From IMG/VR virus record IMGVR_UViG_3300028840_004168, positions 32,001 through 96,000 of that record: a DNA stretch of 64,000 nt. One strand, written 5' to 3'. Positions 1-64,000 of the stretch are shown here, piece after piece. The stretch is from a virus. Both the position numbers and the translations under genes were made by a program. Below the pieces are notes generated by a model. That model worked only from the letters and a program-made list of their open reading frames with translations. It did no database searches and was not told the origin of the DNA. Positions within the stretch are counted from its first letter, which is position 1. Each line of letters starts with the position of its first letter.

Positions 1-990
1 ATTTAAAGGTTCGAAATCTACGATTGCATTCTGGTATACTTCAGTCCAGTGATCGCCGCCTATACCAGCAGCAGGCATGTTATATACCATAATACTGGCA
101 TCGGCAAGCCATCCCCTTTCTATCAATTCAGAGGTAGACATGTTATAGATGACATTGCCGACATGCCCTTCCAGATACAGGTCATCGTCATACTTACGAA
201 AGGCTGTAGCTGAAAATCCCCAACGGCATCCAGTATTGGTGCAGCGCCGTATTATAGTCCTGAACATCTTGCTGGCGCTATGATGGTATTCGTCAAGTAT
301 AAGGCCGTCTACCCCTGCCAGCCATTCCTTCATAAATTTGTTTTGCCTTTTGTCTTTGCTCCTATTCTTTTCATACAGCGACTTAACAATGGCAATAGTA
401 AAAGGCTTATCGAACTCATAGTTACCATCTCCTATCATGCCAACGTTATCTTCGCCAACAAGGTTCTTGTAGAATTTAACATGCTGATAAGCAATAGAAC
501 TCAGGTCGATCACGATGAGCATTCTATTAAATTTGTAGGCGTTGCTTAAAAGGCCCATGATCAAGCTTTTGCCAGAGCCAGTAGCCATAGAAAAACCGCC
601 ACAAGCATTGTCTATACCAGCCTGCAAAGCTTCATTCTGGTAGTCCCTGGGCACAAATGGCATCCCCTGAATAAAGGAAGCAAGTCTGGCCTCATCGTGG
701 TCTACCTTAGTCCTCTCATCCTCTATCTCAATGTTCCTAAACCCTGCATTATATATGGCTGTGCATACATGATTTGTGAGTCCAGAAGGGAATGTTTTAT
801 ATTTTTCGTTGAATAGCTTGACATAAGGAGACAAGGTATACCCTTGTTTTAACAAATTCTCTTTATTAGGATCATAGAATTTTGTTTCATTTCCTATAAT
901 CTTAAGTATATCTTGATATGCATCAAGTTTTATATTAGTCACGAAAGTCTTGTTATTCTTGACTTTCAATGAAATATCAGGTCTAGGCAT
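1..990 (-). CDS. SF2 (UvsW/XPB-like) DNA helicase, partial, runs off left edge
   Basis: Not in ORF track because no stop is in the window. Manual translation from ATG at 990 gives MPRPDISLK..., Q-motif PRDYQNEAL, Walker A MATGSGKS, motif II LILDEYHH and motif III SAT. Starts 2 nt after the GT9 stop. Confidence 0.85.
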   Translation of the reverse strand, partial: MPRPDISLKVKNNKTFVTNIKLDAYQDILKIIGNETKFYDPNKENLLKQGYTLSPYVKLFNEKYKTFPSGLTNHVCTAIYNAGFRNIEIEDERTKVDHDEARLASFIQGMPFVPRDYQNEALQAGIDNACGGFSMATGSGKSLIMGLLSNAYKFNRMLIVIDLSSIAYQHVKFYKNLVGEDNVGMIGDGNYEFDKPFTIAIVKSLYEKNRSKDKRQNKFMKEWLAGVDGLILDEYHHSASKMFRTIIRRCTNTGCRWGFSATAFRKYDDDLYLEGHVGNVIYNMSTSELIERGWLADASIMVYNMPAAGIGGDHWTEVYQNAIVDFEPLN

Positions 991-992
991 TA

Positions 993-3236
993 CTATTCCT
1001 TATCTGGATTAGTCACATCTACCAAATCACTTGCTGCGTCTATAACATGCATGGACTCATATAGCTGGAAGCATGGTGAAGGCAACCCCATGATGCATGG
1101 CTCATGTCCATGAGTAAAACAGTTGTGAACAGTCCATGTCTTAGCTATATACGATTCATCGCCTTGCACTTCCAGGTTATATACAGTGCCTGTGTGCTTC
1201 TTCACAGAACAGCTTTCCACCTTTAGGAACTTCTTATCTCCAATCGATCTGACATCTATCTGTTTGTTTACCGAAGTCAGCTTGTAGTTAAAGTTAGGCT
1301 CTCCTGTGATATCAGCAAATTCATTAATAGCCCTCATCATTATCGCAATACTGTAGATATACCTTTTGTTTCGTGATCTGACAGTAAAGGGCTCTTCATC
1401 GTTATTGATTTTGAATCCTGCCAGAAAGCTGGCTATGTTGCGTTCATCCAGCCCAAAGAACCATCTCGGTATGATCTTATCCCTGTATGGCTGTTTAGCT
1501 CCGAACAAGCGCTGTAAGAATCTGGCAAGGATATCGCATTCGATCAGGATTATAATTTTGCCGTCTGCATTATATTTAAATTTAATAACACTATCATCAA
1601 GGTCAAATAAATATTTTGTAATTGCAGAAATTTCATCTTTGGCTTGATCGTTTTTGGCAGCTATGTCTACTATAAATCTTGACTTGGTTCCTTTCTCTTC
1701 AGCCATAATTCCTATCCTGCCGCTACTTACAAAGATACCGAAGAACTTCAACAGCTCAGGAGTAAGGCTGAGCTTGTTATCTATCCTTATTCCTTTTGAC
1801 TTATCAAAGACAGTGTGTATGGTTTTATCTTTTTCATCATAGATTATATCTTCACTGTCAAGTGAGCGAGTATCTTTATCTGTAAGAGTTTTGGAGATGA
1901 GCAGGTTAACAAGGTTTACATAGACATTATAATCGAAATAATTAATGTAGACATCTTTGTTATCGTTTATCATGCTCTTTATCGTCTTTATAGGCAGATA
2001 TCCGATTATAGGTTCCATGCCTGCATGCGGATGGTCATACGTGCACAGCACTGGATGATCTTCTGTAGCCTTTAGAGGTTCGCTAATTCCTTTTATATTG
2101 AGAACCACTATGTCTTCATCTTTAACATCACGTCTCATTACATCAGTCACAGGCATGAACCGTCCCTGGTCTGTAAGCACTTTGTCTGTGCTTATATCTA
2201 TATGAGATATAGGCTTTACTATATTCTTCTCTACCATTATTTCCTGGTTTCCCAGGAAGCATGGAGCGCATGGAGGCTTTACATCTAATGCCCTAACGTT
2301 AGTATAATACCTCATTCTCAGATCAGATGGGAATGGGCCGTATATAGCCACAGTAGGTTTCTTTAACGCACCAGCCAGATGCCCTATAGATGAATCAGGC
2401 ACTACAGCAAGGTCGCACAGGTCTATAAGTGCTATCACCTGTTGCCAAGTAGGACATATATCAGCAGAGAAGTAGTAGTCATCAGGGTTAACTCTGAAGA
2501 ACCTCAGATCGTTCTTTATAGATACAGCCTCTCTTGCAGACGATGCCATAACTACATTCCATCCTGTGTCTTTAAAATAGCTGGCAACCTCTACTTGCTT
2601 CTTCTGATCTGGAGTCCTGATTGGAGAAGATGCCCTCATGTGTATCACAAGAGTCTTCTTGCCGTTAGATAAGAATACATTATCTTCTATAAGCTTTTCC
2701 TGCAGTTCTTTATCTACATGCACATAAGGAAGCTTTTCTTCTGCAGGAATAGGCTCATGATCTATGAAAAGCCTTTCCAGGAACAGATCATAGGCATTCA
2801 TCTGTGAAGCTTTTTCGCTTCCTTCAATTATGCCTTCAAAAATAATATGGTAGTCAGCTGCTTCCCATTCCTTAAGCAGCAAAGGTGCAGATCCTATTAC
2901 ATCTATATATGGATTGCCCTCTATAACTCCATGATATCTTTCAGCACAATACACATGGACTATTGCTTCTGGATATTTCTTTTTCAAATGTTTGATTGCT
3001 ACGGAAAGGAAGAGTATGTCACCAGCGCCGCCGTTTCTCAAGGCATACAGCGTCTTGCCATTCAGGTCTTCACCTTCATATTTTTTATAGTAGCTGTAAA
3101 AGTCAGCCACCATATACTTTTCAGGGTTGCGTCCTACCAGATCCTGCCATTGCCTTGCCGTCATGTCATTGACGACATAAAACTCGTCAGGGACTATCTG
3201 CTCCGAGACTTTGTCCTTCAACATTATCAGTCTCAT
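993..3236 (-). CDS. Glycosyltransferase family 9 (heptosyltransferase-like) interrupted by an intein
   Basis: GGAGDILF N-terminal motif, DLAVVPDSSIGHLAGALKKPTVAIYGP C-terminal motif, and a Cys-rich tail CAP/CFTHGHEPC...SPC restored after intein removal (367 aa spliced). Confidence 0.85.
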   Translation of the reverse strand: MRLIMLKDKVSEQIVPDEFYVVNDMTARQWQDLVGRNPEKYMVADFYSYYKKYEGEDLNGKTLYALRNGGAGDILFLSVAIKHLKKKYPEAIVHVYCAERYHGVIEGNPYIDVIGSAPLLLKEWEAADYHIIFEGIIEGSEKASQMNAYDLFLERLFIDHEPIPAEEKLPYVHVDKELQEKLIEDNVFLSNGKKTLVIHMRASSPIRTPDQKKQVEVASYFKDTGWNVVMASSAREAVSIKNDLRFFRVNPDDYYFSADICPTWQQVIALIDLCDLAVVPDSSIGHLAGALKKPTVAIYGPFPSDLRMRYYTNVRALDVKPPCAPCFLGNQEIMVEKNIVKPISHIDISTDKVLTDQGRFMPVTDVMRRDVKDEDIVVLNIKGISEPLKATEDHPVLCTYDHPHAGMEPIIGYLPIKTIKSMINDNKDVYINYFDYNVYVNLVNLLISKTLTDKDTRSLDSEDIIYDEKDKTIHTVFDKSKGIRIDNKLSLTPELLKFFGIFVSSGRIGIMAEEKGTKSRFIVDIAAKNDQAKDEISAITKYLFDLDDSVIKFKYNADGKIIILIECDILARFLQRLFGAKQPYRDKIIPRWFFGLDERNIASFLAGFKINNDEEPFTVRSRNKRYIYSIAIMMRAINEFADITGEPNFNYKLTSVNKQIDVRSIGDKKFLKVESCSVKKHTGTVYNLEVQGDESYIAKTWTVHNCFTHGHEPCIMGLPSPCFQLYESMHVIDAASDLVDVTNPDKE
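1122..2261 (-). mobile_element. Intein (380 aa) with degenerate LAGLIDADG endonuclease domain
   Basis: Block A CFLGNQEIMV, block B ATEDHPVL (TxxH), block F VYNLEVQGDESY, block G VHN followed by +1 Cys. LAGLIDADG-like helices FFGIFVSSG and FLAGFKINND. Confidence 0.9.
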
Positions 3237-3717
3237 ATATTATTCTCCTTTCCTGTTCACTCCCATGTTGATATGATGTTAACTCCAGGCTACCATGCAT
3301 CCTACCAGTATCATCCATACCAGTAACAGTTATGATAAGCCTATTAAGGTTAGATCTGTATTCTTCTTTATTTATAGCTTCTGTTTCATTTAAATATTCT
3401 ATAAGGGTATTTAGATTTATAAAGGTGGAGTAAGTAGATGTTTTCAATTCCTGAATGGTAGCACTATTGAGAGCATTGTCGTGCAGTATCTGCTGCCTGA
3501 ACTTTTCAAAAGAAAGCAGCAGCCTTATCGCTTCGCCTCTGGTAAAATTAGGATTGTTTGCTTGAGTTGGATCTAGGATAGGCTGATTTAGGCCTTGACT
3601 GGCTATTGCTTGAACTAAAGGATCTTTTCTTGCTCTCTTACGGTCTTGCGCTTTTTGAATTGCCTTCTTTCTTGGTGGTTTTTTCTTTTTCGTCATGTTT
3701 TCTACCATCTCTTTCAA
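3187..3717 (-). CDS. Hypothetical protein (start may be ATG at 3696)
   Basis: ORF in operon orientation, with a basic N-terminus and helical core; no family recognised. Confidence 0.6.
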   Translation of the reverse strand: MKEMVENMTKKKKPPRKKAIQKAQDRKRARKDPLVQAIASQGLNQPILDPTQANNPNFTRGEAIRLLLSFEKFRQQILHDNALNSATIQELKTSTYSTFINLNTLIEYLNETEAINKEEYRSNLNRLIITVTGMDDTGRMHGSLELTSYQHGSEQERRIIYETDNVEGQSLGADSP

Positions 3718-3877
3718 GATAATTCATTATAAGTTTGTTTAATATTTTGGTTATGCTTGTGCCGTTTCCTATTGCATTTAACTTAAGTTCATTTTTGATA
3801 TCTGTAGGCAAAAAGAACCCTACATAGCTTTTGTTATCTATATCCACAGCAACTCTTCCCTTGTTAAATTTTCCCAA
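3638..3877 (-). CDS. Small ribbon-helix-helix-like DNA-binding protein
   Basis: FFLPTDIKNELKLNA...SITKILNKLIMNYL fits the beta-helix-helix pattern; lies directly downstream of a promoter candidate. Confidence 0.5.
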   Translation of the reverse strand: MGKFNKGRVAVDIDNKSYVGFFLPTDIKNELKLNAIGNGTSITKILNKLIMNYLERDGRKHDEKEKTTKKEGNSKSARP

Positions 3878-3895
3878 TTTTGCCAGCTAGATTTA

Positions 3896-3924
3896 ACCGT
3901 AACAAAAGAAAAAATCATTGTCAA
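3896..3924 (-). promoter_or_regulatory. Sigma70-like promoter for the RHH-GT9-helicase genes
   Basis: Minus strand TTGACA-N17-TACGGT with extended TGn, in an AT-rich gap. Confidence 0.5.
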
Positions 3925-3968
3925 GCTAATTTTTAAATTTTTAAAAAAAAGCTTGGAAAGCTGTATTA

Positions 3969-4598
3969 TTAACTATTATTGGGTATCGGGATTGTCTTGT
4001 GCGCTTTGCACGATGGACAGTATACTTTCACACTCTTACTTCCGCAACACTTGCCTTTAATCACTAATTCAGCGCCGCAACGTGGGCAAGGATTGTAAGG
4101 CAGCTTGTTTTCAGGCTGTGCAGTTGCATGTTTTACTTTTGTTTCTCTTACAATCTCTTTTTTGACAACTGGAGTAGGAGCCATATTCTTACCATGACCA
4201 GGAATATCTTCTGGCCTTTGTGCGAAAAATGCACTATCCGCACCTGGATAAATAAACCCAGCCCTCTGCGTAATTTCCACAATAGTTTCTTTTGGAATTT
4301 TAGATAAAATCTTTTCCTGGTAATTCTTACTTTCCTCTTTCATTTTTTTAATTTCTTCTTCTGACAGCTGTGGAACTGGAGTTATCTCATGTGCATACTT
4401 AGGATGAAATAAGGTAGTAACCATTAGATTTTCTATTGGTACTATTCCTTTTTTGAATACAGGTTTAATGTCCTCATAAGGCACTTCAAAACCTGAAAAT
4501 TCAATTATAATTTTCTTATTATCATCATCAAAAATCATTTTAGTTTCCATACTATGTTCCTTATAAAACGCCAGTTGTGTCTTGAGATTGACCATCAT
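3969..4598 (-). CDS. Hypothetical protein with C-terminal 6-Cys zinc ribbon
   Basis: CPRCG...KCCG...YCPSC at the C-terminus. Confidence 0.65.
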   Translation of the reverse strand: MMVNLKTQLAFYKEHSMETKMIFDDDNKKIIIEFSGFEVPYEDIKPVFKKGIVPIENLMVTTLFHPKYAHEITPVPQLSEEEIKKMKEESKNYQEKILSKIPKETIVEITQRAGFIYPGADSAFFAQRPEDIPGHGKNMAPTPVVKKEIVRETKVKHATAQPENKLPYNPCPRCGAELVIKGKCCGSKSVKVYCPSCKAHKTIPIPNNS

Positions 4599-6855
4599 AA
4601 AAACAAATTTGATACATCATGTTGTAATAAGTATAATCGCCATAGATGCAATACTGCACAGGAGGCCACTCAAGATCATCTATCCAACAAAATTCTGTAA
4701 GCTGCATCCTGCTGTATCTCCGTCTCGGCTGATACACTTCGTTTTGAAACCCTTTTGGATATTCTGCCAATTTTGTGCTTCTTTTGATTTCCCATAGCCC
4801 TTCATCCAACGGTTCTGGCTCAGGGCTTGATGAGCCAAAAAAAGTAAATTGATCAAGGCCAATCCCTCCGCAAAATTCTCCTAGAGGTATTTCAATTCCA
4901 AAACCATTAAGCCCTGCTACGAACGCAGGGACAGAGCAGCCGTCTCCTGGTATATAATGCTGTGTTTCAGAAGGAACCAGCACCCCTACCTGTTGAGGAA
5001 ACCCTGCTACTCTGACAGCGTTAGGAGCGCTAAATGGGCTTGTAATAAAGAAAGGTTTTCTCTGTTCATAAGGATCTGTCGGCTCGTCTTCTTGTAGAGA
5101 AAATATTTGCTTGTTAAAGGCATTTGTAATCTGAAACCCTTCCATAGCCTCTACATCAGAGGCATAAGAAGCGCTTACATGAGGGAACCAGCGTGGCGTA
5201 GAGATCAATGCATTTCTCGTAGGTTGAACCTTTATTTCCTGACCATACTGATTAGTATAGCAATGACCGCCAAGCGTCCTGATGAGCGTGCCCTTCCCAA
5301 ATTTACCAGTTTCAAATTCCAGATAGAAAATGCCCCATCTCTCTGCAGTCTCTCCGCATTCGCTTAAACTTGTACCAGAAGCTGTCTGCCTGTCTATAAG
5401 CGCCACGCATGCGCTATGGTTTACTGGAACCACCCATCTTACTGTCTCTTCAAAATTAGATTCCCAGTCTCTTCCCCATTCAAGATGCTGCCACTTGTAA
5501 TTAATAGTTGCCCATCCTAAATCAATATCTTTATGCCTGATCTTTCTAAAATATTTAGCTGGATCGTTAAACCCACTTTCATCCCATCCACGATTGCTAT
5601 CAGCCTGCGCTATGATATAATCAAACTTGTTCATTGTGTCGTAAGCTATCCCTTTAAATTGACTGTATGGGTTGTAAGGAATGTCAAATTCACAACGCCA
5701 GTATGCACCTAGAATGCATAGGTTCTCTTCTGCATAAGGCCTGTAAAGGCAAGCTATCATAGGAAGCGCCGTCCCAGCATCGGCTCCCCAGTAAGGAGTT
5801 GGGAACCTTTTAAATGCTCCTAAGTCTGTCCTTATATTTTTTGCATACCACGACTCGCCACTTATTTTAATCACCTGTTCAGTTTTATTCCACACCAGAG
5901 GATATATCATTACATGCATCGTTGACTGATTGCCCATCTTCCTGTTTTGACAATCACGCCAGTCTGTGCAAGGGAACCTAGTGGAGCCAGGGCCACCCCC
6001 GCATCCTGGTTGCACGTATGACAAATCAGCCCATCTATCCCAAGTGATCCTGTAAAGCATCCCTATTTCATTACCGGAAGGAGTGTTCTTATCTATTATT
6101 CTGTAATTAGCATAAGCATAAAGGCCATCACCAGGAAGGCCATTATAAATTGAAGCATCAGAAGTAGTGCCCCATGTTACATATGGAATGCCACACCCCC
6201 TCTGACCCAGAGAATACATATCCAGCATGCCAAGCTCCAACTCTGATTGTGACCAGGGAACTTCTGCATACCTGGCAGAGCCTTCTTCTATTTTGTCGTA
6301 TATATCCATTTCACCATTTTTATGATCCCATGCTTTTCCTTTGAATTCATAGTATCTGGCATGCCCTTCACTTGGACTATAGTTATGATATTTTCCTTCG
6401 ATTATATAGCCGCCTGCGCCGCATGATCCACCAGCAGGATGTTTCCCTACTACAGCAACAGGGTTGCCGCTTAAAAACATCAATATAACCCTGTCTTTTT
6501 TTGCAAAAGGAGTATCGGTATGCCAATACCCTTCACTTTCAAACTGGCTGCTCAATCCAGGTATATATCCATGAGTGGTATAATAATTAGGATCATCAGT
6601 TGTAGGAGAAGCGCAATGGTAATGTATAGGTATGTCTTCATATATGACAGTCCTTCTGTGTGGCTCACATTCTGTTCTAGTTGGATTTGCTTGAGTCACA
6701 CATTCAGAATTATCCCAGTCAGGCATTTCTTCTACCTTGACACTGCAGTTCACCCCATGCACTAGCTCAACTATCTCTCCTACTTTGAAAGTAACCTTGT
6801 ATTCTTCGTCTGATGGATAAGCAAGATATGACATTATATTATCCCAATTCCCCAA
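4561..6855 (-). CDS. Putative tail-tip/receptor-binding protein, Cys-rich (likely start ATG 6834)
   Basis: Last large gene of the tail block. N-terminal FKVGEIVELV / FAKKDRVILMF..PVAVVG resembles baseplate OB-fold motifs. TAATG overlap with the upstream gene. Confidence 0.5.
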   Translation of the reverse strand: MGNWDNIMSYLAYPSDEEYKVTFKVGEIVELVHGVNCSVKVEEMPDWDNSECVTQANPTRTECEPHRRTVIYEDIPIHYHCASPTTDDPNYYTTHGYIPGLSSQFESEGYWHTDTPFAKKDRVILMFLSGNPVAVVGKHPAGGSCGAGGYIIEGKYHNYSPSEGHARYYEFKGKAWDHKNGEMDIYDKIEEGSARYAEVPWSQSELELGMLDMYSLGQRGCGIPYVTWGTTSDASIYNGLPGDGLYAYANYRIIDKNTPSGNEIGMLYRITWDRWADLSYVQPGCGGGPGSTRFPCTDWRDCQNRKMGNQSTMHVMIYPLVWNKTEQVIKISGESWYAKNIRTDLGAFKRFPTPYWGADAGTALPMIACLYRPYAEENLCILGAYWRCEFDIPYNPYSQFKGIAYDTMNKFDYIIAQADSNRGWDESGFNDPAKYFRKIRHKDIDLGWATINYKWQHLEWGRDWESNFEETVRWVVPVNHSACVALIDRQTASGTSLSECGETAERWGIFYLEFETGKFGKGTLIRTLGGHCYTNQYGQEIKVQPTRNALISTPRWFPHVSASYASDVEAMEGFQITNAFNKQIFSLQEDEPTDPYEQRKPFFITSPFSAPNAVRVAGFPQQVGVLVPSETQHYIPGDGCSVPAFVAGLNGFGIEIPLGEFCGGIGLDQFTFFGSSSPEPEPLDEGLWEIKRSTKLAEYPKGFQNEVYQPRRRYSRMQLTEFCWIDDLEWPPVQYCIYGDYTYYNMMYQICFYDGQSQDTTGVL

Positions 6856-8663
6856 TCATCATAGTTAGCAAATCTATAAGGCATTATCATGTAACTGTCT
6901 TGCGCAGGGACGTTAACGCCCATCTCTGCCAGAGCTTCAAAACATTCTTCTATAGTTGTTATACTGGCAGCTATACTTTCACATTCAGGCTGCCAATAGC
7001 TCTGGCAATCTTTGTTTGAATTGTGTTTCAAAGCAAGCTCCCATTGCTCCATTTCATCTGACTCAATAAAATCTTCTTCTTTTGCAGTGCTGGGAAGAGG
7101 CATATTGATAGCGCAATTAACCTCAATGCATGAGCTTACAAATTGCTGCTTGGCCTGCCCCATATTATCTGTGCGAGTAGGGCAAACATTCCTCATATTT
7201 GGCTGCACTTTATTAAGATTGCCTAAAGCATCTTGCTGATACGGCTCTTCACATGCTACCTTTGCAATAGCGTAATAGTCATCAATAGCCCATGAGGTAG
7301 CGTCCATCGAAGCGCAGTTCAAAAAACCGCCTTCGCATTCCATCACATATATAATAGTTACCTCTCCTTGTAAACTGCCTATATATGCCCATCTCAAGTA
7401 TCCTCCTGTAAATCCAGGAGTTCTGTAATATGTCAGACTAAGGACATAGTAATCAAGAAAGCTTGACTGCCAGTTCTCAGTACCATAATTATATTTCTGT
7501 GCAAAATACTGTCCATTACACAGATGCCCTTCTGGAAACGTCATTGTAACAGTAATAGATTCACCAGGAACATTCCTGTCATGAGTCAGCTGCCTTATTA
7601 CTTTATTATCATTATCGCATTCAGCACAGCAGCGCTCAACATATTGAACCCACTCATCAGACATCACTACTAAATCAGCGTTGTAGCCTGACGGATCGCC
7701 AATGTTCTCTATATAAATCAAGCCGCTTAATGAAGTAATTACATACACTGTGGCTTTGCAAGTATTAGTTATTTTATTATAATAAATCTCAAGAGCGCCT
7801 AATGGCCTTACTTCCCAAAAGAAATAAGAAAGCTTATTAAAGTTGCAAATGCAGTAATGGCTGGAATACAAATAATAGTCAGGCTCAGGATAAACCGCAT
7901 TTTGCACTTGGGCATTATTAAACCCAGGAGCATAGCCAGACCAGTATATAGGACGTATAGCAGCAGTAGGGCACATGTCTACCTCAACCACATTAGGATT
8001 GCAATTCGAACCTTTTTCGCATATCAAAGCTTCTACTATAGTATGTCCATATGCATTCGGAGCTATATTTTGATAGTTCTCTTCTCCCTCTGCAACCTCC
8101 AGCCTTTGATCTACACAAGGATCTTGATATGGTTTGCATTGATCAGGTATTATCTGAGGGCATGCTCTTGTGCAGGCTTCTATATTAACTACACTTTGAG
8201 CGCATTGAAGATAGCTGTTAAGCCGTTGCTGGTAGACAGGCCAGGGCTCGAAAGGCTGCTGCTGAGGCAGCGCACCGCACCTGCCCTCTATGCATTCATC
8301 AAAACACTGGGTAGCGTTTTGTGCATCCCCATCAGTGTTTCCAAACTCTTTAGGGCACGCATCTTTACAGGATTGCCTTTCTGCTTCAACACAGTATTCA
8401 TAAGTAGCCATCCGATAATAAAACGACCTCCAGTTTTCAGTATCAGACTGTTCTGGCATTTTACCACATTTATCTTCTATACATATATCATAACAGCTTA
8501 GGTCTATAACTCTTATTCCAGGCTCATATTTGACATCTATAGCCCTGACTTGCTGAGGCATAGGATTACATATGTCTAAAGTAAAGGTGAGGCTTTTTTG
8601 ATTTTCAATAAATATGGTAGGCTCAACTGGGACTTTTACATCTCCGTCATCTCCGTTTGCCAT
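6834..8663 (-). CDS. Cys-rich tail-region protein with duplicated 6-Cys module
   Basis: About 34 Cys in 609 aa; internal repeat at aa 57-104 and 120-169; located in the tail module. Confidence 0.6.
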   Translation of the reverse strand: MANGDDGDVKVPVEPTIFIENQKSLTFTLDICNPMPQQVRAIDVKYEPGIRVIDLSCYDICIEDKCGKMPEQSDTENWRSFYYRMATYEYCVEAERQSCKDACPKEFGNTDGDAQNATQCFDECIEGRCGALPQQQPFEPWPVYQQRLNSYLQCAQSVVNIEACTRACPQIIPDQCKPYQDPCVDQRLEVAEGEENYQNIAPNAYGHTIVEALICEKGSNCNPNVVEVDMCPTAAIRPIYWSGYAPGFNNAQVQNAVYPEPDYYLYSSHYCICNFNKLSYFFWEVRPLGALEIYYNKITNTCKATVYVITSLSGLIYIENIGDPSGYNADLVVMSDEWVQYVERCCAECDNDNKVIRQLTHDRNVPGESITVTMTFPEGHLCNGQYFAQKYNYGTENWQSSFLDYYVLSLTYYRTPGFTGGYLRWAYIGSLQGEVTIIYVMECEGGFLNCASMDATSWAIDDYYAIAKVACEEPYQQDALGNLNKVQPNMRNVCPTRTDNMGQAKQQFVSSCIEVNCAINMPLPSTAKEEDFIESDEMEQWELALKHNSNKDCQSYWQPECESIAASITTIEECFEALAEMGVNVPAQDSYMIMPYRFANYDDWGIGII

Positions 8664-8675
8664 CTGTTGCTCCTG

Positions 8676-8942
8676 TTATAAATATACTACGGTTGTTGGA
8701 TTTATGCGTTTGCCTTGCGCTTTACCTATTATTCTCATCCTATTAGTTTTGCCATCTATAAGTCCAAGCAACACTCTGTCATCGACATTGTATGATTCAT
8801 TATTCAGCACCACGCCGTTTTTAATAATACCCCCAGCAGTTAGCTTGACTTCATATTTGCTGCCGTTCCTGGCTGTAATAACACCTTCCTGGACACTGTC
8901 TTTAAATGCAGCTTTGGCTATGGCAATAATAGCTGTTTTCAT
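8676..8942 (-). CDS. Small beta-rich (OB-fold-like) baseplate/tail-tip protein
   Basis: GVITARNGSKYEVKL...YNVDDRVLLG pattern typical of spike/hub OB folds; position in the tail module. Confidence 0.45.
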   Translation of the reverse strand: MKTAIIAIAKAAFKDSVQEGVITARNGSKYEVKLTAGGIIKNGVVLNNESYNVDDRVLLGLIDGKTNRMRIIGKAQGKRINPTTVVYL

Positions 8943-9280
8943 GATGGCTGTTCATACCTCTCTAAATTAAGTTGATCGGTCATAGTTGTTCTGGTTATTA
9001 TAATCTGTCTGTTCCTCAAAAAGTATAAAGATGATACATTAAATTTTTCTGAATTTACATAAATTTTATCTCCATCTTTTACATGTTCCCTGATGGATAA
9101 ATTTGTTTTAACATTTAATGCTACAGGCTCATAATAATATCCATTCAAAACTATAGTGCCACGCCTGACTGCCATGTTTTCTGTAACCAGCATTTCATCC
9201 TGCAATGGTGGAGCCTCTTTGTCACCAGGATTTCTTATCAGCCTTACACTTACTGTAGGCGGCACGCTTGGGAATGCCAT
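8939..9280 (-). CDS. Tail-tip/hub-associated protein
   Basis: Coupled ORF (ATGA overlap) in the tail module; GDKIYV motif as in hub C-terminal barrels. Confidence 0.45.
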   Translation of the reverse strand: MAFPSVPPTVSVRLIRNPGDKEAPPLQDEMLVTENMAVRRGTIVLNGYYYEPVALNVKTNLSIREHVKDGDKIYVNSEKFNVSSLYFLRNRQIIITRTTMTDQLNLERYEQPS

Positions 9281-9282
9281 TT

Positions 9283-10329
9283 TTAAACTCCAAATTTATC
9301 ATTGGCTAAGCCATCTTTATCAGACGGTATGTAGCCAGTTTTTTCTATTAATATACTGTGAGTGCCACTTTGCGTTTGGCCTATGGAGATGCTGCCATCG
9401 CTTGCTGTAACCCCTACAAACTGACCATCTACATACACCTTAGCGCCTCCCAGTAATTCTTTAGTATTAAAATCTCTCACCTTGATCGTAACAAGCTTGT
9501 CTTCAGCTACATCGCAAGCTTCACTGATTTCAAACTGCAATGTAGTGTAAACCGTCTCGCTTACAACTGTGTCTTCTGATTGCAGCTGCTCTACCTTGTG
9601 CAAAAATAATGCTAACACTTCGCCAGGATCATTGATTTGAGCATACAAAGAATCATATGCTGCCCTGTAAGATACCTTAGCTATTCCAAATCCAAAATCT
9701 TTGAGATCAGCATTAGGGCCATTGTTCTGCTGAAACGGCAGCGCATCAGGATCATAAGGATTGTCAACATCTCTTTTGCTTATCTGGACAATACCTCCTA
9801 CAGTGTTTCCAGCAAGCGTAGATCCAGTAGGAACTATAATATTAGCGCCTCTTCCATAAAATATTTTAGTTCCTCCAGGGCCGTCAATGGCCTGTGAGCC
9901 ATAGTCTGTGAAGCCGCCTATATCCCCACTTTGATCAGTGCATCCAGTATCGAAATTGCCGCCTTCAACTACAATCTGTGTGCCTCCTGATTCATAGTCA
10001 TAGCTTCCTAAAGATACTCCCAGCCATCCCAGTTTAAATCCGCTGTAGATAGGCTTGCTCGTGTTGGCAACGAAATTATTGAATATAATAACCTCTTCTA
10101 TTTCTTCATAAGCCGTTCCTGCTTTAACAAAAAATCCTTTAGTGAGATATTTATCATAGTCAACATTACTATATACTCTCACATATACAGGTTCTCCAAC
10201 TTGAAAGCAGCTACGCCCACAGTTCTTATCGTCATCAAGCTGTGCCATTATAACTCTTTGAGCGCCTGCAAGATTACGCAAACACCCCACTTCAAACTGA
10301 AGCGTTGAAATAACTACTTGTTCAGCCAT
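9283..10329 (-). CDS. Tail protein (paralog family A) with C-terminal PEGA/carboxypeptidase-regulatory-like beta domain
   Basis: C-terminus VTIKVRD...GAKVYVDGQFVGVT...GTHSILIEKTGY; N-terminus shared with 10346..10903. Confidence 0.6.
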   Translation of the reverse strand: MAEQVVISTLQFEVGCLRNLAGAQRVIMAQLDDDKNCGRSCFQVGEPVYVRVYSNVDYDKYLTKGFFVKAGTAYEEIEEVIIFNNFVANTSKPIYSGFKLGWLGVSLGSYDYESGGTQIVVEGGNFDTGCTDQSGDIGGFTDYGSQAIDGPGGTKIFYGRGANIIVPTGSTLAGNTVGGIVQISKRDVDNPYDPDALPFQQNNGPNADLKDFGFGIAKVSYRAAYDSLYAQINDPGEVLALFLHKVEQLQSEDTVVSETVYTTLQFEISEACDVAEDKLVTIKVRDFNTKELLGGAKVYVDGQFVGVTASDGSISIGQTQSGTHSILIEKTGYIPSDKDGLANDKFGV

Positions 10330-10345
10330 GCTTCACCTTCTAATT

Positions 10346-10903
10346 TTATAGTTCAGCCCATGCCAGCAACAGGGCAGTAGCTTCAGACTCTCCCAGCACA
10401 TCTGGATTGGTAACGAGAACTCTAATCTCATCCCAGTCTGCAGAATAAATCACATGTGCTACCCCAGGAAGTATTACACCTTCCTCATCTTCAGTGGCGC
10501 ATCCTCCACCTGAATCTGTAGGAAAGGCTGTAATCCTGTTTGACCCTACTGGATTGTTAATTAGCGGCCCTGCGTCTGGCGGCTCCAGCCCAAACCATTC
10601 AAGAGTGTCAATGTCTGTGATTGGCTTAGAGACAGATCCTTCATAACCATCCAGCACTATGAACTCATCAAATTCATCAGTCTCACCACTAACAACAGAA
10701 GCATTGCCTACATTAGAATACGCTGATGGAGTAAGCGTCAATGGATACTTGTAAGCTTTGACAAATACCGTATCTCCGACCTGAAAACAATTGCGCCCAC
10801 AATTTTTGTTATCATTTAATTCAAGGTCAATAGAGGCATCCGACTCAGCTTCACAGACTCCAACTGTGAATTCTAATGATGATACTACTACATTCGTTGC
10901 CAT
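10346..10903 (-). CDS. Tail protein (paralog family A)
   Basis: NDNKNCGRNCFQVGDTVFVKAY versus DDDKNCGRSCFQVGEPVYVRVY in 9283..10329. Confidence 0.6.
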   Translation of the reverse strand: MATNVVVSSLEFTVGVCEAESDASIDLELNDNKNCGRNCFQVGDTVFVKAYKYPLTLTPSAYSNVGNASVVSGETDEFDEFIVLDGYEGSVSKPITDIDTLEWFGLEPPDAGPLINNPVGSNRITAFPTDSGGGCATEDEEGVILPGVAHVIYSADWDEIRVLVTNPDVLGESEATALLLAWAEL

Positions 10904-10913
10904 CTTAAACTCC

Positions 10914-12299
10914 TTATTCTAAGTAAGTTTCTTTTTCACTTAGCTCTAAAAAAACTTTATGACATTCATTTTCTTCGCCTGCTGGCGATTGACAAATATA
11001 TCTAAACCTGAGAAATTCAGTTTTATAAGAAGCTATAAACACGCCGCAGTAAGGATGTTCAGTCGTCACCAACTTATAACCGTCTGAGTAAGTATAATCT
11101 CCCAGGTCTTTGCCGAAGTATCTGCCAGTCAGTTCTTTGGCAGGTCTTGCCAGCGTGCCTACGCCGTCATTGATCACTATCTCTTCTTCTTCTATTTCTT
11201 CTTCTTCAAGCGTAAGCAACAGAAAACTGGTTATCTCAGCAGTAGTATCTGTCTGGCTGGTCAAACAATATTCAAATCTTTCATCAAATGCTTCCTGCAG
11301 ATCCATGTCGGCTCGTATAAACGGACTAATGTAAGCCCTTATATACCCTTCTTCTCCATAATCAAACGATGACTCACCACATTCTATTTCAAGGTCTATG
11401 CTGTGATCGAGATCAGCGCCAGTCTCTTCAACGCCTGTTATAAGAAGGTTGTTGTATCCCGTATTTGCAGACTCATCAAAATCGATTGACTCTATATAAT
11501 TATAGTCGAACAGCATCGCATCAGGACTTACAATTATATTATCCCAATCCCTGTTGTTATTGGCACAGCCAGCATTGATCTCTTTGATAAACAGGTTTCC
11601 AAAAACATCTGGATCACTGCTGGTAGCGTCAGGTTGATCATGTGAATTCCTTATTCTAAATCCAATTATATCACAAACATTAGCAATCACCTGCAAAGGT
11701 GTGCTGTTAGAAACAGAAAACGTGCCAGGGTAAACAGGGAAGCTTTCTTTGAAGAAATTTTCAGTAGAAGTGCTGTCATACATGACATCTAATAAAGATA
11801 TCAGCCCTGAGCTCCCCCAATAATCATTAGACGTATCTATCATCTCTTGCACTATATCATGTGCAAAAATTAATTCTGAAGACTGCCACACGTAAGGAGT
11901 AGCGCCTGCTTCTATCTCTTCGTCTGTTTTGTCCGTGATCGTGATCGTATAAGGATTGTCTAACCTGGCTAATTTAGCTCTTCCCCAAATAGAGTATGCA
12001 CCGCTTCTGATATCGTTCTTGCCGCTTACTTCTTCAATTAGAAATCTGAACTCCCAGTATGCAGGCGGCGTATCTCCTTCGATATAACTCCGCATCCTCA
12101 GCCATATACGCTCGTTTCCATCAAGGCGATATTCATTCATCAAGTCATAGTAGGTATCATCTATAAATGATATTTCAACAGTATCTGAGAATGATGACTC
12201 ATCGATGTTTAGAGATATCTGCTCAATATACTCCTGCAGCTCTATATCGCTGGTGCTATCAACCCTTAATATTATTTTTACGTCATGTATTAAATGCAT
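10914..12299 (-). CDS. Baseplate hub/Tal-like tail protein with C-terminal family A domain
   Basis: N-terminal beta pattern (IEQISLNID...VEISF; FLIEEV...YSIWGRAKLARL; GTFSVSNSTPLQVIANVCDIIG) typical of hub proteins. Confidence 0.55.
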   Translation of the reverse strand: MHLIHDVKIILRVDSTSDIELQEYIEQISLNIDESSFSDTVEISFIDDTYYDLMNEYRLDGNERIWLRMRSYIEGDTPPAYWEFRFLIEEVSGKNDIRSGAYSIWGRAKLARLDNPYTITITDKTDEEIEAGATPYVWQSSELIFAHDIVQEMIDTSNDYWGSSGLISLLDVMYDSTSTENFFKESFPVYPGTFSVSNSTPLQVIANVCDIIGFRIRNSHDQPDATSSDPDVFGNLFIKEINAGCANNNRDWDNIIVSPDAMLFDYNYIESIDFDESANTGYNNLLITGVEETGADLDHSIDLEIECGESSFDYGEEGYIRAYISPFIRADMDLQEAFDERFEYCLTSQTDTTAEITSFLLLTLEEEEIEEEEIVINDGVGTLARPAKELTGRYFGKDLGDYTYSDGYKLVTTEHPYCGVFIASYKTEFLRFRYICQSPAGEENECHKVFLELSEKETYLE

Positions 12300-12301
12300 C
12301 T

Positions 12302-13195
12302 TTAAAACGCCACTTCGTAAGATGTTATATCGACAGCGATGTTATAGCTAACGATTACTTCTTCTATTGCCAGATCTTTATCAACTATTTCGTATGGTAT
12401 GACAACATCGCTGCTAACAGTTTCTAAAAGAGCGTTTACAATGATAGTCTCTTCGCTCTCAAGTCCTACCAGATCATAGACAATAATCATGTCAGATCCA
12501 ACTTCGATACTATAAGAAACTACCAAGTCTTCTTTTGCCAGTGGCTCCAGCTCATATACAATAACAACGTCATCGCTTATAACCACTGTTCCAACAGAAT
12601 AAGGCACGATTACTTCAGATGACATGGTAAGAGAATATGAAACGATAACTTCTTCGCTGGCTAATGGTTCCAGCTCATATACGATTATAGTGTCGCTGCT
12701 TACCGTAGTCACGCCGATGTTGTAATCAATGATCATCTCTGACGCAAGCATAATGCTGTAATCAACGATCATCTCTTGACTTGCAAGTGCGCCTATCTCA
12801 TTAACAATTATAGTCTCATCTGAGATAACACTCATCAACCCATACAGGATGATCTTCTCGTTGGCAGTCAATATCGGAATTACAACTACCGTCTCTTGAG
12901 ATATATACAGTTCTAACCTGATGTCATGATCTTTGTTTTGCGTCTGTCCGTCAAAGAGCATATATATATCATGATCTTTATCTTGATGCTGCCCATCAAG
13001 GCTCAAGAATATATCATGATCTTTATCATACTGAACCTCTACTAAAATAACATTATCAGAAAGCTCTCCTACAACAGCAAGAGTGTGTATTACTGAATCA
13101 CTGTTTTCACCTGCAACAATTCCTTGATCCACTATTGCAGAGTCAGAATAGTTAACAGAGGAAATTCCTCTTGAGCCAAACCAGGGCAATAGCAT
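12302..13195 (-). CDS. Repetitive beta-strand (fibre-like) tail protein
   Basis: Three DKDHDI..DGQ repeats followed by about 13 S-x-E-x-V/I-I/V-x-Y strands. Confidence 0.6.
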   Translation of the reverse strand: MLLPWFGSRGISSVNYSDSAIVDQGIVAGENSDSVIHTLAVVGELSDNVILVEVQYDKDHDIFLSLDGQHQDKDHDIYMLFDGQTQNKDHDIRLELYISQETVVVIPILTANEKIILYGLMSVISDETIIVNEIGALASQEMIVDYSIMLASEMIIDYNIGVTTVSSDTIIVYELEPLASEEVIVSYSLTMSSEVIVPYSVGTVVISDDVVIVYELEPLAKEDLVVSYSIEVGSDMIIVYDLVGLESEETIIVNALLETVSSDVVIPYEIVDKDLAIEEVIVSYNIAVDITSYEVAF

Positions 13196-13207
13196 GCTAA
13201 ATTCCTA

Positions 13208-13828
13208 TTATACATCCACAGTCATAGCCGCACGAGTTCTGATCGAAATGTTGGTATAAACAACTGAATTCGGATCGACAGGCACAGTAACCCTGCGCCA
13301 GAATGTTTCCGATGCAGGCGCAGTCAGATTGCCAAGTGCCAAATCTGCCCCTGGAACTGCTGTGGTATCCAAGCCTGCTTGCGTCTCAGCAAATTTATAC
13401 CATGTTTCCTGCGCATCGCCAGGGACAGCAGGAGTAAGATCATACGGCCCGACTGTTAAGTTAGTAGCATCATACACTGCATACAATAACGATCCTGTGC
13501 TATGCGTAACAGCAGTAGTGTCAAGAAACCCACGCACTACAGTCAATGTCTTTCCATTGACTGCCGTGATAAGTATCTTCTCGCTGTCTACCTGCGCTAC
13601 TACAACTTCACCAAACATCCCATCGATAGTGCTATCGTTGATAGCTATAAACGTATCAGCAGCTCCGATAGACCCATCTAAAGTAGTTTGTTCCGCAGCA
13701 ATCCATAGCTGTTCGTCTTGAGTAGTAGAGTCAGAAGGAATAATAGCATAATCAGGATTATTATAATATTGCAACTGGCTTACTCTGTCTGTCAAAGCAG
13801 CATCTTTATATATTCTTAGAATAGGCAT
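13208..13828 (-). CDS. Tail structural protein (paralog family B)
   Basis: ILRIYKDAALT...FWRRVTVP aligns with 13845..14468; internal TLTVVRG..DTTAVTH domain. Confidence 0.6.
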   Translation of the reverse strand: MPILRIYKDAALTDRVSQLQYYNNPDYAIIPSDSTTQDEQLWIAAEQTTLDGSIGAADTFIAINDSTIDGMFGEVVVAQVDSEKILITAVNGKTLTVVRGFLDTTAVTHSTGSLLYAVYDATNLTVGPYDLTPAVPGDAQETWYKFAETQAGLDTTAVPGADLALGNLTAPASETFWRRVTVPVDPNSVVYTNISIRTRAAMTVDV

Positions 13829-13844
13829 AATTACCTCTTAATGC

Positions 13845-14468
13845 TTATGATGGACGATGCACTAAACGTTTAGCTCTAACTCTCCATCTTAAATCACTCT
13901 TGTAAAACGCAGACTGCCCAGGTGGAACAACAATATTGCGATAAAACATCACAGTCTCATTGTAAGCCACACTGCCGATGTTCAGCTGCAAAGCAGCAGT
14001 AGTATCCCATTCAGGAGAAGAGGCATCGTAATAAGTCAACGAAACCCTGCACCAGCCAGACTCATCAGTAGCATCTGTATCATGACCGCTTACTGTTATA
14101 TCAGCATAATCGTAAGCAGCCCTTACCACAGTGCCTGCAGTATAGCTCTGTATCGCAGTTCCCAGGACACCCCTGTCAATTGTATAATGACCGCCTCCTA
14201 GATCGCCAATTATAGCTGCAAGCTCAGTAGCGCCCAGGAATACAATATCTCCAGCATCGAAAACACCCTGCGCCAGAAACATATCACCAGCAGTAGCGTC
14301 AAGAGCGTTTGCAAGCTCTGTACGCATATTCCCCAGGTAAAGAGTCTCTACCTCACGCTGCCCGATAGTGCCGTTAAACACGCCTGAGTCTGGATTAGTC
14401 ATCGTGCCGTCAAGAGACAATGGCCTTGTTAAAGCTTCGTCTTCGAAGATTCTAAGTGAAACAGACAT
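13845..14468 (-). CDS. Tail structural protein (paralog family B)
   Basis: SLRIFEDEALT...FYRNIVVP; internal YTIDRGVLGTAIQSY domain. Confidence 0.6.
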   Translation of the reverse strand: MSVSLRIFEDEALTRPLSLDGTMTNPDSGVFNGTIGQREVETLYLGNMRTELANALDATAGDMFLAQGVFDAGDIVFLGATELAAIIGDLGGGHYTIDRGVLGTAIQSYTAGTVVRAAYDYADITVSGHDTDATDESGWCRVSLTYYDASSPEWDTTAALQLNIGSVAYNETVMFYRNIVVPPGQSAFYKSDLRWRVRAKRLVHRPS

Positions 14469-14479
14469 TCAAGCCTCCG

Positions 14480-15544
14480 TTATGCACTTTCGCCAGCCTG
14501 ATTCAAATGCGGATCATTTCTCGACTCACTAGCTGAATTAGCTGGAATGATTTCTTTGACCCACACCCCTTTAGCAGATTGACTGGTAGTAAACACTATC
14601 TGATTCCCAGCAACCCAGCTACCAGCGCCCCATGCATCTGTAGGAATATAAAAGTAATAAGAGCTTCCATTGATAGCATAGTAAGCTGAACTTTTATTGC
14701 CTGGAGGAAGAGCGCCTGTAGCTGCTCCAGAAACAGTGAAAGCAGTAGAACTTGTAAACGTAATTGTCCAAGTATCAACTATACTTCCAATATTATAAAC
14801 ATAGACATTATCGACAATAAAAGTAGCAGGCCCAGTCTGACTGACAATCGCCTTGTCTGCCTGCGTATCTCCCAGCTCTACGCATGAAGCTCCAAAGGTA
14901 TAATAGCTGGTAGCATGTGTTGGCCCTAAAGTATAAGCGTTCCATGAATAGCGTGTAGCCGTAGAAAGCAAAATAGTAGCTACATTGCTTATCCATGAGA
15001 CAGCGCCAGAAGGTATTGCCCTGACATACTCTTCTTGCTTAACAACAAAGATGCCCTGAGAGTCATTGTATTCATACTCTGCCAGTCTAATAAGAGCACC
15101 ATCGTCAACGCCATCGTAAGGCCCACCTGAAGGCCCATCAAACGCAAGGGCTATGCTGGTAGAATCAGCAGCTATGTTAGCATTGATTTTACCGCATCCA
15201 TGCCAGCTGGGAACTGACCCTATGGCTGCCTGCGTATCTGTGTTAGTCCCTGCGCCTAGCCTGAGCCAGTCATCTCCAGGACTCTGTCTGCCTACACATA
15301 TGCGATGATTGACAAGCGCCAATCCATCTCTAGTGGCATCGCTAAGATCAGCTTCGTTCTTACAGAAGAGTTTACGATATCTGGTAAGACCAGTTATGCG
15401 TTCCGCTTCTGAAACATTAGGAAGCAGATTTTCTGCAACATTAGAAGTAATCCTGTTGCTAGAAATACCGCCGCCATTCGTAGGATCGTCACTGTTTACC
15501 AACGCCCGAAACATTTTTAAATCGGCTGAAACAATCCCTGCCAT
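14480..15544 (-). CDS. Phage tail/baseplate structural protein
   Basis: N-terminal DLKMF...NGGGISS...NLLPNVSEAER..G.TRYRKLF is a motif common in phage tail-tip proteins. Confidence 0.6.
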   Translation of the reverse strand: MAGIVSADLKMFRALVNSDDPTNGGGISSNRITSNVAENLLPNVSEAERITGLTRYRKLFCKNEADLSDATRDGLALVNHRICVGRQSPGDDWLRLGAGTNTDTQAAIGSVPSWHGCGKINANIAADSTSIALAFDGPSGGPYDGVDDGALIRLAEYEYNDSQGIFVVKQEEYVRAIPSGAVSWISNVATILLSTATRYSWNAYTLGPTHATSYYTFGASCVELGDTQADKAIVSQTGPATFIVDNVYVYNIGSIVDTWTITFTSSTAFTVSGAATGALPPGNKSSAYYAINGSSYYFYIPTDAWGAGSWVAGNQIVFTTSQSAKGVWVKEIIPANSASESRNDPHLNQAGESA

Positions 15545-15555
15545 TGTAAAACCTC

Positions 15556-15954
15556 CTAATTAAGATTCTCTGATAATGTTTTTACTTCTTCATCTGTTAA
15601 ATCTAATTCGCCTTCTTTAGATTTAGAATAAATTAAATCATAAACCGCATGTAAATAATTCGATAGCCTGTGAATTATTATACCAACAAAAAACGGAATA
15701 GCAAAAAATAAAATATGAAATTCAATATTTTTTATTTCCATATATATAAACGCTGCAACATATGCCACAACCCATCCAAGCCAAACGGATTGACAATACT
15801 TACAATCTAGGAACTCTTGATAATGCTTGTTATCAGAAAAAGATTTGACAAACCTTCTCAGCGGCTGCACAGGCAGCCCATCAACCCACAATTGGCACAA
15901 TGCCTCAGTTAGTATCGCTGCTAGTATTATCATAAGTATTGCCAGTCCCATCAA
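15556..15954 (-). CDS. DUF1360-like membrane protein
   Basis: PLRRF...FLDCKYCQSVWLGW with three hydrophobic segments. Confidence 0.6.
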   Translation of the reverse strand: MMGLAILMIILAAILTEALCQLWVDGLPVQPLRRFVKSFSDNKHYQEFLDCKYCQSVWLGWVVAYVAAFIYMEIKNIEFHILFFAIPFFVGIIIHRLSNYLHAVYDLIYSKSKEGELDLTDEEVKTLSENLN

Positions 15955-15955
15955 T

Positions 15956-16096
15956 TTATCTCCTTTGTTGTCTTTTATGTTTTAAAAAGTTATAACTGCA
16001 ATTAGCCCTGCTACACCTTTTCTTTTTATATGTTCTGCCACAGCATTTCTTCGTGACCTTATAAATAAGGTTGCTGCCGCACTTCGGACACTTCAT
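15956..16096 (-). CDS. 46-aa zinc-ribbon protein (not in ORF track)
   Basis: Manual translation MKCPKCGSNLIYKVTKKCCGRTYKKKRCSRANCSYNFLKHKRQQRR; ATGA overlap with the upstream gene; fills the gap exactly. Confidence 0.7.
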   Translation of the reverse strand: MKCPKCGSNLIYKVTKKCCGRTYKKKRCSRANCSYNFLKHKRQQRR

Positions 16097-16491
16097 ATTT
16101 CTTCCAGTATCAAAGTATAAGTCCGTTCATTTCCTCTGAACGCAGGTGAAAACCCTACCCTCCTTACCCTATAAAGCGGCACATAAGTAATAAAACCAGA
16201 GCCAGAAGTTACTACCTCATGAATAGTCCTGGTATTTGATTCTTGAGTTATCGGTATGCCATCCCTGAAAGTCAGTTCTCCTTTGACATTTGCCAACTGA
16301 CTTAACCATGCATATTGAGTCTCAGTGATAGCACTGATAGTGAAGCGCTTCTTTATTTTCTCAGGATTAGACTGCAGCAGCTGACCAGCAATATTTCTTC
16401 TGACTTCTCCGAACCACATGTCTTCAGGCTCATAAGACTCTGGCTGATGCTCTATCAAAGTATTATTTATATATATTCCATCATAAGCCAT
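16093..16491 (-). CDS. Distal tail (Dit)-like protein
   Basis: IYINNT...PESYEP...VRRNIAGQL...KKRFTISAIT pattern; small gene downstream of the tape measure. Confidence 0.55.
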   Translation of the reverse strand: MAYDGIYINNTLIEHQPESYEPEDMWFGEVRRNIAGQLLQSNPEKIKKRFTISAITETQYAWLSQLANVKGELTFRDGIPITQESNTRTIHEVVTSGSGFITYVPLYRVRRVGFSPAFRGNERTYTLILEEI

Positions 16492-16703
16492 TATTTACCT
16501 CTATTACTTATTGTTGAATCCTACAATATATTAAACCAGATGGTCGCCATAATAATCTTGTCTTATTGTATGAAACAATAAAATTATCATCAAAAGCAGC
16601 TCTTAAAGCAATAGTTTTTTCTTTTAAACTTCTTATAGAACCAATAACAACACCGCTTAATTCCCTCCTTAGTCTCAAAGCTTTTGTTAATTTCAATCAT
16701 CTG

Positions 16704-17876
16704 CTATTTCGCTCTCTCTACAAAGATCATGACATCATTCAAAGCGTTAAAGTTAAGAGTGTAAGTTATCACATAGCCGTCTCTTACAGGAGTGAAGGGC
16801 TCAAGGGTAGCTCTCCTGGCGCATACTATGACCTTGTCATTGCTGGAGGCACATTCAGCCACCATAACAAAATTAAATATGTCACCATCCAGGTAGCTCT
16901 GGTAGTCGCTCCTGTTATAAAATCTTATATCCACAGATCCAGCCACAGTCCTGCTTTTTAAAGAGTAAGCCATAGCTTCATCATCGCCAGGAAAATAATC
17001 TGGTCTTAGATCATTTATTATATCGATGTCAAATCCTGATGCTTCCGCTACTTGCAGCCCTTTGTATAGCCGCAGCGTCAGAGGATCTATTAAAGAAGGA
17101 TAGTGAGGATCGACAGTATAAGCGCCAACTGCTGATGTAGAATCAACTGCCTCTCTAGCAGCTATAAGGCCTGCAGACAGGCCAGCAATAGTATCAACAC
17201 TAAAGGTAAAGCTCAGCGCATTAACCTTGACACCGTTGTATAGGTAATAATCTATATCCCTCTGAGACTGCATACAGAGGCTCACAGGGAGATTGAAATG
17301 AACATCAGTATAGTAATTAGGGACGATGGCATACACATCACTGGCAGTTGAATCTACCAGCCCAAAGAACGCTTCTTCAGCAAAGTATCTCTTCGCATAT
17401 GTTGATTGCTCGCCTCTAGTCACTGTAAAGGTATAGTTGGGCGGCGGAGATCCATGCTTGTTTGCACTGACCAAGTCAAGCACTTCGCCCCCAACGAGAA
17501 AAGTATCCACGCCATCAAAGCCATCAGGGTCAAGTGTATTAACTTCGAAGTCCGTAGCAGTGCTGTCGGTAACGTCTTGATTGAGTGTGCCATAAATAAA
17601 CCCCTTACTTCCAAATAAACTTTTGTCAGTAAATTCGATCTTTCTACCAATGGCGGCTGTCATTACATCTATAATAGAAAGATCAGCCGATAGATCGACA
17701 TTGAGAGGCCCACTGCCAATGTAGTTAGTCTTCGCTAACTCACCATAGTTAATAAAGTTAAGCACATTGTAATCGTTTAAAGTAGAAACCACTCCCTCAG
17801 ATACCAAAGGGAAATATTTATCTGGAATTCCAGATTTAAAACTTGACTCTGTGCCTATGTATACAAACGATGCCAT
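16704..17876 (-). CDS. Second tail-tube-family protein
   Basis: YIGTESSFKSG, YYLYNGVKVNALSF, DIINDL...RTVAGSVDIRF parallel the major tube (HYGEEASYG, FIYTGCKIDNL, TINNNL...REVSGMVNIEF). Confidence 0.7.
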   Translation of the reverse strand: MASFVYIGTESSFKSGIPDKYFPLVSEGVVSTLNDYNVLNFINYGELAKTNYIGSGPLNVDLSADLSIIDVMTAAIGRKIEFTDKSLFGSKGFIYGTLNQDVTDSTATDFEVNTLDPDGFDGVDTFLVGGEVLDLVSANKHGSPPPNYTFTVTRGEQSTYAKRYFAEEAFFGLVDSTASDVYAIVPNYYTDVHFNLPVSLCMQSQRDIDYYLYNGVKVNALSFTFSVDTIAGLSAGLIAAREAVDSTSAVGAYTVDPHYPSLIDPLTLRLYKGLQVAEASGFDIDIINDLRPDYFPGDDEAMAYSLKSRTVAGSVDIRFYNRSDYQSYLDGDIFNFVMVAECASSNDKVIVCARRATLEPFTPVRDGYVITYTLNFNALNDVMIFVERAK

Positions 17877-17879
17877 TTA

Positions 17880-20800
17880 TCAATCCTGTATCTTTAACAT
17901 CTTTTCACGTTTAAGATCATCCCTGAAGCTCTTTGCCACTTCAGATCTGGTAACGAATTGTCCTTGATACTGCCTGTCTCCCACAGTCAATGTAAGATTG
18001 ATGCTGCCCATGTCTTCAGGATCTTTAGCAGTAGCAGCAGGCCTTTGCGATTCAGGCGCAACCATTCCACCAGAGTAAAATCTTTGTGAAGCGCTTGTCT
18101 CGAAAAATTCTTTATTAGCCCTGACCCCCTTGCGGCTCATCACAAAAGAACCTTCAGGCAGCACTGTCTGAATCCTGTCTATACCAGGAGTTCCAGAGAA
18201 CATGCTTACGCCTCTATTCATCAGCTTGAACATCTGCTTGTTCTGTTTGAACAACTGTGCAGGTATAAAAGCCTCTCCATCAGATACTCTTACAGGAACC
18301 ATACCGCCATGCTGGAAACTGCCTACTTCGCCACCTTGATATCCTCTACTTCCCATTATAGTAGTAGCAATGTCCTCAGCTCCTTCCCTAAAAGCTCTCT
18401 CAATCCTTTCAGCCATATAATCTGCTGTATCTCTGCCTTTGTCTTCAAGATAGTTCCAGGTCTTATTTAAATTATCTCTCACTGACTCAGATGCATCTGC
18501 AAAAGCTTCTCCCACTGGATCTCTTTCTATAAATTCCATAAAGCTGATTGCTCCCTGGAATATATCTGTAGATGCAAATTCAGCCAAAACTTTTTCAAGG
18601 CTTTCCTTTGTATAGTCAGCAGCTTCTTTTGATTTTTTCTCTAAGTAGTTTGCAGCTGCGTCATAATAAAGAGCTCCATCTTTAGAAGCACTAACAAGCT
18701 TGTCTTTAATTGTATCTGCAATCTCCTTAGTAACAGGAGATTCTTTAGTAGCCATCTGTTCTTGTAATTCTAGCTGCTTTTCATATTCCGCTACTGCCTT
18801 TTCAGCTACAGCAAGATTGTGTTCTTCAAGCCTTTGTTTTTCTGCAGCAGCCTCTACCTGTTTTGCTGCAATAGCTAAGTTCTGGCCCAACTCTTTCTTG
18901 CTTATCTCAACAGTTCTTTCCAGCTCTGTATTGTAATATGCTATCTTATCTCCTAAATCAGCATAGCCACCATACTGCGCCACGATTTCATCAAGAGTAA
19001 GCTTGTTAGCATCTTTCACTGCTTCTACCTGCTCTTTAACTCCAGCAGCCTCATCTTTAATAGATGACATTATCTCTTTATTCTTTTCCAGATTTACATT
19101 GGCACTCTCTACACTGACATTCATACTGTCCATTTGTGTAGCAGCTGTAGATACGCTTTCAGCACCGCTTTCCATATTAGCCTTAAAAATTTCAGCCGTT
19201 TTATTTACATCTTCAGAAGCTTGGCGCAACTCAATAATCTTATCCACGCTTGCCTGAATACTTGGACTTGCATCTGTAGATTTGACAAAGAGCGCCATCA
19301 CATAGGCAAGATCTTTTAAAACAGAAGTCATCTCTCTTAACTGTGCAACCATCTTATTCAGCGCTTCTTCAGAAGTAAGCAATTCGTTTTTAGCCTTTGC
19401 AAGTATAAATTGCTCTTCGGCATTAAGAGTATTCCTATTCCCCAATTCATCGACTATAGCCTTCTGGATCTTGACTTGCGCCTTAGCCACATCAAGACTT
19501 CCTTTATTAAGCATTTCTATAGTTCTATTTATATCTTGATATTCATCTTTTATCTTAACTAAAGCAGCTACCCTATCGTCATCATCGCTATCTTGAGCTT
19601 TTGCCAGCTTGTTAGCTCTCTCCATCTGATCTTCTAAGAGCTTCTTCTGATCTTCATAAAGCTCTATTGTTTTTTCAACAGATTCTCTCTGCCTGTCCAT
19701 CTGATGCACTGCCTGTGTGCCAACGCCGACAATACTTTTCTGCTCCTTATTTGCCTTTTGCAGCTCTTCAGATATTGCCGCAGTTTTAAGTCTCCACTCT
19801 TCAGTTATTCCAATCTCTTCCTCTATGAGCTTTTTATTATCTGCCAGCTGATTTTCAGTTCTCGCTAAAGCCTCAGTGGCAAGACCTACAGCTTCAGCAT
19901 AAAGTTCGCTGTTTGCTCTAATTTCTTTCAGGTCATCGTCCATTTTATTATATTTAGTTTCCAGCTTTTCTATTGCATATGTCTGGTTTAATACAGCCTC
20001 TGTATCCCAGGGATCTATATCTACCAGCTTTTTTCTTTCAGCGGCAATTTTTATAGTCAAGTCTTTCTGTTTTTCAAGTGTGTCTGTGCGCTTCTTCTCG
20101 GCCTTAACATAATCGTCCAGCCCCACACCAGCCTTTTCAAATATGTCCAGATCAGCAGCAGCCCTGTTAAAGTCTATGACTGCTTTTTCAGCTTCTCTTT
20201 GCGCATCTATATATTCCAGAAGTGCTTCCTGATTTCCTAATATAAGGCCGTTTAAATCAGAGTATGCGTCAAGAGCAGCACCAATTGCCTGTTTTGATAT
20301 ATCTCCAAACAGCTTTTGTTGCTGTCCTAGCTCATCGATGGAATGAGTAGTTCTGTTAACAGATCCTCTAAGAGTATCAATAAATTTCCTGGCCTTATCC
20401 ATACCTACACCAATCTTATCAAACTCTGCAGCCGCTTCGATACCAGCTATCCTTGCCATCTGTGCCTGGATATCCTGATAAATCACAGAAGTATCTTCAA
20501 GATTATCATTCCTGTCTTCTTCAAGTTTTACTATGGCAGCGATCACGCCTTCCACTTTTTCAGTAGTCCTTATCATCTCTGCCCAAGCTTCTTCATAATC
20601 CGTAGTAGTTTTTATAAGATGCCTGCTTTTATCGTCAACCACATCCATCTGGACAGCCCATACTTCGTAGACAGCCTCTGCAGTTCTGCCTAAAGTATTC
20701 ATATCCATGATAGCCTTATGCGTATTTAACGCCACATCGAGATCTACCTCAAGCATCTTAGCTTCAAAATGTCTCTGCAGCTGATCAACTATAATATCGG

Positions 20801-23800
20801 CTAACGATTTAATACTTTCTATCTGTTCGTTTAAATTTTCAAACCCTGCAAAATCAAGCTTAGTGTCAGCCATAGTCTTGGAAATAGACTTCATATTCTT
20901 TTCGACAATCCTATTCATGAGAGAGAAGCTATATCCGTAAGCGCCCACCATATTAGTAAGATCTTCTACTGTAGCGTCTTTAAGCGTATCCATTTTAAGC
21001 TTCAACGCATCCACTCCTGCCTCTACGCCCTTCATGCTTTTAGGAACCTCAATGCCGAAGAGATTGAAGCCTTCTGCCATAGCTCTTGCATAAGCTTCAC
21101 CAGTGACCTTGTCTTCCTTAAGCCTTTTGCTAAGAGCAAGCAACACATTTTTTACCGATTCTATCTTATCTTCTGGCCTCAACTCTGACATCAGCAATAA
21201 AGCCTTTGTAAACTCTTCAGTAGAATCAGCCCCTTCTGTCAGTAATTCAGCCATCCCTTGTGCTGCCTTAGATATGTCTATGAAAGACCTTTGCATCAAC
21301 GGACTTGCATCTATAGCATCTTCCGTTGCTGAAAACATTTTGCGCATTCCTTCTGTATAGTCTGTAGTCTTTACATTGGCATCATCCAGTTCTTTTATTA
21401 CATCGCCATATGACTCTCCTAATTCTCTTTGCGCTAACTTTAATTTGACAGCTAATCCAGCCTGTCTCTCAACAGCAGCAGAATACCTTTCCATATCCTC
21501 AGCCTTTGCAAATTCTTCCATATCTTTTGTGGCTGCTTGATACTCTGACCTGATGTTTTGTATCTCTCCTACCTGCTCTCCTAATGATTCACTAACACTT
21601 TTAAGACTTGGAAATATTTTATCCCAAACGCTTTTGATTGTATCGGCAAAAATCCCCCAAGCGGTCATTCCCTTAAGCATTCTCTTGATGAAATTAAAAA
21701 AAGTTCTTTCTGTCTTGCCTACCGCTTTATCAAAAGCTTCAACCCCTTTTATCATCTCCTTAAATGCTCTTGCCCTGAGAATCTTCTGCTGCTCCAGCTT
21801 CATCCTCTCAAGATGTTTTGTATTCTGCTCCAGATCTTTCCTGATTGCCTCTAATTGGCTTCTGTATTTATCCGCATCGACAATTCTTATATCAGGAACA
21901 TGTTTCCCTAAAAGAACAAATGCTTGGCTTACTTCTCTGGTATACTGATTCACATCTATCAAACTATTTTTATAATCATCAATAGCCTTAACAGCTTTTT
22001 TAATAGAATCTACTTGCTGATTATTTTCACCTATCTGCTGGTCAAGCAATTGAATGTTTTCTTTGATCTCTTCATTTGTAAGCTTTACCACTTTAATAAA
22101 CCATTTTAGCGCCATGATTGCCAGTTGAGCATAGATATAAAAACTTACAAGCCTTTGAGCCACTATTCCTAAAGTAGACCCTAAAATAGACAGCATGCCT
22201 ACAAAACTCATTCCTCCAGCTCTAAATATCTTAATTGCCTTTCCTGCGAGCTGCATTTTTTCTCCAAAGGTTTGAGCATTCTGCGATGCATTTATAAAGG
22301 CAGTCTGCATCTCTTGCTGTGCTGCAGCCAATCCGTTATATGCACCCTTCAGCTTATCAGTAATTCCTGCATTCTGAAGCATCTCAGCCGACAATGTTTT
22401 GCCTAAAGCGGCACTCTGGCTGACTGCATTTGAAAATCTAAACTGCTCTTTCCTTAATATTGCCTGCGATGTTGTAACTGCCTTCAGCTTGCCGTCCAGT
22501 TTATCTAAAGATGCCTGGAACGCCTTAGACCCTGCAGTCAGCCCTCTTCCAAATAAGTCTCCTTTTTTAGCTGCCGCACGTTCCGCTTCATTCATAGCCC
22601 TGGCAAGTTCATTTTCAAGTCTGATTTGTTCTTTAGTTGCGCCTCCAAATATCTTAAGCCTTTTAGCATTTCTAACATAAGACATTCCTAATGTCTTAAG
22701 ACCCTTAGCCTCTAATCCTATATACTGAGCATAATTCAGGGCTGTATACCCCAAAACATGATTAGTAAATAACGCCATTGACTTAGTCGTAGCTACCAGC
22801 ACTATTTTCCACGCAGCCCATACAGCTGCGATTTTTGCTATACTAGAAAGCGCACCACCAAACTTTTGATCAAGATTAATAACACCTTCAACTACTTTAG
22901 AAACTACATTGGCAAGACTAAGAAATGTCTCAACAAAAGGAGCCATGTTTATTCTCATCACCGCATCTATAGCCGCAGCCAGTCTTTTAAATACAAACTC
23001 AGGCTTATCAGCCATTTCATCGAACATCTCATCAGTAGCCGCTATTGCGTCTGTGCGCAAAGTATTGATAGACTCCCTTACTTCATCAGCATATTTAACC
23101 AGTGTGATAAATGACTTTGCACCACGCAGACCTAACCTTTCAAATACAACTCCTACATCTCCTGCCGTTAATGCTCCTGCCTCCATCCTTATGGCAACCT
23201 GATCAAGTATATCCAGGAAGTCAAGCGGTTTTGTAAGATCTATCTCTATGTCAAACGCCGCTGCAAACTTGTCAGCGTCTTTAGACATCCTTGCGAAGAT
23301 AACCTGCAAGCTACGGCCTGCGATACCAGCTTTAATCATATGGTCATTTAGAACGCCAAGTATACCTGAAAGATCATCATACGACAGGCCGACCTCTTTA
23401 GCTGTAGCGATTGAATATTTCATACCATCTCTGAGCTCGCTCATTTCAACAAGATGGTCACGGAACGTAGCAACCAGTGTGTCATTTATACTCTGGAACT
23501 GAGCTGTCTGATCACCTGTAGCCGATAATTCATCTCTGAAGTTTTTATAAATACCTGTCACCAGCTTTGTATAATCGCCGACTTCTTCTTCAGTAGCCAA
23601 GATAGCTTTCAATGTTGAATCAAACGCAGCCAGAGATTCTTCTGCCTGCAGACCAGCTGAACCTAACTGATAGAACAGCTCTCCAGTCTGTTCAAAAGTA
23701 GACCCTAATCCAGTAGCGGCCTGTATCATCTTAGAACGCATTACCACAGCGACTTCAGCTGTAGACATCATCTCACTTCGAACAGTTCTTAAAGCCCTGG

Positions 23801-26420
23801 CAAGCTGATCATAGATATCTACGATAGACTCTATTGCGCTTTTAAGTTTATCAAATGCTCCAAAGAACAAGGCAAAACCGATCAGCCATGCCGCCTGCGA
23901 CTTGACCATCTGAGTAAACCCTGAAACAGTCCATCTAGCCATCGCCTTGGTAGCATCAGCACTTCTAGCCATCATCAACTGAGATTGTTCCAGCTGCTTC
24001 CTGTATTCAGCCTGCTGCCTGTTTACCTTCTCCATCTCCATATTCAATATGTTAAGAGTTTGGATATGGCCTTTCTCAGAAACCTTAAGCGCATTTATTT
24101 TAGCACTTGTATCTCCAGATGATTTTCCAAGTCTTTCCATCTCTGATCTTGTCCACGCAATCTTTTCACTGGTAATGATCTGGTGCTGCAGCATCTCATT
24201 AAACTTCTGGTCTAAAAGGCCTATAGATTTATGAAGAAGGCTCGCTGATCTCGATGCCTCTCCTAACGATTGACCGAAAGACCTCTGACTTTGTTTGATA
24301 TCTTTAAGCATCCTGTCAAGCACTTCTAAGCTGCTGACAGTTTTATTATTGGTAAGATTGAATTTAAGAGCAGCCTGATTAGACTTGCTAAGTCCAGCTA
24401 CAAGATGTTTATACCCCTGAGAAGTTTTATCAAAATAAGGGATTACCTTCATCAGTCCTTTTTGCATCTTCTGGCTAAGCTCTATACCTAAAGCCTTTGC
24501 CGCCTGTGTATCTCTAAGCATAGTTATATTTAACTTTTCAAGCCCTTGTTCAGCCAGTTTGATAGCATTGGCAGCGTCTGTAAAGTCTTTCTCTGTAGCT
24601 ATTCCAAGCTTATCCATTGCCTGAACAAATTTCTCAACCTGTGATATTTGCTTTTGAAGTTGGAATGCTTTGCCCTGTTCGTTTAATGCTTTAAATCCCT
24701 GTGCGGCATCTAAGAACTGTTTATCAACGCCCTTCAGCATATTCATCTGGCCTATCATTCCTCTGATCACCTGATCTGTAGATACAAAGCTGGAACGTAA
24801 ATCTATTACCTTTTTATCCATTGCATCAAAAGTCTGATTAGTTTTCTGAAGCGCCTGCACATTTACCATGCCAGCAGTCATTGCCTGTTGTATTTTAGCA
24901 GTCTCATTTCCTAGCTGTGTAACTTTTTGTCTAACAGCATCTATGGTAAACCCATACTCCTGCAGAACAGCTTCCATCTCTTTCAAAGCTTCAGGGCTAA
25001 GACCACCTGGTATTCGTTTTTTACCAGTTGCTTGTCTGGCTTCAAGCTCTTGGAGATACTGTGACCACTTGACAAGCTCTTCCAAGCTCACCGCATACTT
25101 CTCTGATGCAGCGGCAGCCTCTTTCATGGATTTATCAGTCGTTTTTGCAAAATCCTGAGTAGACTTAGCAAGGTTGTGCCAGCGCAAGCTGGTCTTATCA
25201 GCGTTCTCTCTCAGCTTAGCTACATGCACCCCTACTCTGTCCATGATCTGCTGGAACGGTTCATACTCTCTGACCACGTCTCCGAACCATTTTAATTTTC
25301 CTGGCTGCTTGAGTTGTTGGAAGAAGCTACCAGCTACCAGTTCTGCTTTCTTCATGATATCAATAACCATTCGATACTGGTTTGCTTCTTCAGTTAAGGC
25401 CGCAGCCATGTCTTTAGCGCCAGCCTCTTGAGATTTACTAAGCTCTTTTATCTTGATATTCAGCGTCTCTAAATGCGCCTCCATGTCTTTAATGTGAGGC
25501 GATACTTCGTCAAACGCCTTTCCAAGCTGCGCTACCGCTTCTATCTCTGTTATCTTGCTCACGTCCATCTTGGAAAGATCGAATCTGAGATCTACATCTT
25601 TAAGCCCTATTACAGATTGTTTTGCTTTATCTATATATAAAGTAAATTTTTTCCATTCTTCAGCAGTTAAAGAAGTTCTGCTTTTAACCTTATCCATCAA
25701 CTCAGTTATCGTTTTCAAGCCTCTTTCTATAGCAGCCATATCGCCAGGAAGTATTTTTTCAACGCCACTCCTAGCTTCCTCACTCATAGCAGCCTGCAGG
25801 CGCTTGTCTATTCCAGGAGTCTTAACTGAAAGCACTATGGGATTATCCTTAGCAGCCGCACGCAATTTATTCCATGTCTCATTAAATCTGGCTACTATCT
25901 CGGTCAGCTTATCAGTGATAGGAAGCTCGGAAGAACCTTTTCCTTTGATGTCGATCACAATTTTTTTCTCAGAAAGTGTGGCTATCTTTGAAACAAACAT
26001 TTCTAGTTCTGCAGATGCCATTTTTATAGAGTCAACTATAGATTGGAATTGAGTAGCCACTCCACCTATAGTATTTGCGCTCTCACTAGCTATGCCAGTA
26101 TAAGCCTTTTGTAGAGCAGCAAGCTGCTTGGCTGCAGCACCAGCGTTAGCTTGTAATGCTTTTAGGCTGGCAGCTGTTTCAGCGATAACTGCATTGGCAG
26201 ACTCTGCTGCCCCTACAAGGCCGCTGTAGTTCGTATGTAGCGTCTCTATAGCTTCAACCGTTCCTTTAGCTACCTTGAAGTCTATATTGGCCTTAACAGC
26301 CTTAATCTCCTTAAGCTTCTCTTTTATCTCTTTAATCTGTTTAGTGACTATGCTGGATATAGTGCTCTGTCCAGGCTTAGCACTTACACTTATAGTTATA
26401 GTCTTATCAGCCTCTGGCAT
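17880..26420 (-). CDS. Tail tape measure protein (TP901-type core), 2846 aa
   Basis: Long helical protein. Core region FYQLGSAGLQAEES...LVATFRDH.VEMSELRDGMKY...GIAGRSLQVIFARM; C-terminal FQHGGMVPVRVSDGEAFIP. Confidence 0.92.
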   Translation of the reverse strand: MPEADKTITISVSAKPGQSTISSIVTKQIKEIKEKLKEIKAVKANIDFKVAKGTVEAIETLHTNYSGLVGAAESANAVIAETAASLKALQANAGAAAKQLAALQKAYTGIASESANTIGGVATQFQSIVDSIKMASAELEMFVSKIATLSEKKIVIDIKGKGSSELPITDKLTEIVARFNETWNKLRAAAKDNPIVLSVKTPGIDKRLQAAMSEEARSGVEKILPGDMAAIERGLKTITELMDKVKSRTSLTAEEWKKFTLYIDKAKQSVIGLKDVDLRFDLSKMDVSKITEIEAVAQLGKAFDEVSPHIKDMEAHLETLNIKIKELSKSQEAGAKDMAAALTEEANQYRMVIDIMKKAELVAGSFFQQLKQPGKLKWFGDVVREYEPFQQIMDRVGVHVAKLRENADKTSLRWHNLAKSTQDFAKTTDKSMKEAAAASEKYAVSLEELVKWSQYLQELEARQATGKKRIPGGLSPEALKEMEAVLQEYGFTIDAVRQKVTQLGNETAKIQQAMTAGMVNVQALQKTNQTFDAMDKKVIDLRSSFVSTDQVIRGMIGQMNMLKGVDKQFLDAAQGFKALNEQGKAFQLQKQISQVEKFVQAMDKLGIATEKDFTDAANAIKLAEQGLEKLNITMLRDTQAAKALGIELSQKMQKGLMKVIPYFDKTSQGYKHLVAGLSKSNQAALKFNLTNNKTVSSLEVLDRMLKDIKQSQRSFGQSLGEASRSASLLHKSIGLLDQKFNEMLQHQIITSEKIAWTRSEMERLGKSSGDTSAKINALKVSEKGHIQTLNILNMEMEKVNRQQAEYRKQLEQSQLMMARSADATKAMARWTVSGFTQMVKSQAAWLIGFALFFGAFDKLKSAIESIVDIYDQLARALRTVRSEMMSTAEVAVVMRSKMIQAATGLGSTFEQTGELFYQLGSAGLQAEESLAAFDSTLKAILATEEEVGDYTKLVTGIYKNFRDELSATGDQTAQFQSINDTLVATFRDHLVEMSELRDGMKYSIATAKEVGLSYDDLSGILGVLNDHMIKAGIAGRSLQVIFARMSKDADKFAAAFDIEIDLTKPLDFLDILDQVAIRMEAGALTAGDVGVVFERLGLRGAKSFITLVKYADEVRESINTLRTDAIAATDEMFDEMADKPEFVFKRLAAAIDAVMRINMAPFVETFLSLANVVSKVVEGVINLDQKFGGALSSIAKIAAVWAAWKIVLVATTKSMALFTNHVLGYTALNYAQYIGLEAKGLKTLGMSYVRNAKRLKIFGGATKEQIRLENELARAMNEAERAAAKKGDLFGRGLTAGSKAFQASLDKLDGKLKAVTTSQAILRKEQFRFSNAVSQSAALGKTLSAEMLQNAGITDKLKGAYNGLAAAQQEMQTAFINASQNAQTFGEKMQLAGKAIKIFRAGGMSFVGMLSILGSTLGIVAQRLVSFYIYAQLAIMALKWFIKVVKLTNEEIKENIQLLDQQIGENNQQVDSIKKAVKAIDDYKNSLIDVNQYTREVSQAFVLLGKHVPDIRIVDADKYRSQLEAIRKDLEQNTKHLERMKLEQQKILRARAFKEMIKGVEAFDKAVGKTERTFFNFIKRMLKGMTAWGIFADTIKSVWDKIFPSLKSVSESLGEQVGEIQNIRSEYQAATKDMEEFAKAEDMERYSAAVERQAGLAVKLKLAQRELGESYGDVIKELDDANVKTTDYTEGMRKMFSATEDAIDASPLMQRSFIDISKAAQGMAELLTEGADSTEEFTKALLLMSELRPEDKIESVKNVLLALSKRLKEDKVTGEAYARAMAEGFNLFGIEVPKSMKGVEAGVDALKLKMDTLKDATVEDLTNMVGAYGYSFSLMNRIVEKNMKSISKTMADTKLDFAGFENLNEQIESIKSLADIIVDQLQRHFEAKMLEVDLDVALNTHKAIMDMNTLGRTAEAVYEVWAVQMDVVDDKSRHLIKTTTDYEEAWAEMIRTTEKVEGVIAAIVKLEEDRNDNLEDTSVIYQDIQAQMARIAGIEAAAEFDKIGVGMDKARKFIDTLRGSVNRTTHSIDELGQQQKLFGDISKQAIGAALDAYSDLNGLILGNQEALLEYIDAQREAEKAVIDFNRAAADLDIFEKAGVGLDDYVKAEKKRTDTLEKQKDLTIKIAAERKKLVDIDPWDTEAVLNQTYAIEKLETKYNKMDDDLKEIRANSELYAEAVGLATEALARTENQLADNKKLIEEEIGITEEWRLKTAAISEELQKANKEQKSIVGVGTQAVHQMDRQRESVEKTIELYEDQKKLLEDQMERANKLAKAQDSDDDDRVAALVKIKDEYQDINRTIEMLNKGSLDVAKAQVKIQKAIVDELGNRNTLNAEEQFILAKAKNELLTSEEALNKMVAQLREMTSVLKDLAYVMALFVKSTDASPSIQASVDKIIELRQASEDVNKTAEIFKANMESGAESVSTAATQMDSMNVSVESANVNLEKNKEIMSSIKDEAAGVKEQVEAVKDANKLTLDEIVAQYGGYADLGDKIAYYNTELERTVEISKKELGQNLAIAAKQVEAAAEKQRLEEHNLAVAEKAVAEYEKQLELQEQMATKESPVTKEIADTIKDKLVSASKDGALYYDAAANYLEKKSKEAADYTKESLEKVLAEFASTDIFQGAISFMEFIERDPVGEAFADASESVRDNLNKTWNYLEDKGRDTADYMAERIERAFREGAEDIATTIMGSRGYQGGEVGSFQHGGMVPVRVSDGEAFIPAQLFKQNKQMFKLMNRGVSMFSGTPGIDRIQTVLPEGSFVMSRKGVRANKEFFETSASQRFYSGGMVAPESQRPAATAKDPEDMGSINLTLTVGDRQYQGQFVTRSEVAKSFRDDLKREKMLKIQD

Positions 26421-26423
26421 AAG

Positions 26424-27293
26424 CTATCTCCTGGGAGATCTCGAAGAGCTTTTAAACTTGCCCTTGCTTGAGTTTTTATGATCATCCTTGTTCTGCTGCT
26501 GTTTATCCAACTCAGCTCTGGTAGCAGATTCTTCACTTAAGACTGTCTGCCTGATCTCATATGCAATGTTCGTCTGATCAAGGATGCCGCCGCTATTAAA
26601 AAGAACGTTGCTGTTATTTGCCCAGTATACCAGCGATACGGCGTTCTCTACATCATCAGATACAATTGACAATGGACATGTGCTAAACTTCTTAGATCCG
26701 ATAGCTAACACATCACTACCAAAATTATCTTCATCAGGTTTGCTATCGGACTTCTTAACTAAATGATACTTGCTTACCTTCTTTTTTTCAACTCTTTTTA
26801 TTTCTGAAATTTCAGATTTTTCTTCCTCATCCATCTCAACTTTATCAAGACCGAACCTCTGGCAATTACGCCTGCCGTTCAAATGCTGCTTCAGACAGTC
26901 ATCGCAATTCCAGGTGTTGTTCTTGTTATATTCCATGAACACATGCATCCTCACCAGCCCTTTGATATCATTTCTTATATCTTTGGCAATAGAGGAATTA
27001 TCAAATATAAAGTTATATATTTCTTCTAAGTATTTCTTCGGTATCATGCCTAAGTTATCAACACTATAAGGCACTTCATTGTCGGACTCATCTTTGAAAT
27101 TAGACCAGCCGACTATATTACTAGCCAGTATCTTGAGCATAATATCATTCATCCCTGGCCTCTCACGATCAAGCTGCAGCCGCTGTCCTACTGTCAGAAA
27201 CTGAACATAAAAAACTGTCTGCTCCTGTTCGGGCTTGTCTTTGTCATCCTCTACAATAAAAGGACAGATATAGTTAGCATCTAAGCAAATCAT
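26424..27293 (-). CDS. Tail assembly chaperone, long form (G-like domain fused to GT-like C-terminal part)
   Basis: EDDKDKPEQEQTVF...IVGWSNFKDE aligns with 27374..27730; CxxC...C...CP module and GGILDQ motif; directly before the tape measure. Confidence 0.7.
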   Translation of the reverse strand: MICLDANYICPFIVEDDKDKPEQEQTVFYVQFLTVGQRLQLDRERPGMNDIMLKILASNIVGWSNFKDESDNEVPYSVDNLGMIPKKYLEEIYNFIFDNSSIAKDIRNDIKGLVRMHVFMEYNKNNTWNCDDCLKQHLNGRRNCQRFGLDKVEMDEEEKSEISEIKRVEKKKVSKYHLVKKSDSKPDEDNFGSDVLAIGSKKFSTCPLSIVSDDVENAVSLVYWANNSNVLFNSGGILDQTNIAYEIRQTVLSEESATRAELDKQQQNKDDHKNSSKGKFKSSSRSPRR

Positions 27294-27297
27294 AATT

Positions 27298-27337
27298 AAA
27301 CAAAAAGGGGCATAAGTCTATAGCTTCCTATGCCCCT
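27298..27337 (-). terminator. Intrinsic terminator between the two chaperone genes
   Basis: Minus strand AGGGGCATAGG-AAGCTATAGA-CTTATGCCCCT followed by TTTTGTTT. Confidence 0.75.
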
Positions 27338-27344
27338 CTTTCAT
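27318..27344 (-). CDS. 8-aa micro-ORF MKEGHRKL overlapping the terminator 5' arm
   Basis: GGAGGT 7 nt upstream of ATG; its TAG stop lies in the hairpin loop and is in frame with the ATG at 27293. Confidence 0.45.
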   Translation of the reverse strand: MKEGHRKL

Positions 27345-27373
27345 CCTACATACCTCCGACTAATTAATATTTT

Positions 27374-27730
27374 TTAATCTTCATCCGCACCTGCTTGTCC
27401 TAAAATTGCGTCTGCCAGTTCCCTTCTGGCATCCGCAGGAATAGAAGAGAATAAATTAACATCATTAGAGAACGGTATATCTTCTCCGTCCTCATCCTTG
27501 AAATTCTCCCATCCTGCAAGTCCTTCCTGGAGTATCTTCATCTGATTGTTTCCAGTCCTGATCTTCTCTTCTCGCCTCTTGCCGATACCAGTAGCTTTAT
27601 ACAGTTCGTCTTCGATCTTAGCAAGTTTGGGGAGTGGAATACGCCGTAAGGTAAAAATAGTCTGTTCTTCAACAGGTAAATCTCTGTCATCTTTGCAGAT
27701 ATACTTTTGCTGCGCTGGTAGTGCTCTCAT
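27374..27730 (-). CDS. Tail assembly chaperone, short form (118 aa)
   Basis: GGAGG 9 nt before ATG 27730; KDDRDLPVEEQTIF...LAGWENFKDE; follows the tail tube. The longer start in the ORF track (28045) is unlikely. Confidence 0.75.
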   Translation of the reverse strand: MRALPAQQKYICKDDRDLPVEEQTIFTLRRIPLPKLAKIEDELYKATGIGKRREEKIRTGNNQMKILQEGLAGWENFKDEDGEDIPFSNDVNLFSSIPADARRELADAILGQAGADED

Positions 27731-27962
27731 GTTGTCAAACCTCCATTTGGTTAAAAGTTTCCAAAAAAGTTTATGTTTAAAATATTGTAGCCCATTCTCT
27801 TTCAGGCTGCTTCCTAACTTTATCAGCGTCTTTAGATAAAGAGCTGTAAAGCGATACTTGATAAAGACTTTTATTAAATATGGCAATGCAAAAAATATTA
27901 TTAAAGCCTTTAAGATTTCTTTTCTGTTTATACATACTATTCCAATTAACATCATGTTGTTG

Positions 27963-28012
27963 AGCAAGGGGCAGGACAACATAGGAGCCAACCAAAGCGC
28001 CCTGCCCCTGCT
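27963..28012 (-). promoter_or_regulatory. GC-rich stem-loop after the tail tube stop (no U-tract)
   Basis: AGCAGGGGCAGG...CCTGCCCCTTGCT on the minus strand, with a 25-nt loop. Confidence 0.5.
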
Positions 28013-28019
28013 ACTGGAT

Positions 28020-29501
28020 CTATATGCTCGACTCGGTATTGACAATCACCAAATAAACTTCAGGCAGATTGTTCTCCAAGTCAGGATATGCGTCAAACGG
28101 CATATCAGCAGTGATCAAACTTTCATCGGCAATTACAGGAGTGCTCCCAGTATACTTGACTCTTGGGAAGACAACGTATTTCTGACGATATACGCCAGTG
28201 CTGCCGATTTCACCTTCGACACGGTCATCAATAAGAGCAAATTCGATCTTAGCAGGAATGTCATTCACGAACTTACTGTAGATGATCATATCATCAAACT
28301 CGATGTTAACCATTCCAGAAACTTCTCTCTGCTGTTCTGGCAACTGACTTCTTCCACTAAAACCGAACGGAATTTTATCAGGGAATAGATTGTTGTTAAT
28401 CGTATATTCACCTGACATAATTTCAGTCCAGTCACCATCAAGATAAAATGCACCCATGAAAGAAGTAAGAGGATCAGTAGAGCTTGGAGATCCTGAACCT
28501 GTGGTAGTCTGCAGAGATACAGGTTCATACTGCTCATGGTCGCTCTCGATAGAATTATCGCCAGCACCAGGAATTCCTGTCAAACGATATTCACCAGCTA
28601 CTATGGCCTTACCAGTGTAAGTAATGTCATTCTCACGACCAATCATGAGAGTGCCGCCGCCACTTGGGAACCCATCATATTCTTCCTGGGTTCTCAAAAC
28701 AACGTATACATCACCAATGCTGGCTGCCTGATCTAACAGGCCCATTGACCATTCTACTTTGCCTAACAGCGAATAGACGGCTGTGCAGATATCGTTCTCA
28801 GGAAATGTCTCTGTAAGGTTGTCAATCTTACAACCAGTATAAATAAATGCTGCAATATCACGCAACACTTCGATGCTTATTCCAGGCAGCAAGTCTGCTG
28901 AAACATCCATTACGTGAGTATATATTGCAGAGTAATTGGTGGAGTCATATAAGAAGATCCTTGAACCCTGAGTATAGTTAGCAGTAATACCTGAAACGCC
29001 TGTAAACTGATCGTTTCCAGCACCTGCAATGCCTGTATAGGCAAATTGCTCAGATGTAAGATCGCCAGTGTTGGCATCTCTACCAACTATGACTGCATCT
29101 CCACCAGTATTAATAAATCCTTCAGCAATCAGATCTCTGTCTGTATCAATAGTAACAGCAGGCGAAGTATAGCTTGCTGATGTTACTGCTGCTATGCCGC
29201 CGTCTACATATTGAAGTGACAAATAATCATCGCCATAGGCATTCTTCAACATCGTGGTCTGACCTTCTATATTCTGCTCGACATTGATATCGCCTGCAAT
29301 ACTTGCAGATCCACGAACCGATGTCGCTCTTGAACGGTCAGCCCTCAACTCATTAGAAACTAAGTAGGCTATCTCGTTGCTGATGCTTTCAGAGGTAAAT
29401 CTTAGAACTTTGTTCAGAGTAGCAAGAACGCCGTAACTAGCCTCTTCACCATAATGTATTACTCCACGAGCGCCTACCGCTGGAGTAGGTATGCCACCCA
29501 T
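28020..29501 (-). CDS. Major tail tube protein (non-contractile type) with two inserted beta domains
   Basis: HYGEEASYG...LRFTSESI...SIAGDINVE; SIEVLRD..AFIYTGCKIDNL; REVSGMVNIEF; VFPRVKY; upstream of the chaperones and tape measure. Confidence 0.85.
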   Translation of the reverse strand: MGGIPTPAVGARGVIHYGEEASYGVLATLNKVLRFTSESISNEIAYLVSNELRADRSRATSVRGSASIAGDINVEQNIEGQTTMLKNAYGDDYLSLQYVDGGIAAVTSASYTSPAVTIDTDRDLIAEGFINTGGDAVIVGRDANTGDLTSEQFAYTGIAGAGNDQFTGVSGITANYTQGSRIFLYDSTNYSAIYTHVMDVSADLLPGISIEVLRDIAAFIYTGCKIDNLTETFPENDICTAVYSLLGKVEWSMGLLDQAASIGDVYVVLRTQEEYDGFPSGGGTLMIGRENDITYTGKAIVAGEYRLTGIPGAGDNSIESDHEQYEPVSLQTTTGSGSPSSTDPLTSFMGAFYLDGDWTEIMSGEYTINNNLFPDKIPFGFSGRSQLPEQQREVSGMVNIEFDDMIIYSKFVNDIPAKIEFALIDDRVEGEIGSTGVYRQKYVVFPRVKYTGSTPVIADESLITADMPFDAYPDLENNLPEVYLVIVNTESSI

Positions 29502-29522
29502 ATTAAACCTCCATATTTAAAT

Positions 29523-30002
29523 TTAATTGTGTTCAGTATATCGCCTTTTCGTTATTTGAAAGTTAATAATGCCGCCGTAAAAGACACCATTAATTCTGCC
29601 CACTCTAACTCCAGGCCTGGAGCCAGTTACAGCAGTTCGCCTGTCATGAACATATCCATCTAGGTTAGAATACTTTGTGAAAAGCCTTGATATTTCATCG
29701 ATGTTCTCTCTCAACTCTTTGAACAACAGCCTTTCACTGAACTGTTCTTGATAAAAGATTATGTTATATACGTTGGTTATATCATGTTCACTTCTATACC
29801 TGTTAATTACCTTATGGCCTGAATGAATCGCTTCTACCCAGTCAATCGCAAGGCTTGGAGTAGAAGGAACATAAAGCACGTCTTCTGCGAATATGTTGTT
29901 GTTGCCAATACTCAGGCCATATTCGGCTTGATGTTCTTTAAAAGTTTCAACGATGTTTTCTGCACCATCGTCAATAAAGTTGCCAGTATCTATTACCGCC
30001 AT
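29523..30002 (-). CDS. Putative tail terminator/completion protein
   Basis: Size, position between neck and tube, and PSTPSLAID motif. Confidence 0.5.
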   Translation of the reverse strand: MAVIDTGNFIDDGAENIVETFKEHQAEYGLSIGNNNIFAEDVLYVPSTPSLAIDWVEAIHSGHKVINRYRSEHDITNVYNIIFYQEQFSERLLFKELRENIDEISRLFTKYSNLDGYVHDRRTAVTGSRPGVRVGRINGVFYGGIINFQITKRRYTEHN

Positions 30003-30616
30003 TATACTAATCCTACATTCGACAAGATGTTCCCTACATTTATCGAAATTACTTCCATTACTTTATCGGCAAATGGAATGCCGCTTTCACCTGATAAAAA
30101 TTCTTTTGTAAGTTTCTCTCTGTAGTTAGCTCCTAAAAAATTGCTACGACTAAAAAAATGGTGAGGGTATGAACTATGGAATCCATCGAAGTTTACGCCT
30201 GTAGTTATAAAATCTGGTGGCCCACCTGTTCGTAATATAGCCGCTGTTGCAGATACTGCGTCAGGCGTAAGAAGGAATGCATTCTCTAAGGCAGCTGTTC
30301 TTAATCCAGGCTCTGTATATCTCGCTGCATCGATAGGATCGGTTCTCCCTTTATAAGTCGGAACGTCTTCGCTTTTATTAATATAACGTTCATACCTCTC
30401 GATAGTAGTCTGTTTTTTCGATGGCACATTTAGTGACTCGTATAAAGCCAGCCATCCGCTTCTCATCAAGTTCTCGATGGTAGTAAAGTTATTTTTCAAG
30501 TAGCTAGTGCCTGCACCTGGGCCAAAGATCTGCTTGTCAGCATCTTTCACTGCCCTCATGACAGCGCTGCCGTCTATCTTGAAATCGAATATTATGCCAA
30601 ACCCTTTATCTGCCAT
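30002..30616 (-). CDS. Putative neck/tail completion protein
   Basis: Position; KTTIERY...PGLRTAAL...RSNFLG pattern of neck morphogenesis proteins. Confidence 0.45.
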   Translation of the reverse strand: MADKGFGIIFDFKIDGSAVMRAVKDADKQIFGPGAGTSYLKNNFTTIENLMRSGWLALYESLNVPSKKQTTIERYERYINKSEDVPTYKGRTDPIDAARYTEPGLRTAALENAFLLTPDAVSATAAILRTGGPPDFITTGVNFDGFHSSYPHHFFSRSNFLGANYREKLTKEFLSGESGIPFADKVMEVISINVGNILSNVGLV

Positions 30617-31095
30617 TAGAACACATCTTGATTAACGAAATTAGTTGGATATTTAGGCGTTGAAGTAAAATCAGTAAGATTAGGAGTACTTAACCTGGGA
30701 GCCGATGTCAATCCAGACCAAGTAGCTTCATAAACGCCCTGTTTATAGTTATGTATAAATTTCTCAAGGAACTCTTTATACTGGCCTTCAAAGAAATCAT
30801 CGATACCGCCTTCATCTCTTATGTTGAACTGAGTATAGAAGTTAGATCCAGAAATCAACTGAGATGATAGAAATGAAGTGGCATAAACAATATCATCTGG
30901 CACAGGAGCTGTTATCGGCAAACTGCCTGTAGGCAAATGCTCTCGCAACCTACCATCTATTTTGGTGCTTGCGATATTAATGAAGATCTCACATTGATCT
31001 GGAGTCATGTGATCATCAGTAGCAGTTCCAATGAGAAACTTCGAATTCTTTATTTGAAGTATATCTTTAACATTCTGAACAGTGCAATATCCCAT
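30616..31095 (-). CDS. Head-tail adaptor (gp15/Mu gp36-like)
   Basis: MGYCTVQNVK...IASTKIDGRL...LP...VPDDI motif. Confidence 0.7.
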   Translation of the reverse strand: MGYCTVQNVKDILQIKNSKFLIGTATDDHMTPDQCEIFINIASTKIDGRLREHLPTGSLPITAPVPDDIVYATSFLSSQLISGSNFYTQFNIRDEGGIDDFFEGQYKEFLEKFIHNYKQGVYEATWSGLTSAPRLSTPNLTDFTSTPKYPTNFVNQDVF

Positions 31096-31110
31096 TACGA
31101 CCTCACTTTG

Positions 31111-31773
31111 TTATGAGGAACTTTTCTTACTGCTCTTGCCTGAACTTTTCTTGCCTGAACTTTTCTTGCCTGAACTTTTCTTACCACTGGACTTTTTACT
31201 GGAAGTCCTTCTCGTAACAGCCCTTTTCTTTTTAGAAGCAGGCGCAGGTTCTGGCTCAGGTTCTGGCTCAGGTTCTGGCTCAGGTTCTGGTTCTGGCTCA
31301 GGTTCTGGTTCAGGTTCTGGTTCTGGCTCAGGTTCAGGTTCAGGTTCAGATTCAGGTTCAGGTTCAAGCTCAGGTTCTGGTTCTGGCTTTGGAGCTGCTT
31401 TTGGTTTTGGATCAGGCCTTACTATCGGAGCTGGCATAGGAACAGTATCTGGATTTAAAAGACCAGAAGGAGTATTATCTGCTGCATCGCTGGCAGATGT
31501 TTCAGCTGTAAGCGCATCCAGCCTTGCTTTTGCATCTTCCATAGTGCCAGATACAATCTCAAATACAGGAGTGGTCTTTTTGGTTTTAGGATTAGTGTAT
31601 AACTCATCGTCATTCACTACATCGGTCAAAATCCTTATTGCAGCAGCCAAAGGCATGTCAGGATCATCCATGTCAAACTTATGGCCTGCATTGAAATTAG
31701 CTTGCCGCCTAGTCAAATCAAACTGCTTAATATAATGCCCTGGCACGTTAGTCTTAATAACGAGATCTCCCAT
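31111..31773 (-). CDS. Capsid-associated protein with Pro-Glu linker and Lys/Ser-rich tail
   Basis: Directly after the MCP; long (PE)n tract and SSGKK repeats. Confidence 0.7.
31141..31185. repeat. 15-bp tandem repeat x3 (encodes KKSSG)
   Basis: tgaacttttcttgcc x2 plus tgaacttttcttacc. Confidence 0.85.
31247..31388. repeat. 6/12-bp tandem repeat encoding (PE)n
   Basis: Runs of ggttctggctca / ggttca. Confidence 0.9.
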
Positions 31774-31800
31774 GATTGTTTTTCCTCCGTGTTGAATCTA

Positions 31801-31824
31801 CCAGGGGGCGATAAAGCCCCCTGG
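31801..31824 (-). promoter_or_regulatory. Stem-loop after the major capsid gene
   Basis: CCAGGGGGC-N6-GCCCCCTGG perfect 9-bp stem with no U-tract on the coding strand; possible 3' stabiliser. Confidence 0.55.
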
Positions 31825-31846
31825 CAAATAAATTTTGAAATTACAT

Positions 31847-33118
31847 TTAAAAGATTGTTGCCACAATGAAATCATCATTGCGATAACGAACAGGAAGTCC
31901 ATTAACGCCAGTGATAATGTCAATCCTCTTAGGATCTACTTTGTCATTAACTACAGTTTCAGCGAACACTCCAGGTTTAGGAGCCAGCATGTTGCCTTCG
32001 CCATATTCAGAAAGAGTAGTAATGAAGTTTCCATATGCACTTTCACCCTCAGTGCCCAGCCCTGTGGGATGTTTTGCCCTTACGATAACTTTGTTATCAG
32101 GCAGGAAGGGTTTCGACATATAAAGGAAAGATCCAATCGGGAAAGCAAACTCCAGGTTCTCATTTAAGGTAACTGTAGTTCCTAAGACGCTGGCTACAGT
32201 GCAGATCTGGTCATACAGTGTATCGCCATTAGCGCTGTATGAGATCAGCCTGAGAGTATCGTTAGCTTCTATACCTGTAACATCATGCACAGTTACAGTG
32301 TTAGCGCCAACAACTCCGAGAGCTGTAAGCTCAGTAGTCATGACATAGAAACCGTCATACTTAGTGAACTTATAGTTACCTACATAAGTCTGAAGGATTT
32401 CATTTAAATTAGCCATTGTTAAAAGCTCAGGCCGACCACCAGTAGTGATAGTGGTTTTTACCTGACGGATGGCTGTGTTATCATAAAGAAGTCTTTCGAC
32501 ATATCCGTTGTAGATAAACTCTGCAGCCTCAAATCCAGACCCTCTGAATAAGTATACCCAGGCGAGCATGTCATCAAGGGGATTTGCAGAAGTAGTCTGC
32601 GTCCAGCGATCAACGCCTGTCAAGACAGGCAGATAGCGACTGGGAACGGCATAATCCACATCGAATTTTACAAGGTTAGAGTTAATACTTAAAGAGCCAA
32701 GAATAGCTTGCCATAAACTATGCTCAACTCTTATATCGACACGCTGTTTACCTTCGATGACTTTCTCATCGATAAATGCTCTCACGTTCTCCATCTCATT
32801 GAGAGTACCAAGTTTTCTCTTCCACATTAACTGGTGCGGCATTACAACTTGTTTCTCTCTGAAGAATGCGGGATGCATCTGGCGCTGATAGTACCCACCA
32901 CCTTTGTATGGCGGAGATTCAGCACCCATTGCTACAGCTTGTGTCATTCCACCAAGCCCTAACTTAACGTCCCACTGAATAGTGTAGTCGTTAATGGGTT
33001 TCGTCTGCATCCATTTGGATGCAAGAAACTCAGGCCTTACCCCTATCTGCGTCACCAGTTTGGCAACGTATTTAGTTTGCAGATGGGGATACATACCTAA
33101 CAAATCTTGTGCTGACAT
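31847..33118 (-). CDS. Major capsid protein (lambda gpE-like family) with ~75-aa insertion
   Basis: PAFFREK, RVDIRVEHSLWQAI, DVDYAVP, RWT....NPLDDM, PFLPDNKV and GVNGLP motifs; follows the protease and decoration genes. Confidence 0.85.
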   Translation of the reverse strand: MSAQDLLGMYPHLQTKYVAKLVTQIGVRPEFLASKWMQTKPINDYTIQWDVKLGLGGMTQAVAMGAESPPYKGGGYYQRQMHPAFFREKQVVMPHQLMWKRKLGTLNEMENVRAFIDEKVIEGKQRVDIRVEHSLWQAILGSLSINSNLVKFDVDYAVPSRYLPVLTGVDRWTQTTSANPLDDMLAWVYLFRGSGFEAAEFIYNGYVERLLYDNTAIRQVKTTITTGGRPELLTMANLNEILQTYVGNYKFTKYDGFYVMTTELTALGVVGANTVTVHDVTGIEANDTLRLISYSANGDTLYDQICTVASVLGTTVTLNENLEFAFPIGSFLYMSKPFLPDNKVIVRAKHPTGLGTEGESAYGNFITTLSEYGEGNMLAPKPGVFAETVVNDKVDPKRIDIITGVNGLPVRYRNDDFIVATIF

Positions 33119-33163
33119 ATGTAATTACCTCCGTGATTTAACGTTCGCAACTGCAAACTTATA

Positions 33164-33547
33164 TTATGTAACAGGGCCTACAGGCCTTATCTCGATACGT
33201 TGTACTGAACTCCACGTTACTACAGAAGTCTCAGTAACATATCCACTCTTAACAATACACTGAGTAAACAGACTTACAGGTCGATCCTGCCCTGCAACTA
33301 TATTGTATTCCCAGTCCACAAGCAGATAAACATTATCTGCGGTATGCACGCCGTTGTCATACGGCACTGCACGCTTAGTGGTAGGATCAATCGCTACAGT
33401 TATGAAGGGAGGGATCTCATCTGCATAGCCTTCATCAATCCACGCCGTTGAATCCAGCGTAGCAGACATAGTAACAAAGTCTGAAGATGCAAGAGCTTCT
33501 TTGGTAGTCCATTTACCAGCTATTGTGCCATTACCTACCTGACTCAT
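33164..33547 (-). CDS. Head decoration protein (gpD-like)
   Basis: Small beta-rich gene between protease and MCP. Confidence 0.6.
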   Translation of the reverse strand: MSQVGNGTIAGKWTTKEALASSDFVTMSATLDSTAWIDEGYADEIPPFITVAIDPTTKRAVPYDNGVHTADNVYLLVDWEYNIVAGQDRPVSLFTQCIVKSGYVTETSVVTWSSVQRIEIRPVGPVT

Positions 33548-33613
33548 GATTGTATGTCCTCCATAAAATTATTATTAATAACTTAGCCCTATTGAGCCAC
33601 AGTCACCTAAAGA

Positions 33614-35464
33614 TTACTCAGAACCGCTATCTTCTTCGCCATCAACCAGAGGAACATTCAACTTTTTCAAACGTTTCCTGATGCTCTCTTCGTCCATCTC
33701 AAGAGCTTTCTCCTGGTCGCTGAACTGCTGCGCTTCTTCGTCATCAATGCCAATGAACACACCAGCAGGCATGCTGTCAACGATTGTCTGGAAGATCTCT
33801 TTCAAGGAAACTTCTTTGCCTTCCTTGTCTTTGATCATCAGTGTATCGTTCTCCATCGTAATGTAGGCCTCAATGGTCTTTACGATGGCTGGCGGCACGC
33901 CCCTGGCTGATATACCCTGCAGGAACAGTTCTTTCTCAGATTTGAACCGTTCTTTCTGAACGATATCAAGCTGTGCATCTGCCTTTTTCTGTCCTTCTTT
34001 AAGCTGTTTGTTTTCTTTCATAATCACCTGAACCAATTCGCCCAATTCCTTTTTCTCATCGCTCAGCTTAGTGTTGGTATCTTCCATCGCTTTCAGCTTT
34101 GCTTCAAATGATTCTTCCAGCTTTTTGAGGTCATCTTTGGTGGCTGCAGGTTTTTGGGCTTTTTTCGTGCCTTTGTCTTTCATGTCATCTGCCTCCAATT
34201 TTTTCTTATCATCATCGGCATCCACGTCTCCGCTGTCGTCATCGCTGTCGTCAGCGTCAACGTCACCGTCATCCTGGTTGCCATCGTCATCTAAGTTCTT
34301 TGTTGAGTCGTCATCCTGGTTGTTGTCGTCCTGGTTGTTGTCATCCTGGTTGTTGTCGTCCTGGTTAGTGCCGTCATCATCATCGGCTGATTCTTTTATT
34401 TCATTAAACCTAAATGAATCAATTTCAAAGTCATCTCCACTTTTGAGATCGTCAATTATATCTTCACTTAAAGCTACAGGCTGAAGATTCGGAACGAATG
34501 GACGATTGGTGAAGCCACCACTAATTAAAGTAGGCCCATGCTCTTTATCCGCTTCTTTGTCCTTGTAGTTTTCAGTGTATTCGGCGCTGAAGTATCTATA
34601 CTTCTTGCCTTTGATAGCCTTGACACCGTCCTCAGTGGGATGGATTACAGCGCAAAGAATGCTTACGCCATCACGCTCACGCAAAAGCAGCTTGTCTACC
34701 CAGGCCGAAGCGCCTATATCTGGATTGTGGGTAAAGTCAAAACTGATCTCACGCCCCAATACCTCATTGTCGAAATTTCTGACCATGTTTTCAAGCTTCT
34801 CTTTGGTAATCTCTAACTTACCATATACAGGATGCTTGAAAGTCCCTGTGCGCAGAATCTCAATGGTCATCGGCTTTGATGTTAGCGCAACAGGCTTGTC
34901 TCCTTCCGACAATTTGACAAACGTTAAGTATTTACCAACATGTTTCATTTTGTATAGTACCTCCAGATTTTCTAATTTTTTCTTGCATTGCCGATTGTAA
35001 ATGTTTTGTGCTTTCGTTAATACGCCAGGATACTTGCTTGAAAGATCCGAGCCTGTTCTTGCACCCTTAACTGCACGTATAGCCGTTACTACCGCTGTAC
35101 AATTAATTGAGCCATCACTGTTTTTGTAGGGAAACTTTTTGATCTTGCCTTTTCCTGTTTCTGAACTTTTAACATAAAGGAAATGTGAATCTGGAACGTC
35201 TTTGCGAGCTGTAGGGGCTGTCCACTTTTCAGCCATCTCTAAATCCTCAAACTCAAGATGCTCAGCCACATATTCCTCTACATCTCTTACAAGGTGAAAC
35301 TCTGCCTCAAATTCTTTTTCGTCAAGGCTATTCTCTTTTGCCGCCTCTTTTACCGTCTTACCATGCCTGTGGTAATAAGAGATAGCGCAGACTTCAGCAG
35401 CTTCTTCAGGAAGCTTGCCTTGTTCTATCAAGTTAGCCTTGCACTTTAAATATTCTTTTGGCAT
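33614..35464 (-). CDS. Mu gpI-like prohead protease with scaffold C-terminus and extra N-terminal domains
   Basis: IEILRTGTFKHP...FDFTH...SAWV...YRYFSAEY...GFTNRPFV; acidic and coiled-coil C-terminus; GGAGG before ATG 35464 (ORF track start is 35503). Confidence 0.85.
   Translation of the reverse strand: MPKEYLKCKANLIEQGKLPEEAAEVCAISYYHRHGKTVKEAAKENSLDEKEFEAEFHLVRDVEEYVAEHLEFEDLEMAEKWTAPTARKDVPDSHFLYVKSSETGKGKIKKFPYKNSDGSINCTAVVTAIRAVKGARTGSDLSSKYPGVLTKAQNIYNRQCKKKLENLEVLYKMKHVGKYLTFVKLSEGDKPVALTSKPMTIEILRTGTFKHPVYGKLEITKEKLENMVRNFDNEVLGREISFDFTHNPDIGASAWVDKLLLRERDGVSILCAVIHPTEDGVKAIKGKKYRYFSAEYTENYKDKEADKEHGPTLISGGFTNRPFVPNLQPVALSEDIIDDLKSGDDFEIDSFRFNEIKESADDDDGTNQDDNNQDDNNQDDNNQDDDSTKNLDDDGNQDDGDVDADDSDDDSGDVDADDDKKKLEADDMKDKGTKKAQKPAATKDDLKKLEESFEAKLKAMEDTNTKLSDEKKELGELVQVIMKENKQLKEGQKKADAQLDIVQKERFKSEKELFLQGISARGVPPAIVKTIEAYITMENDTLMIKDKEGKEVSLKEIFQTIVDSMPAGVFIGIDDEEAQQFSDQEKALEMDEESIRKRLKKLNVPLVDGEEDSGSE
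34310..34366. repeat. 15-bp tandem repeat encoding NQDDN
   Basis: gtc(a/g)tcctggttgtt units in the scaffold linker. Confidence 0.8.
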
Positions 35465-35502
35465 GACTGAAAACCTCCAACAATGTAACGTGCTTAATGA
35501 CA

Positions 35503-35560
35503 ATTATAAATTAAAATATACATTAAGCAAGAAAAAAATTATGAAATTCAATATTTTTTT
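35503..35560 (-). promoter_or_regulatory. Putative late promoter for the protease-capsid operon
   Basis: TTGCTT-N16-TATAAT preceded by AAAAAAATATTGAATTTCATAATTTTTTTC; same architecture as 51049..51110. Confidence 0.55.
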
Positions 35561-36150
35561 TACCCTTTAACCTCCATCCCATTTAGCCAATCGTTTATAG
35601 TTTTGGCAACTACCATTAAAAGCTTGTTATAATTGTCATCGTATGAAAATAGTTTATATTCTTCATAATTGCTCAAGAAGAACAACTCTATCAATACGGC
35701 AGGTTTTTCAATGACGTTTAGAAGATAAAGGTTGTTGCGCTTAACTATCCCTCTGTATTTAAAATCAGGGAAGTAAAGCTCGAAGTTGAATGAGAACAAA
35801 TTACAGAAGCCCAAAGAGTTCTCATTCTTATATAATATCTCTGTTCCATTAACGTTTACATCATGAAATGAATTAAGATGTATCTCTATAAATATTTCAA
35901 AATCATCCATGTGCTCAACAGATTCAGCCTTCATAAATAACGAGCTATTGCTGCCTATCAGCTTGCTTGGGTCATTCATATCCATCAAAATAATTTCAGT
36001 ATCTGGAAGTATTAAGTCTCTTTCTATCATCATATAACGCAGGTCGTGAATAAACCTGCTGGCATAGTCATGCTCATGAACATCTGCTACAGCGCTATAT
36101 GCGCCTTTAAACTTGATGTCGTGCCCTGCGCTGATAATTACTTTTCTCAT
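35560..36150 (-). CDS. N-acetylmuramoyl-L-alanine amidase (Amidase_3), endolysin
   Basis: ISAGH, E, IEIHLNS, GTEILY and PAVLIELFFLSN zinc/catalytic motifs. Confidence 0.85.
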   Translation of the reverse strand: MRKVIISAGHDIKFKGAYSAVADVHEHDYASRFIHDLRYMMIERDLILPDTEIILMDMNDPSKLIGSNSSLFMKAESVEHMDDFEIFIEIHLNSFHDVNVNGTEILYKNENSLGFCNLFSFNFELYFPDFKYRGIVKRNNLYLLNVIEKPAVLIELFFLSNYEEYKLFSYDDNYNKLLMVVAKTINDWLNGMEVKG

Positions 36151-36671
36151 TATCTTGCTCCTGCAACTATATCAAGCTCCATGTCTGACGGCATAAACTT
36201 GACAAATAACCTTGCATATAAAGCGCCTCCTGCCATTATTTCCTGTGCAGGAGACATGAACTTCCCTGCTGCTGTTCGCCTGTAATAACCAGCGCTAAAG
36301 CTGATATCCCTGTGAGTGCTTAAAATGGAAGTCGCATCGTTAGCGTAATACAGGACAGGAACTATAGTAGCTGCACCATTGCTGTGAGAAAACTCAACTC
36401 CTACATGCAGCATCGTCTTATCGCCTATATATATAAAAGGATGTGTAAGAAGGTTGTCATAATCAGACAGATCTTGCTCTGTATCCATCGCCGTTACGCC
36501 ACTACGATAATAAACTGCAGTGCTGTCCAGCTTAATGGATGCAGGAACAAAAAGCTGCATGATGTATTCAGTTGGAGATGCATCTTGCTTTGTGTTATCT
36601 ATAGAAGGAACTCCAGCTATCCTTGCTTGCACATCTAAAGGAGTGTCTACCTTTATACCTTTGACTGTCAT
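36150..36671 (-). CDS. Hypothetical structural protein (paralog family C)
   Basis: FIYIGDKTML...PVLYYAN...LST shared with 36687..37331. Confidence 0.6.
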   Translation of the reverse strand: MTVKGIKVDTPLDVQARIAGVPSIDNTKQDASPTEYIMQLFVPASIKLDSTAVYYRSGVTAMDTEQDLSDYDNLLTHPFIYIGDKTMLHVGVEFSHSNGAATIVPVLYYANDATSILSTHRDISFSAGYYRRTAAGKFMSPAQEIMAGGALYARLFVKFMPSDMELDIVAGAR

Positions 36672-36686
36672 GATCTAATGCCTCCG

Positions 36687-37331
36687 TCAAATAGCCCCCA
36701 GGTAAATAATACCTGTGTCTAAGTTGGTTATATATCCAGGTTTAGAGCCGCCATCGTCATTTCTTTGGTCTACATATCTGCAAAGCATTTTAACATCTGT
36801 AGCGGCTCCAATAATACGTGTATATATCCTGCTGATATAGAAATCATTATTACGCTTCCATATTCTATTTCCAAAATTTCCAGCTATAGATCCTCCACCT
36901 ATGCTCATATCCATATTTATAGGAGAAACAGTAGACAAGAGCACATCAGAATTGCCGCCATAAAGCACAGGAGTAAAGGTAAACTTATCTTTGCGATGCT
37001 CTATATCATCCATGCTGATGAACTTACAAGCAAACGCAAAGACTAAAATATTCTTATCTCCTACATAAAATTTAGGCCTGGAGCTATAACTTTCAATATC
37101 ATCACTTCTGTCATTAGGAAACGTATTGGTATTATCATACAGATAAGGAGACAATATAAAATCAGAAGTAAGAGTAGGAAGCACCACCCTGAGAGTTTCT
37201 ATATAACTATCTGAAGGCACTGCAGGATCAAGAAGCGCCTCTACAGAATCAGTCCCAGCAATAGTAGCGTAGGTAGGGATGTCCCCATAGGCAAATTTTC
37301 TAAATGTCGATATGCCTACTTTGTCTGTCAT
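36687..37331 (-). CDS. Hypothetical structural protein (paralog family C)
   Basis: FYVGDKNIL...PVLYGGN...LST. Confidence 0.6.
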   Translation of the reverse strand: MTDKVGISTFRKFAYGDIPTYATIAGTDSVEALLDPAVPSDSYIETLRVVLPTLTSDFILSPYLYDNTNTFPNDRSDDIESYSSRPKFYVGDKNILVFAFACKFISMDDIEHRKDKFTFTPVLYGGNSDVLLSTVSPINMDMSIGGGSIAGNFGNRIWKRNNDFYISRIYTRIIGAATDVKMLCRYVDQRNDDGGSKPGYITNLDTGIIYLGAI

Positions 37332-40300
37332 AGACCTACTCCTAGCCCATCCATCTGCTCTACTGTAGGCTTGATGTTGTTAAACTTCTCCAAATACGGC
37401 CTGAACACATCATACCTGGAATAAGCTTGTGACTCATTAGTAAACTGGTTTTCAATATTAAGGTATGCCAAGCCGCCCATGAAGCATCTGTTATTGTTGG
37501 CAGGATCGCTAATGGGATCATTGTATCCGTAATGACCGCCAAAGCTCATAGTCGTATTAGCCCAGTTAGACGGAAGCTCAAAGTTTTTGCTTTCGCCTCC
37601 AGGCCACCACCACACTATATCGTAACCTATGGATGTTATCGTTGCTGGAAGGACTACTGCCATTACAGTGCTCCACCATTCCTGCTCAGGAATAATCCAC
37701 TTCCCATTCACATACATCGAAGGAACTCCTTTGCAGAACCGAGCATCCCAATTGGGAGCCCTGGAGCTAAAAGCAAACATTATATGATGCCAGAGATTAG
37801 ATTCAAAAGATTTAGTAGCGCCTAGAAATACTTTATACCTGTCAGCCATACGCCTGTAAAATGCTATCGCACCACGAGAAGCCATTATGCCCCAGCATGA
37901 ATTCAATGGATCTTCGCTATCTGCAACCTCAACAAGCCTTGCGCCTTTCTCCCAATTATCTGCTATAGTGTTTATATTCACAATCATCTCTATCGTAACA
38001 TTTCCATCTATAGCCCTGTAAACGTCATATGTATAAGGCTTTTCAGCAAAAGAAAACATAGAACGGTTATCGCTCGTGCCGCATGACAGATCGCCTCCTA
38101 CACTATCGCTGTCTCTTTTGCACATTTCTAAATTATCACTTCTATCCCAATTATCTCCGCTTTCTATGTCATAGTAATAATTTCCAGGCGATATCTCTCC
38201 ATACTGCGTGGGCAGCCATTCTACGCAAGGGCCGATAGGAGACTGACCAAACCTGTGTTTTGCAGCATCAGTCTCTTCATTCATGCGAGCTTTGTATCCA
38301 AAGTAATAAGACATATTAGGATAGAGGGCGATCAAGTTAGCAAACTTATTTACCAGCGGAACGAACTGCGCCATGCTAGGTGGATAATTATTATTTAACA
38401 TTGGCAGGTAATAATTATGATCTCTGTTTCTCATTATTTGATCATCTGGCGTAGAAGCATAATCGTCTACTATTTCAACCACCCTGTCATCTATCCCAAA
38501 CATATGGAAAGAAAAATGATGCAATGCTACATTCGCTTTGCTTGTGTATTCTACAGTCGGGCCGCCTGAAAACAAGGTTAGCCCAGGCCATCTCCAGTAA
38601 TCTATCTCAGGAGAAAAATAAAACGGCCCTGTTCCCCAATAGAATATGAAATTCTCATTGCTTTCTCTAAAGAATAATTTGCCATTGACATATACTTCTA
38701 TAGTCCTGGTATCGCTTTTATAATTAAGCGTTATATCCAGCAATGGAAAGTCCACATCTTTGCTGTGCGAAGCTGTCTTGACATTGTATATGCGCCCTAG
38801 CTCAAGAGAATATACAATACTATCGCCAAGCTCAGTGCTGGAATATCTGAACTTCAGATCTACTGCATTATCATCTCCTGGAACATCAGCTATGCCAAAG
38901 CTCCACGATCCTTCACCTGCTATAAAAACAGAATTGGAAACTAAATATCCGAATGTAGGATCAGGAGCTGCAAGCGCACCTGCTTCATTAGGGATTATAT
39001 TGCCAAGAACTTTGACAACGACATTCAATGAAAAATCTGACAAAGCAGGATCTTTAGTTAATTTATATTCTCCTGTATGATGAAGAGACAGCAATGAATC
39101 ACCATAAGAGCCATAAGGACTTGCTGCAAAGTTTCTTGCAATAGTGCCATACACAGTGTTAAACATATTTGTCTTTTGAGGATCATATTGATCAAAATCT
39201 TCCCATTCAAATCTCGGTATATCGTCAAGCTCAAGAAGAGAATCTATGCCAGACTGATAATTTTTATTAGAAAGATTTGTAATTCGGTCTACAGCTGTAA
39301 TAGTCCCACTATATTCCCTTTCCATCTGCTTGTTCACCTCTCCCATAGGAAGATCGAACAGGCAACTGTCTCCTGTAAATGTCATCTTAGGATACATGTG
39401 CCGTCTTTGGACTGTATGATAATAATTTTTATTATGAGCTCCATTAGCCTTCATAGCAACATACCTGATCTCTTCTTCGTTTAAAGGCCAGGGAGTGAAT
39501 CTTAATTCGCTCATCCATCCATGCAGGTTTTCTATCATCAGCCTTTGAACTGGAGCCTGTGCATAATCATCATACCTATAAAAAATTTGAGGATTAGGTA
39601 TATTATGACCACCAGCAAGCAATACTTCATATGCGTTATACTCAGCCACTTTCTGACCATTCATATAAAACTTTGCATCCTGACCATCCCATATCATAGC
39701 AAGATATATTCCGATATCCCTTGAAGACGCAGAATAAGGCTCCTGGTAGGCAGGGAGCCATTGGTTAATCTCTCTACCAGTATCTGCTATAGGATCATAA
39801 AAAGAAATCGTTGCCATTATTGCAGTTCGCACATAATCTTCAGACACATAATCTTTTCTAACCTGGAACCGCCAGGGTTTAGGAACGCCTGCATATATAT
39901 CTCTGGAAACAAGATGATTAAATACTGAGCCCCCTCCTGACTCTGCTGGCTTATCCTCATTACGATCAAACGACACTATAAACTCTATAGTAAATTGCTG
40001 TCTGTCAAAATACCTCTCTGTCTCCTGAAGAGCATTATCTCTTAAATCTATAACAGCCCTTCCCATGCCTCCATCAGTATGCATATACGCTGCCCATGAT
40101 GATATATCAGCATTTCTGAGACTGCTGCCTATAACTCCGATTTCATTCTGTATGCTGAATTTATAATCATGAGTATAGTCTTTGACAAAGTTAGAGCCGC
40201 CATTAGACATGCTGCCGCCAAAATTAAAATGGACATCTCCATAAGATTGCAAAGCAAACAATTGATCTATAGTCACAGTGCTTGGCATGTCCACTACAAG

Positions 40301-41164
40301 AAGAGCCTGAGTGTCAGAAACTATCTGAACGTTTAATATCCTTCCCTCTACAAGTTCGTTATTATCAGTATCATATCCAAACAAGCTAATGCCTTTGTTT
40401 ATAACAAAGACCTGCACGTCTGTTATCTTCCATTCAGCATCTACTCCATTATTTGTTATTTCAAGCACAGGATAGTAATCTTCATTATAAGGAATAATAT
40501 CTTGGAAAAAATATTCTTCGTAGTAAACCCAGTCAGGAGAAGGAGATTCAGGAGCTATAACTGTATTAAACATATCGCCAAGCTCATCCCATCCTACTGA
40601 ATCATCTACTCCATACATGCGCACCAGGACTTCACCATCTATAACTTTTATCCAATACCTAAGCATATAATAATTTCTATAAGTGAAAGATATCCAATCA
40701 CTCCACATGCCTCTCTTTTCACCTGGCACTACGTCTGGAACATCTACGTTAAAATAGCCGCCACAAGTAATTCCAGGGGGGAGATCAGTTGTGATCTGAT
40801 TACTTGTGTCTGTAGTTATGTCCATATTATAGTCTTCATATTCATCAGGCAAGAATACATCAGTGCTAGTAGCATCCAGCTGCCACCAGGGGTAACAAAA
40901 CTGAGGATCTTCAAACGTCCAGCCGTATGTGCCAGTAGTAGCCTGAAACTCGGCCTGCATCCACTCTACATCGCTTGTAGAATCTATATTGATAGGTATA
41001 TACTGGATATTGCTGTTTGCCAATGCAAAGGAGTCGCCAACTATATCCAGCTTGATAAAATCCATCTTAGGCTTGAGCAACGTATTCCTAAATGGTGGAT
41101 TAAACTGCCGCCAGGGATTATCATGGCTATGAAACATAAATCTTTTAAATTCAAAAGAATTCAT
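37328..41164 (-). CDS. Large protein with three LamG/concanavalin-A-like domains
   Basis: Three FT(I/L)E..V...(W/Y).H....D.....YxNG...G....L units. Confidence 0.75.
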   Translation of the reverse strand: MNSFEFKRFMFHSHDNPWRQFNPPFRNTLLKPKMDFIKLDIVGDSFALANSNIQYIPINIDSTSDVEWMQAEFQATTGTYGWTFEDPQFCYPWWQLDATSTDVFLPDEYEDYNMDITTDTSNQITTDLPPGITCGGYFNVDVPDVVPGEKRGMWSDWISFTYRNYYMLRYWIKVIDGEVLVRMYGVDDSVGWDELGDMFNTVIAPESPSPDWVYYEEYFFQDIIPYNEDYYPVLEITNNGVDAEWKITDVQVFVINKGISLFGYDTDNNELVEGRILNVQIVSDTQALLVVDMPSTVTIDQLFALQSYGDVHFNFGGSMSNGGSNFVKDYTHDYKFSIQNEIGVIGSSLRNADISSWAAYMHTDGGMGRAVIDLRDNALQETERYFDRQQFTIEFIVSFDRNEDKPAESGGGSVFNHLVSRDIYAGVPKPWRFQVRKDYVSEDYVRTAIMATISFYDPIADTGREINQWLPAYQEPYSASSRDIGIYLAMIWDGQDAKFYMNGQKVAEYNAYEVLLAGGHNIPNPQIFYRYDDYAQAPVQRLMIENLHGWMSELRFTPWPLNEEEIRYVAMKANGAHNKNYYHTVQRRHMYPKMTFTGDSCLFDLPMGEVNKQMEREYSGTITAVDRITNLSNKNYQSGIDSLLELDDIPRFEWEDFDQYDPQKTNMFNTVYGTIARNFAASPYGSYGDSLLSLHHTGEYKLTKDPALSDFSLNVVVKVLGNIIPNEAGALAAPDPTFGYLVSNSVFIAGEGSWSFGIADVPGDDNAVDLKFRYSSTELGDSIVYSLELGRIYNVKTASHSKDVDFPLLDITLNYKSDTRTIEVYVNGKLFFRESNENFIFYWGTGPFYFSPEIDYWRWPGLTLFSGGPTVEYTSKANVALHHFSFHMFGIDDRVVEIVDDYASTPDDQIMRNRDHNYYLPMLNNNYPPSMAQFVPLVNKFANLIALYPNMSYYFGYKARMNEETDAAKHRFGQSPIGPCVEWLPTQYGEISPGNYYYDIESGDNWDRSDNLEMCKRDSDSVGGDLSCGTSDNRSMFSFAEKPYTYDVYRAIDGNVTIEMIVNINTIADNWEKGARLVEVADSEDPLNSCWGIMASRGAIAFYRRMADRYKVFLGATKSFESNLWHHIMFAFSSRAPNWDARFCKGVPSMYVNGKWIIPEQEWWSTVMAVVLPATITSIGYDIVWWWPGGESKNFELPSNWANTTMSFGGHYGYNDPISDPANNNRCFMGGLAYLNIENQFTNESQAYSRYDVFRPYLEKFNNIKPTVEQMDGLGVGL

Positions 41165-41673
41165 CAGCTAACTTTCCTATCGACATTGCGCTTCTTCAGC
41201 GTCTTGGCTATATCACGCAACAGCTCGTTGCTTTCTTCCATCATCCTTGCAAGCCTCTCAGTTTTTTGCGCTGTTATATCTATCTCTCTTTTGTTCTCTA
41301 AGGCAAATTGAATCATAGCTTTCAGCTCTACAGGATCAAAAGGCTTATTAATAAACCTATATACCTCTCCGTTGTTTATAGCCCTGACAGCCTCATCATA
41401 TCCTGCCTTTCCAGTAAGCATAAATCTTATTGTCTCTGGATAGGCATCTTTCACTATCTTAAAAAATTCAACTCCATCCATCTGAGGCATAGAATAATCA
41501 GCTATGATCAGATCTATAGCATTATTCTCAAGCAATTTTAATCCTTCTACGGCATTTATTGCAGTATAGACTTCATATGATTCATACTCTAATAAATGTT
41601 GCAGAACTCTTAAAACAGCTTTGTCATCATCGATTACAAGAATAGATAACTTTCTGTTTTGCACTACTTCCAT
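41164..41673 (-). CDS. Stand-alone response regulator receiver (REC) protein with short coiled-coil tail
   Basis: ILVIDDD, IIADYSMPQMDG (phosphoacceptor Asp), MLTG, AINNGEVYRFINKP; all canonical residues intact. Confidence 0.92.
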   Translation of the reverse strand: MEVVQNRKLSILVIDDDKAVLRVLQHLLEYESYEVYTAINAVEGLKLLENNAIDLIIADYSMPQMDGVEFFKIVKDAYPETIRFMLTGKAGYDEAVRAINNGEVYRFINKPFDPVELKAMIQFALENKREIDITAQKTERLARMMEESNELLRDIAKTLKKRNVDRKVS

Positions 41674-41682
41674 TTTATTCTC

Positions 41683-42129
41683 CTAATCTGATTTCCTTAG
41701 TTCCTGAGCTATTATTTTTAAATAAGTAGTAGCTTGGCTTTGCATCTTAATAAGCTCTTCTACCTGTCTCAGCCATGATCTCGGCATAAACCACTTAGGG
41801 CTGCCGTCTTCGTCATATTTGTCATGCATGTCAAACATAACATCAGTCTTGCGTTTACACTCTGCAGTATCTGCGCACAAAGACTCCATCTTTTTGTTAA
41901 GACCATTCATAATAACAGTCAACGCTTTAATAGTTTCAGTCATATTATTTACATTAGAATTCATCTGTCCTGTAGCCTCAACTACTATTTTTAAATCTCC
42001 GTTCTTTGGCGCTTCTGGCTCTTTTTTAAGATAAGCCCAAACTATATCTCCCAAAATCTTCATGGATACGCCAATAAGCCCTGCGCCAATCAGGTGCAGC
42101 ACTCCAAAACTTGAAACATCAGCCGCCAT
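41683..42129 (-). CDS. Holin-like single-TM coiled-coil protein
   Basis: N-terminal hydrophobic helix, coiled coil and DEDGSPKW motif; near the amidase. Confidence 0.45.
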   Translation of the reverse strand: MAADVSSFGVLHLIGAGLIGVSMKILGDIVWAYLKKEPEAPKNGDLKIVVEATGQMNSNVNNMTETIKALTVIMNGLNKKMESLCADTAECKRKTDVMFDMHDKYDEDGSPKWFMPRSWLRQVEELIKMQSQATTYLKIIAQELRKSD

Positions 42130-42138
42130 AACAATCTC

Positions 42139-42747
42139 CTAAGCCACTGTGTCTATCATAATTTCAAATGTATCATCTATTTTAGCACGCCGATAGATAT
42201 CATTCGGAGACACAAGATTAAAGTCATTATCTTTTTCATATTGAGAAAGATCGAAACGCTTATCTACTTTGGCTAACGCCCTTGCGATAACCTCAGAACA
42301 CAGAACACGATAGTTAGAGGCAAATACATTCTTAATAGTTATGCCAAACCATTTCAATATGTAATAGAGCCCGAAACCTATAAGGCCGCCATAGTCATAT
42401 CCATGACCTATATACCCAGTAAGGCTTTTAATAAATTTTTCAACCTGCCTTTCATTTTTAAAGTCTGGACGTATAAGACAGCACTGATGATCGCTGTCAA
42501 TGTATTTAAATATCGCATCTTCAATCACTCCGTCTGCGCTGGCTTCAATAATATAAATAGGATCTTTAGCTGCTACAGTGTGCGAGAACGGCCCATCGTC
42601 AAACCATCCTATAAGCTCAGACACAGGATTGCCAGATATAACCAGCATTATGTCGCCACGTTTAATGTTTCTTAAAATATATTTTACATCGTCATCTGTC
42701 ATATCGTATGCTGCCTGTATGTGTTTAAAATGCCCCATGCCTTCCAT
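42139..42747 (-). CDS. Permuted papain-like amidase (YiiX/YaeF, C92 family)
   Basis: GDIML...FSH...IIEA...GYDY...CSE.IA...SPNDI; catalytic His precedes Cys. Confidence 0.85.
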   Translation of the reverse strand: MEGMGHFKHIQAAYDMTDDDVKYILRNIKRGDIMLVISGNPVSELIGWFDDGPFSHTVAAKDPIYIIEASADGVIEDAIFKYIDSDHQCCLIRPDFKNERQVEKFIKSLTGYIGHGYDYGGLIGFGLYYILKWFGITIKNVFASNYRVLCSEVIARALAKVDKRFDLSQYEKDNDFNLVSPNDIYRRAKIDDTFEIMIDTVA

Positions 42748-43595
42748 GCTGTCTGAGATACATTCGAAGCTATTATCCTCATAAAATATCCTGGTGGAAG
42801 CATCTCTGCATCATCAGAATCAAGGTAGTTATAAGTATAGCTTGTTCCATAGACAAGTATCTCATTGGCAAATTCAAACACCGTATGTTCGATATCATAA
42901 AGATCATAACCGCCAGTAGCATCTGCACAGAAAGAAAGCTGGTTGTTTACCAAGTTCCAGTAGCCAGTGCTGGTGAAATTAGGCACAGGATAAGTAGCTG
43001 CGGTAAACACTTTAGAGCCAGGAATACTGTAAACTATGCGATGATCTCCTAGCACAGATAAGAAGCCAGCAGTAGAATCAGCAAGAACGCTGGGTTGCGC
43101 TATCACATGAAAACTGATACTATCTCCCCATCCTGCATCTTCAAAAGCAAAATAACCATCACGTATATATATGTATGGATCTATGAAGTGGATGTCTCTT
43201 ACCAGCTCAGATGTGGTAGCGTCCAGTGCCAGCATAAACTTATCGCCTTCGCCACGCTTCATCTCAACATGATCATCGCCTGCGCTGCTGAAATAGGTAT
43301 AATAGCCAATAGGCCTGCGTGTAGCCAGCGCCATAAGCTTTTTATCAGCAGTCTTAGAGAACTTCTGCTGGTAATTTCTTATCCAGTCTATACCATCACC
43401 AATTGAAAGATCGCTTGTGCCGTCATTGACTGTGAATGTTTGATTGCTTATAAGCACCACCAGATCTTCAGAATTAGCCAAAGAAGCAGGGCTCTCAGTG
43501 CTGACATCCCTCTGCCCATTGGCAGGAACTACCATGCCGCCTAGATCATCAATAGACACATCTTTGTCTGTATTATTTTTTAATATCTTAGCCAT
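42699..43595 (-). CDS. Hypothetical virion protein
   Basis: N-terminal KILKNNT...SEDLVVLI domain shared with 43604..44452; beta-rich C-terminus. Confidence 0.6.
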   Translation of the reverse strand: MAKILKNNTDKDVSIDDLGGMVVPANGQRDVSTESPASLANSEDLVVLISNQTFTVNDGTSDLSIGDGIDWIRNYQQKFSKTADKKLMALATRRPIGYYTYFSSAGDDHVEMKRGEGDKFMLALDATTSELVRDIHFIDPYIYIRDGYFAFEDAGWGDSISFHVIAQPSVLADSTAGFLSVLGDHRIVYSIPGSKVFTAATYPVPNFTSTGYWNLVNNQLSFCADATGGYDLYDIEHTVFEFANEILVYGTSYTYNYLDSDDAEMLPPGYFMRIIASNVSQTAWKAWGILNTYRQHTI

Positions 43596-43603
43596 ATATC
43601 ACC

Positions 43604-44452
43604 TTATGGAGCCACATACCTTCTTTTGCACCAAAGCACCATATTAGTGCTCTTTACATTTCCTCCTGCAGCATCTACAAACACCTGCAGGTAATCGTCT
43701 GCATCCAGGTCTATATCAAAAGTAAGATCTTTAGCATAATAAGCAGCACAGGTAAGAGCGCCTAAGTTAGTAGCACTGTTATTTTTTCTTATATAAAACA
43801 CCTTAGTCGCAGTAGCGCTACCAGTGGAAACCCTGACTGAGCCGCCTACTATAGTCATATCATGAATGATTGGATAACCAACAGTAGGATGTGCTGTCAA
43901 CCCAGTAGAAGGCAATAGCTGATTTCCAGTAGGCTCATCCCTGCCAAGCGTAAGCGGTATCAGCCCAGGGGTCAGATACTTATCCCTGACAGGATCATAC
44001 ATGTAAAGCTCGCCGTCATCGTATACAAATTCATCTCCGCTTATAACATCCTGATATACCCACATATTAGAAGTGCTGTCATATATAAGAGCGTTTCCAT
44101 GAGAAGGCATGTCGGTAGTGATCACACGCCCACGAATAGCAGAAGCATCAGCTTGCAACTCTCCTGATGTTATCTCACGTTCAGATATAACTGTAAACAC
44201 ATTGTCATTTGAAAATATAAAAGGAACAGTCCCGTAATCATCATTTATGCTTATATTGCCCATCTTCCAGTTATAAAATAGATCGTTAGAACGAGAAAGC
44301 AAATCAAGCGTAAACTGGTCTGTTATTACCACAGTGCCATCAGGTTCCCCAGCAGGAAGAAGGACAAAGCCATGCACATCAGGAAAGTCAATAGGTAATG
44401 CCGTCAGATTGGTAATCGTCCTGGTTATTCTTTTAAAAGCTGTTAAAGCCAT
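43604..44452 (-). CDS. Hypothetical virion protein (fibre/adhesin-like)
   Basis: Shared N-terminal domain; GNALIYDSTSNMW fibre-like motif; jelly-roll-like C-terminus (DLDADDYLQV). Confidence 0.6.
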   Translation of the reverse strand: MALTAFKRITRTITNLTALPIDFPDVHGFVLLPAGEPDGTVVITDQFTLDLLSRSNDLFYNWKMGNISINDDYGTVPFIFSNDNVFTVISEREITSGELQADASAIRGRVITTDMPSHGNALIYDSTSNMWVYQDVISGDEFVYDDGELYMYDPVRDKYLTPGLIPLTLGRDEPTGNQLLPSTGLTAHPTVGYPIIHDMTIVGGSVRVSTGSATATKVFYIRKNNSATNLGALTCAAYYAKDLTFDIDLDADDYLQVFVDAAGGNVKSTNMVLWCKRRYVAP

Positions 44453-44461
44453 GACACACCT

Positions 44462-44833
44462 TTATTCTACCCAATTATCCTCAAACCATTGGGTTAAAGT
44501 TGAATCCGCATCCTGAATCGGTATAAGTGAAAGCATTCCTTCACAACATACTGTCAGGCTTCTTATATCCATATCGGCATCACCTTGATCTATTTTCACA
44601 TTAGCCGAAGTGGTTGTATCGTAGTAATACCTGATCATCTGCGGAGCATTAGCTTCACTTTCAGTATCATCATATTTGTAGACACAAAGAATTGGCTTGG
44701 GATATTCGTCATAAGCTGAATTAAGATTATATGAAGCAGGAGCATAATACTTATAAACATCTGCTGTGAAGCCAATTCCAGCCATTAAGACAAATAAGAA
44801 AATCAAAGTTGATAAAAATATTTTCTGAAACAT
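44462..44833 (-). CDS. Hypothetical protein with predicted Sec signal peptide
   Basis: MFQKIFLSTLIFLFVLMAGIGFTA/D. Confidence 0.6.
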   Translation of the reverse strand: MFQKIFLSTLIFLFVLMAGIGFTADVYKYYAPASYNLNSAYDEYPKPILCVYKYDDTESEANAPQMIRYYYDTTTSANVKIDQGDADMDIRSLTVCCEGMLSLIPIQDADSTLTQWFEDNWVE

Positions 44834-44846
44834 TATTTCCTCCTTT

Positions 44847-46904
44847 TTAACTATCTTGCTCTATCCTATAAGTGTACATATTTAAATTAACTTGTCCTGA
44901 AGTGCCTTCATCAACGCTCAGTAATGGTTGCATAGCCACTGCAGGAATGTTTGTTGTAACAGACGCATACTGCGTGCCATCAACCGACCAATGGACACCA
45001 GTGCCATCAGCCCAAATTCTGAACACTGAAACAGTGCCAGCGGAAAAAGTATGACCAGTGGCTGAAGTAGTTGAAGTGCCGCCGCTACTGCATTTTAAAT
45101 ATATCGTTCCTGTGCCTGTATGTTCAATATAGATATAATCATCTGAACCACCTGCAGATGATTCAATCAATCCAACTTTAAATAACTGGTTACTGGTTCC
45201 CCCTGCACCTGCAACCGAGAATATAGCAGTCATATCAAAATCATTAGCATATGCAAAAAAACATATATCATTGAAATCAGCTTCTTCTAAAGCAGGGCTG
45301 CCAAATCCGCTTGTCCTCATTTGAGCAACGCCACTTGCCGTTGTAATCCGAGTTAGCCAAGTTCCACCATTAGTAGTCCTTCTATCCCAATAGCTAACAT
45401 TATCTGGAGAGGTCGGATATGTACCCCTCATAAAATCATCACGAAATAAAACTTCAGGGGGAGTCGAACTGCCACCACCAATGGGAGTTCCGTCAATTGC
45501 AAGCCCTGAAGAAAAATCCCAAGAATCTAAAGATTCATTCCACTTCATATATTCATCGTTTGTGGCCTTATCAACCTTCATTATGATAAAGTCTCTATCG
45601 CTTGGAGAAGATATGCCATCTCTCAATAAAATTATTTCCTGAGTTGCAGCAGTCCCTCGAAATTCTAAATCAAACATCGGCTGATCAGTATCCCACATCG
45701 AAAGAACCAGATTGGGCTTATTAGTGTTGATTCCGAAAGTAGCTATATGACTACGAATCCAGCCTTGAAAATAATTCTCTCCCTGTGTCGATAATGCAAA
45801 GGCATTTCCGCTTGCGTTTGTAGCACCAAAAGTACCACCGATGTTCGTGCCAACATGATTATCATTGGCTTGACCTATGACTCCAACTACATTAACTGTA
45901 CTAGAAGCAGAAACATATCTGCCAAGCCCATATACTCCAGCTGCCCCTCCCCAGCCACTGTTTGTAGAAGCAATTCCAACTACTCCAAAAGCTTGCTCAT
46001 TAGGAGACGTAACATGCTCAAACAATCCTCCAATCTTAGTCGCCCCTAATGCTGTTGCTGTATCTCCACCAGCACTCCAGAACTGATACCCTGTAGAAGT
46101 GGTAGTTCCCTGAGCTGCCAGCCCGAATAAGCCTGTATAAGCACCAAAAATTCCATATGCTGCAGGAGCGCCTATAGGAGCTGTTACAAATGTCGGCCCC
46201 ATTATACTCAAAACATTTGCAAACCCTGCTATTGACGAAACGCCAATCAATAAATCATTATCAGTGCCAATGCCAGTAGCTTCCCAGGCAAGTATTATGT
46301 TGCCTGTAGCAAGGGGAGTAGTGCCGCCGCCAAACACTAAAGCAGCTCCACTTGGATTAGGAGGCGAAAGGCCTAAATCTTTAAAGCTGGCAACAGGCGA
46401 ACCGCTTAATTCGAAATCAATCTGAGTAGAAGATTCAACATCATTTTTTAGAATGTTGCCTACATTAGTCCATAGGCCTCCAGCGCCGCCAGTGACATTT
46501 ACAGTAACTTTGCCGCCGCCTTCATCCGTCACAGTAAGGCCGCCTTCAAAGTTTACAGTATCGGCATCAGCTATCTTTGCATCATCTTTCTGAATTTCAA
46601 TAGTGCCTGCGCCTCCACCAGCATCACAGCGAAGCTTATCCCTGATGCCGTCAGCATCAGTATCTTCAGACAGGTAGTATAGCTGCTGAGCCAATGTGAG
46701 AGATCTGTCATTAGGACTTTGCGCCCCAGCCTGTGCTACATAAATAGTTCTTATCTTGTCTCTAATGCCGTCAGCGTTAGTATCTTCAGACAGATACCAC
46801 AACTGAGCATCGTCATCAAGAAACCTGTCAGCTATAACAGATGTGCCTATTAAAATGCAAAACAGGAGTATAGAGCCTGCCAAAAGTTTTTTATGAAATT
46901 TCAT
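44847..46904 (-). CDS. Gly-rich fibre/adhesin-like protein with predicted signal peptide, DxxxDG repeats and lectin-like C-terminus
   Basis: MKFHKKLLAGSILLFCILIGTSVIA/D; two YLSEDTxADGIRDK repeats; FRDDF... ConA-like C-terminal domain. Confidence 0.65.
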   Translation of the reverse strand: MKFHKKLLAGSILLFCILIGTSVIADRFLDDDAQLWYLSEDTNADGIRDKIRTIYVAQAGAQSPNDRSLTLAQQLYYLSEDTDADGIRDKLRCDAGGGAGTIEIQKDDAKIADADTVNFEGGLTVTDEGGGKVTVNVTGGAGGLWTNVGNILKNDVESSTQIDFELSGSPVASFKDLGLSPPNPSGAALVFGGGTTPLATGNIILAWEATGIGTDNDLLIGVSSIAGFANVLSIMGPTFVTAPIGAPAAYGIFGAYTGLFGLAAQGTTTSTGYQFWSAGGDTATALGATKIGGLFEHVTSPNEQAFGVVGIASTNSGWGGAAGVYGLGRYVSASSTVNVVGVIGQANDNHVGTNIGGTFGATNASGNAFALSTQGENYFQGWIRSHIATFGINTNKPNLVLSMWDTDQPMFDLEFRGTAATQEIILLRDGISSPSDRDFIIMKVDKATNDEYMKWNESLDSWDFSSGLAIDGTPIGGGSSTPPEVLFRDDFMRGTYPTSPDNVSYWDRRTTNGGTWLTRITTASGVAQMRTSGFGSPALEEADFNDICFFAYANDFDMTAIFSVAGAGGTSNQLFKVGLIESSAGGSDDYIYIEHTGTGTIYLKCSSGGTSTTSATGHTFSAGTVSVFRIWADGTGVHWSVDGTQYASVTTNIPAVAMQPLLSVDEGTSGQVNLNMYTYRIEQDS
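46635..46805. repeat. Imperfect 51-bp direct repeat, period 120 bp
   Basis: 46635..46685 and 46755..46805 share atgccgtcagc..tagtatcttcagacag. Confidence 0.8.
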
Positions 46905-46917
46905 TTTTTATTTCCCC

Positions 46918-48618
46918 CTATTTATTCTTTTCTATCGCTCTTGCTTTGGGAGCGCCTTTGTTTTTCATATTGTTTTGTCTTATTTTTCTTGCCTGATCAG
47001 CTTCATCTTTAGTAGCAGCTTCCTTGACCTTCTCTTTTTCAACATCTATCTCGCCATCTTTCTCAGTCACAGTTTCTTTTTCAGTCTCTATTTCTCCACT
47101 GCTGCCGATTGGAATTGCTTCATAGCTATTATCCAAACTATCAACAGGTATCTCAAGGAAATCTGCCATCTTCTCAATGCTAGGAACATTTTTAGGATAA
47201 AGACCAAGTTTGGCAAGTGCATCAACATTCTTAAGCGTCTGCATATAAATTTCTTTAAAGACAAGTTTTTTATTGAAATCCAGATTATCTATTTGAACCC
47301 TGACGGCTTTACGTTTCGCCACAGGCCAGTTATACTGAACAAGATCTTCGACAATGTTTTCTTCTATCCACGTCTCAAGTTCTTTGATCAGCTTCTCCTG
47401 CGACATCAGAAACATGTCTGCATGAACCGAAGCAACATTATAAGATCCAGAAGAAGAATCCTGCACGATTGTTTTTTCAGGAATTAACAAGCCACGCAGG
47501 ATCACGACTGACAGATGCACTATCGCATCTATAAACATATCGCCACGCCTCTGATCTTGTATTAAATCCACAGTCCACTTTGGATTGCCTTTCTCGCTTT
47601 CTTCAAAAGGCAATGTAACAGCAGAATTGTTTGCTATGTTTTGAACTATATCTTGCATCAAGGTAAGATTGTCATAATCTTCATTATTAATGCGAGTCTG
47701 CCCAGGAGGTGCAGTGCCCTTGATAGGCGGCGTTCCACGTCTTTCAAAATACTGAAGCATCCACAGATACATTAAGTTCTTCCAATACCAGTAAGCATAA
47801 ACACGGTTCAGCCTGGAAGCTCCAAAGTAATTGCCGAATTCAAATTCGTTTGTATACCACGCCGCTTTCGGCATCTTGATTGTGACCTTTTTGCCCTTGA
47901 CATTTTGGGTTATGCCTTTAAACCTCTGATGCCTGTTTAAAAGTATGGACACAGAAGTAGGATGCAGGCACTTGATGTATTTATATTTTATCAAGTCTCC
48001 TTTATAGTATGTAATAGGAGTGTCAGCAGCTTTATCATAACCAGTTATACGAGCGCCTTTTTCCATTGTAAATACTTTTTCAAAAGATGAAAACCCAAAG
48101 TCAATAGACAGGAGCGCATCGCTTATCAGCTGAGTCCACAGGGGCCTCAGTATCGATTGTATAGTGGCAGCTATACTTTTATCATCACATACAATACGCC
48201 AACTCGCAGCTATAATAGGATGTTTAATAATAGCCAGCCCTAGCGCTATCTGAGGATCTTTACGCATCTGCTCCAGAGTGCTGACAGGTATATCCATCTC
48301 TGGAGGAAGGCCTTCACCACTAATATAATAGCGCCCATAATCAAGCTTGCCGCCATACCTACCGTATTCCTTGTTCACAAGAGAAAGCCCCTTGAGACGA
48401 TCTGCGTTATATCTATTATTGATATTAGGCATTTGATCAGAAGTTTCTTTCAGGTAGGTAGTAAAGGCATCTCTGAGATCAGAGTGCATAAACTTACTAG
48501 CCAAGCTCTGTATCTCAGATCTTTCTTTGATGCTAACGTAATTTTCTACGTGTCCCTGTGCCTTTTTCATAGGGTAGTGCCCCCTTTGCATCTCTACCTG
48601 GAGATCTGCTGATGCCAT
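46918..48618 (-). CDS. Portal protein (DUF935/Mu gp29-like); start may be ATG 48570
   Basis: MRKDPQI...L, DALLSIDFGFS.FEKV, N.FG.SRL..VY..W..K, FERRGTP; follows TerL. Confidence 0.85.
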   Translation of the reverse strand: MASADLQVEMQRGHYPMKKAQGHVENYVSIKERSEIQSLASKFMHSDLRDAFTTYLKETSDQMPNINNRYNADRLKGLSLVNKEYGRYGGKLDYGRYYISGEGLPPEMDIPVSTLEQMRKDPQIALGLAIIKHPIIAASWRIVCDDKSIAATIQSILRPLWTQLISDALLSIDFGFSSFEKVFTMEKGARITGYDKAADTPITYYKGDLIKYKYIKCLHPTSVSILLNRHQRFKGITQNVKGKKVTIKMPKAAWYTNEFEFGNYFGASRLNRVYAYWYWKNLMYLWMLQYFERRGTPPIKGTAPPGQTRINNEDYDNLTLMQDIVQNIANNSAVTLPFEESEKGNPKWTVDLIQDQRRGDMFIDAIVHLSVVILRGLLIPEKTIVQDSSSGSYNVASVHADMFLMSQEKLIKELETWIEENIVEDLVQYNWPVAKRKAVRVQIDNLDFNKKLVFKEIYMQTLKNVDALAKLGLYPKNVPSIEKMADFLEIPVDSLDNSYEAIPIGSSGEIETEKETVTEKDGEIDVEKEKVKEAATKDEADQARKIRQNNMKNKGAPKARAIEKNK

Positions 48619-50431
48619 CGCTGTTTATTTCAATCAAACCTTTAAAGATAGAATTCATTTCATCAGCAAGCTTTGGAACTGAGCTTATATCGCTTAATCT
48701 GGAAGGCATCTTTTGAGCCAGCGGCGCAGATACACCTCTTGTTTGAGGCAAGTATTCTTTCCTTTGCGTCTTAACAACAGTAGGAGCAACAGCGTTCCAG
48801 TACTTAGGATCTTTCTGCGCTGGGGTTCCCATATAAGATGCCAATGCTAATGCAATAACTCTATCAGCATGATGGTATTTAAGCTCTCCAGGATCAACGT
48901 CATATCTGACGCTATTAAAATTAGTTATAATTCTTCTGATAGAAATAAGTTGTTTGACCAGTTCCATGTCTTCAGGGATAGCGATCATCTGCCCTTCAAA
49001 CCTGATCTTTAGGTTAGTGAACAACTGGTTCTTTAATACATTGGTAAAAGACAGCGTCTTGACACGGCTGCCAAACTCGTTCTGAAGCTGCTCTGCGAGC
49101 TGCATGCCGATGCCTGTTTCATCAATGCCTAACTTGATAATTGGAAATGTATTCATGTAATACTGAAGCTGCCTTCTCTGTTCTTCAAAAGGTATGTTCT
49201 TAAATGATCTTGCAAAAACAACTGTCTGAAGCATACCTTCTTCTTCTATTATTTTAAATTCAGCTGAATCTTTCCGTCTACCAACGTCATATCCAGCATA
49301 AAGATTTTTAGATATTTTACCCTTAGAAAGATGCTCAAGCAGAACATTTGCTTCGCCGCCACAATAGATAAACTTTTTGTGTTTATATTTTTGCTTGATC
49401 GGATAATCACGAATCTTGTAAGGAGCGCCAGTAAGGTCTTCCTGCCTGTAAGCAAACTTGCAATGGTTAATAACTTCAGGTGGGAAGAAAAAGCTGGCAT
49501 CGTCCAGGAACTTGCAGTTATATTCCTGTTCGAAAAAGTCTTCATCCATGTTCACAAAAATTTCCATAAGTATTTCTGTGCCAAAATGACCCACCACTTC
49601 ACGAATAGACATGCCTTCATCTATTGCTAGTCTGGCAACATGGATGTCATCTACCAGACGTGGACAATCATAAAAAGGAATATTTGTTATTTTAAATCTA
49701 AACTTGCTTGGATTTGTAGCAATGTTATAAAACTTGCCCCTGCTGCCCAGCGGCGTAGAACCGATAAACAAGCAGCCGCCGAAAGATATCATAGGGAGCG
49801 CTGCAACGTATATCTGGTCAGCCCAGGTATAATGGGCATATTCATCCAGGAACACGTCAGTCCTGCTTGTTCCTTTACCTCTTGGCTCTCTTTGTGGATG
49901 GCTAATCAGAGTTGTTCTTGTTTTATATTTTCCAGAAGTAGATTCAAACTCAAGGCGCTGGATGTTGTCAACGACCAGTTTCTTTTGCCATGCTGAAGGC
50001 AGGCTATCATAGCCCATCTTCGCATACAGTATTTTATTGTTAGCGTCATCTTGATTGTAGCTGACAAAGATAGCCTGATAATCATGGTATAAATGGGAAG
50101 ATGCAAGGCCACGCATTGAATAGGCATAACTGATGCCAACACGCCTTGACTTGTTTTGCAGGCTGAATACATTTACTTCATCGACAATCTCTCTGCCATA
50201 TTCATCCAGTACAAGCGGCTCTCCAGAAAGGCTTATCAATCCCTCATTCCATCCAGAAAGCGTTGTGAGCCAATTAGACATATCCTCTTCGCTAGGCTCT
50301 TTCTTGCTTACAACATAAGGTATTTGAGCTTTCTTATTGCTGTTAGCATAGACAGAGTCGAAGGGGTTATCTTTTAACCGAGGCTTTGGAGCCTTCTTGT
50401 TGCTGACTCTGATCTTCCGTTTATTCGGCAT
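48533..50431 (-). CDS. terL: Terminase large subunit (Mu gp28/Terminase_6-like)
   Basis: KSRRVGIS Walker A, VFLDEYAH Walker B, GSTPLG, FEQEYNCKF, GYDVGRRKD, GIDETGIG and HADRVIALALA nuclease motifs. Confidence 0.93.
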   Translation of the reverse strand: MPNKRKIRVSNKKAPKPRLKDNPFDSVYANSNKKAQIPYVVSKKEPSEEDMSNWLTTLSGWNEGLISLSGEPLVLDEYGREIVDEVNVFSLQNKSRRVGISYAYSMRGLASSHLYHDYQAIFVSYNQDDANNKILYAKMGYDSLPSAWQKKLVVDNIQRLEFESTSGKYKTRTTLISHPQREPRGKGTSRTDVFLDEYAHYTWADQIYVAALPMISFGGCLFIGSTPLGSRGKFYNIATNPSKFRFKITNIPFYDCPRLVDDIHVARLAIDEGMSIREVVGHFGTEILMEIFVNMDEDFFEQEYNCKFLDDASFFFPPEVINHCKFAYRQEDLTGAPYKIRDYPIKQKYKHKKFIYCGGEANVLLEHLSKGKISKNLYAGYDVGRRKDSAEFKIIEEEGMLQTVVFARSFKNIPFEEQRRQLQYYMNTFPIIKLGIDETGIGMQLAEQLQNEFGSRVKTLSFTNVLKNQLFTNLKIRFEGQMIAIPEDMELVKQLISIRRIITNFNSVRYDVDPGELKYHHADRVIALALASYMGTPAQKDPKYWNAVAPTVVKTQRKEYLPQTRGVSAPLAQKMPSRLSDISSVPKLADEMNSIFKGLIEINSDGISRSPGRDAKGALPYEKGTGTRRKLR

Positions 50432-51026
50432 TGTTTACTGTTTCCTCAACAGGTGCTGCTTCCTGTTCTATTTCAGAGGAAAATGGCTGTCCATAGTTCA
50501 ATACACGCTTTTTAAGATCTTCTTTAGCGCTGCTTCTAACTTCTTTCTGCTTGATTTCACGCTTCCTGTTTTTAGCAAACCTGTCTCTTACTTCTTCTAC
50601 ATAAGTGACGCTCTTCTTTTCAGTAACATCTTCAGGATTATCTAATCTTTGTTCTTTGGAAATGATTGTAAGCATGTTGATAAGATTTTCAAATTTAACA
50701 TTTTCAAGAGCGCCTTCCATGATGCGCTTGAGGATTTCCTTAATTACGAAATCAGCTATGACACGGTTCTTGTCTAACCTGTAAGAAGCCAGGTCTTTGT
50801 CTTCCAGCTTGTTTTCCTCTTTTTGAAATCTCTCTACAAAAGAAGGATCTTGCATTAAGCTCTCTATCCGATAAACAGGTATATTGAGCATTTCAGCGAT
50901 ACCTTCTATGTCGATTTCAGTAGCCATTATAGGCGCAATAAGTTTATTGCGCATGCGCAAAATCTCTTCTGGACTTCGCTTGGCTTTCTTTTTTCTCTTA
51001 CCATTGTTAGACATATCAAATTCCAA
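50421..51026 (-). CDS. Probable terminase small subunit (likely ATG 51014)
   Basis: Directly upstream of terL; N-terminal HTH-like IAEMLNIP and helical oligomerisation region. Confidence 0.6.
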   Translation of the reverse strand: MEFDMSNNGKRKKKAKRSPEEILRMRNKLIAPIMATEIDIEGIAEMLNIPVYRIESLMQDPSFVERFQKEENKLEDKDLASYRLDKNRVIADFVIKEILKRIMEGALENVKFENLINMLTIISKEQRLDNPEDVTEKKSVTYVEEVRDRFAKNRKREIKQKEVRSSAKEDLKKRVLNYGQPFSSEIEQEAAPVEETVNNAE

Positions 51027-51048
51027 ATTTTACACGACTTTAGCTTAA

Positions 51049-51110
51049 AGTATAATAGGTTATAAATAAAAAACAAGAAAAAAATTGGAATTTCAGAAAA
51101 TATTTTTTTG
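51049..51110 (-). promoter_or_regulatory. Putative late promoter for the terminase operon
   Basis: TTGTTT-N16-TATACT preceded by AAAAAAATATTTTCTGAAATTCCAATTTTTTTC. Confidence 0.5.
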
Positions 51111-51111
51111 C

Positions 51112-51140
51112 TTGATAACTGGCAAGAAATAACTTAGTAT
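51112..51140 (+). promoter_or_regulatory. Sigma70-like promoter, rightward
   Basis: TTGATA-N17-TAGTAT; implies the ORF starts at ATG 51173 (AAGGA SD). Confidence 0.5.
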
Positions 51141-51142
51141 CT

Positions 51143-51385
51143 ATGAAACAATTAAATAAAAAGGATTTCCAGATGTCTAAGAATGCTAAGCTTTCAAAAC
51201 TAGTTGAAAAAGCTAGGAAAATCTTTCAGCAAAACTCAAACATCCCTATGTTTGCTACAGAAATAGACCTGACGAGATCAGAGCTAAGACAGCTTGAAAG
51301 GGCAGGAATAGTTAGCTCTCTGGCGCTAGAAATAGAGTCAGGTTCTATAGTGAAAAAGTTTTATTGGGAGCAATATGATGCCTAA
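51143..51385 (+). CDS. Small winged-helix-like protein
   Basis: LTRSELRQLERAGIV...IVKKFY pattern. Confidence 0.5.
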   Translation: MKQLNKKDFQMSKNAKLSKLVEKARKIFQQNSNIPMFATEIDLTRSELRQLERAGIVSSLALEIESGSIVKKFYWEQYDA

Positions 51386-51758
51386 GCCAGTTAACGGAAA
51401 CTCCCTGCTGTTCGGCGCTGCAGAGATGCTACATGTGTTATTAGACGTAGATCCAGAAACGGAAAAATTTAAAATCATATTCATCACCCATCCAAAATTA
51501 AAACTCAAAGGGCCGATAATTTCACTCAGCTCAGAAATATCAAACTTGATTATTGCGATGCTAACTCCTTTAATTCCAGATAAAAATCTCAAGATGCGAT
51601 TTCTGCCAGCAATAGTTTTCAAAAAAGAAATAGAAAACACCAAAGCAGAAATAGTAATGATGGGAACAAAGCCCAAGCAAGAAGGCAATGGCAGCGTTAA
51701 TTTTTTGCCACTTAAACCGTCACAGATACTTATAGAATCCCCAAAGCCCGATAAATAA
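51375..51758 (+). CDS. Hypothetical protein
   Basis: Coupled ORF in operon orientation. Confidence 0.55.
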   Translation: MMPKPVNGNSLLFGAAEMLHVLLDVDPETEKFKIIFITHPKLKLKGPIISLSSEISNLIIAMLTPLIPDKNLKMRFLPAIVFKKEIENTKAEIVMMGTKPKQEGNGSVNFLPLKPSQILIESPKPDK

Positions 51759-51785
51759 ACAACCTCCACTCCCCTAAAAAAGTTC

Positions 51786-51813
51786 TTGACAAATAATTAT
51801 TTATATGTATAGT
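51786..51813 (+). promoter_or_regulatory. Sigma70-like promoter
   Basis: TTGACA-N16-TATAGT followed by AAGGAG SD. Confidence 0.65.
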
Positions 51814-51834
51814 TATTTATAAAGGAGTATTTAC

Positions 51835-51984
51835 ATGCATAAGATACAAATAAACGTCACAAGAGAGCAGTTTAAAAAATTAGACAAAATATATGAAGAG
51901 ACTGGCGCTAGAAGAGCAGAGACGGTGAGAAGAGCGCTAGATAAGTATTTCAAAGAATATGAAAAAAATAAGAAAAGCATATAA
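51835..51984 (+). CDS. CopG-like ribbon-helix-helix protein (49 aa, not in ORF track)
   Basis: MHKIQINVTREQFKKLDKIYEETGARRAETVRRALDKYF...; AAGGAG SD. Confidence 0.8.
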   Translation: MHKIQINVTREQFKKLDKIYEETGARRAETVRRALDKYFKEYEKNKKSI

Positions 51985-52273
51985 TTTCAGGCTCAAACCA
52001 ACACCTGAAATAGAGCAAAGGTTTGATGAATTTGCTAATGCATGCCGCTTTATCTGGAATAAATCACTTGCTGTTCAAAAAGAAAAATTAGAAACCAAAG
52101 AAAAATTGTTGAGTGAATTCGACATCAATCGCCTTATAGTTAAATGGAAAAATAATACCGAAACATTATGGCTTAAAAATATTAATATGAAACAGGAACC
52201 TTTAAGGATGTCAAGACAAAGTGTGTCAAACTTATGTTTTAACTATGAAAAGAAAAAATGTGCACTTGACTGA
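51959..52273 (+). pseudogene. tnpB: N-terminal fragment of IS200/IS605 TnpB (no RuvC)
   Basis: KAYNFRLKPT...CRFIWN..L...WLK matches the TnpB N-terminus; only 104 aa, and no downstream RuvC/Zn-ribbon part was seen. Confidence 0.75.
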
Positions 52274-52385
52274 AGCTCAAATAAAGAGCATCCAGCAGCT
52301 GTCTAAAGAGACAGGGCTAAAGCCTGCTGAGATCATACGCAGAGCTATTGACGCATACATTAAAAAGCACAGGAGAAAACCATGA
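52245..52385 (+). CDS. Second CopG-like RHH protein (46 aa, not in ORF track)
   Basis: MKRKNVHLTEAQIKSIQQLSKETGLKPAEIIRRAIDAYIKKHRRKP; ATGA overlap with the next gene. Confidence 0.8.
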   Translation: MKRKNVHLTEAQIKSIQQLSKETGLKPAEIIRRAIDAYIKKHRRKP

Positions 52386-53272
52386 GCAACGGAGACAACA
52401 GCATTGCCCCGACCAGAAGAATTATAATCCCTATATTCATTCCTTCCAATAGCTATGTAAAAAAAATAAAGAATATAGTCACAGATGCTGAATGGAATGA
52501 GATACGAAGAAATACATACAGAGAAGCTAACTACAGGTGTGAGATATGCGGCAGAACTGGACAGGACTTTGGCTACAACTACCCTGTGGCATGCAGTGAT
52601 GTTTGGGAGATAAACGATGATGAGAACAGGCAGATACTCACTGGCTTTGAAGCACTGTGTCCACCATGCACAGGTGCCAAGTTCTTCATCTTCATAGAGG
52701 CATCCAGAAGGCTGGCTATAATAAGCCATATGGCAGAAGTTAATCAGATAGATGTTATAGAAGCAGAGAGAGTTATCCGTAACGCCCATGTCAGATATAG
52801 AGAAAGGTCTAGCAATCCGCCTATGAATGTAGATATAGAACACCTGTGGAGACAATACAGGATAGATCCTTTTAACGATCATGAAGGAGAGCTTCAAGAG
52901 ATAAACAGCAGAACCCCATCCGAACTGGCAAGACAGGCTATATCCAGGGAAGGCATAGAGCTTTCTCCTACAATGCCTATAGCCGCAGAAGAAGTTCTGC
53001 CTGCAGACCCACCATCGCCTAGAAGAAGAACATCTCTGATGGCTGAAGACAACAGAGATCGTGTAGACATGGAGTCAAGCAGAGTAGCAATGACTCAAGA
53101 CCTGCTTGATGAATATCTGGAACGGCACGACAGAGTGATAGAAGAAGAAAAAAGAGATAAGAAAAAAACAAAAAATATGAAGACAAAAAACCCTGTTAAA
53201 AAAGAACCAGATCACATAACGACAGACCATATTAAAAGGAAGAAAAGAAAAATATGGCTGCCAAAAAATTAA
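52382..53272 (+). CDS. HNH-family protein with substituted catalytic residues and C-terminal extension
   Basis: EWNEIRR..Y..ANYRCEICG...ACSDVWE...ALCPPCTGAKF; ends KRKKRKIW. Confidence 0.7.
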   Translation: MSNGDNSIAPTRRIIIPIFIPSNSYVKKIKNIVTDAEWNEIRRNTYREANYRCEICGRTGQDFGYNYPVACSDVWEINDDENRQILTGFEALCPPCTGAKFFIFIEASRRLAIISHMAEVNQIDVIEAERVIRNAHVRYRERSSNPPMNVDIEHLWRQYRIDPFNDHEGELQEINSRTPSELARQAISREGIELSPTMPIAAEEVLPADPPSPRRRTSLMAEDNRDRVDMESSRVAMTQDLLDEYLERHDRVIEEEKRDKKKTKNMKTKNPVKKEPDHITTDHIKRKKRKIWLPKN

Positions 53273-53505
53273 ATCTAGCAAAGGTAGTGCAACAGGATTT
53301 CAATGCTGACAAATACGCCATTGCCAAAGGAAGAGCGCAGACAGGATTCAAAGGAGAAGTGTTGCCACTGGAAGCAAATATGATATCAGAATTTAAAGAA
53401 AGGAGATTAGATGATGAAACTTATTACCCACGCAGCAATTTTGACGATAACCTTTATAAAATTGCTGTTTACTTCGTCAAGCTCTTTATGGGACGGCGTA
53501 TCTAA
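53254..53505 (+). CDS. Hypothetical protein
   Basis: Coupled ORF. Confidence 0.5.
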   Translation: MAAKKLNLAKVVQQDFNADKYAIAKGRAQTGFKGEVLPLEANMISEFKERRLDDETYYPRSNFDDNLYKIAVYFVKLFMGRRI

Positions 53506-53532
53506 TTTAACACCATCAGGAAGGAGATAGCC

Positions 53533-53889
53533 ATGAACACATTTTTTCTAATCTTTAATATTGTTAAACTGCTCTGGCCTTTCATGGAGAAAGTCTTTGA
53601 CTATGTGTGGGCTAAATGGAAAGAGCACGATGAGATCAAAGCCAAGCATCTGGCAGAAGGCAAGTCTGAAAGTGAAGTAGATATATTGCTGGCTGTCTTC
53701 AAGGGAGATGCCAGGAATGAAATTATCAACATGATGAAAGAGCAGAACATCAGCGAGAAAGTAGCCAGGGCTGCCCTGGAATGTCTGTTGATCGCTATCG
53801 GCAAGCTGCTTGACAAAGGCAAAGATCCAGAGAAAATTTTCGGCAAAAAAAAGAAAAAAGATATTGAAGTTGAAAGCTCAACTGAGTAA
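53533..53889 (+). CDS. Hypothetical protein with hydrophobic N-terminus
   Basis: AAGGAG SD; helical. Confidence 0.65.
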   Translation: MNTFFLIFNIVKLLWPFMEKVFDYVWAKWKEHDEIKAKHLAEGKSESEVDILLAVFKGDARNEIINMMKEQNISEKVARAALECLLIAIGKLLDKGKDPEKIFGKKKKKDIEVESSTE

Positions 53890-53898
53890 AATATTTTC

Positions 53899-54080
53899 AG
53901 AGGCTGTTGGTCAATATTAATCCTTAAGGTCAAAGATTATTACTTATGAAGCGTCGTGACTTTTTTGGAATCATAATTTTATCAATCTTCTAATGTGGGT
54001 ATTAGAAGTAAATCAGTCAGTTTGTTCTTTCTATAATAAATAGTAGCTGACAAGCAATAACTGTATAGCCAACAGCCTCT
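53899..54080. repeat. 182-bp segment bounded by perfect 12-bp inverted repeats
   Basis: AGAGGCTGTTGG (53899-53910) and CCAACAGCCTCT (54069-54080), intergenic. Confidence 0.7.
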
Positions 54081-54098
54081 ACCTTTAAGGAGATCTAA

Positions 54099-54524
54099 AT
54101 GATAAATGGTATAACTAAAGAAATGATAAACAACGTGATGGCTGAGCTTAACGCCATCTTTAAAGAGATTGCAGGCATAGATGACATGCTGACATATAAT
54201 GAAGAGGCTGGCGGCGTAATGTTAGCCACTCCATTCCTGCTCTCTAAAGGACAAATAGAAGAGTTTGTCATAAGCCAGGGATGTGCCAACTTCAAAAGCT
54301 TTATCAAGCAATCAGGATTTGAACCAGAAGAAATAATAAAAGATATAATGTTCCTTGTACTGTCATCTCTCAACAACAACCTGATGACGATGATGCAGAA
54401 CTTCCCAGGAGACAGGTTTACACAGTATGTCGAATCGCTTGACAAGCTGGCAGAGATGGAAGCAGCTGAAGACAAGGAACAAAAACTAAGAGGGCTGCTA
54501 GGGACAAAGGAAACTGAAAACTAA
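54099..54524 (+). CDS. Hypothetical protein
   Basis: AAGGAG SD; helical. Confidence 0.65.
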   Translation: MINGITKEMINNVMAELNAIFKEIAGIDDMLTYNEEAGGVMLATPFLLSKGQIEEFVISQGCANFKSFIKQSGFEPEEIIKDIMFLVLSSLNNNLMTMMQNFPGDRFTQYVESLDKLAEMEAAEDKEQKLRGLLGTKETEN

Positions 54525-54691
54525 TGTCACTAATACATGTTTGCGAAAAATGTTTTAAAAAAATGAAGATACCGATGATCAGCATAACAATCGGCTCTAA
54601 CTGGACTTGCCCTGTATGCAAGAAAGACGGAGCCACAGTATTGATAGACTCATGCAAAGCGCTTAACAAGCTACTTTACGATGAGGATTAA
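54524..54691 (+). CDS. 55-aa zinc-ribbon protein (not in ORF track)
   Basis: MSLIHVCEKC...WTCPVCK...; TAATG overlap. Confidence 0.7.
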   Translation: MSLIHVCEKCFKKMKIPMISITIGSNWTCPVCKKDGATVLIDSCKALNKLLYDED

Positions 54692-54693
54692 AT

Positions 54694-54963
54694 ATGGAAA
54701 GAGACAGTGGAACAACATATACCACTGGCGATAACAGCAGCACCATCTCAGGCACAATAGTACAAACTATAGACGATTCAAATTCAGCCACAGACAGCTT
54801 CGCAGAAGTCAAAGGGCATGTGCTTGTCCAATACACAATATGTAGAAGACAGTATGAAGAAGCCGAAGAATGCTATCTTGAAAAAGAACCTGAAAAATAC
54901 ATCATAGAAGACGAAGACGCAGAAGATCAAATAGACCTAGATATCTCAAGGGAACCGCCGTAA
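54694..54963 (+). CDS. Acidic hypothetical protein
   Basis: GAGG SD; last gene before the terminator. Confidence 0.5.
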   Translation: MERDSGTTYTTGDNSSTISGTIVQTIDDSNSATDSFAEVKGHVLVQYTICRRQYEEAEECYLEKEPEKYIIEDEDAEDQIDLDISREPP

Positions 54964-55003
54964 TAGATATCCATGTTGACGATCCAAGAAGCTTAATCGA
55001 TGT

Positions 55004-55032
55004 TGAGTGGCTGGAAACAGCCACTCATTTTT
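55004..55032 (+). terminator. Intrinsic terminator
   Basis: TGAGTGGCTG-GAAA-CAGCCACTCA-TTTTT. Confidence 0.8.
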
Positions 55033-55035
55033 CCC

Positions 55036-55064
55036 TTGACTTTTGGTAAAAGCTTAGCTATACT
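55036..55064 (+). promoter_or_regulatory. Sigma70-like promoter heading the tagged-gene array
   Basis: TTGACT-N17-TATACT followed by AGGAG SD. Confidence 0.7.
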
Positions 55065-55092
55065 TTAACTTAGAACAATTTAGGAGCCAACT

Positions 55093-55434
55093 ATGAGTGA
55101 TTGGTATCATAGATCAAGCCAAGAATATAAAGAAGCTAATAGCTGCCGCAATGCCTCCTGGGACACTTGCTCAAATGACAATTCAAGCGATATAACTGGT
55201 GGAATAGGTTATGACGGTTATTCGTGGGAATCTGTAGATGCAGTGACTGTTGGCTACTCGCAATGCCACTATTGCGGATGTATGTGTATAGATTTTGATA
55301 TGCATTCTATTGGCGATGATAAAGTTATTTGTGATAATTGCTTCGATTACTTGTTTGAAATTTTACACACGCTAAACAGGAAAAAGAAAAGAATAATTGT
55401 AATTACAGAAAAAAAGAAGGCAAAGAATGATTGA
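55093..55434 (+). CDS. Zn-finger protein with basic C-terminal tail
   Basis: CHYCG...ICDNC; RKKKRII. Confidence 0.7.
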   Translation: MSDWYHRSSQEYKEANSCRNASWDTCSNDNSSDITGGIGYDGYSWESVDAVTVGYSQCHYCGCMCIDFDMHSIGDDKVICDNCFDYLFEILHTLNRKKKRIIVITEKKKAKND

Positions 55435-55714
55435 AACAATCTTCCCTGAATGCACAGGCTGCGGTTACTGCTGCCATAAAGCTCCATGCTCAACAGCACA
55501 AGAGCTCTACAACTGGCAGCTTAATTCTTGCCCTGAACTATTATGGTCAGAAGAGAAACAAAGATATCTGTGCGGATTGATGATGCGACCAGGAAAGGCA
55601 GGAGAGATATTTAGAGAAAAACTCTGTGCAGGCGAAGGCTGCTGCAGCAACCTTAACTCTTGGCACTATGATGTAAAGAAACGAGAACAGATCAAAGCAA
55701 AGGAGACAACGTGA
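55427..55714 (+). CDS. CxxCxxCC (YkgJ-like) metal-binding protein
   Basis: CTGCGYCC...C...CP.L...RYLC. Confidence 0.65.
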   Translation: MIETIFPECTGCGYCCHKAPCSTAQELYNWQLNSCPELLWSEEKQRYLCGLMMRPGKAGEIFREKLCAGEGCCSNLNSWHYDVKKREQIKAKETT

Positions 55715-55905
55715 TACGCATTACATGCATGATGAAAGACTGCATTTTCAATGTAGGAAATATGGTAAAGCATGCACACCATGTTATAGGATGCGGCAAG
55801 GTAGATCCAAATATAGAAGTAGATATACGAATGAAGACATCTTATTGCAGAAGCCACGAAAAACCACAAGAAGAGGATGGAACAAAATATGATTCTAATA
55901 GATGA
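55711..55905 (+). CDS. Small Cys-rich (DUF1540-like) protein
   Basis: C.M.DC.FN...C....I.V...C spacing. Confidence 0.45.
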   Translation: MIRITCMMKDCIFNVGNMVKHAHHVIGCGKVDPNIEVDIRMKTSYCRSHEKPQEEDGTKYDSNR

Positions 55906-56332
55906 AAAAGGTAAAATGGTCAGCGATAAAAGCGAGAGGGAGCTGCACGCATTTGCTAAAAAGATAGGTATAAGTAGAGATTGGTTTAACAAGCCGCCTA
56001 AAGATGTAAGGATACCGACAGCGGCTTCTTACAGGCACTACGATCTCATTACCAAAGCCTTGATGGACAGGGCTATACAGATGGGAGCAGAAGAAGTGCC
56101 GACCAGAGAGCTTATCTATCGTGCGTGGTGGCATAATAAGCACTTGAAATCGACAAGGTGGAAGCTGCGGCAGGTCGCTAGGGAAGCGGCAAAGCAAGTA
56201 AAAATAAACGCTGAAGCAGAAGAAAAATCTGTAATTACAGAAAAAAAATCGGAGAAGAAGAGTGCCAAAAAAGCGAAAAAAGCTAGACCGAGAAAAAAAG
56301 ATAGAGTTGGTAAGAAGGTCAAAAAAGCATAA
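55877..56332 (+). CDS. DUF4031-like protein
   Basis: ELHAFAKKIG..R.WF...HYDL......RAI..GA.EV. Confidence 0.75.
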   Translation: MEQNMILIDEKGKMVSDKSERELHAFAKKIGISRDWFNKPPKDVRIPTAASYRHYDLITKALMDRAIQMGAEEVPTRELIYRAWWHNKHLKSTRWKLRQVAREAAKQVKINAEAEEKSVITEKKSEKKSAKKAKKARPRKKDRVGKKVKKA

Positions 56333-56633
56333 GACCCATGTGATAAACGGCAGCTGGACAATGCTTCTTAATGGGTTTAGGCCAACTATACCTGCATCTA
56401 TAGACTGCAACGACCCTATCATCATGGCTAGAGGACTGGTAGATAATTCTGAATGCAGCATTACTCTATGCAAGGCTGCTATAAGAGTAAAAGACGATAT
56501 AGAATCTTTCACAGGATCACCAGATGAGATCACATGTATGGCATGCAAGAAAATATATTTCAGGCACAGGCATAAAGACTACAATAAATTTTTAATCAGC
56601 ATCAAGAAAAGAAGAAGGGCGATAAGAGTATGA
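56262..56633 (+). CDS. HCCC zinc-finger protein with basic tail
   Basis: THVI...TLCK...ITCMAC; KKRRRAI. Confidence 0.65.
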   Translation: MPKKRKKLDREKKIELVRRSKKHKTHVINGSWTMLLNGFRPTIPASIDCNDPIIMARGLVDNSECSITLCKAAIRVKDDIESFTGSPDEITCMACKKIYFRHRHKDYNKFLISIKKRRRAIRV

Positions 56634-56902
56634 ACCTCAGAAGAAAACTAAGAAGTCTTAGAGAATTTGCTATCTGCAAAGACGGCATCTGGTTTCCATA
56701 TAAAGGAGATGTCATTCTATACGTATTTCCCTGGCGCAGAGATAACTGCGTGTTTGTCAGCGTGCTGTCTGAAGGCGGCTTTACCAGCCTGAAAGAGATA
56801 GACAGGTTCTGGAGCCAGTTTGCAGAGCTCCAAAACAGCGAAGGGCTCACTAGTTTGGAAGATGTAAAAAAAGAATTAGACATAGGAGATGATGATGGAT
56901 AG
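56630..56902 (+). CDS. Hypothetical protein
   Basis: ATGA overlap. Confidence 0.55.
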   Translation: MNLRRKLRSLREFAICKDGIWFPYKGDVILYVFPWRRDNCVFVSVLSEGGFTSLKEIDRFWSQFAELQNSEGLTSLEDVKKELDIGDDDG

Positions 56903-57236
56903 AAAGAAGCCGCACCTTGTTTTTAACGTCCTTATCTCAACTACAGATGGAAGCATGTATTGTGACGCTACCTGCCTGGAGATGGATCTGGTTGACGCTG
57001 GAACTACTAACGACCTTGACGCATTAGCACGAGATATGGCTGACATCATCCAAACACAGCTGCAAGAAACACTGGAAAATGACAATGTCGAGAATGCATA
57101 TAGAGGCGCACCTTTATGGCTATGGTTAAAATGGTCTAAAGCTGGAGCCCCTACTAACAGAATTATAAGAAAGATCATAGCAGACGGCTTGCACATGTTT
57201 GATATAGAAATATTGTTTTATGAGGATCTGGTTTAA
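56889..57236 (+). CDS. HicB-like (N-domain only) protein
   Basis: NVLI...ATCLEMDLVDAG......L...I...L.E.....GAP..LW.KW. Confidence 0.55.
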   Translation: MMMDRKKPHLVFNVLISTTDGSMYCDATCLEMDLVDAGTTNDLDALARDMADIIQTQLQETLENDNVENAYRGAPLWLWLKWSKAGAPTNRIIRKIIADGLHMFDIEILFYEDLV

Positions 57237-57580
57237 TGGTTAAAAAAATAACATTAGAAGACGTAGCTGAAAGCATGCACAAGGTTGACTTCTACAGCCC
57301 TGACAGAATATATAACTGCTTCAAAGGAATGACTGGAGAGTTGCATGTGATAAACTCTGTATTGCCTATGCTCGGCAACAACAGGAGGATAGTAGCCCAT
57401 TGCGGCGTTGAGCAAGAAGTCCATCCGTTATCAGAAGCAGAGATTACTAAAGTAGCAGCTGAGGATGCCACAGTGATATGTAAAATGTGCAGAGACGTAT
57501 GTAAAATATATTTGCAGCCAAAGCATAGACCGCTGACAGTCAGCACCAGAAAGAGAAGAAAGTTCAACTATGGTAAGTAG
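57236..57580 (+). CDS. HCCC zinc-finger protein with basic tail
   Basis: LHVI...AHCG...ICKMC; RKRRKFNYGK. Confidence 0.7.
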   Translation: MVKKITLEDVAESMHKVDFYSPDRIYNCFKGMTGELHVINSVLPMLGNNRRIVAHCGVEQEVHPLSEAEITKVAAEDATVICKMCRDVCKIYLQPKHRPLTVSTRKRRKFNYGK

Positions 57581-57896
57581 ATATTTAAATTCAATAACAG
57601 TGGATATTAAGATGTATTCATGCTTTACGTTTGAAAGAATACATCACATAATCAAGACAGCTGATGCTGATGGGCACGACTCAATTGCACTCAGGGCGTA
57701 TTGTACTGCAGGATGGCTGATAGAAAAAGCGCATGCAGATAAAGTCATAAAAGTAGTCAGCAGCACAGATCCACAGCTATGCCCTCATTGCCTGATGGTA
57801 GCTAATACTAAGATAGAAATAAAAGAATATGATCTGAAAGATATATTTCCACCAGCAAGAAAACGGAGAAGGTTTAACTATGGTAACAACGATTAA
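57570..57896 (+). CDS. HCCC zinc-finger protein with basic tail
   Basis: HHII...AYC...PQLCPHC; RKRRRFNYG. Confidence 0.7.
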   Translation: MVSRYLNSITVDIKMYSCFTFERIHHIIKTADADGHDSIALRAYCTAGWLIEKAHADKVIKVVSSTDPQLCPHCLMVANTKIEIKEYDLKDIFPPARKRRRFNYGNND

Positions 57897-58695
57897 TGAA
57901 TGGGAACATGGGCCTATGTATGACGTATTCTACGAAGATGGACATTATCACGTCATTTCAGAAAGACAAGTAAATGTCGATGATGGTCGCATAGATGAAT
58001 ATATGGTATCAGTATGCGGCAGGCCTCGGCATATTAATCCAGAGATAGATGTAAATAGCCAAACCACCAATATACGCAGAGATCATCCTTCGCTGTGCAC
58101 CGCATGCATGCAGCCTGACAGAATGATATCCAGGCGAATGAAAGAAACTATAAATAAAGTCAACGTTGATCAAGTAATAGATTGCAAGCCGATGGTCAAG
58201 ATGGCACGCATACTCAACCTTTCCGACAGGGAAGTCCTCATATCAGGAGAGGCTGGCCCTGGCGCATCTATGCTTGTCAAGATTCAACCAGACTCTATAG
58301 TTACTCTGTCTATGCACGATTACAACATATGTAAGAAGTCAGATGCCTTACAGGGCATGATACACGAAAGATACGTAGAGATAGATATATGCGACCACTT
58401 CTTTACTTTCAACCTGCCAGAATCTACTCAAAGGCATATAATAGGCACGATAAAAGAATCGAAAGACAGCTATGATGCCAACACCCACAAGCTCGTGCGC
58501 TCTGCAATCTCCATGTGTGAAAATCACTACATGGAAATGAGCTCACAGCTGATAGGAGAGGCATTCAGGCACGTATGGTATAAACATCCAGATCTGTGCT
58601 ACACTTGTAAGGTAATCTATAACAGGTTCCACAAGGGCAGAGAAGAAGTAAGCAGCCGTAAGAAGAAACGCAAATTCAACCAATTCAAAGGATAG
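57880..58695 (+). CDS. Double HCCC zinc-finger protein with central ARILNL domain and basic tail
   Basis: YHVI..VCG..HPSLCTAC; ARILNLS; RHII..SMCE..HPDLCYTC; RKKKRKFNQFKG. Confidence 0.75.
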   Translation: MVTTINEWEHGPMYDVFYEDGHYHVISERQVNVDDGRIDEYMVSVCGRPRHINPEIDVNSQTTNIRRDHPSLCTACMQPDRMISRRMKETINKVNVDQVIDCKPMVKMARILNLSDREVLISGEAGPGASMLVKIQPDSIVTLSMHDYNICKKSDALQGMIHERYVEIDICDHFFTFNLPESTQRHIIGTIKESKDSYDANTHKLVRSAISMCENHYMEMSSQLIGEAFRHVWYKHPDLCYTCKVIYNRFHKGREEVSSRKKKRKFNQFKG

Positions 58696-59227
58696 ACAAA
58701 CTATGTCAAACAAAGACGATGATATAAGACTTATAATTAAAAAAGCCAGGATATTAAGTCTTACTGATTATGCTGTCTATTACAATTCAAATAATGACGT
58801 ATGCCTTCTTAAACTTGAGCGAGATCATCTAGCAATCATAAAAGAAAACAAATATAACGCCCTGTGTATTGAAGCACCACAATTCTCTAATGATATAGCA
58901 AGAGGCGCAGTAGAAGTAGAAGTGTCAGACTACTACTACACTTATTTTCATGATTACGACAAAGAAAAAATAAGACACATTATTAAAAAATTTGTAGATG
59001 TAGAAAAAGATGGCGAGATGCGCAAATTAGCTGTGCCATATTGCAGTGAAGCAAAACCATCAATAAGAGAAGAAAAAAACACATGGAAAAGATTTAAATA
59101 TTCTTACTGGAGACATCCAGATCTATGTGTATTGTGTAATACTGAATTATGGAAAGACAAAGGAATAGCAGAAAAAGATTTTATATTAAAATCAAATAAA
59201 CGCAAATTCAACCAATTCAAAGGATAG
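58666..59227 (+). repeat. Identical 30-bp direct repeat at two consecutive gene ends
   Basis: aaacgcaaattcaaccaattcaaaggatag at 58666..58695 and 59198..59227. Confidence 0.9.
58703..59227 (+). CDS. ARILSL domain + HCCC zinc finger + basic tail
   Basis: ARILSLT; RHII..PYCS..HPDLCVLC; KRKFNQFKG. Confidence 0.75.
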   Translation: MSNKDDDIRLIIKKARILSLTDYAVYYNSNNDVCLLKLERDHLAIIKENKYNALCIEAPQFSNDIARGAVEVEVSDYYYTYFHDYDKEKIRHIIKKFVDVEKDGEMRKLAVPYCSEAKPSIREEKNTWKRFKYSYWRHPDLCVLCNTELWKDKGIAEKDFILKSNKRKFNQFKG

Positions 59228-59230
59228 GCA

Positions 59231-59719
59231 ATGGCACACATCGATTATAAAATGGTAATCTATAAAGAGCCCAACGGCGATATCCAGGGGCATGTGCTGG
59301 AGATGGGCATGTCTACAGCCAATACAGAAAAACCATATAGAGAACTCACAGGAGAAGTGCTGTCACTGCTGATCAACGGCACTATAGAAGCTATAGCCGA
59401 AGAACTTATCAAAAATTTTGATGACCATGCAGAGCAACTAAAAAGAGTAAAAGAGGCTTCAAGCCTGGAAGAAGATCGTCCAGATCACCCTTATATCAAC
59501 CATATCACCAGGAGAACAGATTTTCATTTAGATAGATTCAAGCTCTTCAGCAAAGTAGCGCACAATCCTATAGCTACTATCTATAAGCCTGTAACACACG
59601 ATCTCACAGGAACGTTTCTGATTAGCCTCACAGCTTACAACGGAATACCAGATAATAAAAACATGCCCAAGCCTAAAAGAAGAAAGAGAAATATAAAAGT
59701 TGACAAAGTCAAATTATAA
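59231..59719 (+). CDS. HicB-like protein with basic tail
   Basis: YKMVI...GHVLEMG; PIATIYK; KRRKRNI. Confidence 0.55.
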   Translation: MAHIDYKMVIYKEPNGDIQGHVLEMGMSTANTEKPYRELTGEVLSLLINGTIEAIAEELIKNFDDHAEQLKRVKEASSLEEDRPDHPYINHITRRTDFHLDRFKLFSKVAHNPIATIYKPVTHDLTGTFLISLTAYNGIPDNKNMPKPKRRKRNIKVDKVKL

Positions 59720-59779
59720 GAGGTAAGATATACATGCTCCATCAGACAGATAGACAGACAGAAAAATAAGGAGAAAGAC

Positions 59780-60205
59780 ATGATAGTAAAAATTAAGACA
59801 GACAAAGACCGCTTTTTAATCATCGACAACCTTTCCCATGCAGAATATGATCCAATAGGCTATGTAGCATTTGATGCTGGAGGCAGATGCACCTGCTCAC
59901 CAGATAGCGCATGCCGTGAATGCAGAGGGGCAGCGTTTAAGGTGGGCCATGACATCAACTTGAGCAATGCAAGAGAAGTAGAGAACTCCTTCAGAAAAAT
60001 GTATGCCCATGTAGCGATGCCAAATCTGGATCTATGGCCTTCTGCTGGACATGCAGACAACGACCATGCTCATTATTTTTATAACACTATGTATCTGTTT
60101 AAAAATGATGGCACTGAGATAAGCATCATCTTTGATACAGTGGCATATATCTGTAACGACAACAGCAAGACGCTTGAGAAAGTGGATTGTAGAAATAACT
60201 TTTAA
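59780..60205 (+). CDS. Hypothetical protein
   Basis: AAGGAG SD; CTC..C..C insert. Confidence 0.65.
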   Translation: MIVKIKTDKDRFLIIDNLSHAEYDPIGYVAFDAGGRCTCSPDSACRECRGAAFKVGHDINLSNAREVENSFRKMYAHVAMPNLDLWPSAGHADNDHAHYFYNTMYLFKNDGTEISIIFDTVAYICNDNSKTLEKVDCRNNF

Positions 60206-60254
60206 CCAATAGCTCTAAACTGTCTGGTGGAGCTAAATAACAAAGGAGCCAACA

Positions 60255-60551
60255 ATGAACGAACACGCAGGCCTTATGATCCAAGACCTTAAAGAAAAAA
60301 TAAAACTATTAGAAACTGAAAACAAAGAACTCAAAGAGCACGCCAAAGAAGCCGAAGCAGCCGCACGCACGTACAAGCAAAGATGGCTTGATTCAATGGA
60401 ATCGCTGCAGCACATCGAATACAAAATAGACAAGATGGATGCGTGGCTGACAGGGATGATTGTGCAGAGCGAAACAACAGATAGGCTAAGACCCGATCAC
60501 GCCAAGCTATTCAGAAAAACAAGAACTAAGTTCAAAGAGCTTGGATTATAA
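60255..60551 (+). CDS. Coiled-coil hypothetical protein
   Basis: AAGGAG SD; heptad pattern. Confidence 0.6.
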   Translation: MNEHAGLMIQDLKEKIKLLETENKELKEHAKEAEAAARTYKQRWLDSMESLQHIEYKIDKMDAWLTGMIVQSETTDRLRPDHAKLFRKTRTKFKELGL

Positions 60552-60586
60552 TATGTAATTTCAGAAAAAACAGGAGATATGACTCA

Positions 60587-61069
60587 ATGCTCATTCACTT
60601 CGTCTACAATATAATTATACTTAACGATAAATCAGAATACGCAGCCATCTTCGCACACACTATAGAAACAGGCAGCACTCACACTATCTCATCAGAGCCC
60701 ACAGAGCTCACAGATGAGGTTTTAAGCGCTTTTATCTACCATGTGCCTATACGTATCAAAGAGAGCTTCATACGGTCTGTAAACGGATATTTTGACGCTT
60801 CAGGCGACTTTGATTTAAACGACTGGCAGGCTCAGACTAACCACAGACATCTCGTTGGCTTTACAGGAGAGCTGCATGTAGAAATGTTAAAGACATATTT
60901 AAAGTGCAACCAGCCGCCACTAGCCACAGTCTACAAGACAGCATACCATACCAAGATAGGCGAAGTTAATATGCAGTTCAACTTCCACGACTGCACTAAA
61001 GAAGGGTTTAAAGGAATCAACCCTGCCAGAAGAAAGAAACGCAGAATCAGCTTTGCAAAGGAGAAATAA
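60587..61069 (+). CDS. HicB-like paralog with basic tail
   Basis: YNIII...AHTIETG; PLATVYK (cf. 59231); RRKKRRISF. Confidence 0.55.
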   Translation: MLIHFVYNIIILNDKSEYAAIFAHTIETGSTHTISSEPTELTDEVLSAFIYHVPIRIKESFIRSVNGYFDASGDFDLNDWQAQTNHRHLVGFTGELHVEMLKTYLKCNQPPLATVYKTAYHTKIGEVNMQFNFHDCTKEGFKGINPARRKKRRISFAKEK

Positions 61070-61400
61070 TATGGAAGCGATACAGCAGATCACTTTTACA
61101 GAAGCACTGACAGGCATCGGCATAGCTGTCATGCTCATAGCCGTCCTGGTATTCATAATGGTCAGGACATCATTATCGCTGATGCAGTCAGGAGAAGACG
61201 AACGCAAGCCGCTGTTAAACGTGGTCATATTCGGCTTTGCCATCCTGCTAGGCGTATTCGTCTGTGACAAGGTCATAGCGCTGCATACAGACATCTTGTC
61301 TAAAGAAGAGTCGATAAGTGTTTTTAATTTAATCAAAGACATCAGCCTGATAGTCTTCGGATACTACTTCGGAGTCAGCAACGGCAAAAACAAAGGATAA
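61053..61400 (+). CDS. Three-TM membrane protein (likely ATG 61071)
   Basis: Three hydrophobic segments; IVFGYYFG. Confidence 0.65.
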   Translation: MQRRNNMEAIQQITFTEALTGIGIAVMLIAVLVFIMVRTSLSLMQSGEDERKPLLNVVIFGFAILLGVFVCDKVIALHTDILSKEESISVFNLIKDISLIVFGYYFGVSNGKNKG

Positions 61401-61403
61401 CCA

Positions 61404-61931
61404 ATGCCCGAAAAAGACTATGAACAGCTGAAAGACACGCTCAAACAAGGATTTACCATGAAGGCCAGGATAATGAACATGGCCCACCAGAAGCTCGTAT
61501 ACCGCATAGATGACTCCCACGTAAGCCTGATCATAGAAAAAGATAACATGACAGTCCTGACGATGGACGAATGGTACAAATGGATGAAGCAAGTAGGCTT
61601 TGACGGCGATGTTATGTCAGGCAGGCTCAAGACAGAGATCGTCAAATACTTCTACACATTCAACGTGGCCTACGGCTGCGCCTGCCATATAATCAAATAT
61701 ACAGAGGAACGAGACTACGGCCTCCAGCCCATACCCTACTGTGATGCAGCGATGCACAACACTATATTCCTGGCAAGCATGGGCGATGCACGCCTGCACG
61801 AAGTATACGAAGACAGTCCAGACATCTGCCATGACTGCCTCAAAAAAATAAAGCAAGACCAGGAAATAGAAGTCACAGCAACAAAAAAACTTAAAAAGAA
61901 ACGTTTATTCAACCAGTATAAGGCAAGATAA
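61404..61931 (+). CDS. ARIMNM domain + HCCC zinc finger + basic tail
   Basis: KARIMNMA; CHII..PYCD..SPDICHDC; KKKRLFNQYKAR. Confidence 0.75.
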   Translation: MPEKDYEQLKDTLKQGFTMKARIMNMAHQKLVYRIDDSHVSLIIEKDNMTVLTMDEWYKWMKQVGFDGDVMSGRLKTEIVKYFYTFNVAYGCACHIIKYTEERDYGLQPIPYCDAAMHNTIFLASMGDARLHEVYEDSPDICHDCLKKIKQDQEIEVTATKKLKKKRLFNQYKAR

Positions 61932-63019
61932 ATATGGTAGCATATAGCACTCCAGCATTAAAGCAGAAAAAAGACCTGGCTGAATACCTTAACAGCATAT
62001 ATGTTGTAAAGGCACGTATACTTAACCTTACAGAATTAGGCTATCACTATAAACACGAAGAAGAAGAGATTGAGTTCCCACCAGATTCACTGACGATCTT
62101 AAATTCAGAGCAATGGATGGGCATCACAGCCAATACCAACTTCCTCAATAGAGTCCAAGAAGGCATATTTAAAGTAGACATAGCCAACTACTATATCTGT
62201 GTCAGGTACGCAGAGGGCAAGACATGGCACATAGTCAAAGAAGCCCACCTGACTAATATAGGCGGCTACACGCCTATATGCCTGTGCGATCCAGACAACC
62301 CTGCAGGCATAGTGACATTCCAGGCATCAGCCCATAGCAGGATGAATGAGATATACAGCAAAAACCCAAACCTCTGCCGCATGTGCCACAACATCGCCAG
62401 GGGGATAATACCGGAAGCAGATACAGAAGGCATGCGCATAAAGCCCAAAAGAAAACGTCTATTCAACCAGTATAAGGCAAAATAATGAACATAACCAGAG
62501 TCAAAGAATACATGGAAGAGACTGTTGCCAAGAAGATAAGGATACTTTGCAATACAGCAACACCTATATCTTTCGTATTACATGGCAGATACTGGCATCC
62601 CACATTCAACCCAGGATCTACAATCACAGTCAATATGGAAGAATATAACGCCCTGCTTGCACATGAAACTTTCGTGAGGCTCATAAAAACCAAAGGCCTT
62701 ATCATAGAAGAGGCTGTCTATTATACCTGCTTCAACCCCAATCAAGACTCGAACAGCCTCTGGCATGTCATCAAAGACGTGCAAACGGCAAGCGAGACGT
62801 TGTCTATATATAGACCCAGGCCCCTGTGCAATGAAAAGATGGATCACAATATGAGGGCATCGGAAAAAACGCCTACACAATGGGTCACACGGCTCCAGCA
62901 CAACTGCCCCGACATCTGTATGAAGTGCAGAGTAATCATGGGCAATATCTTAAAAGAAGCCGAAGACAAGCAAACAGACCCACCAGCGGCAGCTCGTAAG
63001 AAACGTTTATTCAACCAGT
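61896..63019 (+). repeat. 22-28 bp direct repeats at three consecutive gene ends
   Basis: aagaaacgtttattcaaccagt at 61896 and 62998; 27/28 match between 61899..61926 and 62453..62480. Confidence 0.85.
61934..62485 (+). CDS. ARILNL domain + HCCC zinc finger + basic tail
   Basis: KARILNLT; WHIV..PICL..NPNLCRMC; KRKRLFNQYKAK. Confidence 0.75.
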   Translation: MVAYSTPALKQKKDLAEYLNSIYVVKARILNLTELGYHYKHEEEEIEFPPDSLTILNSEQWMGITANTNFLNRVQEGIFKVDIANYYICVRYAEGKTWHIVKEAHLTNIGGYTPICLCDPDNPAGIVTFQASAHSRMNEIYSKNPNLCRMCHNIARGIIPEADTEGMRIKPKRKRLFNQYKAK

Positions 63020-63033
63020 TCCTGAAAAGCTAG
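62485..63033 (+). CDS. Paralog with N-domain + HCCC zinc finger + basic tail
   Basis: KIRILCNT; WHVI..PLCN..CPDICMKC; RKKRLFNQFLKS. Confidence 0.75.
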   Translation: MNITRVKEYMEETVAKKIRILCNTATPISFVLHGRYWHPTFNPGSTITVNMEEYNALLAHETFVRLIKTKGLIIEEAVYYTCFNPNQDSNSLWHVIKDVQTASETLSIYRPRPLCNEKMDHNMRASEKTPTQWVTRLQHNCPDICMKCRVIMGNILKEAEDKQTDPPAAARKKRLFNQFLKS

Positions 63034-63115
63034 TTATATCTATTAAGTGGCAAATACTGATGAGCCGCACTTTAAATTAACTGTCATTACAGATTTTATT
63101 TTGCTGATAAGATAA

Positions 63116-63257
63116 TTATACTTGGCTTTCTATTAAATATCTGCATTTTTTACCTAAAAATGTGTTGGAATTCCAGAGGGGAGAGGCAAGTTATACTTGA
63201 CTATCTATTATAATGTCACCATTTTTTACCTAAAAATGTGTTGGAATTCCAGAGGGG
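63116..63257. repeat. Tandem duplication (period ~76 bp) with an identical 38-bp core
   Basis: cattttttacctaaaaatgtgttggaattccagagggg at 63144..63181 and 63220..63257, each preceded by ttatacttg(g/a)ct(t/a)tctatta. Confidence 0.9.
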
Positions 63258-63377
63258 TGTAGCGCAATATAAAAATTTGTATAACACAAAACGGGCTGAT
63301 ATATGCACTTGTATACTCTGTAACCCTCTGAGAATCAGCGATTCCAGGCGGTCTGTATCATCGTCATACAGCCACTT

Positions 63378-63501
63378 TTCAAGTATACCTTGCTTTCTAC
63401 GATTAACAGCGGGTTTGCGAGTGCTTGTAGACACGCTCTATTAGCCTATCTTCAAGTATACCTTGCTATCTGTGATTATAAGCGGATATTCAAGTATACT
63501 T
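63378..63501. repeat. Iteron-like imperfect direct repeats
   Basis: ttcaagtataccttgct(t/a)tct at 63378 and 63451; ttcaagtatactt at 63489. Confidence 0.8.
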
Positions 63502-63508
63502 AGACAAC

Positions 63509-63534
63509 AAAAAAAGCCTATCCGAAGATAGGCT
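63509..63534 (-). terminator. Intrinsic terminator (UUCG loop)
   Basis: Minus strand AGCCTATC-TTCG-GATAGGCT-TTTTTT. Confidence 0.85.
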
Positions 63535-63556
63535 ATATCAGCAGGTTTACAGCTGT

Positions 63557-63667
63557 TTAGCGTGCAAGTGGTTCGATCAATCCATAAAAACATGCGTCTG
63601 ACAATAGGTTAACTGCCTTGAATACCATGTAAGAAATAATTGAATAAGTAAAGATTTGTTTAACCAT
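63557..63667 (-). CDS. 36-aa hydrophobic peptide (not in ORF track)
   Basis: MVKQIFTYSIISYMVFKAVNLLSDACFYGLIEPLAR; AAGGGGG SD; ends just before the terminator. Confidence 0.55.
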   Translation of the reverse strand: MVKQIFTYSIISYMVFKAVNLLSDACFYGLIEPLAR

Positions 63668-63743
63668 TGAAAACCCCCTTGAATAGCGAGTCTTGAGGGA
63701 TAGCCCCAAGACCCGCTGTTAATCAGTGTTTACAGATGTTTAA

Positions 63744-64000
63744 CTATTTAGCCTTTACTCTAATCACAGGCACTGTCTTTGCGTCTGTAATATCCCATAT
63801 ATCAAGATTAATATTATTTTCTTTGCTTGCGTCAAGTGCATTTTTCCTGCTGACAGTGACAAAGTTTAATAATGATTTAATTTGTTGACTGGTAAAAGAT
63901 ACAAGTAATAAGCTATCATATCTCTGAGAAGTATTTAAGATCAAGTCGGCATTTTTAAAATCCCAGGTATGATTGATAATAATGCCGTTTTTAGTTTGAT
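63744..64000 (-). CDS. C-terminal part of a hypothetical protein entering from the right edge
   Basis: The frame stays open to the window edge (...QTKNGIIINHTWDFKNADLILNTSQR...). Confidence 0.65.
   Translation of the reverse strand, partial: QTKNGIIINHTWDFKNADLILNTSQRYDSLLLVSFTSQQIKSLLNFVTVSRKNALDASKENNINLDIWDITDAKTVPVIRVKAK

Follow-up and report, generated by a model that had tools for sequence, protein, structure and literature searches.

A basic-hydrophobic C-terminal tag on about one in five proteins of a phage, tentatively read as a docking peptide for an AAA+ module

Why should a dozen phage genes end by encoding much the same short string, i.e., a run of lysines and arginines followed by phenylalanine or isoleucine? 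The question is raised by a stretch of 64,000 nucleotides (hereafter, the window), which represents bases 32001-96000 of a circular phage contig of 129,910 bp, the ends of which overlap by 144 bp. A first-pass annotation of the window described such strings on about 12 early proteins of unrelated folds, and proposed a docking or sorting ‘code’ common to them. All 12 of the C-terminal strings it quoted are indeed found, in open reading frames with the starts that it gave. As considered here, the common code survives in that the tag is above chance, is not a ribosome-binding site, and is not copied DNA, but neither the breadth claimed for it nor its suggested destinations fare as well.

To begin with chance, a regular-expression scan against shuffled controls, as the annotation had called for, was run on the whole genome, using our own codon-usage gene call (195 genes) and the strict expression [KR]{3,}[^KR]?[MLIA]?[FI] as scored on the last 25 residues of each protein. 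Matches are seen in 33 of the 195 proteins versus 3.0±1.7 (maximum 8) given whole-protein shuffles and 9.7±2.7 (maximum 19) given shuffling of tails only, with a per-residue match rate in protein tails that is 16 times that of protein interiors. Curation results in 36 carriers, that is, about one protein in five, of which the window contains 12, genome positions 113.6-128.6 kb contain 20, and positions 4.6-9.1 kb contain 4. The interval from 9.1 to 84 kb, where the replication core and virion block are located, has none of the 36.

The pattern among the curated carriers is [KR]4-x-[F/I]-x-hydrophobic, found 8-21 residues before the C-terminus. If tags are aligned on the first F or I (F in 24, I in 12), then K or R occupies positions -5 to -2 in 29-34 of the 36. 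Position +1 is often N, position +2 is F, Y, or V, and position +3 is G, with G-G next in many tags; from 3 to 15 residues follow the first hydrophobic position. In two of the protein families described below, A and B, the F, N, and G that come after the basic run are strictly conserved.

The window's carriers all are found on the plus strand. First is an HNH endonuclease of 296 aa (52382-53272; tag 53234-53269), for which the HNH body that had been proposed is confirmed (phrog_5200, 8e-26); a ‘HicB-like’ body, also proposed among the carriers, is without support in Pfam or PHROGs. Next is a 118-aa protein (53533-53889) with a doubtful tag, five K then D-I-E-V (53845-53886), which matches the strict expression but was excluded from the curated 36 due to acidic residues after its basic run. 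A Cys-rich, 113-aa BLAST singleton (55093-55434) has an I-type tag (55378-55431) and gave zero matches in Pfam and PHROG searches. Another singleton, of 123 aa (56262-56633), has a tag that runs to its C-terminus (56604-56630); its start is uncertain as its reading frame overlaps that of 55877-56332 by 71 nt.

Seven of the 12 window carriers belong to a single zinc-ribbon family with an H..C..PDxCxxC signature, family B. These include two short members, of 114 aa (57236-57580; tag 57548-57577), which aligns with the C-terminal half of the family, and 108 aa (57570-57896; tag 57858-57893), one of 271 aa possessing an N-terminal extension (57880-58695; tag 58657-58692), and others of 174 aa (58703-59227; tag 59198-59224), 175 aa (61404-61931; tag 61893-61928), 183 aa (61934-62485; tag 62447-62482), and 182 aa (62485-63033; tag 62995-63030), the latter being the last gene of the plus-strand block. 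An AF2 model of the 183-aa representative (mean pLDDT 72) has an alpha/beta body along with a C-terminal CxxC helix and a low-confidence tail, and yielded zero fold matches against the PDB. Family C is represented in the window by two paralogs, of 162 aa (59231-59719; tag 59675-59716) and 160 aa (60587-61069; tag 61028-61066), which by hhalign are unrelated to families A and B.

The 12 window carriers thus constitute 5 families rather than 12 independent folds, and to that extent the claim of unrelated folds fails within the window. It holds genome-wide, where the carriers number 36 and consist of three families (A, B, and C) that are unrelated at the profile level once their tags are removed (hhalign probability below 1%), together accounting for 24 of the 36, plus about 14 BLAST singletons, among them the HNH nuclease, a p97/Cdc48-like AAA+ ATPase, and a DUF3150 protein. 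Many carriers are Cys-rich and probably zinc-binding.

The tag is under selection at the level of protein and has not spread by DNA copying. Between families, codons are shared at identical tag residues no more than expected (0.409 observed vs 0.424 expected), and the synonymous-codon variation noted in the first-pass annotation is confirmed. Within families, DNA identity is 54-62% in the tag vs 32% in the adjacent linker, and the tag is kept in all 15 members of family A and all 7 of family B at approximately 20% body identity.

Two of the singletons point to a possible origin. A module consisting of a Ycf46-type AAA+ ATPase, DUF3150, DUF1257, and DUF2997 is widespread, and uncharacterised, in phages, and its AAA+, its DUF3150, and usually one more of its proteins end in R-x-hydrophobic-x-hydrophobic. 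Endings of the form [RK]x[ILVMF]x[ILVMFAY] are seen in 87 of 119 AAA+ homologs (73%) vs 11 of 159 untagged proteins of the window phage, and most DUF3150 partners, as found by HMM, share the R-x-Φ-x-Φ ending, often in polybasic form. After de-duplication to 19 loci, 12 of 19 AAA+ proteins and 12 of 19 DUF3150 proteins have the motif vs 7.8% of other ORFs. Within these 19 loci, furthermore, the AAA+ and DUF3150 tails co-vary (11.26 vs 8.56±0.77; z=3.5; 5 of 5000 permutations); a generic test of the AAA+ tail against any neighbour is weak (z=1.6). The module sits among replication genes rather than virion genes in all phages examined.

Basic residues number just one or two in the module tails of most phages, often alongside an acidic residue, vs four to six in the window-phage tag, which prefers F, and the loose module expression fits only 24 of the 36 tags. 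Expansion of the tag to many proteins is seen in one genome only, i.e., that of the window phage, for which searches gave no close relative. The related phages L007 and L008 have polybasic tails limited to three adjacent module proteins, and in a complete, module-carrying phage of 181 kb the strict tag is found on 4 of 214 proteins, three of them module proteins.

The AAA domain of the window phage is nearest to p97/VCP D2 (E about 1e-56), and its N-domain is family-specific, not being recognised as CDC48_N. Tail charge is modestly anticorrelated with AAA+ N-domain charge (rho=-0.39, p=0.005, n=50), as one of five tests and with kinship ignored, and zero correlation is seen with the ATPase domain, DUF1257, DUF2997, or the DUF3150 body. 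The window phage, with a tail charge of +5 and an N-domain charge of -10 per 100 residues, is tied for most acidic N-domain in the set.

The tag thus would appear to be a protein-level signal, found on unrelated families, which in our judgement is of one kind with the native, co-varying tail of the module. The explanation that we favor, if with a confidence falling somewhat short of even, is that, as a docking peptide, it links proteins to the AAA+ module in the manner of the VBM of p97 cofactors, having been extended to about 30 extra small Cys-rich proteins. Such a peptide would be a short linear element rather than a fold, i.e., four basic residues, a spacer, and then a hydrophobic-x-hydrophobic core, as placed near the C-terminus behind a variable, disordered linker. 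Its ancestral home would be the AAA+/DUF3150 module, where it would bind one common receptor site, for which the N-terminal domain of the AAA+, being acidic, is the likeliest candidate. The window phage would then have placed that peptide on about 30 further small, mostly Cys-rich proteins along with the HNH nuclease, and, given that attachment, the tagged proteins probably are clients or adaptors of the AAA+ machine. We infer, that is, binding by the tag, the N-domain as receptor, and the fate of tagged proteins alike. A difficulty with the N-domain as receptor is that the AAA+ also bears the tail, such that binding would need to be in trans or auto-inhibitory. Of destinations, those suggested in the first-pass annotation (capsid, phage compartment, host partner, or protease) were guesses, and the evidence favors instead the phage's own AAA+/DUF3150 module.

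Alternatively, and unlikely though by no means far-fetched, the tag may be a generic nucleic-acid-binding tail, a ‘molecular sled’, its basic run tethering proteins to DNA or RNA and allowing them to slide, with aromatic residues stacking on bases or holding a partner, such that nucleases and many small proteins would become concentrated on phage or host chromosomes. Adenovirus pVIc has the same register, K-R-R-R, one residue, and then F at the C-terminus (PMC4797294). Among carriers are the HNH nuclease and numerous Cys-rich, probably zinc-binding proteins, a polybasic run plus L-x-x-Y likewise terminates an HNH protein of an unrelated contig, and both the large terminase and DUF3150 have tag-like strings at their N-termini. 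Sliding, however, does not need the strict F, N, and G of families A and B, and the core DNA enzymes of this phage (Pol III alpha, DnaB, primase, RecA-like, and SSB) all lack the tag. Furthermore, most module tails of other phages are non-polybasic, often with an acidic residue, yet R-x-hydrophobic-x-hydrophobic is kept and co-varies in two proteins, which fits a protein pocket rather than DNA.

Rather less probable is that the tag is read by a host factor, whether by an AAA+ protease of the host (e.g., ClpXP), for which it would be a degron or tether that gives many early proteins a short, programmed lifetime, or by some other host hub. The ClpX degron of MuA is a C-terminal RRKKAI (PMC8138137), which several I-type tags resemble, with the protein at 56262 ending three residues past a nearly identical string, and near-consensus sigma-70-type promoters in intergenic gaps of the window block are compatible with early expression. 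Unlike terminal degrons, however, tags are set back by 8-21 residues from the C-terminus, the first hydrophobic position being followed by 3 to 15 more, and a host reader leaves unexplained why the tail should be native to the module, and co-vary there, in phages whose hosts presumably differ.

Quite improbable, in turn, is that the tag is a virion-loading signal, with the AAA+ serving as a Pvc15-like loader by which tagged small proteins are threaded into the particle and then co-injected. A contractile-injection-system (CIS) locus does contain, between baseplate-hub and spike genes, one AAA+ homolog that is 42% identical and has the family tail, and the PVC AAA ATPase is required to load cargo that bears a terminal disordered signal (PMC11495950). 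PVC signals, though, consist of 50-70 residues at the N-terminus, and the AAA domains of Pvc15 are in tandem; no other protein of the CIS locus was found to have the AAA+ tail; the module otherwise resides among replication genes; proteins of the virion block all are untagged; and thirty-six species of cargo would be unprecedented.

Very doubtful is membrane targeting, with the basic run and aromatics binding anionic phospholipids at the inner membrane. The effector domain of MARCKS and the MinD C-terminus are electrostatic membrane anchors, and a basic cluster plus Phe is the physicochemical pattern of such anchors. Against this, the membrane is an unlikely location for a nuclease, a soluble AAA+, or DUF3150, and the tag, with just two or three hydrophobics and, in many cases, a G-G thereafter, is not expected to form an amphipathic helix. 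The non-basic module tails of other phages argue against a lipid target as well.

Lastly, and with next to no chance of being correct, tags as by-products of nucleotide constraints (recombination junctions, or a purine-rich RBS or enhancer serving the gene that follows) along with inheritance by paralogs, which does describe 24 of 36 carriers as well as 4-5 genes with basic runs 2-11 nt from the next start codon (52382, where the run overlaps the RBS and ATG of the gene at 53254; 56262; 57236, at 7 nt from the next ATG; 57570; and genome 118015), are refuted as a general explanation by run-to-start distances and the codon comparison: in 22 of 27 coupled genes the run is 19-55 nt upstream of the next start, so that the RBS overlap raised in the first-pass annotation does not account for the tag; 8 carriers are not followed by any gene within 60 nt, and for 62485 the tag cannot be an RBS as no plus-strand gene is found within 1.7 kb downstream; CGN codons make up 38% of tag arginines vs 27% genome-wide; the K/R frame is the reading frame in every case; codons are not shared between families beyond expectation; and virion operons are equally tightly coupled yet without tags.

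How, then, does the tag compare with known systems? The T4 capsid-targeting sequence, which is N-terminal and cleaved, type IV secretion signals, and the SV40 NLS, the latter with the same basic core, are likewise short sorting peptides on unrelated proteins. Membership of the tag in these classes, as had been suggested, is unsupported; virion proteins are without it, and the phage has no secretion system or importin. Pvc15-dependent signals are terminal and disordered, occur on payloads that are unrelated, and are read with an AAA ATPase assisting, and a homolog of the phage AAA+ is found in a CIS locus, but these signals differ in being N-terminal and of 50-70 residues, in their tandem-AAA ATPase (PMC11495950), and in their destination, the tube lumen. 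On its own, the KRRR core of pVIc both binds DNA (Kd about 200 nM in low salt) and slides, for the most part irrespective of sequence (PMC4797294). The pVIc peptide too is viral, C-terminal, cargo-carrying, and of identical register (four basic residues, one residue, Phe), but acts by sliding on DNA, with proteolytic release, whereas module tails of other genomes mostly are non-polybasic.

Also comparable are ClpX-binding peptides, such as that found at the C-terminus of the adaptor SspB. These are short, basic-hydrophobic, C-terminal tethers to an AAA+ unfoldase, positioned behind a flexible linker, and one of them, the RRKKAI of the phage Mu transposase MuA (PMC8138137, Table 1), is phage-encoded, but each is found on one protein, as opposed to a fifth of a proteome, and they serve a host ATPase, and, as degrons, lie at the very end of the chain. 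The VBM, with consensus EhRRRRLxhh, docks unrelated cofactors into the p97 N-domain (PMC5389986), though as a helix that is not necessarily C-terminal and that binds the Nn-Nc cleft of CDC48_N, whereas the phage N-domain is family-specific, the phage ATPase bears the tail itself, and binding in the phage is what would be predicted. With VBM/VIM of p97/Cdc48 cofactors, as with the tag, four basic residues are followed by hydrophobics and the carriers are unrelated, and these cofactors are recruited to a single AAA+, as tagged proteins would be; it is p97 D2 to which the phage ATPase domain is most similar. If the docking reading is true, then many small phage proteins plug into one p97-like AAA+ machine.

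The basic-hydrophobic C-terminal 'tag', i.e., [KR]4-x-[F/I]-x-hydrophobic, is as an observation solid. Each of the twelve C-termini quoted by the first-pass annotation was found in an open reading frame. Over the whole contig, from which 195 genes were called using a codon-usage log-odds model combined with dynamic programming, 33 proteins have the strict form of the motif within their final 25 residues, versus 3.0±1.7 given shuffling of whole proteins and 9.7±2.7 given shuffling of tails only. The per-residue match rate, in addition, is 16 times higher in tails than in protein interiors. Curation discarded two spurious ORFs along with one doubtful case and took in six clear variants whose basic run is interrupted, leaving 36 tagged proteins ('carriers'), a single peptide thereby marking 18% of the phage proteome. 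With all 36 aligned on the first F or I, a basic residue (K or R) occupies each of positions -5 to -2 in 29-34 of them, position -1 is a spacer (M, K, R, or L), position 0 is F (24) or I (12), +1 often is N, +2 is F, Y, or V, and +3 often is G, followed by 3-15 more residues. The tag is about 10-15 residues long and starts 8-21 residues from the protein end. Tagged proteins also are richer in cysteine than untagged ones (median 3.9% versus 1.1%), and the majority resemble small metal-binding domains that have no known relatives.

These carriers are not spread evenly. Twelve are found in the window, 20 at genome 113.6-128.6 kb, and four at 4.6-9.1 kb, with none, as based on the curated genome-wide count, across the 75-kb stretch in which replication-core and virion genes are found. 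The contig itself is 129,910 bp, with the window as bases 32001-96000, and its ends overlap by 144 bp, implying a circular or permuted assembly. This is a tailed phage, that is, with large terminase, portal, major head protein, and tail genes on the window minus strand, and with a replication block upstream of the window (Pol III alpha, DnaB, Toprim primase, a RecA-like protein, and two metallophosphoesterases). Within the tail block a 2846-aa ORF (window 17880-26420, minus strand) presumably is the tape measure, which would imply a very long tail. Window 52.3-63.0 kb, by comparison, is a block in which small genes are packed tightly on the plus strand, divergently from the terminase operon. 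Its few intergenic gaps hold near-consensus sigma-70-like promoters, and it includes a terminator at window 55004-55027. The tagged block ends at window 63033; the next ~0.7 kb contain weak ORFs only, followed by a terminator-like hairpin on the minus strand (window 63534-63515), beyond which are small minus-strand genes.

Is the tag instead a by-product of nucleotide sequence, i.e., of ribosome-binding sites overlapping gene ends, or of purine runs? Only 4-5 of the 27 translationally coupled carriers have the basic run within Shine-Dalgarno distance of the next start codon, the run otherwise being 19-55 nt upstream of that codon, and eight carriers have no nearby downstream gene. As 38% of tag arginines use CGN codons, versus 27% genome-wide, there is no purine constraint on the tag, and this origin thus is ruled out. 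So too is a recent spread of gene ends through recombination or copying of DNA, since between families the positions with the same residue share a codon in 40.9% of cases versus 42.4% expected from codon usage, i.e., tags were not copied as DNA. Within families, DNA identity is 54-62% over the tag versus 32% over the adjacent linker. From synonymous codon variation the first-pass annotation had suspected protein-level selection, and the chance-level codon sharing, the conservation of tag over linker, and the retention of the tag in all members of families A and B together bear this out: as judged from these sequences, it is the peptide upon which selection acts.

Those families were defined by BLAST following removal of the tag, with carriers falling into three (A, B, and C) plus singletons. 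Family A consists of 15 Cys-rich proteins, all outside of the window. Family B, all in the window, has five members by BLAST and seven by alignment, with H..C..PDxCxxC in common, and family C has two members, both also in the window (59231 and 60587). Profile-profile comparison of the tag-less families (hhalign) returned probabilities of less than 1% among A, B, and C, the singletons having been compared by BLAST only. A single large paralog family therefore is ruled out, though within the window such common descent does hold for 7+2 of the 12 carriers. The original description of the window carriers as twelve proteins of unrelated folds consequently was too strong, as these are five families; genome-wide, however, several unrelated folds do bear the tag. 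One singleton is the HNH endonuclease that had been proposed as a carrier (phrog_5200, 8e-26), and others include an AAA ATPase and a DUF3150 protein, whereas a 'HicB-like' body found no support in Pfam or PHROGs.

In AlphaFold2 models (pLDDT 71-72), family A is predicted to be a Cys-rich domain made of helices and family B an alpha/beta body to which a CxxC helix is added at the C-terminus; in each model the tag comes after a linker of low confidence. Foldseek found no fold match to either in the PDB below E=0.07. All members of these two families keep the tag, even as their bodies are only ~20% identical. Searching with family B across 5.8 billion clusters returned only the phage's own proteins, while searching with family A across billions of proteins returned its own members, one repeat protein, and one 139-aa relative, the C-terminus of which is a basic run followed by isoleucine. 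There was no DNA match to this phage among 50,697 phage records, nor were there matches in IMG/VR to its major capsid protein or AAA+ as single queries. The phage thus appears to lack close relatives, with families A and B essentially confined to this genome.

Various protein ends besides those of the carriers are worth describing. In a 369-aa fusion protein (genome 124551-125660, plus strand; 14551-15660 of genome piece L001), a Cys-rich domain of family A at the N-terminus is followed first by an internal tag copy, near residue 114, and then by a long extension whose acidic tip, D-D-D-I-P-F, is of SSB type. E-E-D-I-P-F terminates another protein, encoded on the minus strand at genome 20201-21271. 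With such tips found beside the tag, the phage would seem to use two different C-terminal 'hub' peptides. Tag-like strings, i.e., a basic run followed by I/F-x-V/Y, are seen as well at three N-termini: those of the large terminase (window 48533-50431, minus strand), of DUF3150 (L002, also of this genome, 6312-7364, minus strand), and of a 147-aa protein (L001:15874-16317, plus strand). The motif may work at N-termini too, or these may be chance matches. Lastly, two HNH endonucleases of another type, one in this phage (L003, genome 104716-105075, minus strand) and one on an unrelated 14-kb contig (L005:7781-8122), carry, some 10-20 residues before their ends, a polybasic run and then L-x-x-Y, and basic tails may be common in this other HNH family independently of the module considered next.

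Because families A and B are confined to this genome, the informative carriers are those with homologs elsewhere. Two of these are neighbors, the AAA+ ATPase (genome 7445-9049; Pfam AAA, 2.5e-28) and DUF3150 (genome 6312-7364, minus strand; Pfam DUF3150, 1.1e-20), both with polybasic, I-type tags. Adjacent to them are DUF1257 (genome 5791-6252; 2.7e-20) and DUF2997 (genome 5589-5777; 1.3e-15), both untagged and both found with HMMs built from annotated homologs, and two tagged small proteins come next. The four genes, in set and in order, form the same module as is seen at loci elsewhere (L006-L009). Among homologs of the ATPase, 87 of 119 end in [RK]-x-[ILVMF]-x-[ILVMFAY], as compared with 11 of the 159 untagged proteins of this phage. 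The typical homolog has R-[KQ]-L-E-[IMV] at its very end, and the closest homologs have more basic versions of this tail. In two related phage contigs, with the same DUF3150-AAA-DUF1257-DUF2997 module inside of the same replication genes, the adjacent AAA+, DUF3150, and an unnamed protein of 136-166 aa share the same kind of C-terminus, a polybasic run plus [IV][VIL]R[KR]K, which is absent from ~20 neighboring genes.

This sharing extends to the 80 IMG/VR loci recovered by AAA+ alignment, for which DUF3150 partners were identified by iterated HMM search. Nearly all of these partners end in R-x-hydrophobic-x-hydrophobic, and they often match the AAA+ tail of their own locus. Across 19 de-duplicated loci, paired tail similarity is 11.26 versus 8.56±0.77 upon permutation (z=3.5, 5/5000), with the tail motif present in 12/19 of AAA+ and 12/19 of DUF3150 versus 7.8% of other ORFs. 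A cruder permutation, of AAA+ tail versus any neighbor, gave a weak result (z=1.6), and the homology-defined pairing was used in its place. As a control, with the same gene caller and regex, just 4 of the 214 proteins of a complete 181-kb phage possessing the module match, three of them being adjacent module proteins. For the closest relative, a 68.8-kb fragment, any excess is slight at most (6/88 versus 3.0±1.6), one match being a distant gene whose end matches its own phage's module tail. From these comparisons of sequences, the tag natively is the module's tail, which this phage appears to have extended to ~30 additional proteins.

Other loci display further within-locus likenesses. At six (L013, L053, L058, L059, L062, L079) a third small protein, of 83-200 aa, shares the locus-specific tail with AAA+ and DUF3150. 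At a prophage-like locus, L011, AAA+ (6001-7554) ends in R-T-I-H-M and a 503-aa neighbor that is not DUF3150 (9321-10832) ends in K-R-K-I-H-T-D-D-D. A small radical-SAM/Fer4_12 gene is a recurrent associate, adjoining the AAA+ homolog in a contractile-injection-system locus (L010, a bacterial contig of 3.65 Mb) and found near that of L011, with a radical-SAM gene also a few kb from the module of the related phage L008.

What might such a tail do? The nearest match to the phage's ATPase domain is D2 of p97/VCP/Cdc48 (E ~1e-56), a classical unfoldase, or 'segregase'. p97 recruits unrelated cofactors via short basic motifs, with the VBM (EhRRRRLxhh) binding its N-domain (PMC5389986). By analogy, the tag would dock its bearer onto the module, a mechanism that is offered tentatively, as falling somewhat short of an even bet. 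Across 50 loci, tails of higher charge tend to accompany AAA+ N-terminal domains of lower net charge (rho=-0.39, p=0.005; this is one of five tests, with statistics that ignore kinship), and at the same loci tail charge shows no correlation with the body of DUF3150, with DUF1257 or DUF2997, or with the ATPase domain. This phage has among the most basic tails and an N-domain tied for most acidic in the set. The co-variation, suggestive only, points to the AAA+ N-domain as candidate receptor. Tagged proteins might serve as adaptors bringing in targets, as substrates for remodeling, or as regulators. In each of the phages examined the module sits amid replication genes, and this placement, together with the sigma-70-type promoters of the window block, points to an early or middle intracellular role rather than to virion loading.

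The strongest rival to docking is that the tag is a DNA-binding 'sled' tail. Adenovirus pVIc has the same register, with a KRRR core enough for DNA binding and sliding (PMC4797294), and nucleases are among the carriers. Homologous module tails, however, in most phages are not polybasic and yet co-vary, which argues against DNA as ancestral target, and the conserved F-N-[FY]-G positions would be left unexplained. Alternatively, docking might occur but with DUF1257 or DUF2997 as receptor instead of the AAA+ N-domain, which is conceivable even though neither shows charge co-variation with the tail. A host degron, with MuA's RRKKAI as precedent (PMC8138137), is possible for those few tags which are terminal (56262 and genome 7445), though most tags lie within the last 20 residues rather than at the very end. 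Virion loading is suggested by the AAA+ homolog of the contractile-injection-system locus together with the precedent of Pvc15-dependent cargo loading (PMC11495950). Pvc15-type signals, however, are N-terminal and long, and no virion gene of this phage is tagged. Nor does any other protein of the injection-system locus share the AAA+ tail, for which reason a link of the tag itself to such systems was rejected. Membrane targeting by the basic-hydrophobic peptide is unlikely, as, given the codon evidence, is any nucleotide by-product.

Docking onto the module, if taken further, would allow a more specific though improbable scenario: a p97-like unfoldase possessing its own repertoire of ~30 fast-diverging, tag-bearing, zinc-binding adaptors, each delivering a different target, via its C-terminal plug, for disassembly. 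Families A and B conserve only a cysteine scaffold and the tag, and targets could be, for example, host defense or housekeeping complexes. If true, this would be a viral counterpart of eukaryotic ubiquitin ligase substrate-receptor families or of p97 cofactors, and would provide a first function for the widespread Ycf46-type AAA+/DUF3150/DUF1257/DUF2997 module, for which no functional literature on DUF3150, DUF1257, or DUF2997 was found.

The tag links two orphan expanded families, i.e., genomic 'dark matter', to a defined, widespread AAA+ module, thereby turning ~35 hypothetical proteins and one domain-of-unknown-function module into a single, directly testable hypothesis. The co-varying C-terminal peptide of AAA+ and DUF3150 across dozens of viral loci is, independently of this phage, a structural clue to module assembly, and the tag, if portable, could be a tool with which to recruit proteins to the ATPase. 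That a linear motif can recruit unrelated proteins to an AAA+ ATPase is known in principle; new are the scale (nearly a fifth of one phage's proteins), the occurrence in a virus, and the tie to an orphan module. Hub-plugging short linear motifs are a central organizing principle in eukaryotes and, to our knowledge, are hardly documented in phages, and a literature search found no description of a phage-wide C-terminal tag.

How, then, does the tag compare with known systems? The T4-type capsid-targeting sequence is an N-terminal peptide on virion-internal proteins which is removed by the prohead protease. The parallel to it that initially was drawn does not hold, as the tag is C-terminal and none of the carriers is in the virion block (genome 32-83 kb). 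The Pvc15-dependent cargo signal of extracellular contractile injection systems likewise differs in being N-terminal, disordered, and 50-70 residues long, versus a C-terminal ~10-15 residues. The MuA-type ClpX degron consists of the last few residues, whereas 3 to 15 residues follow the tag's first hydrophobic position. With the pVIc molecular sled the tag does share at least three or four consecutive basic residues, the criterion of PMC4797294. With the p97 VBM it shares four consecutive basic residues followed by L/hydrophobic-x-h-h, fitting as a pattern match only. The receptor of the VBM, however, is the cleft of a CDC48_N-type N-domain, while Pfam finds only AAA and AAA_lid_3 on the phage ATPase, its N-domain matching only Ycf46-family models in the Atlas. 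The AAA+ N-domain not being CDC48_N, the likeness to p97 is one of 'works like' rather than of membership.
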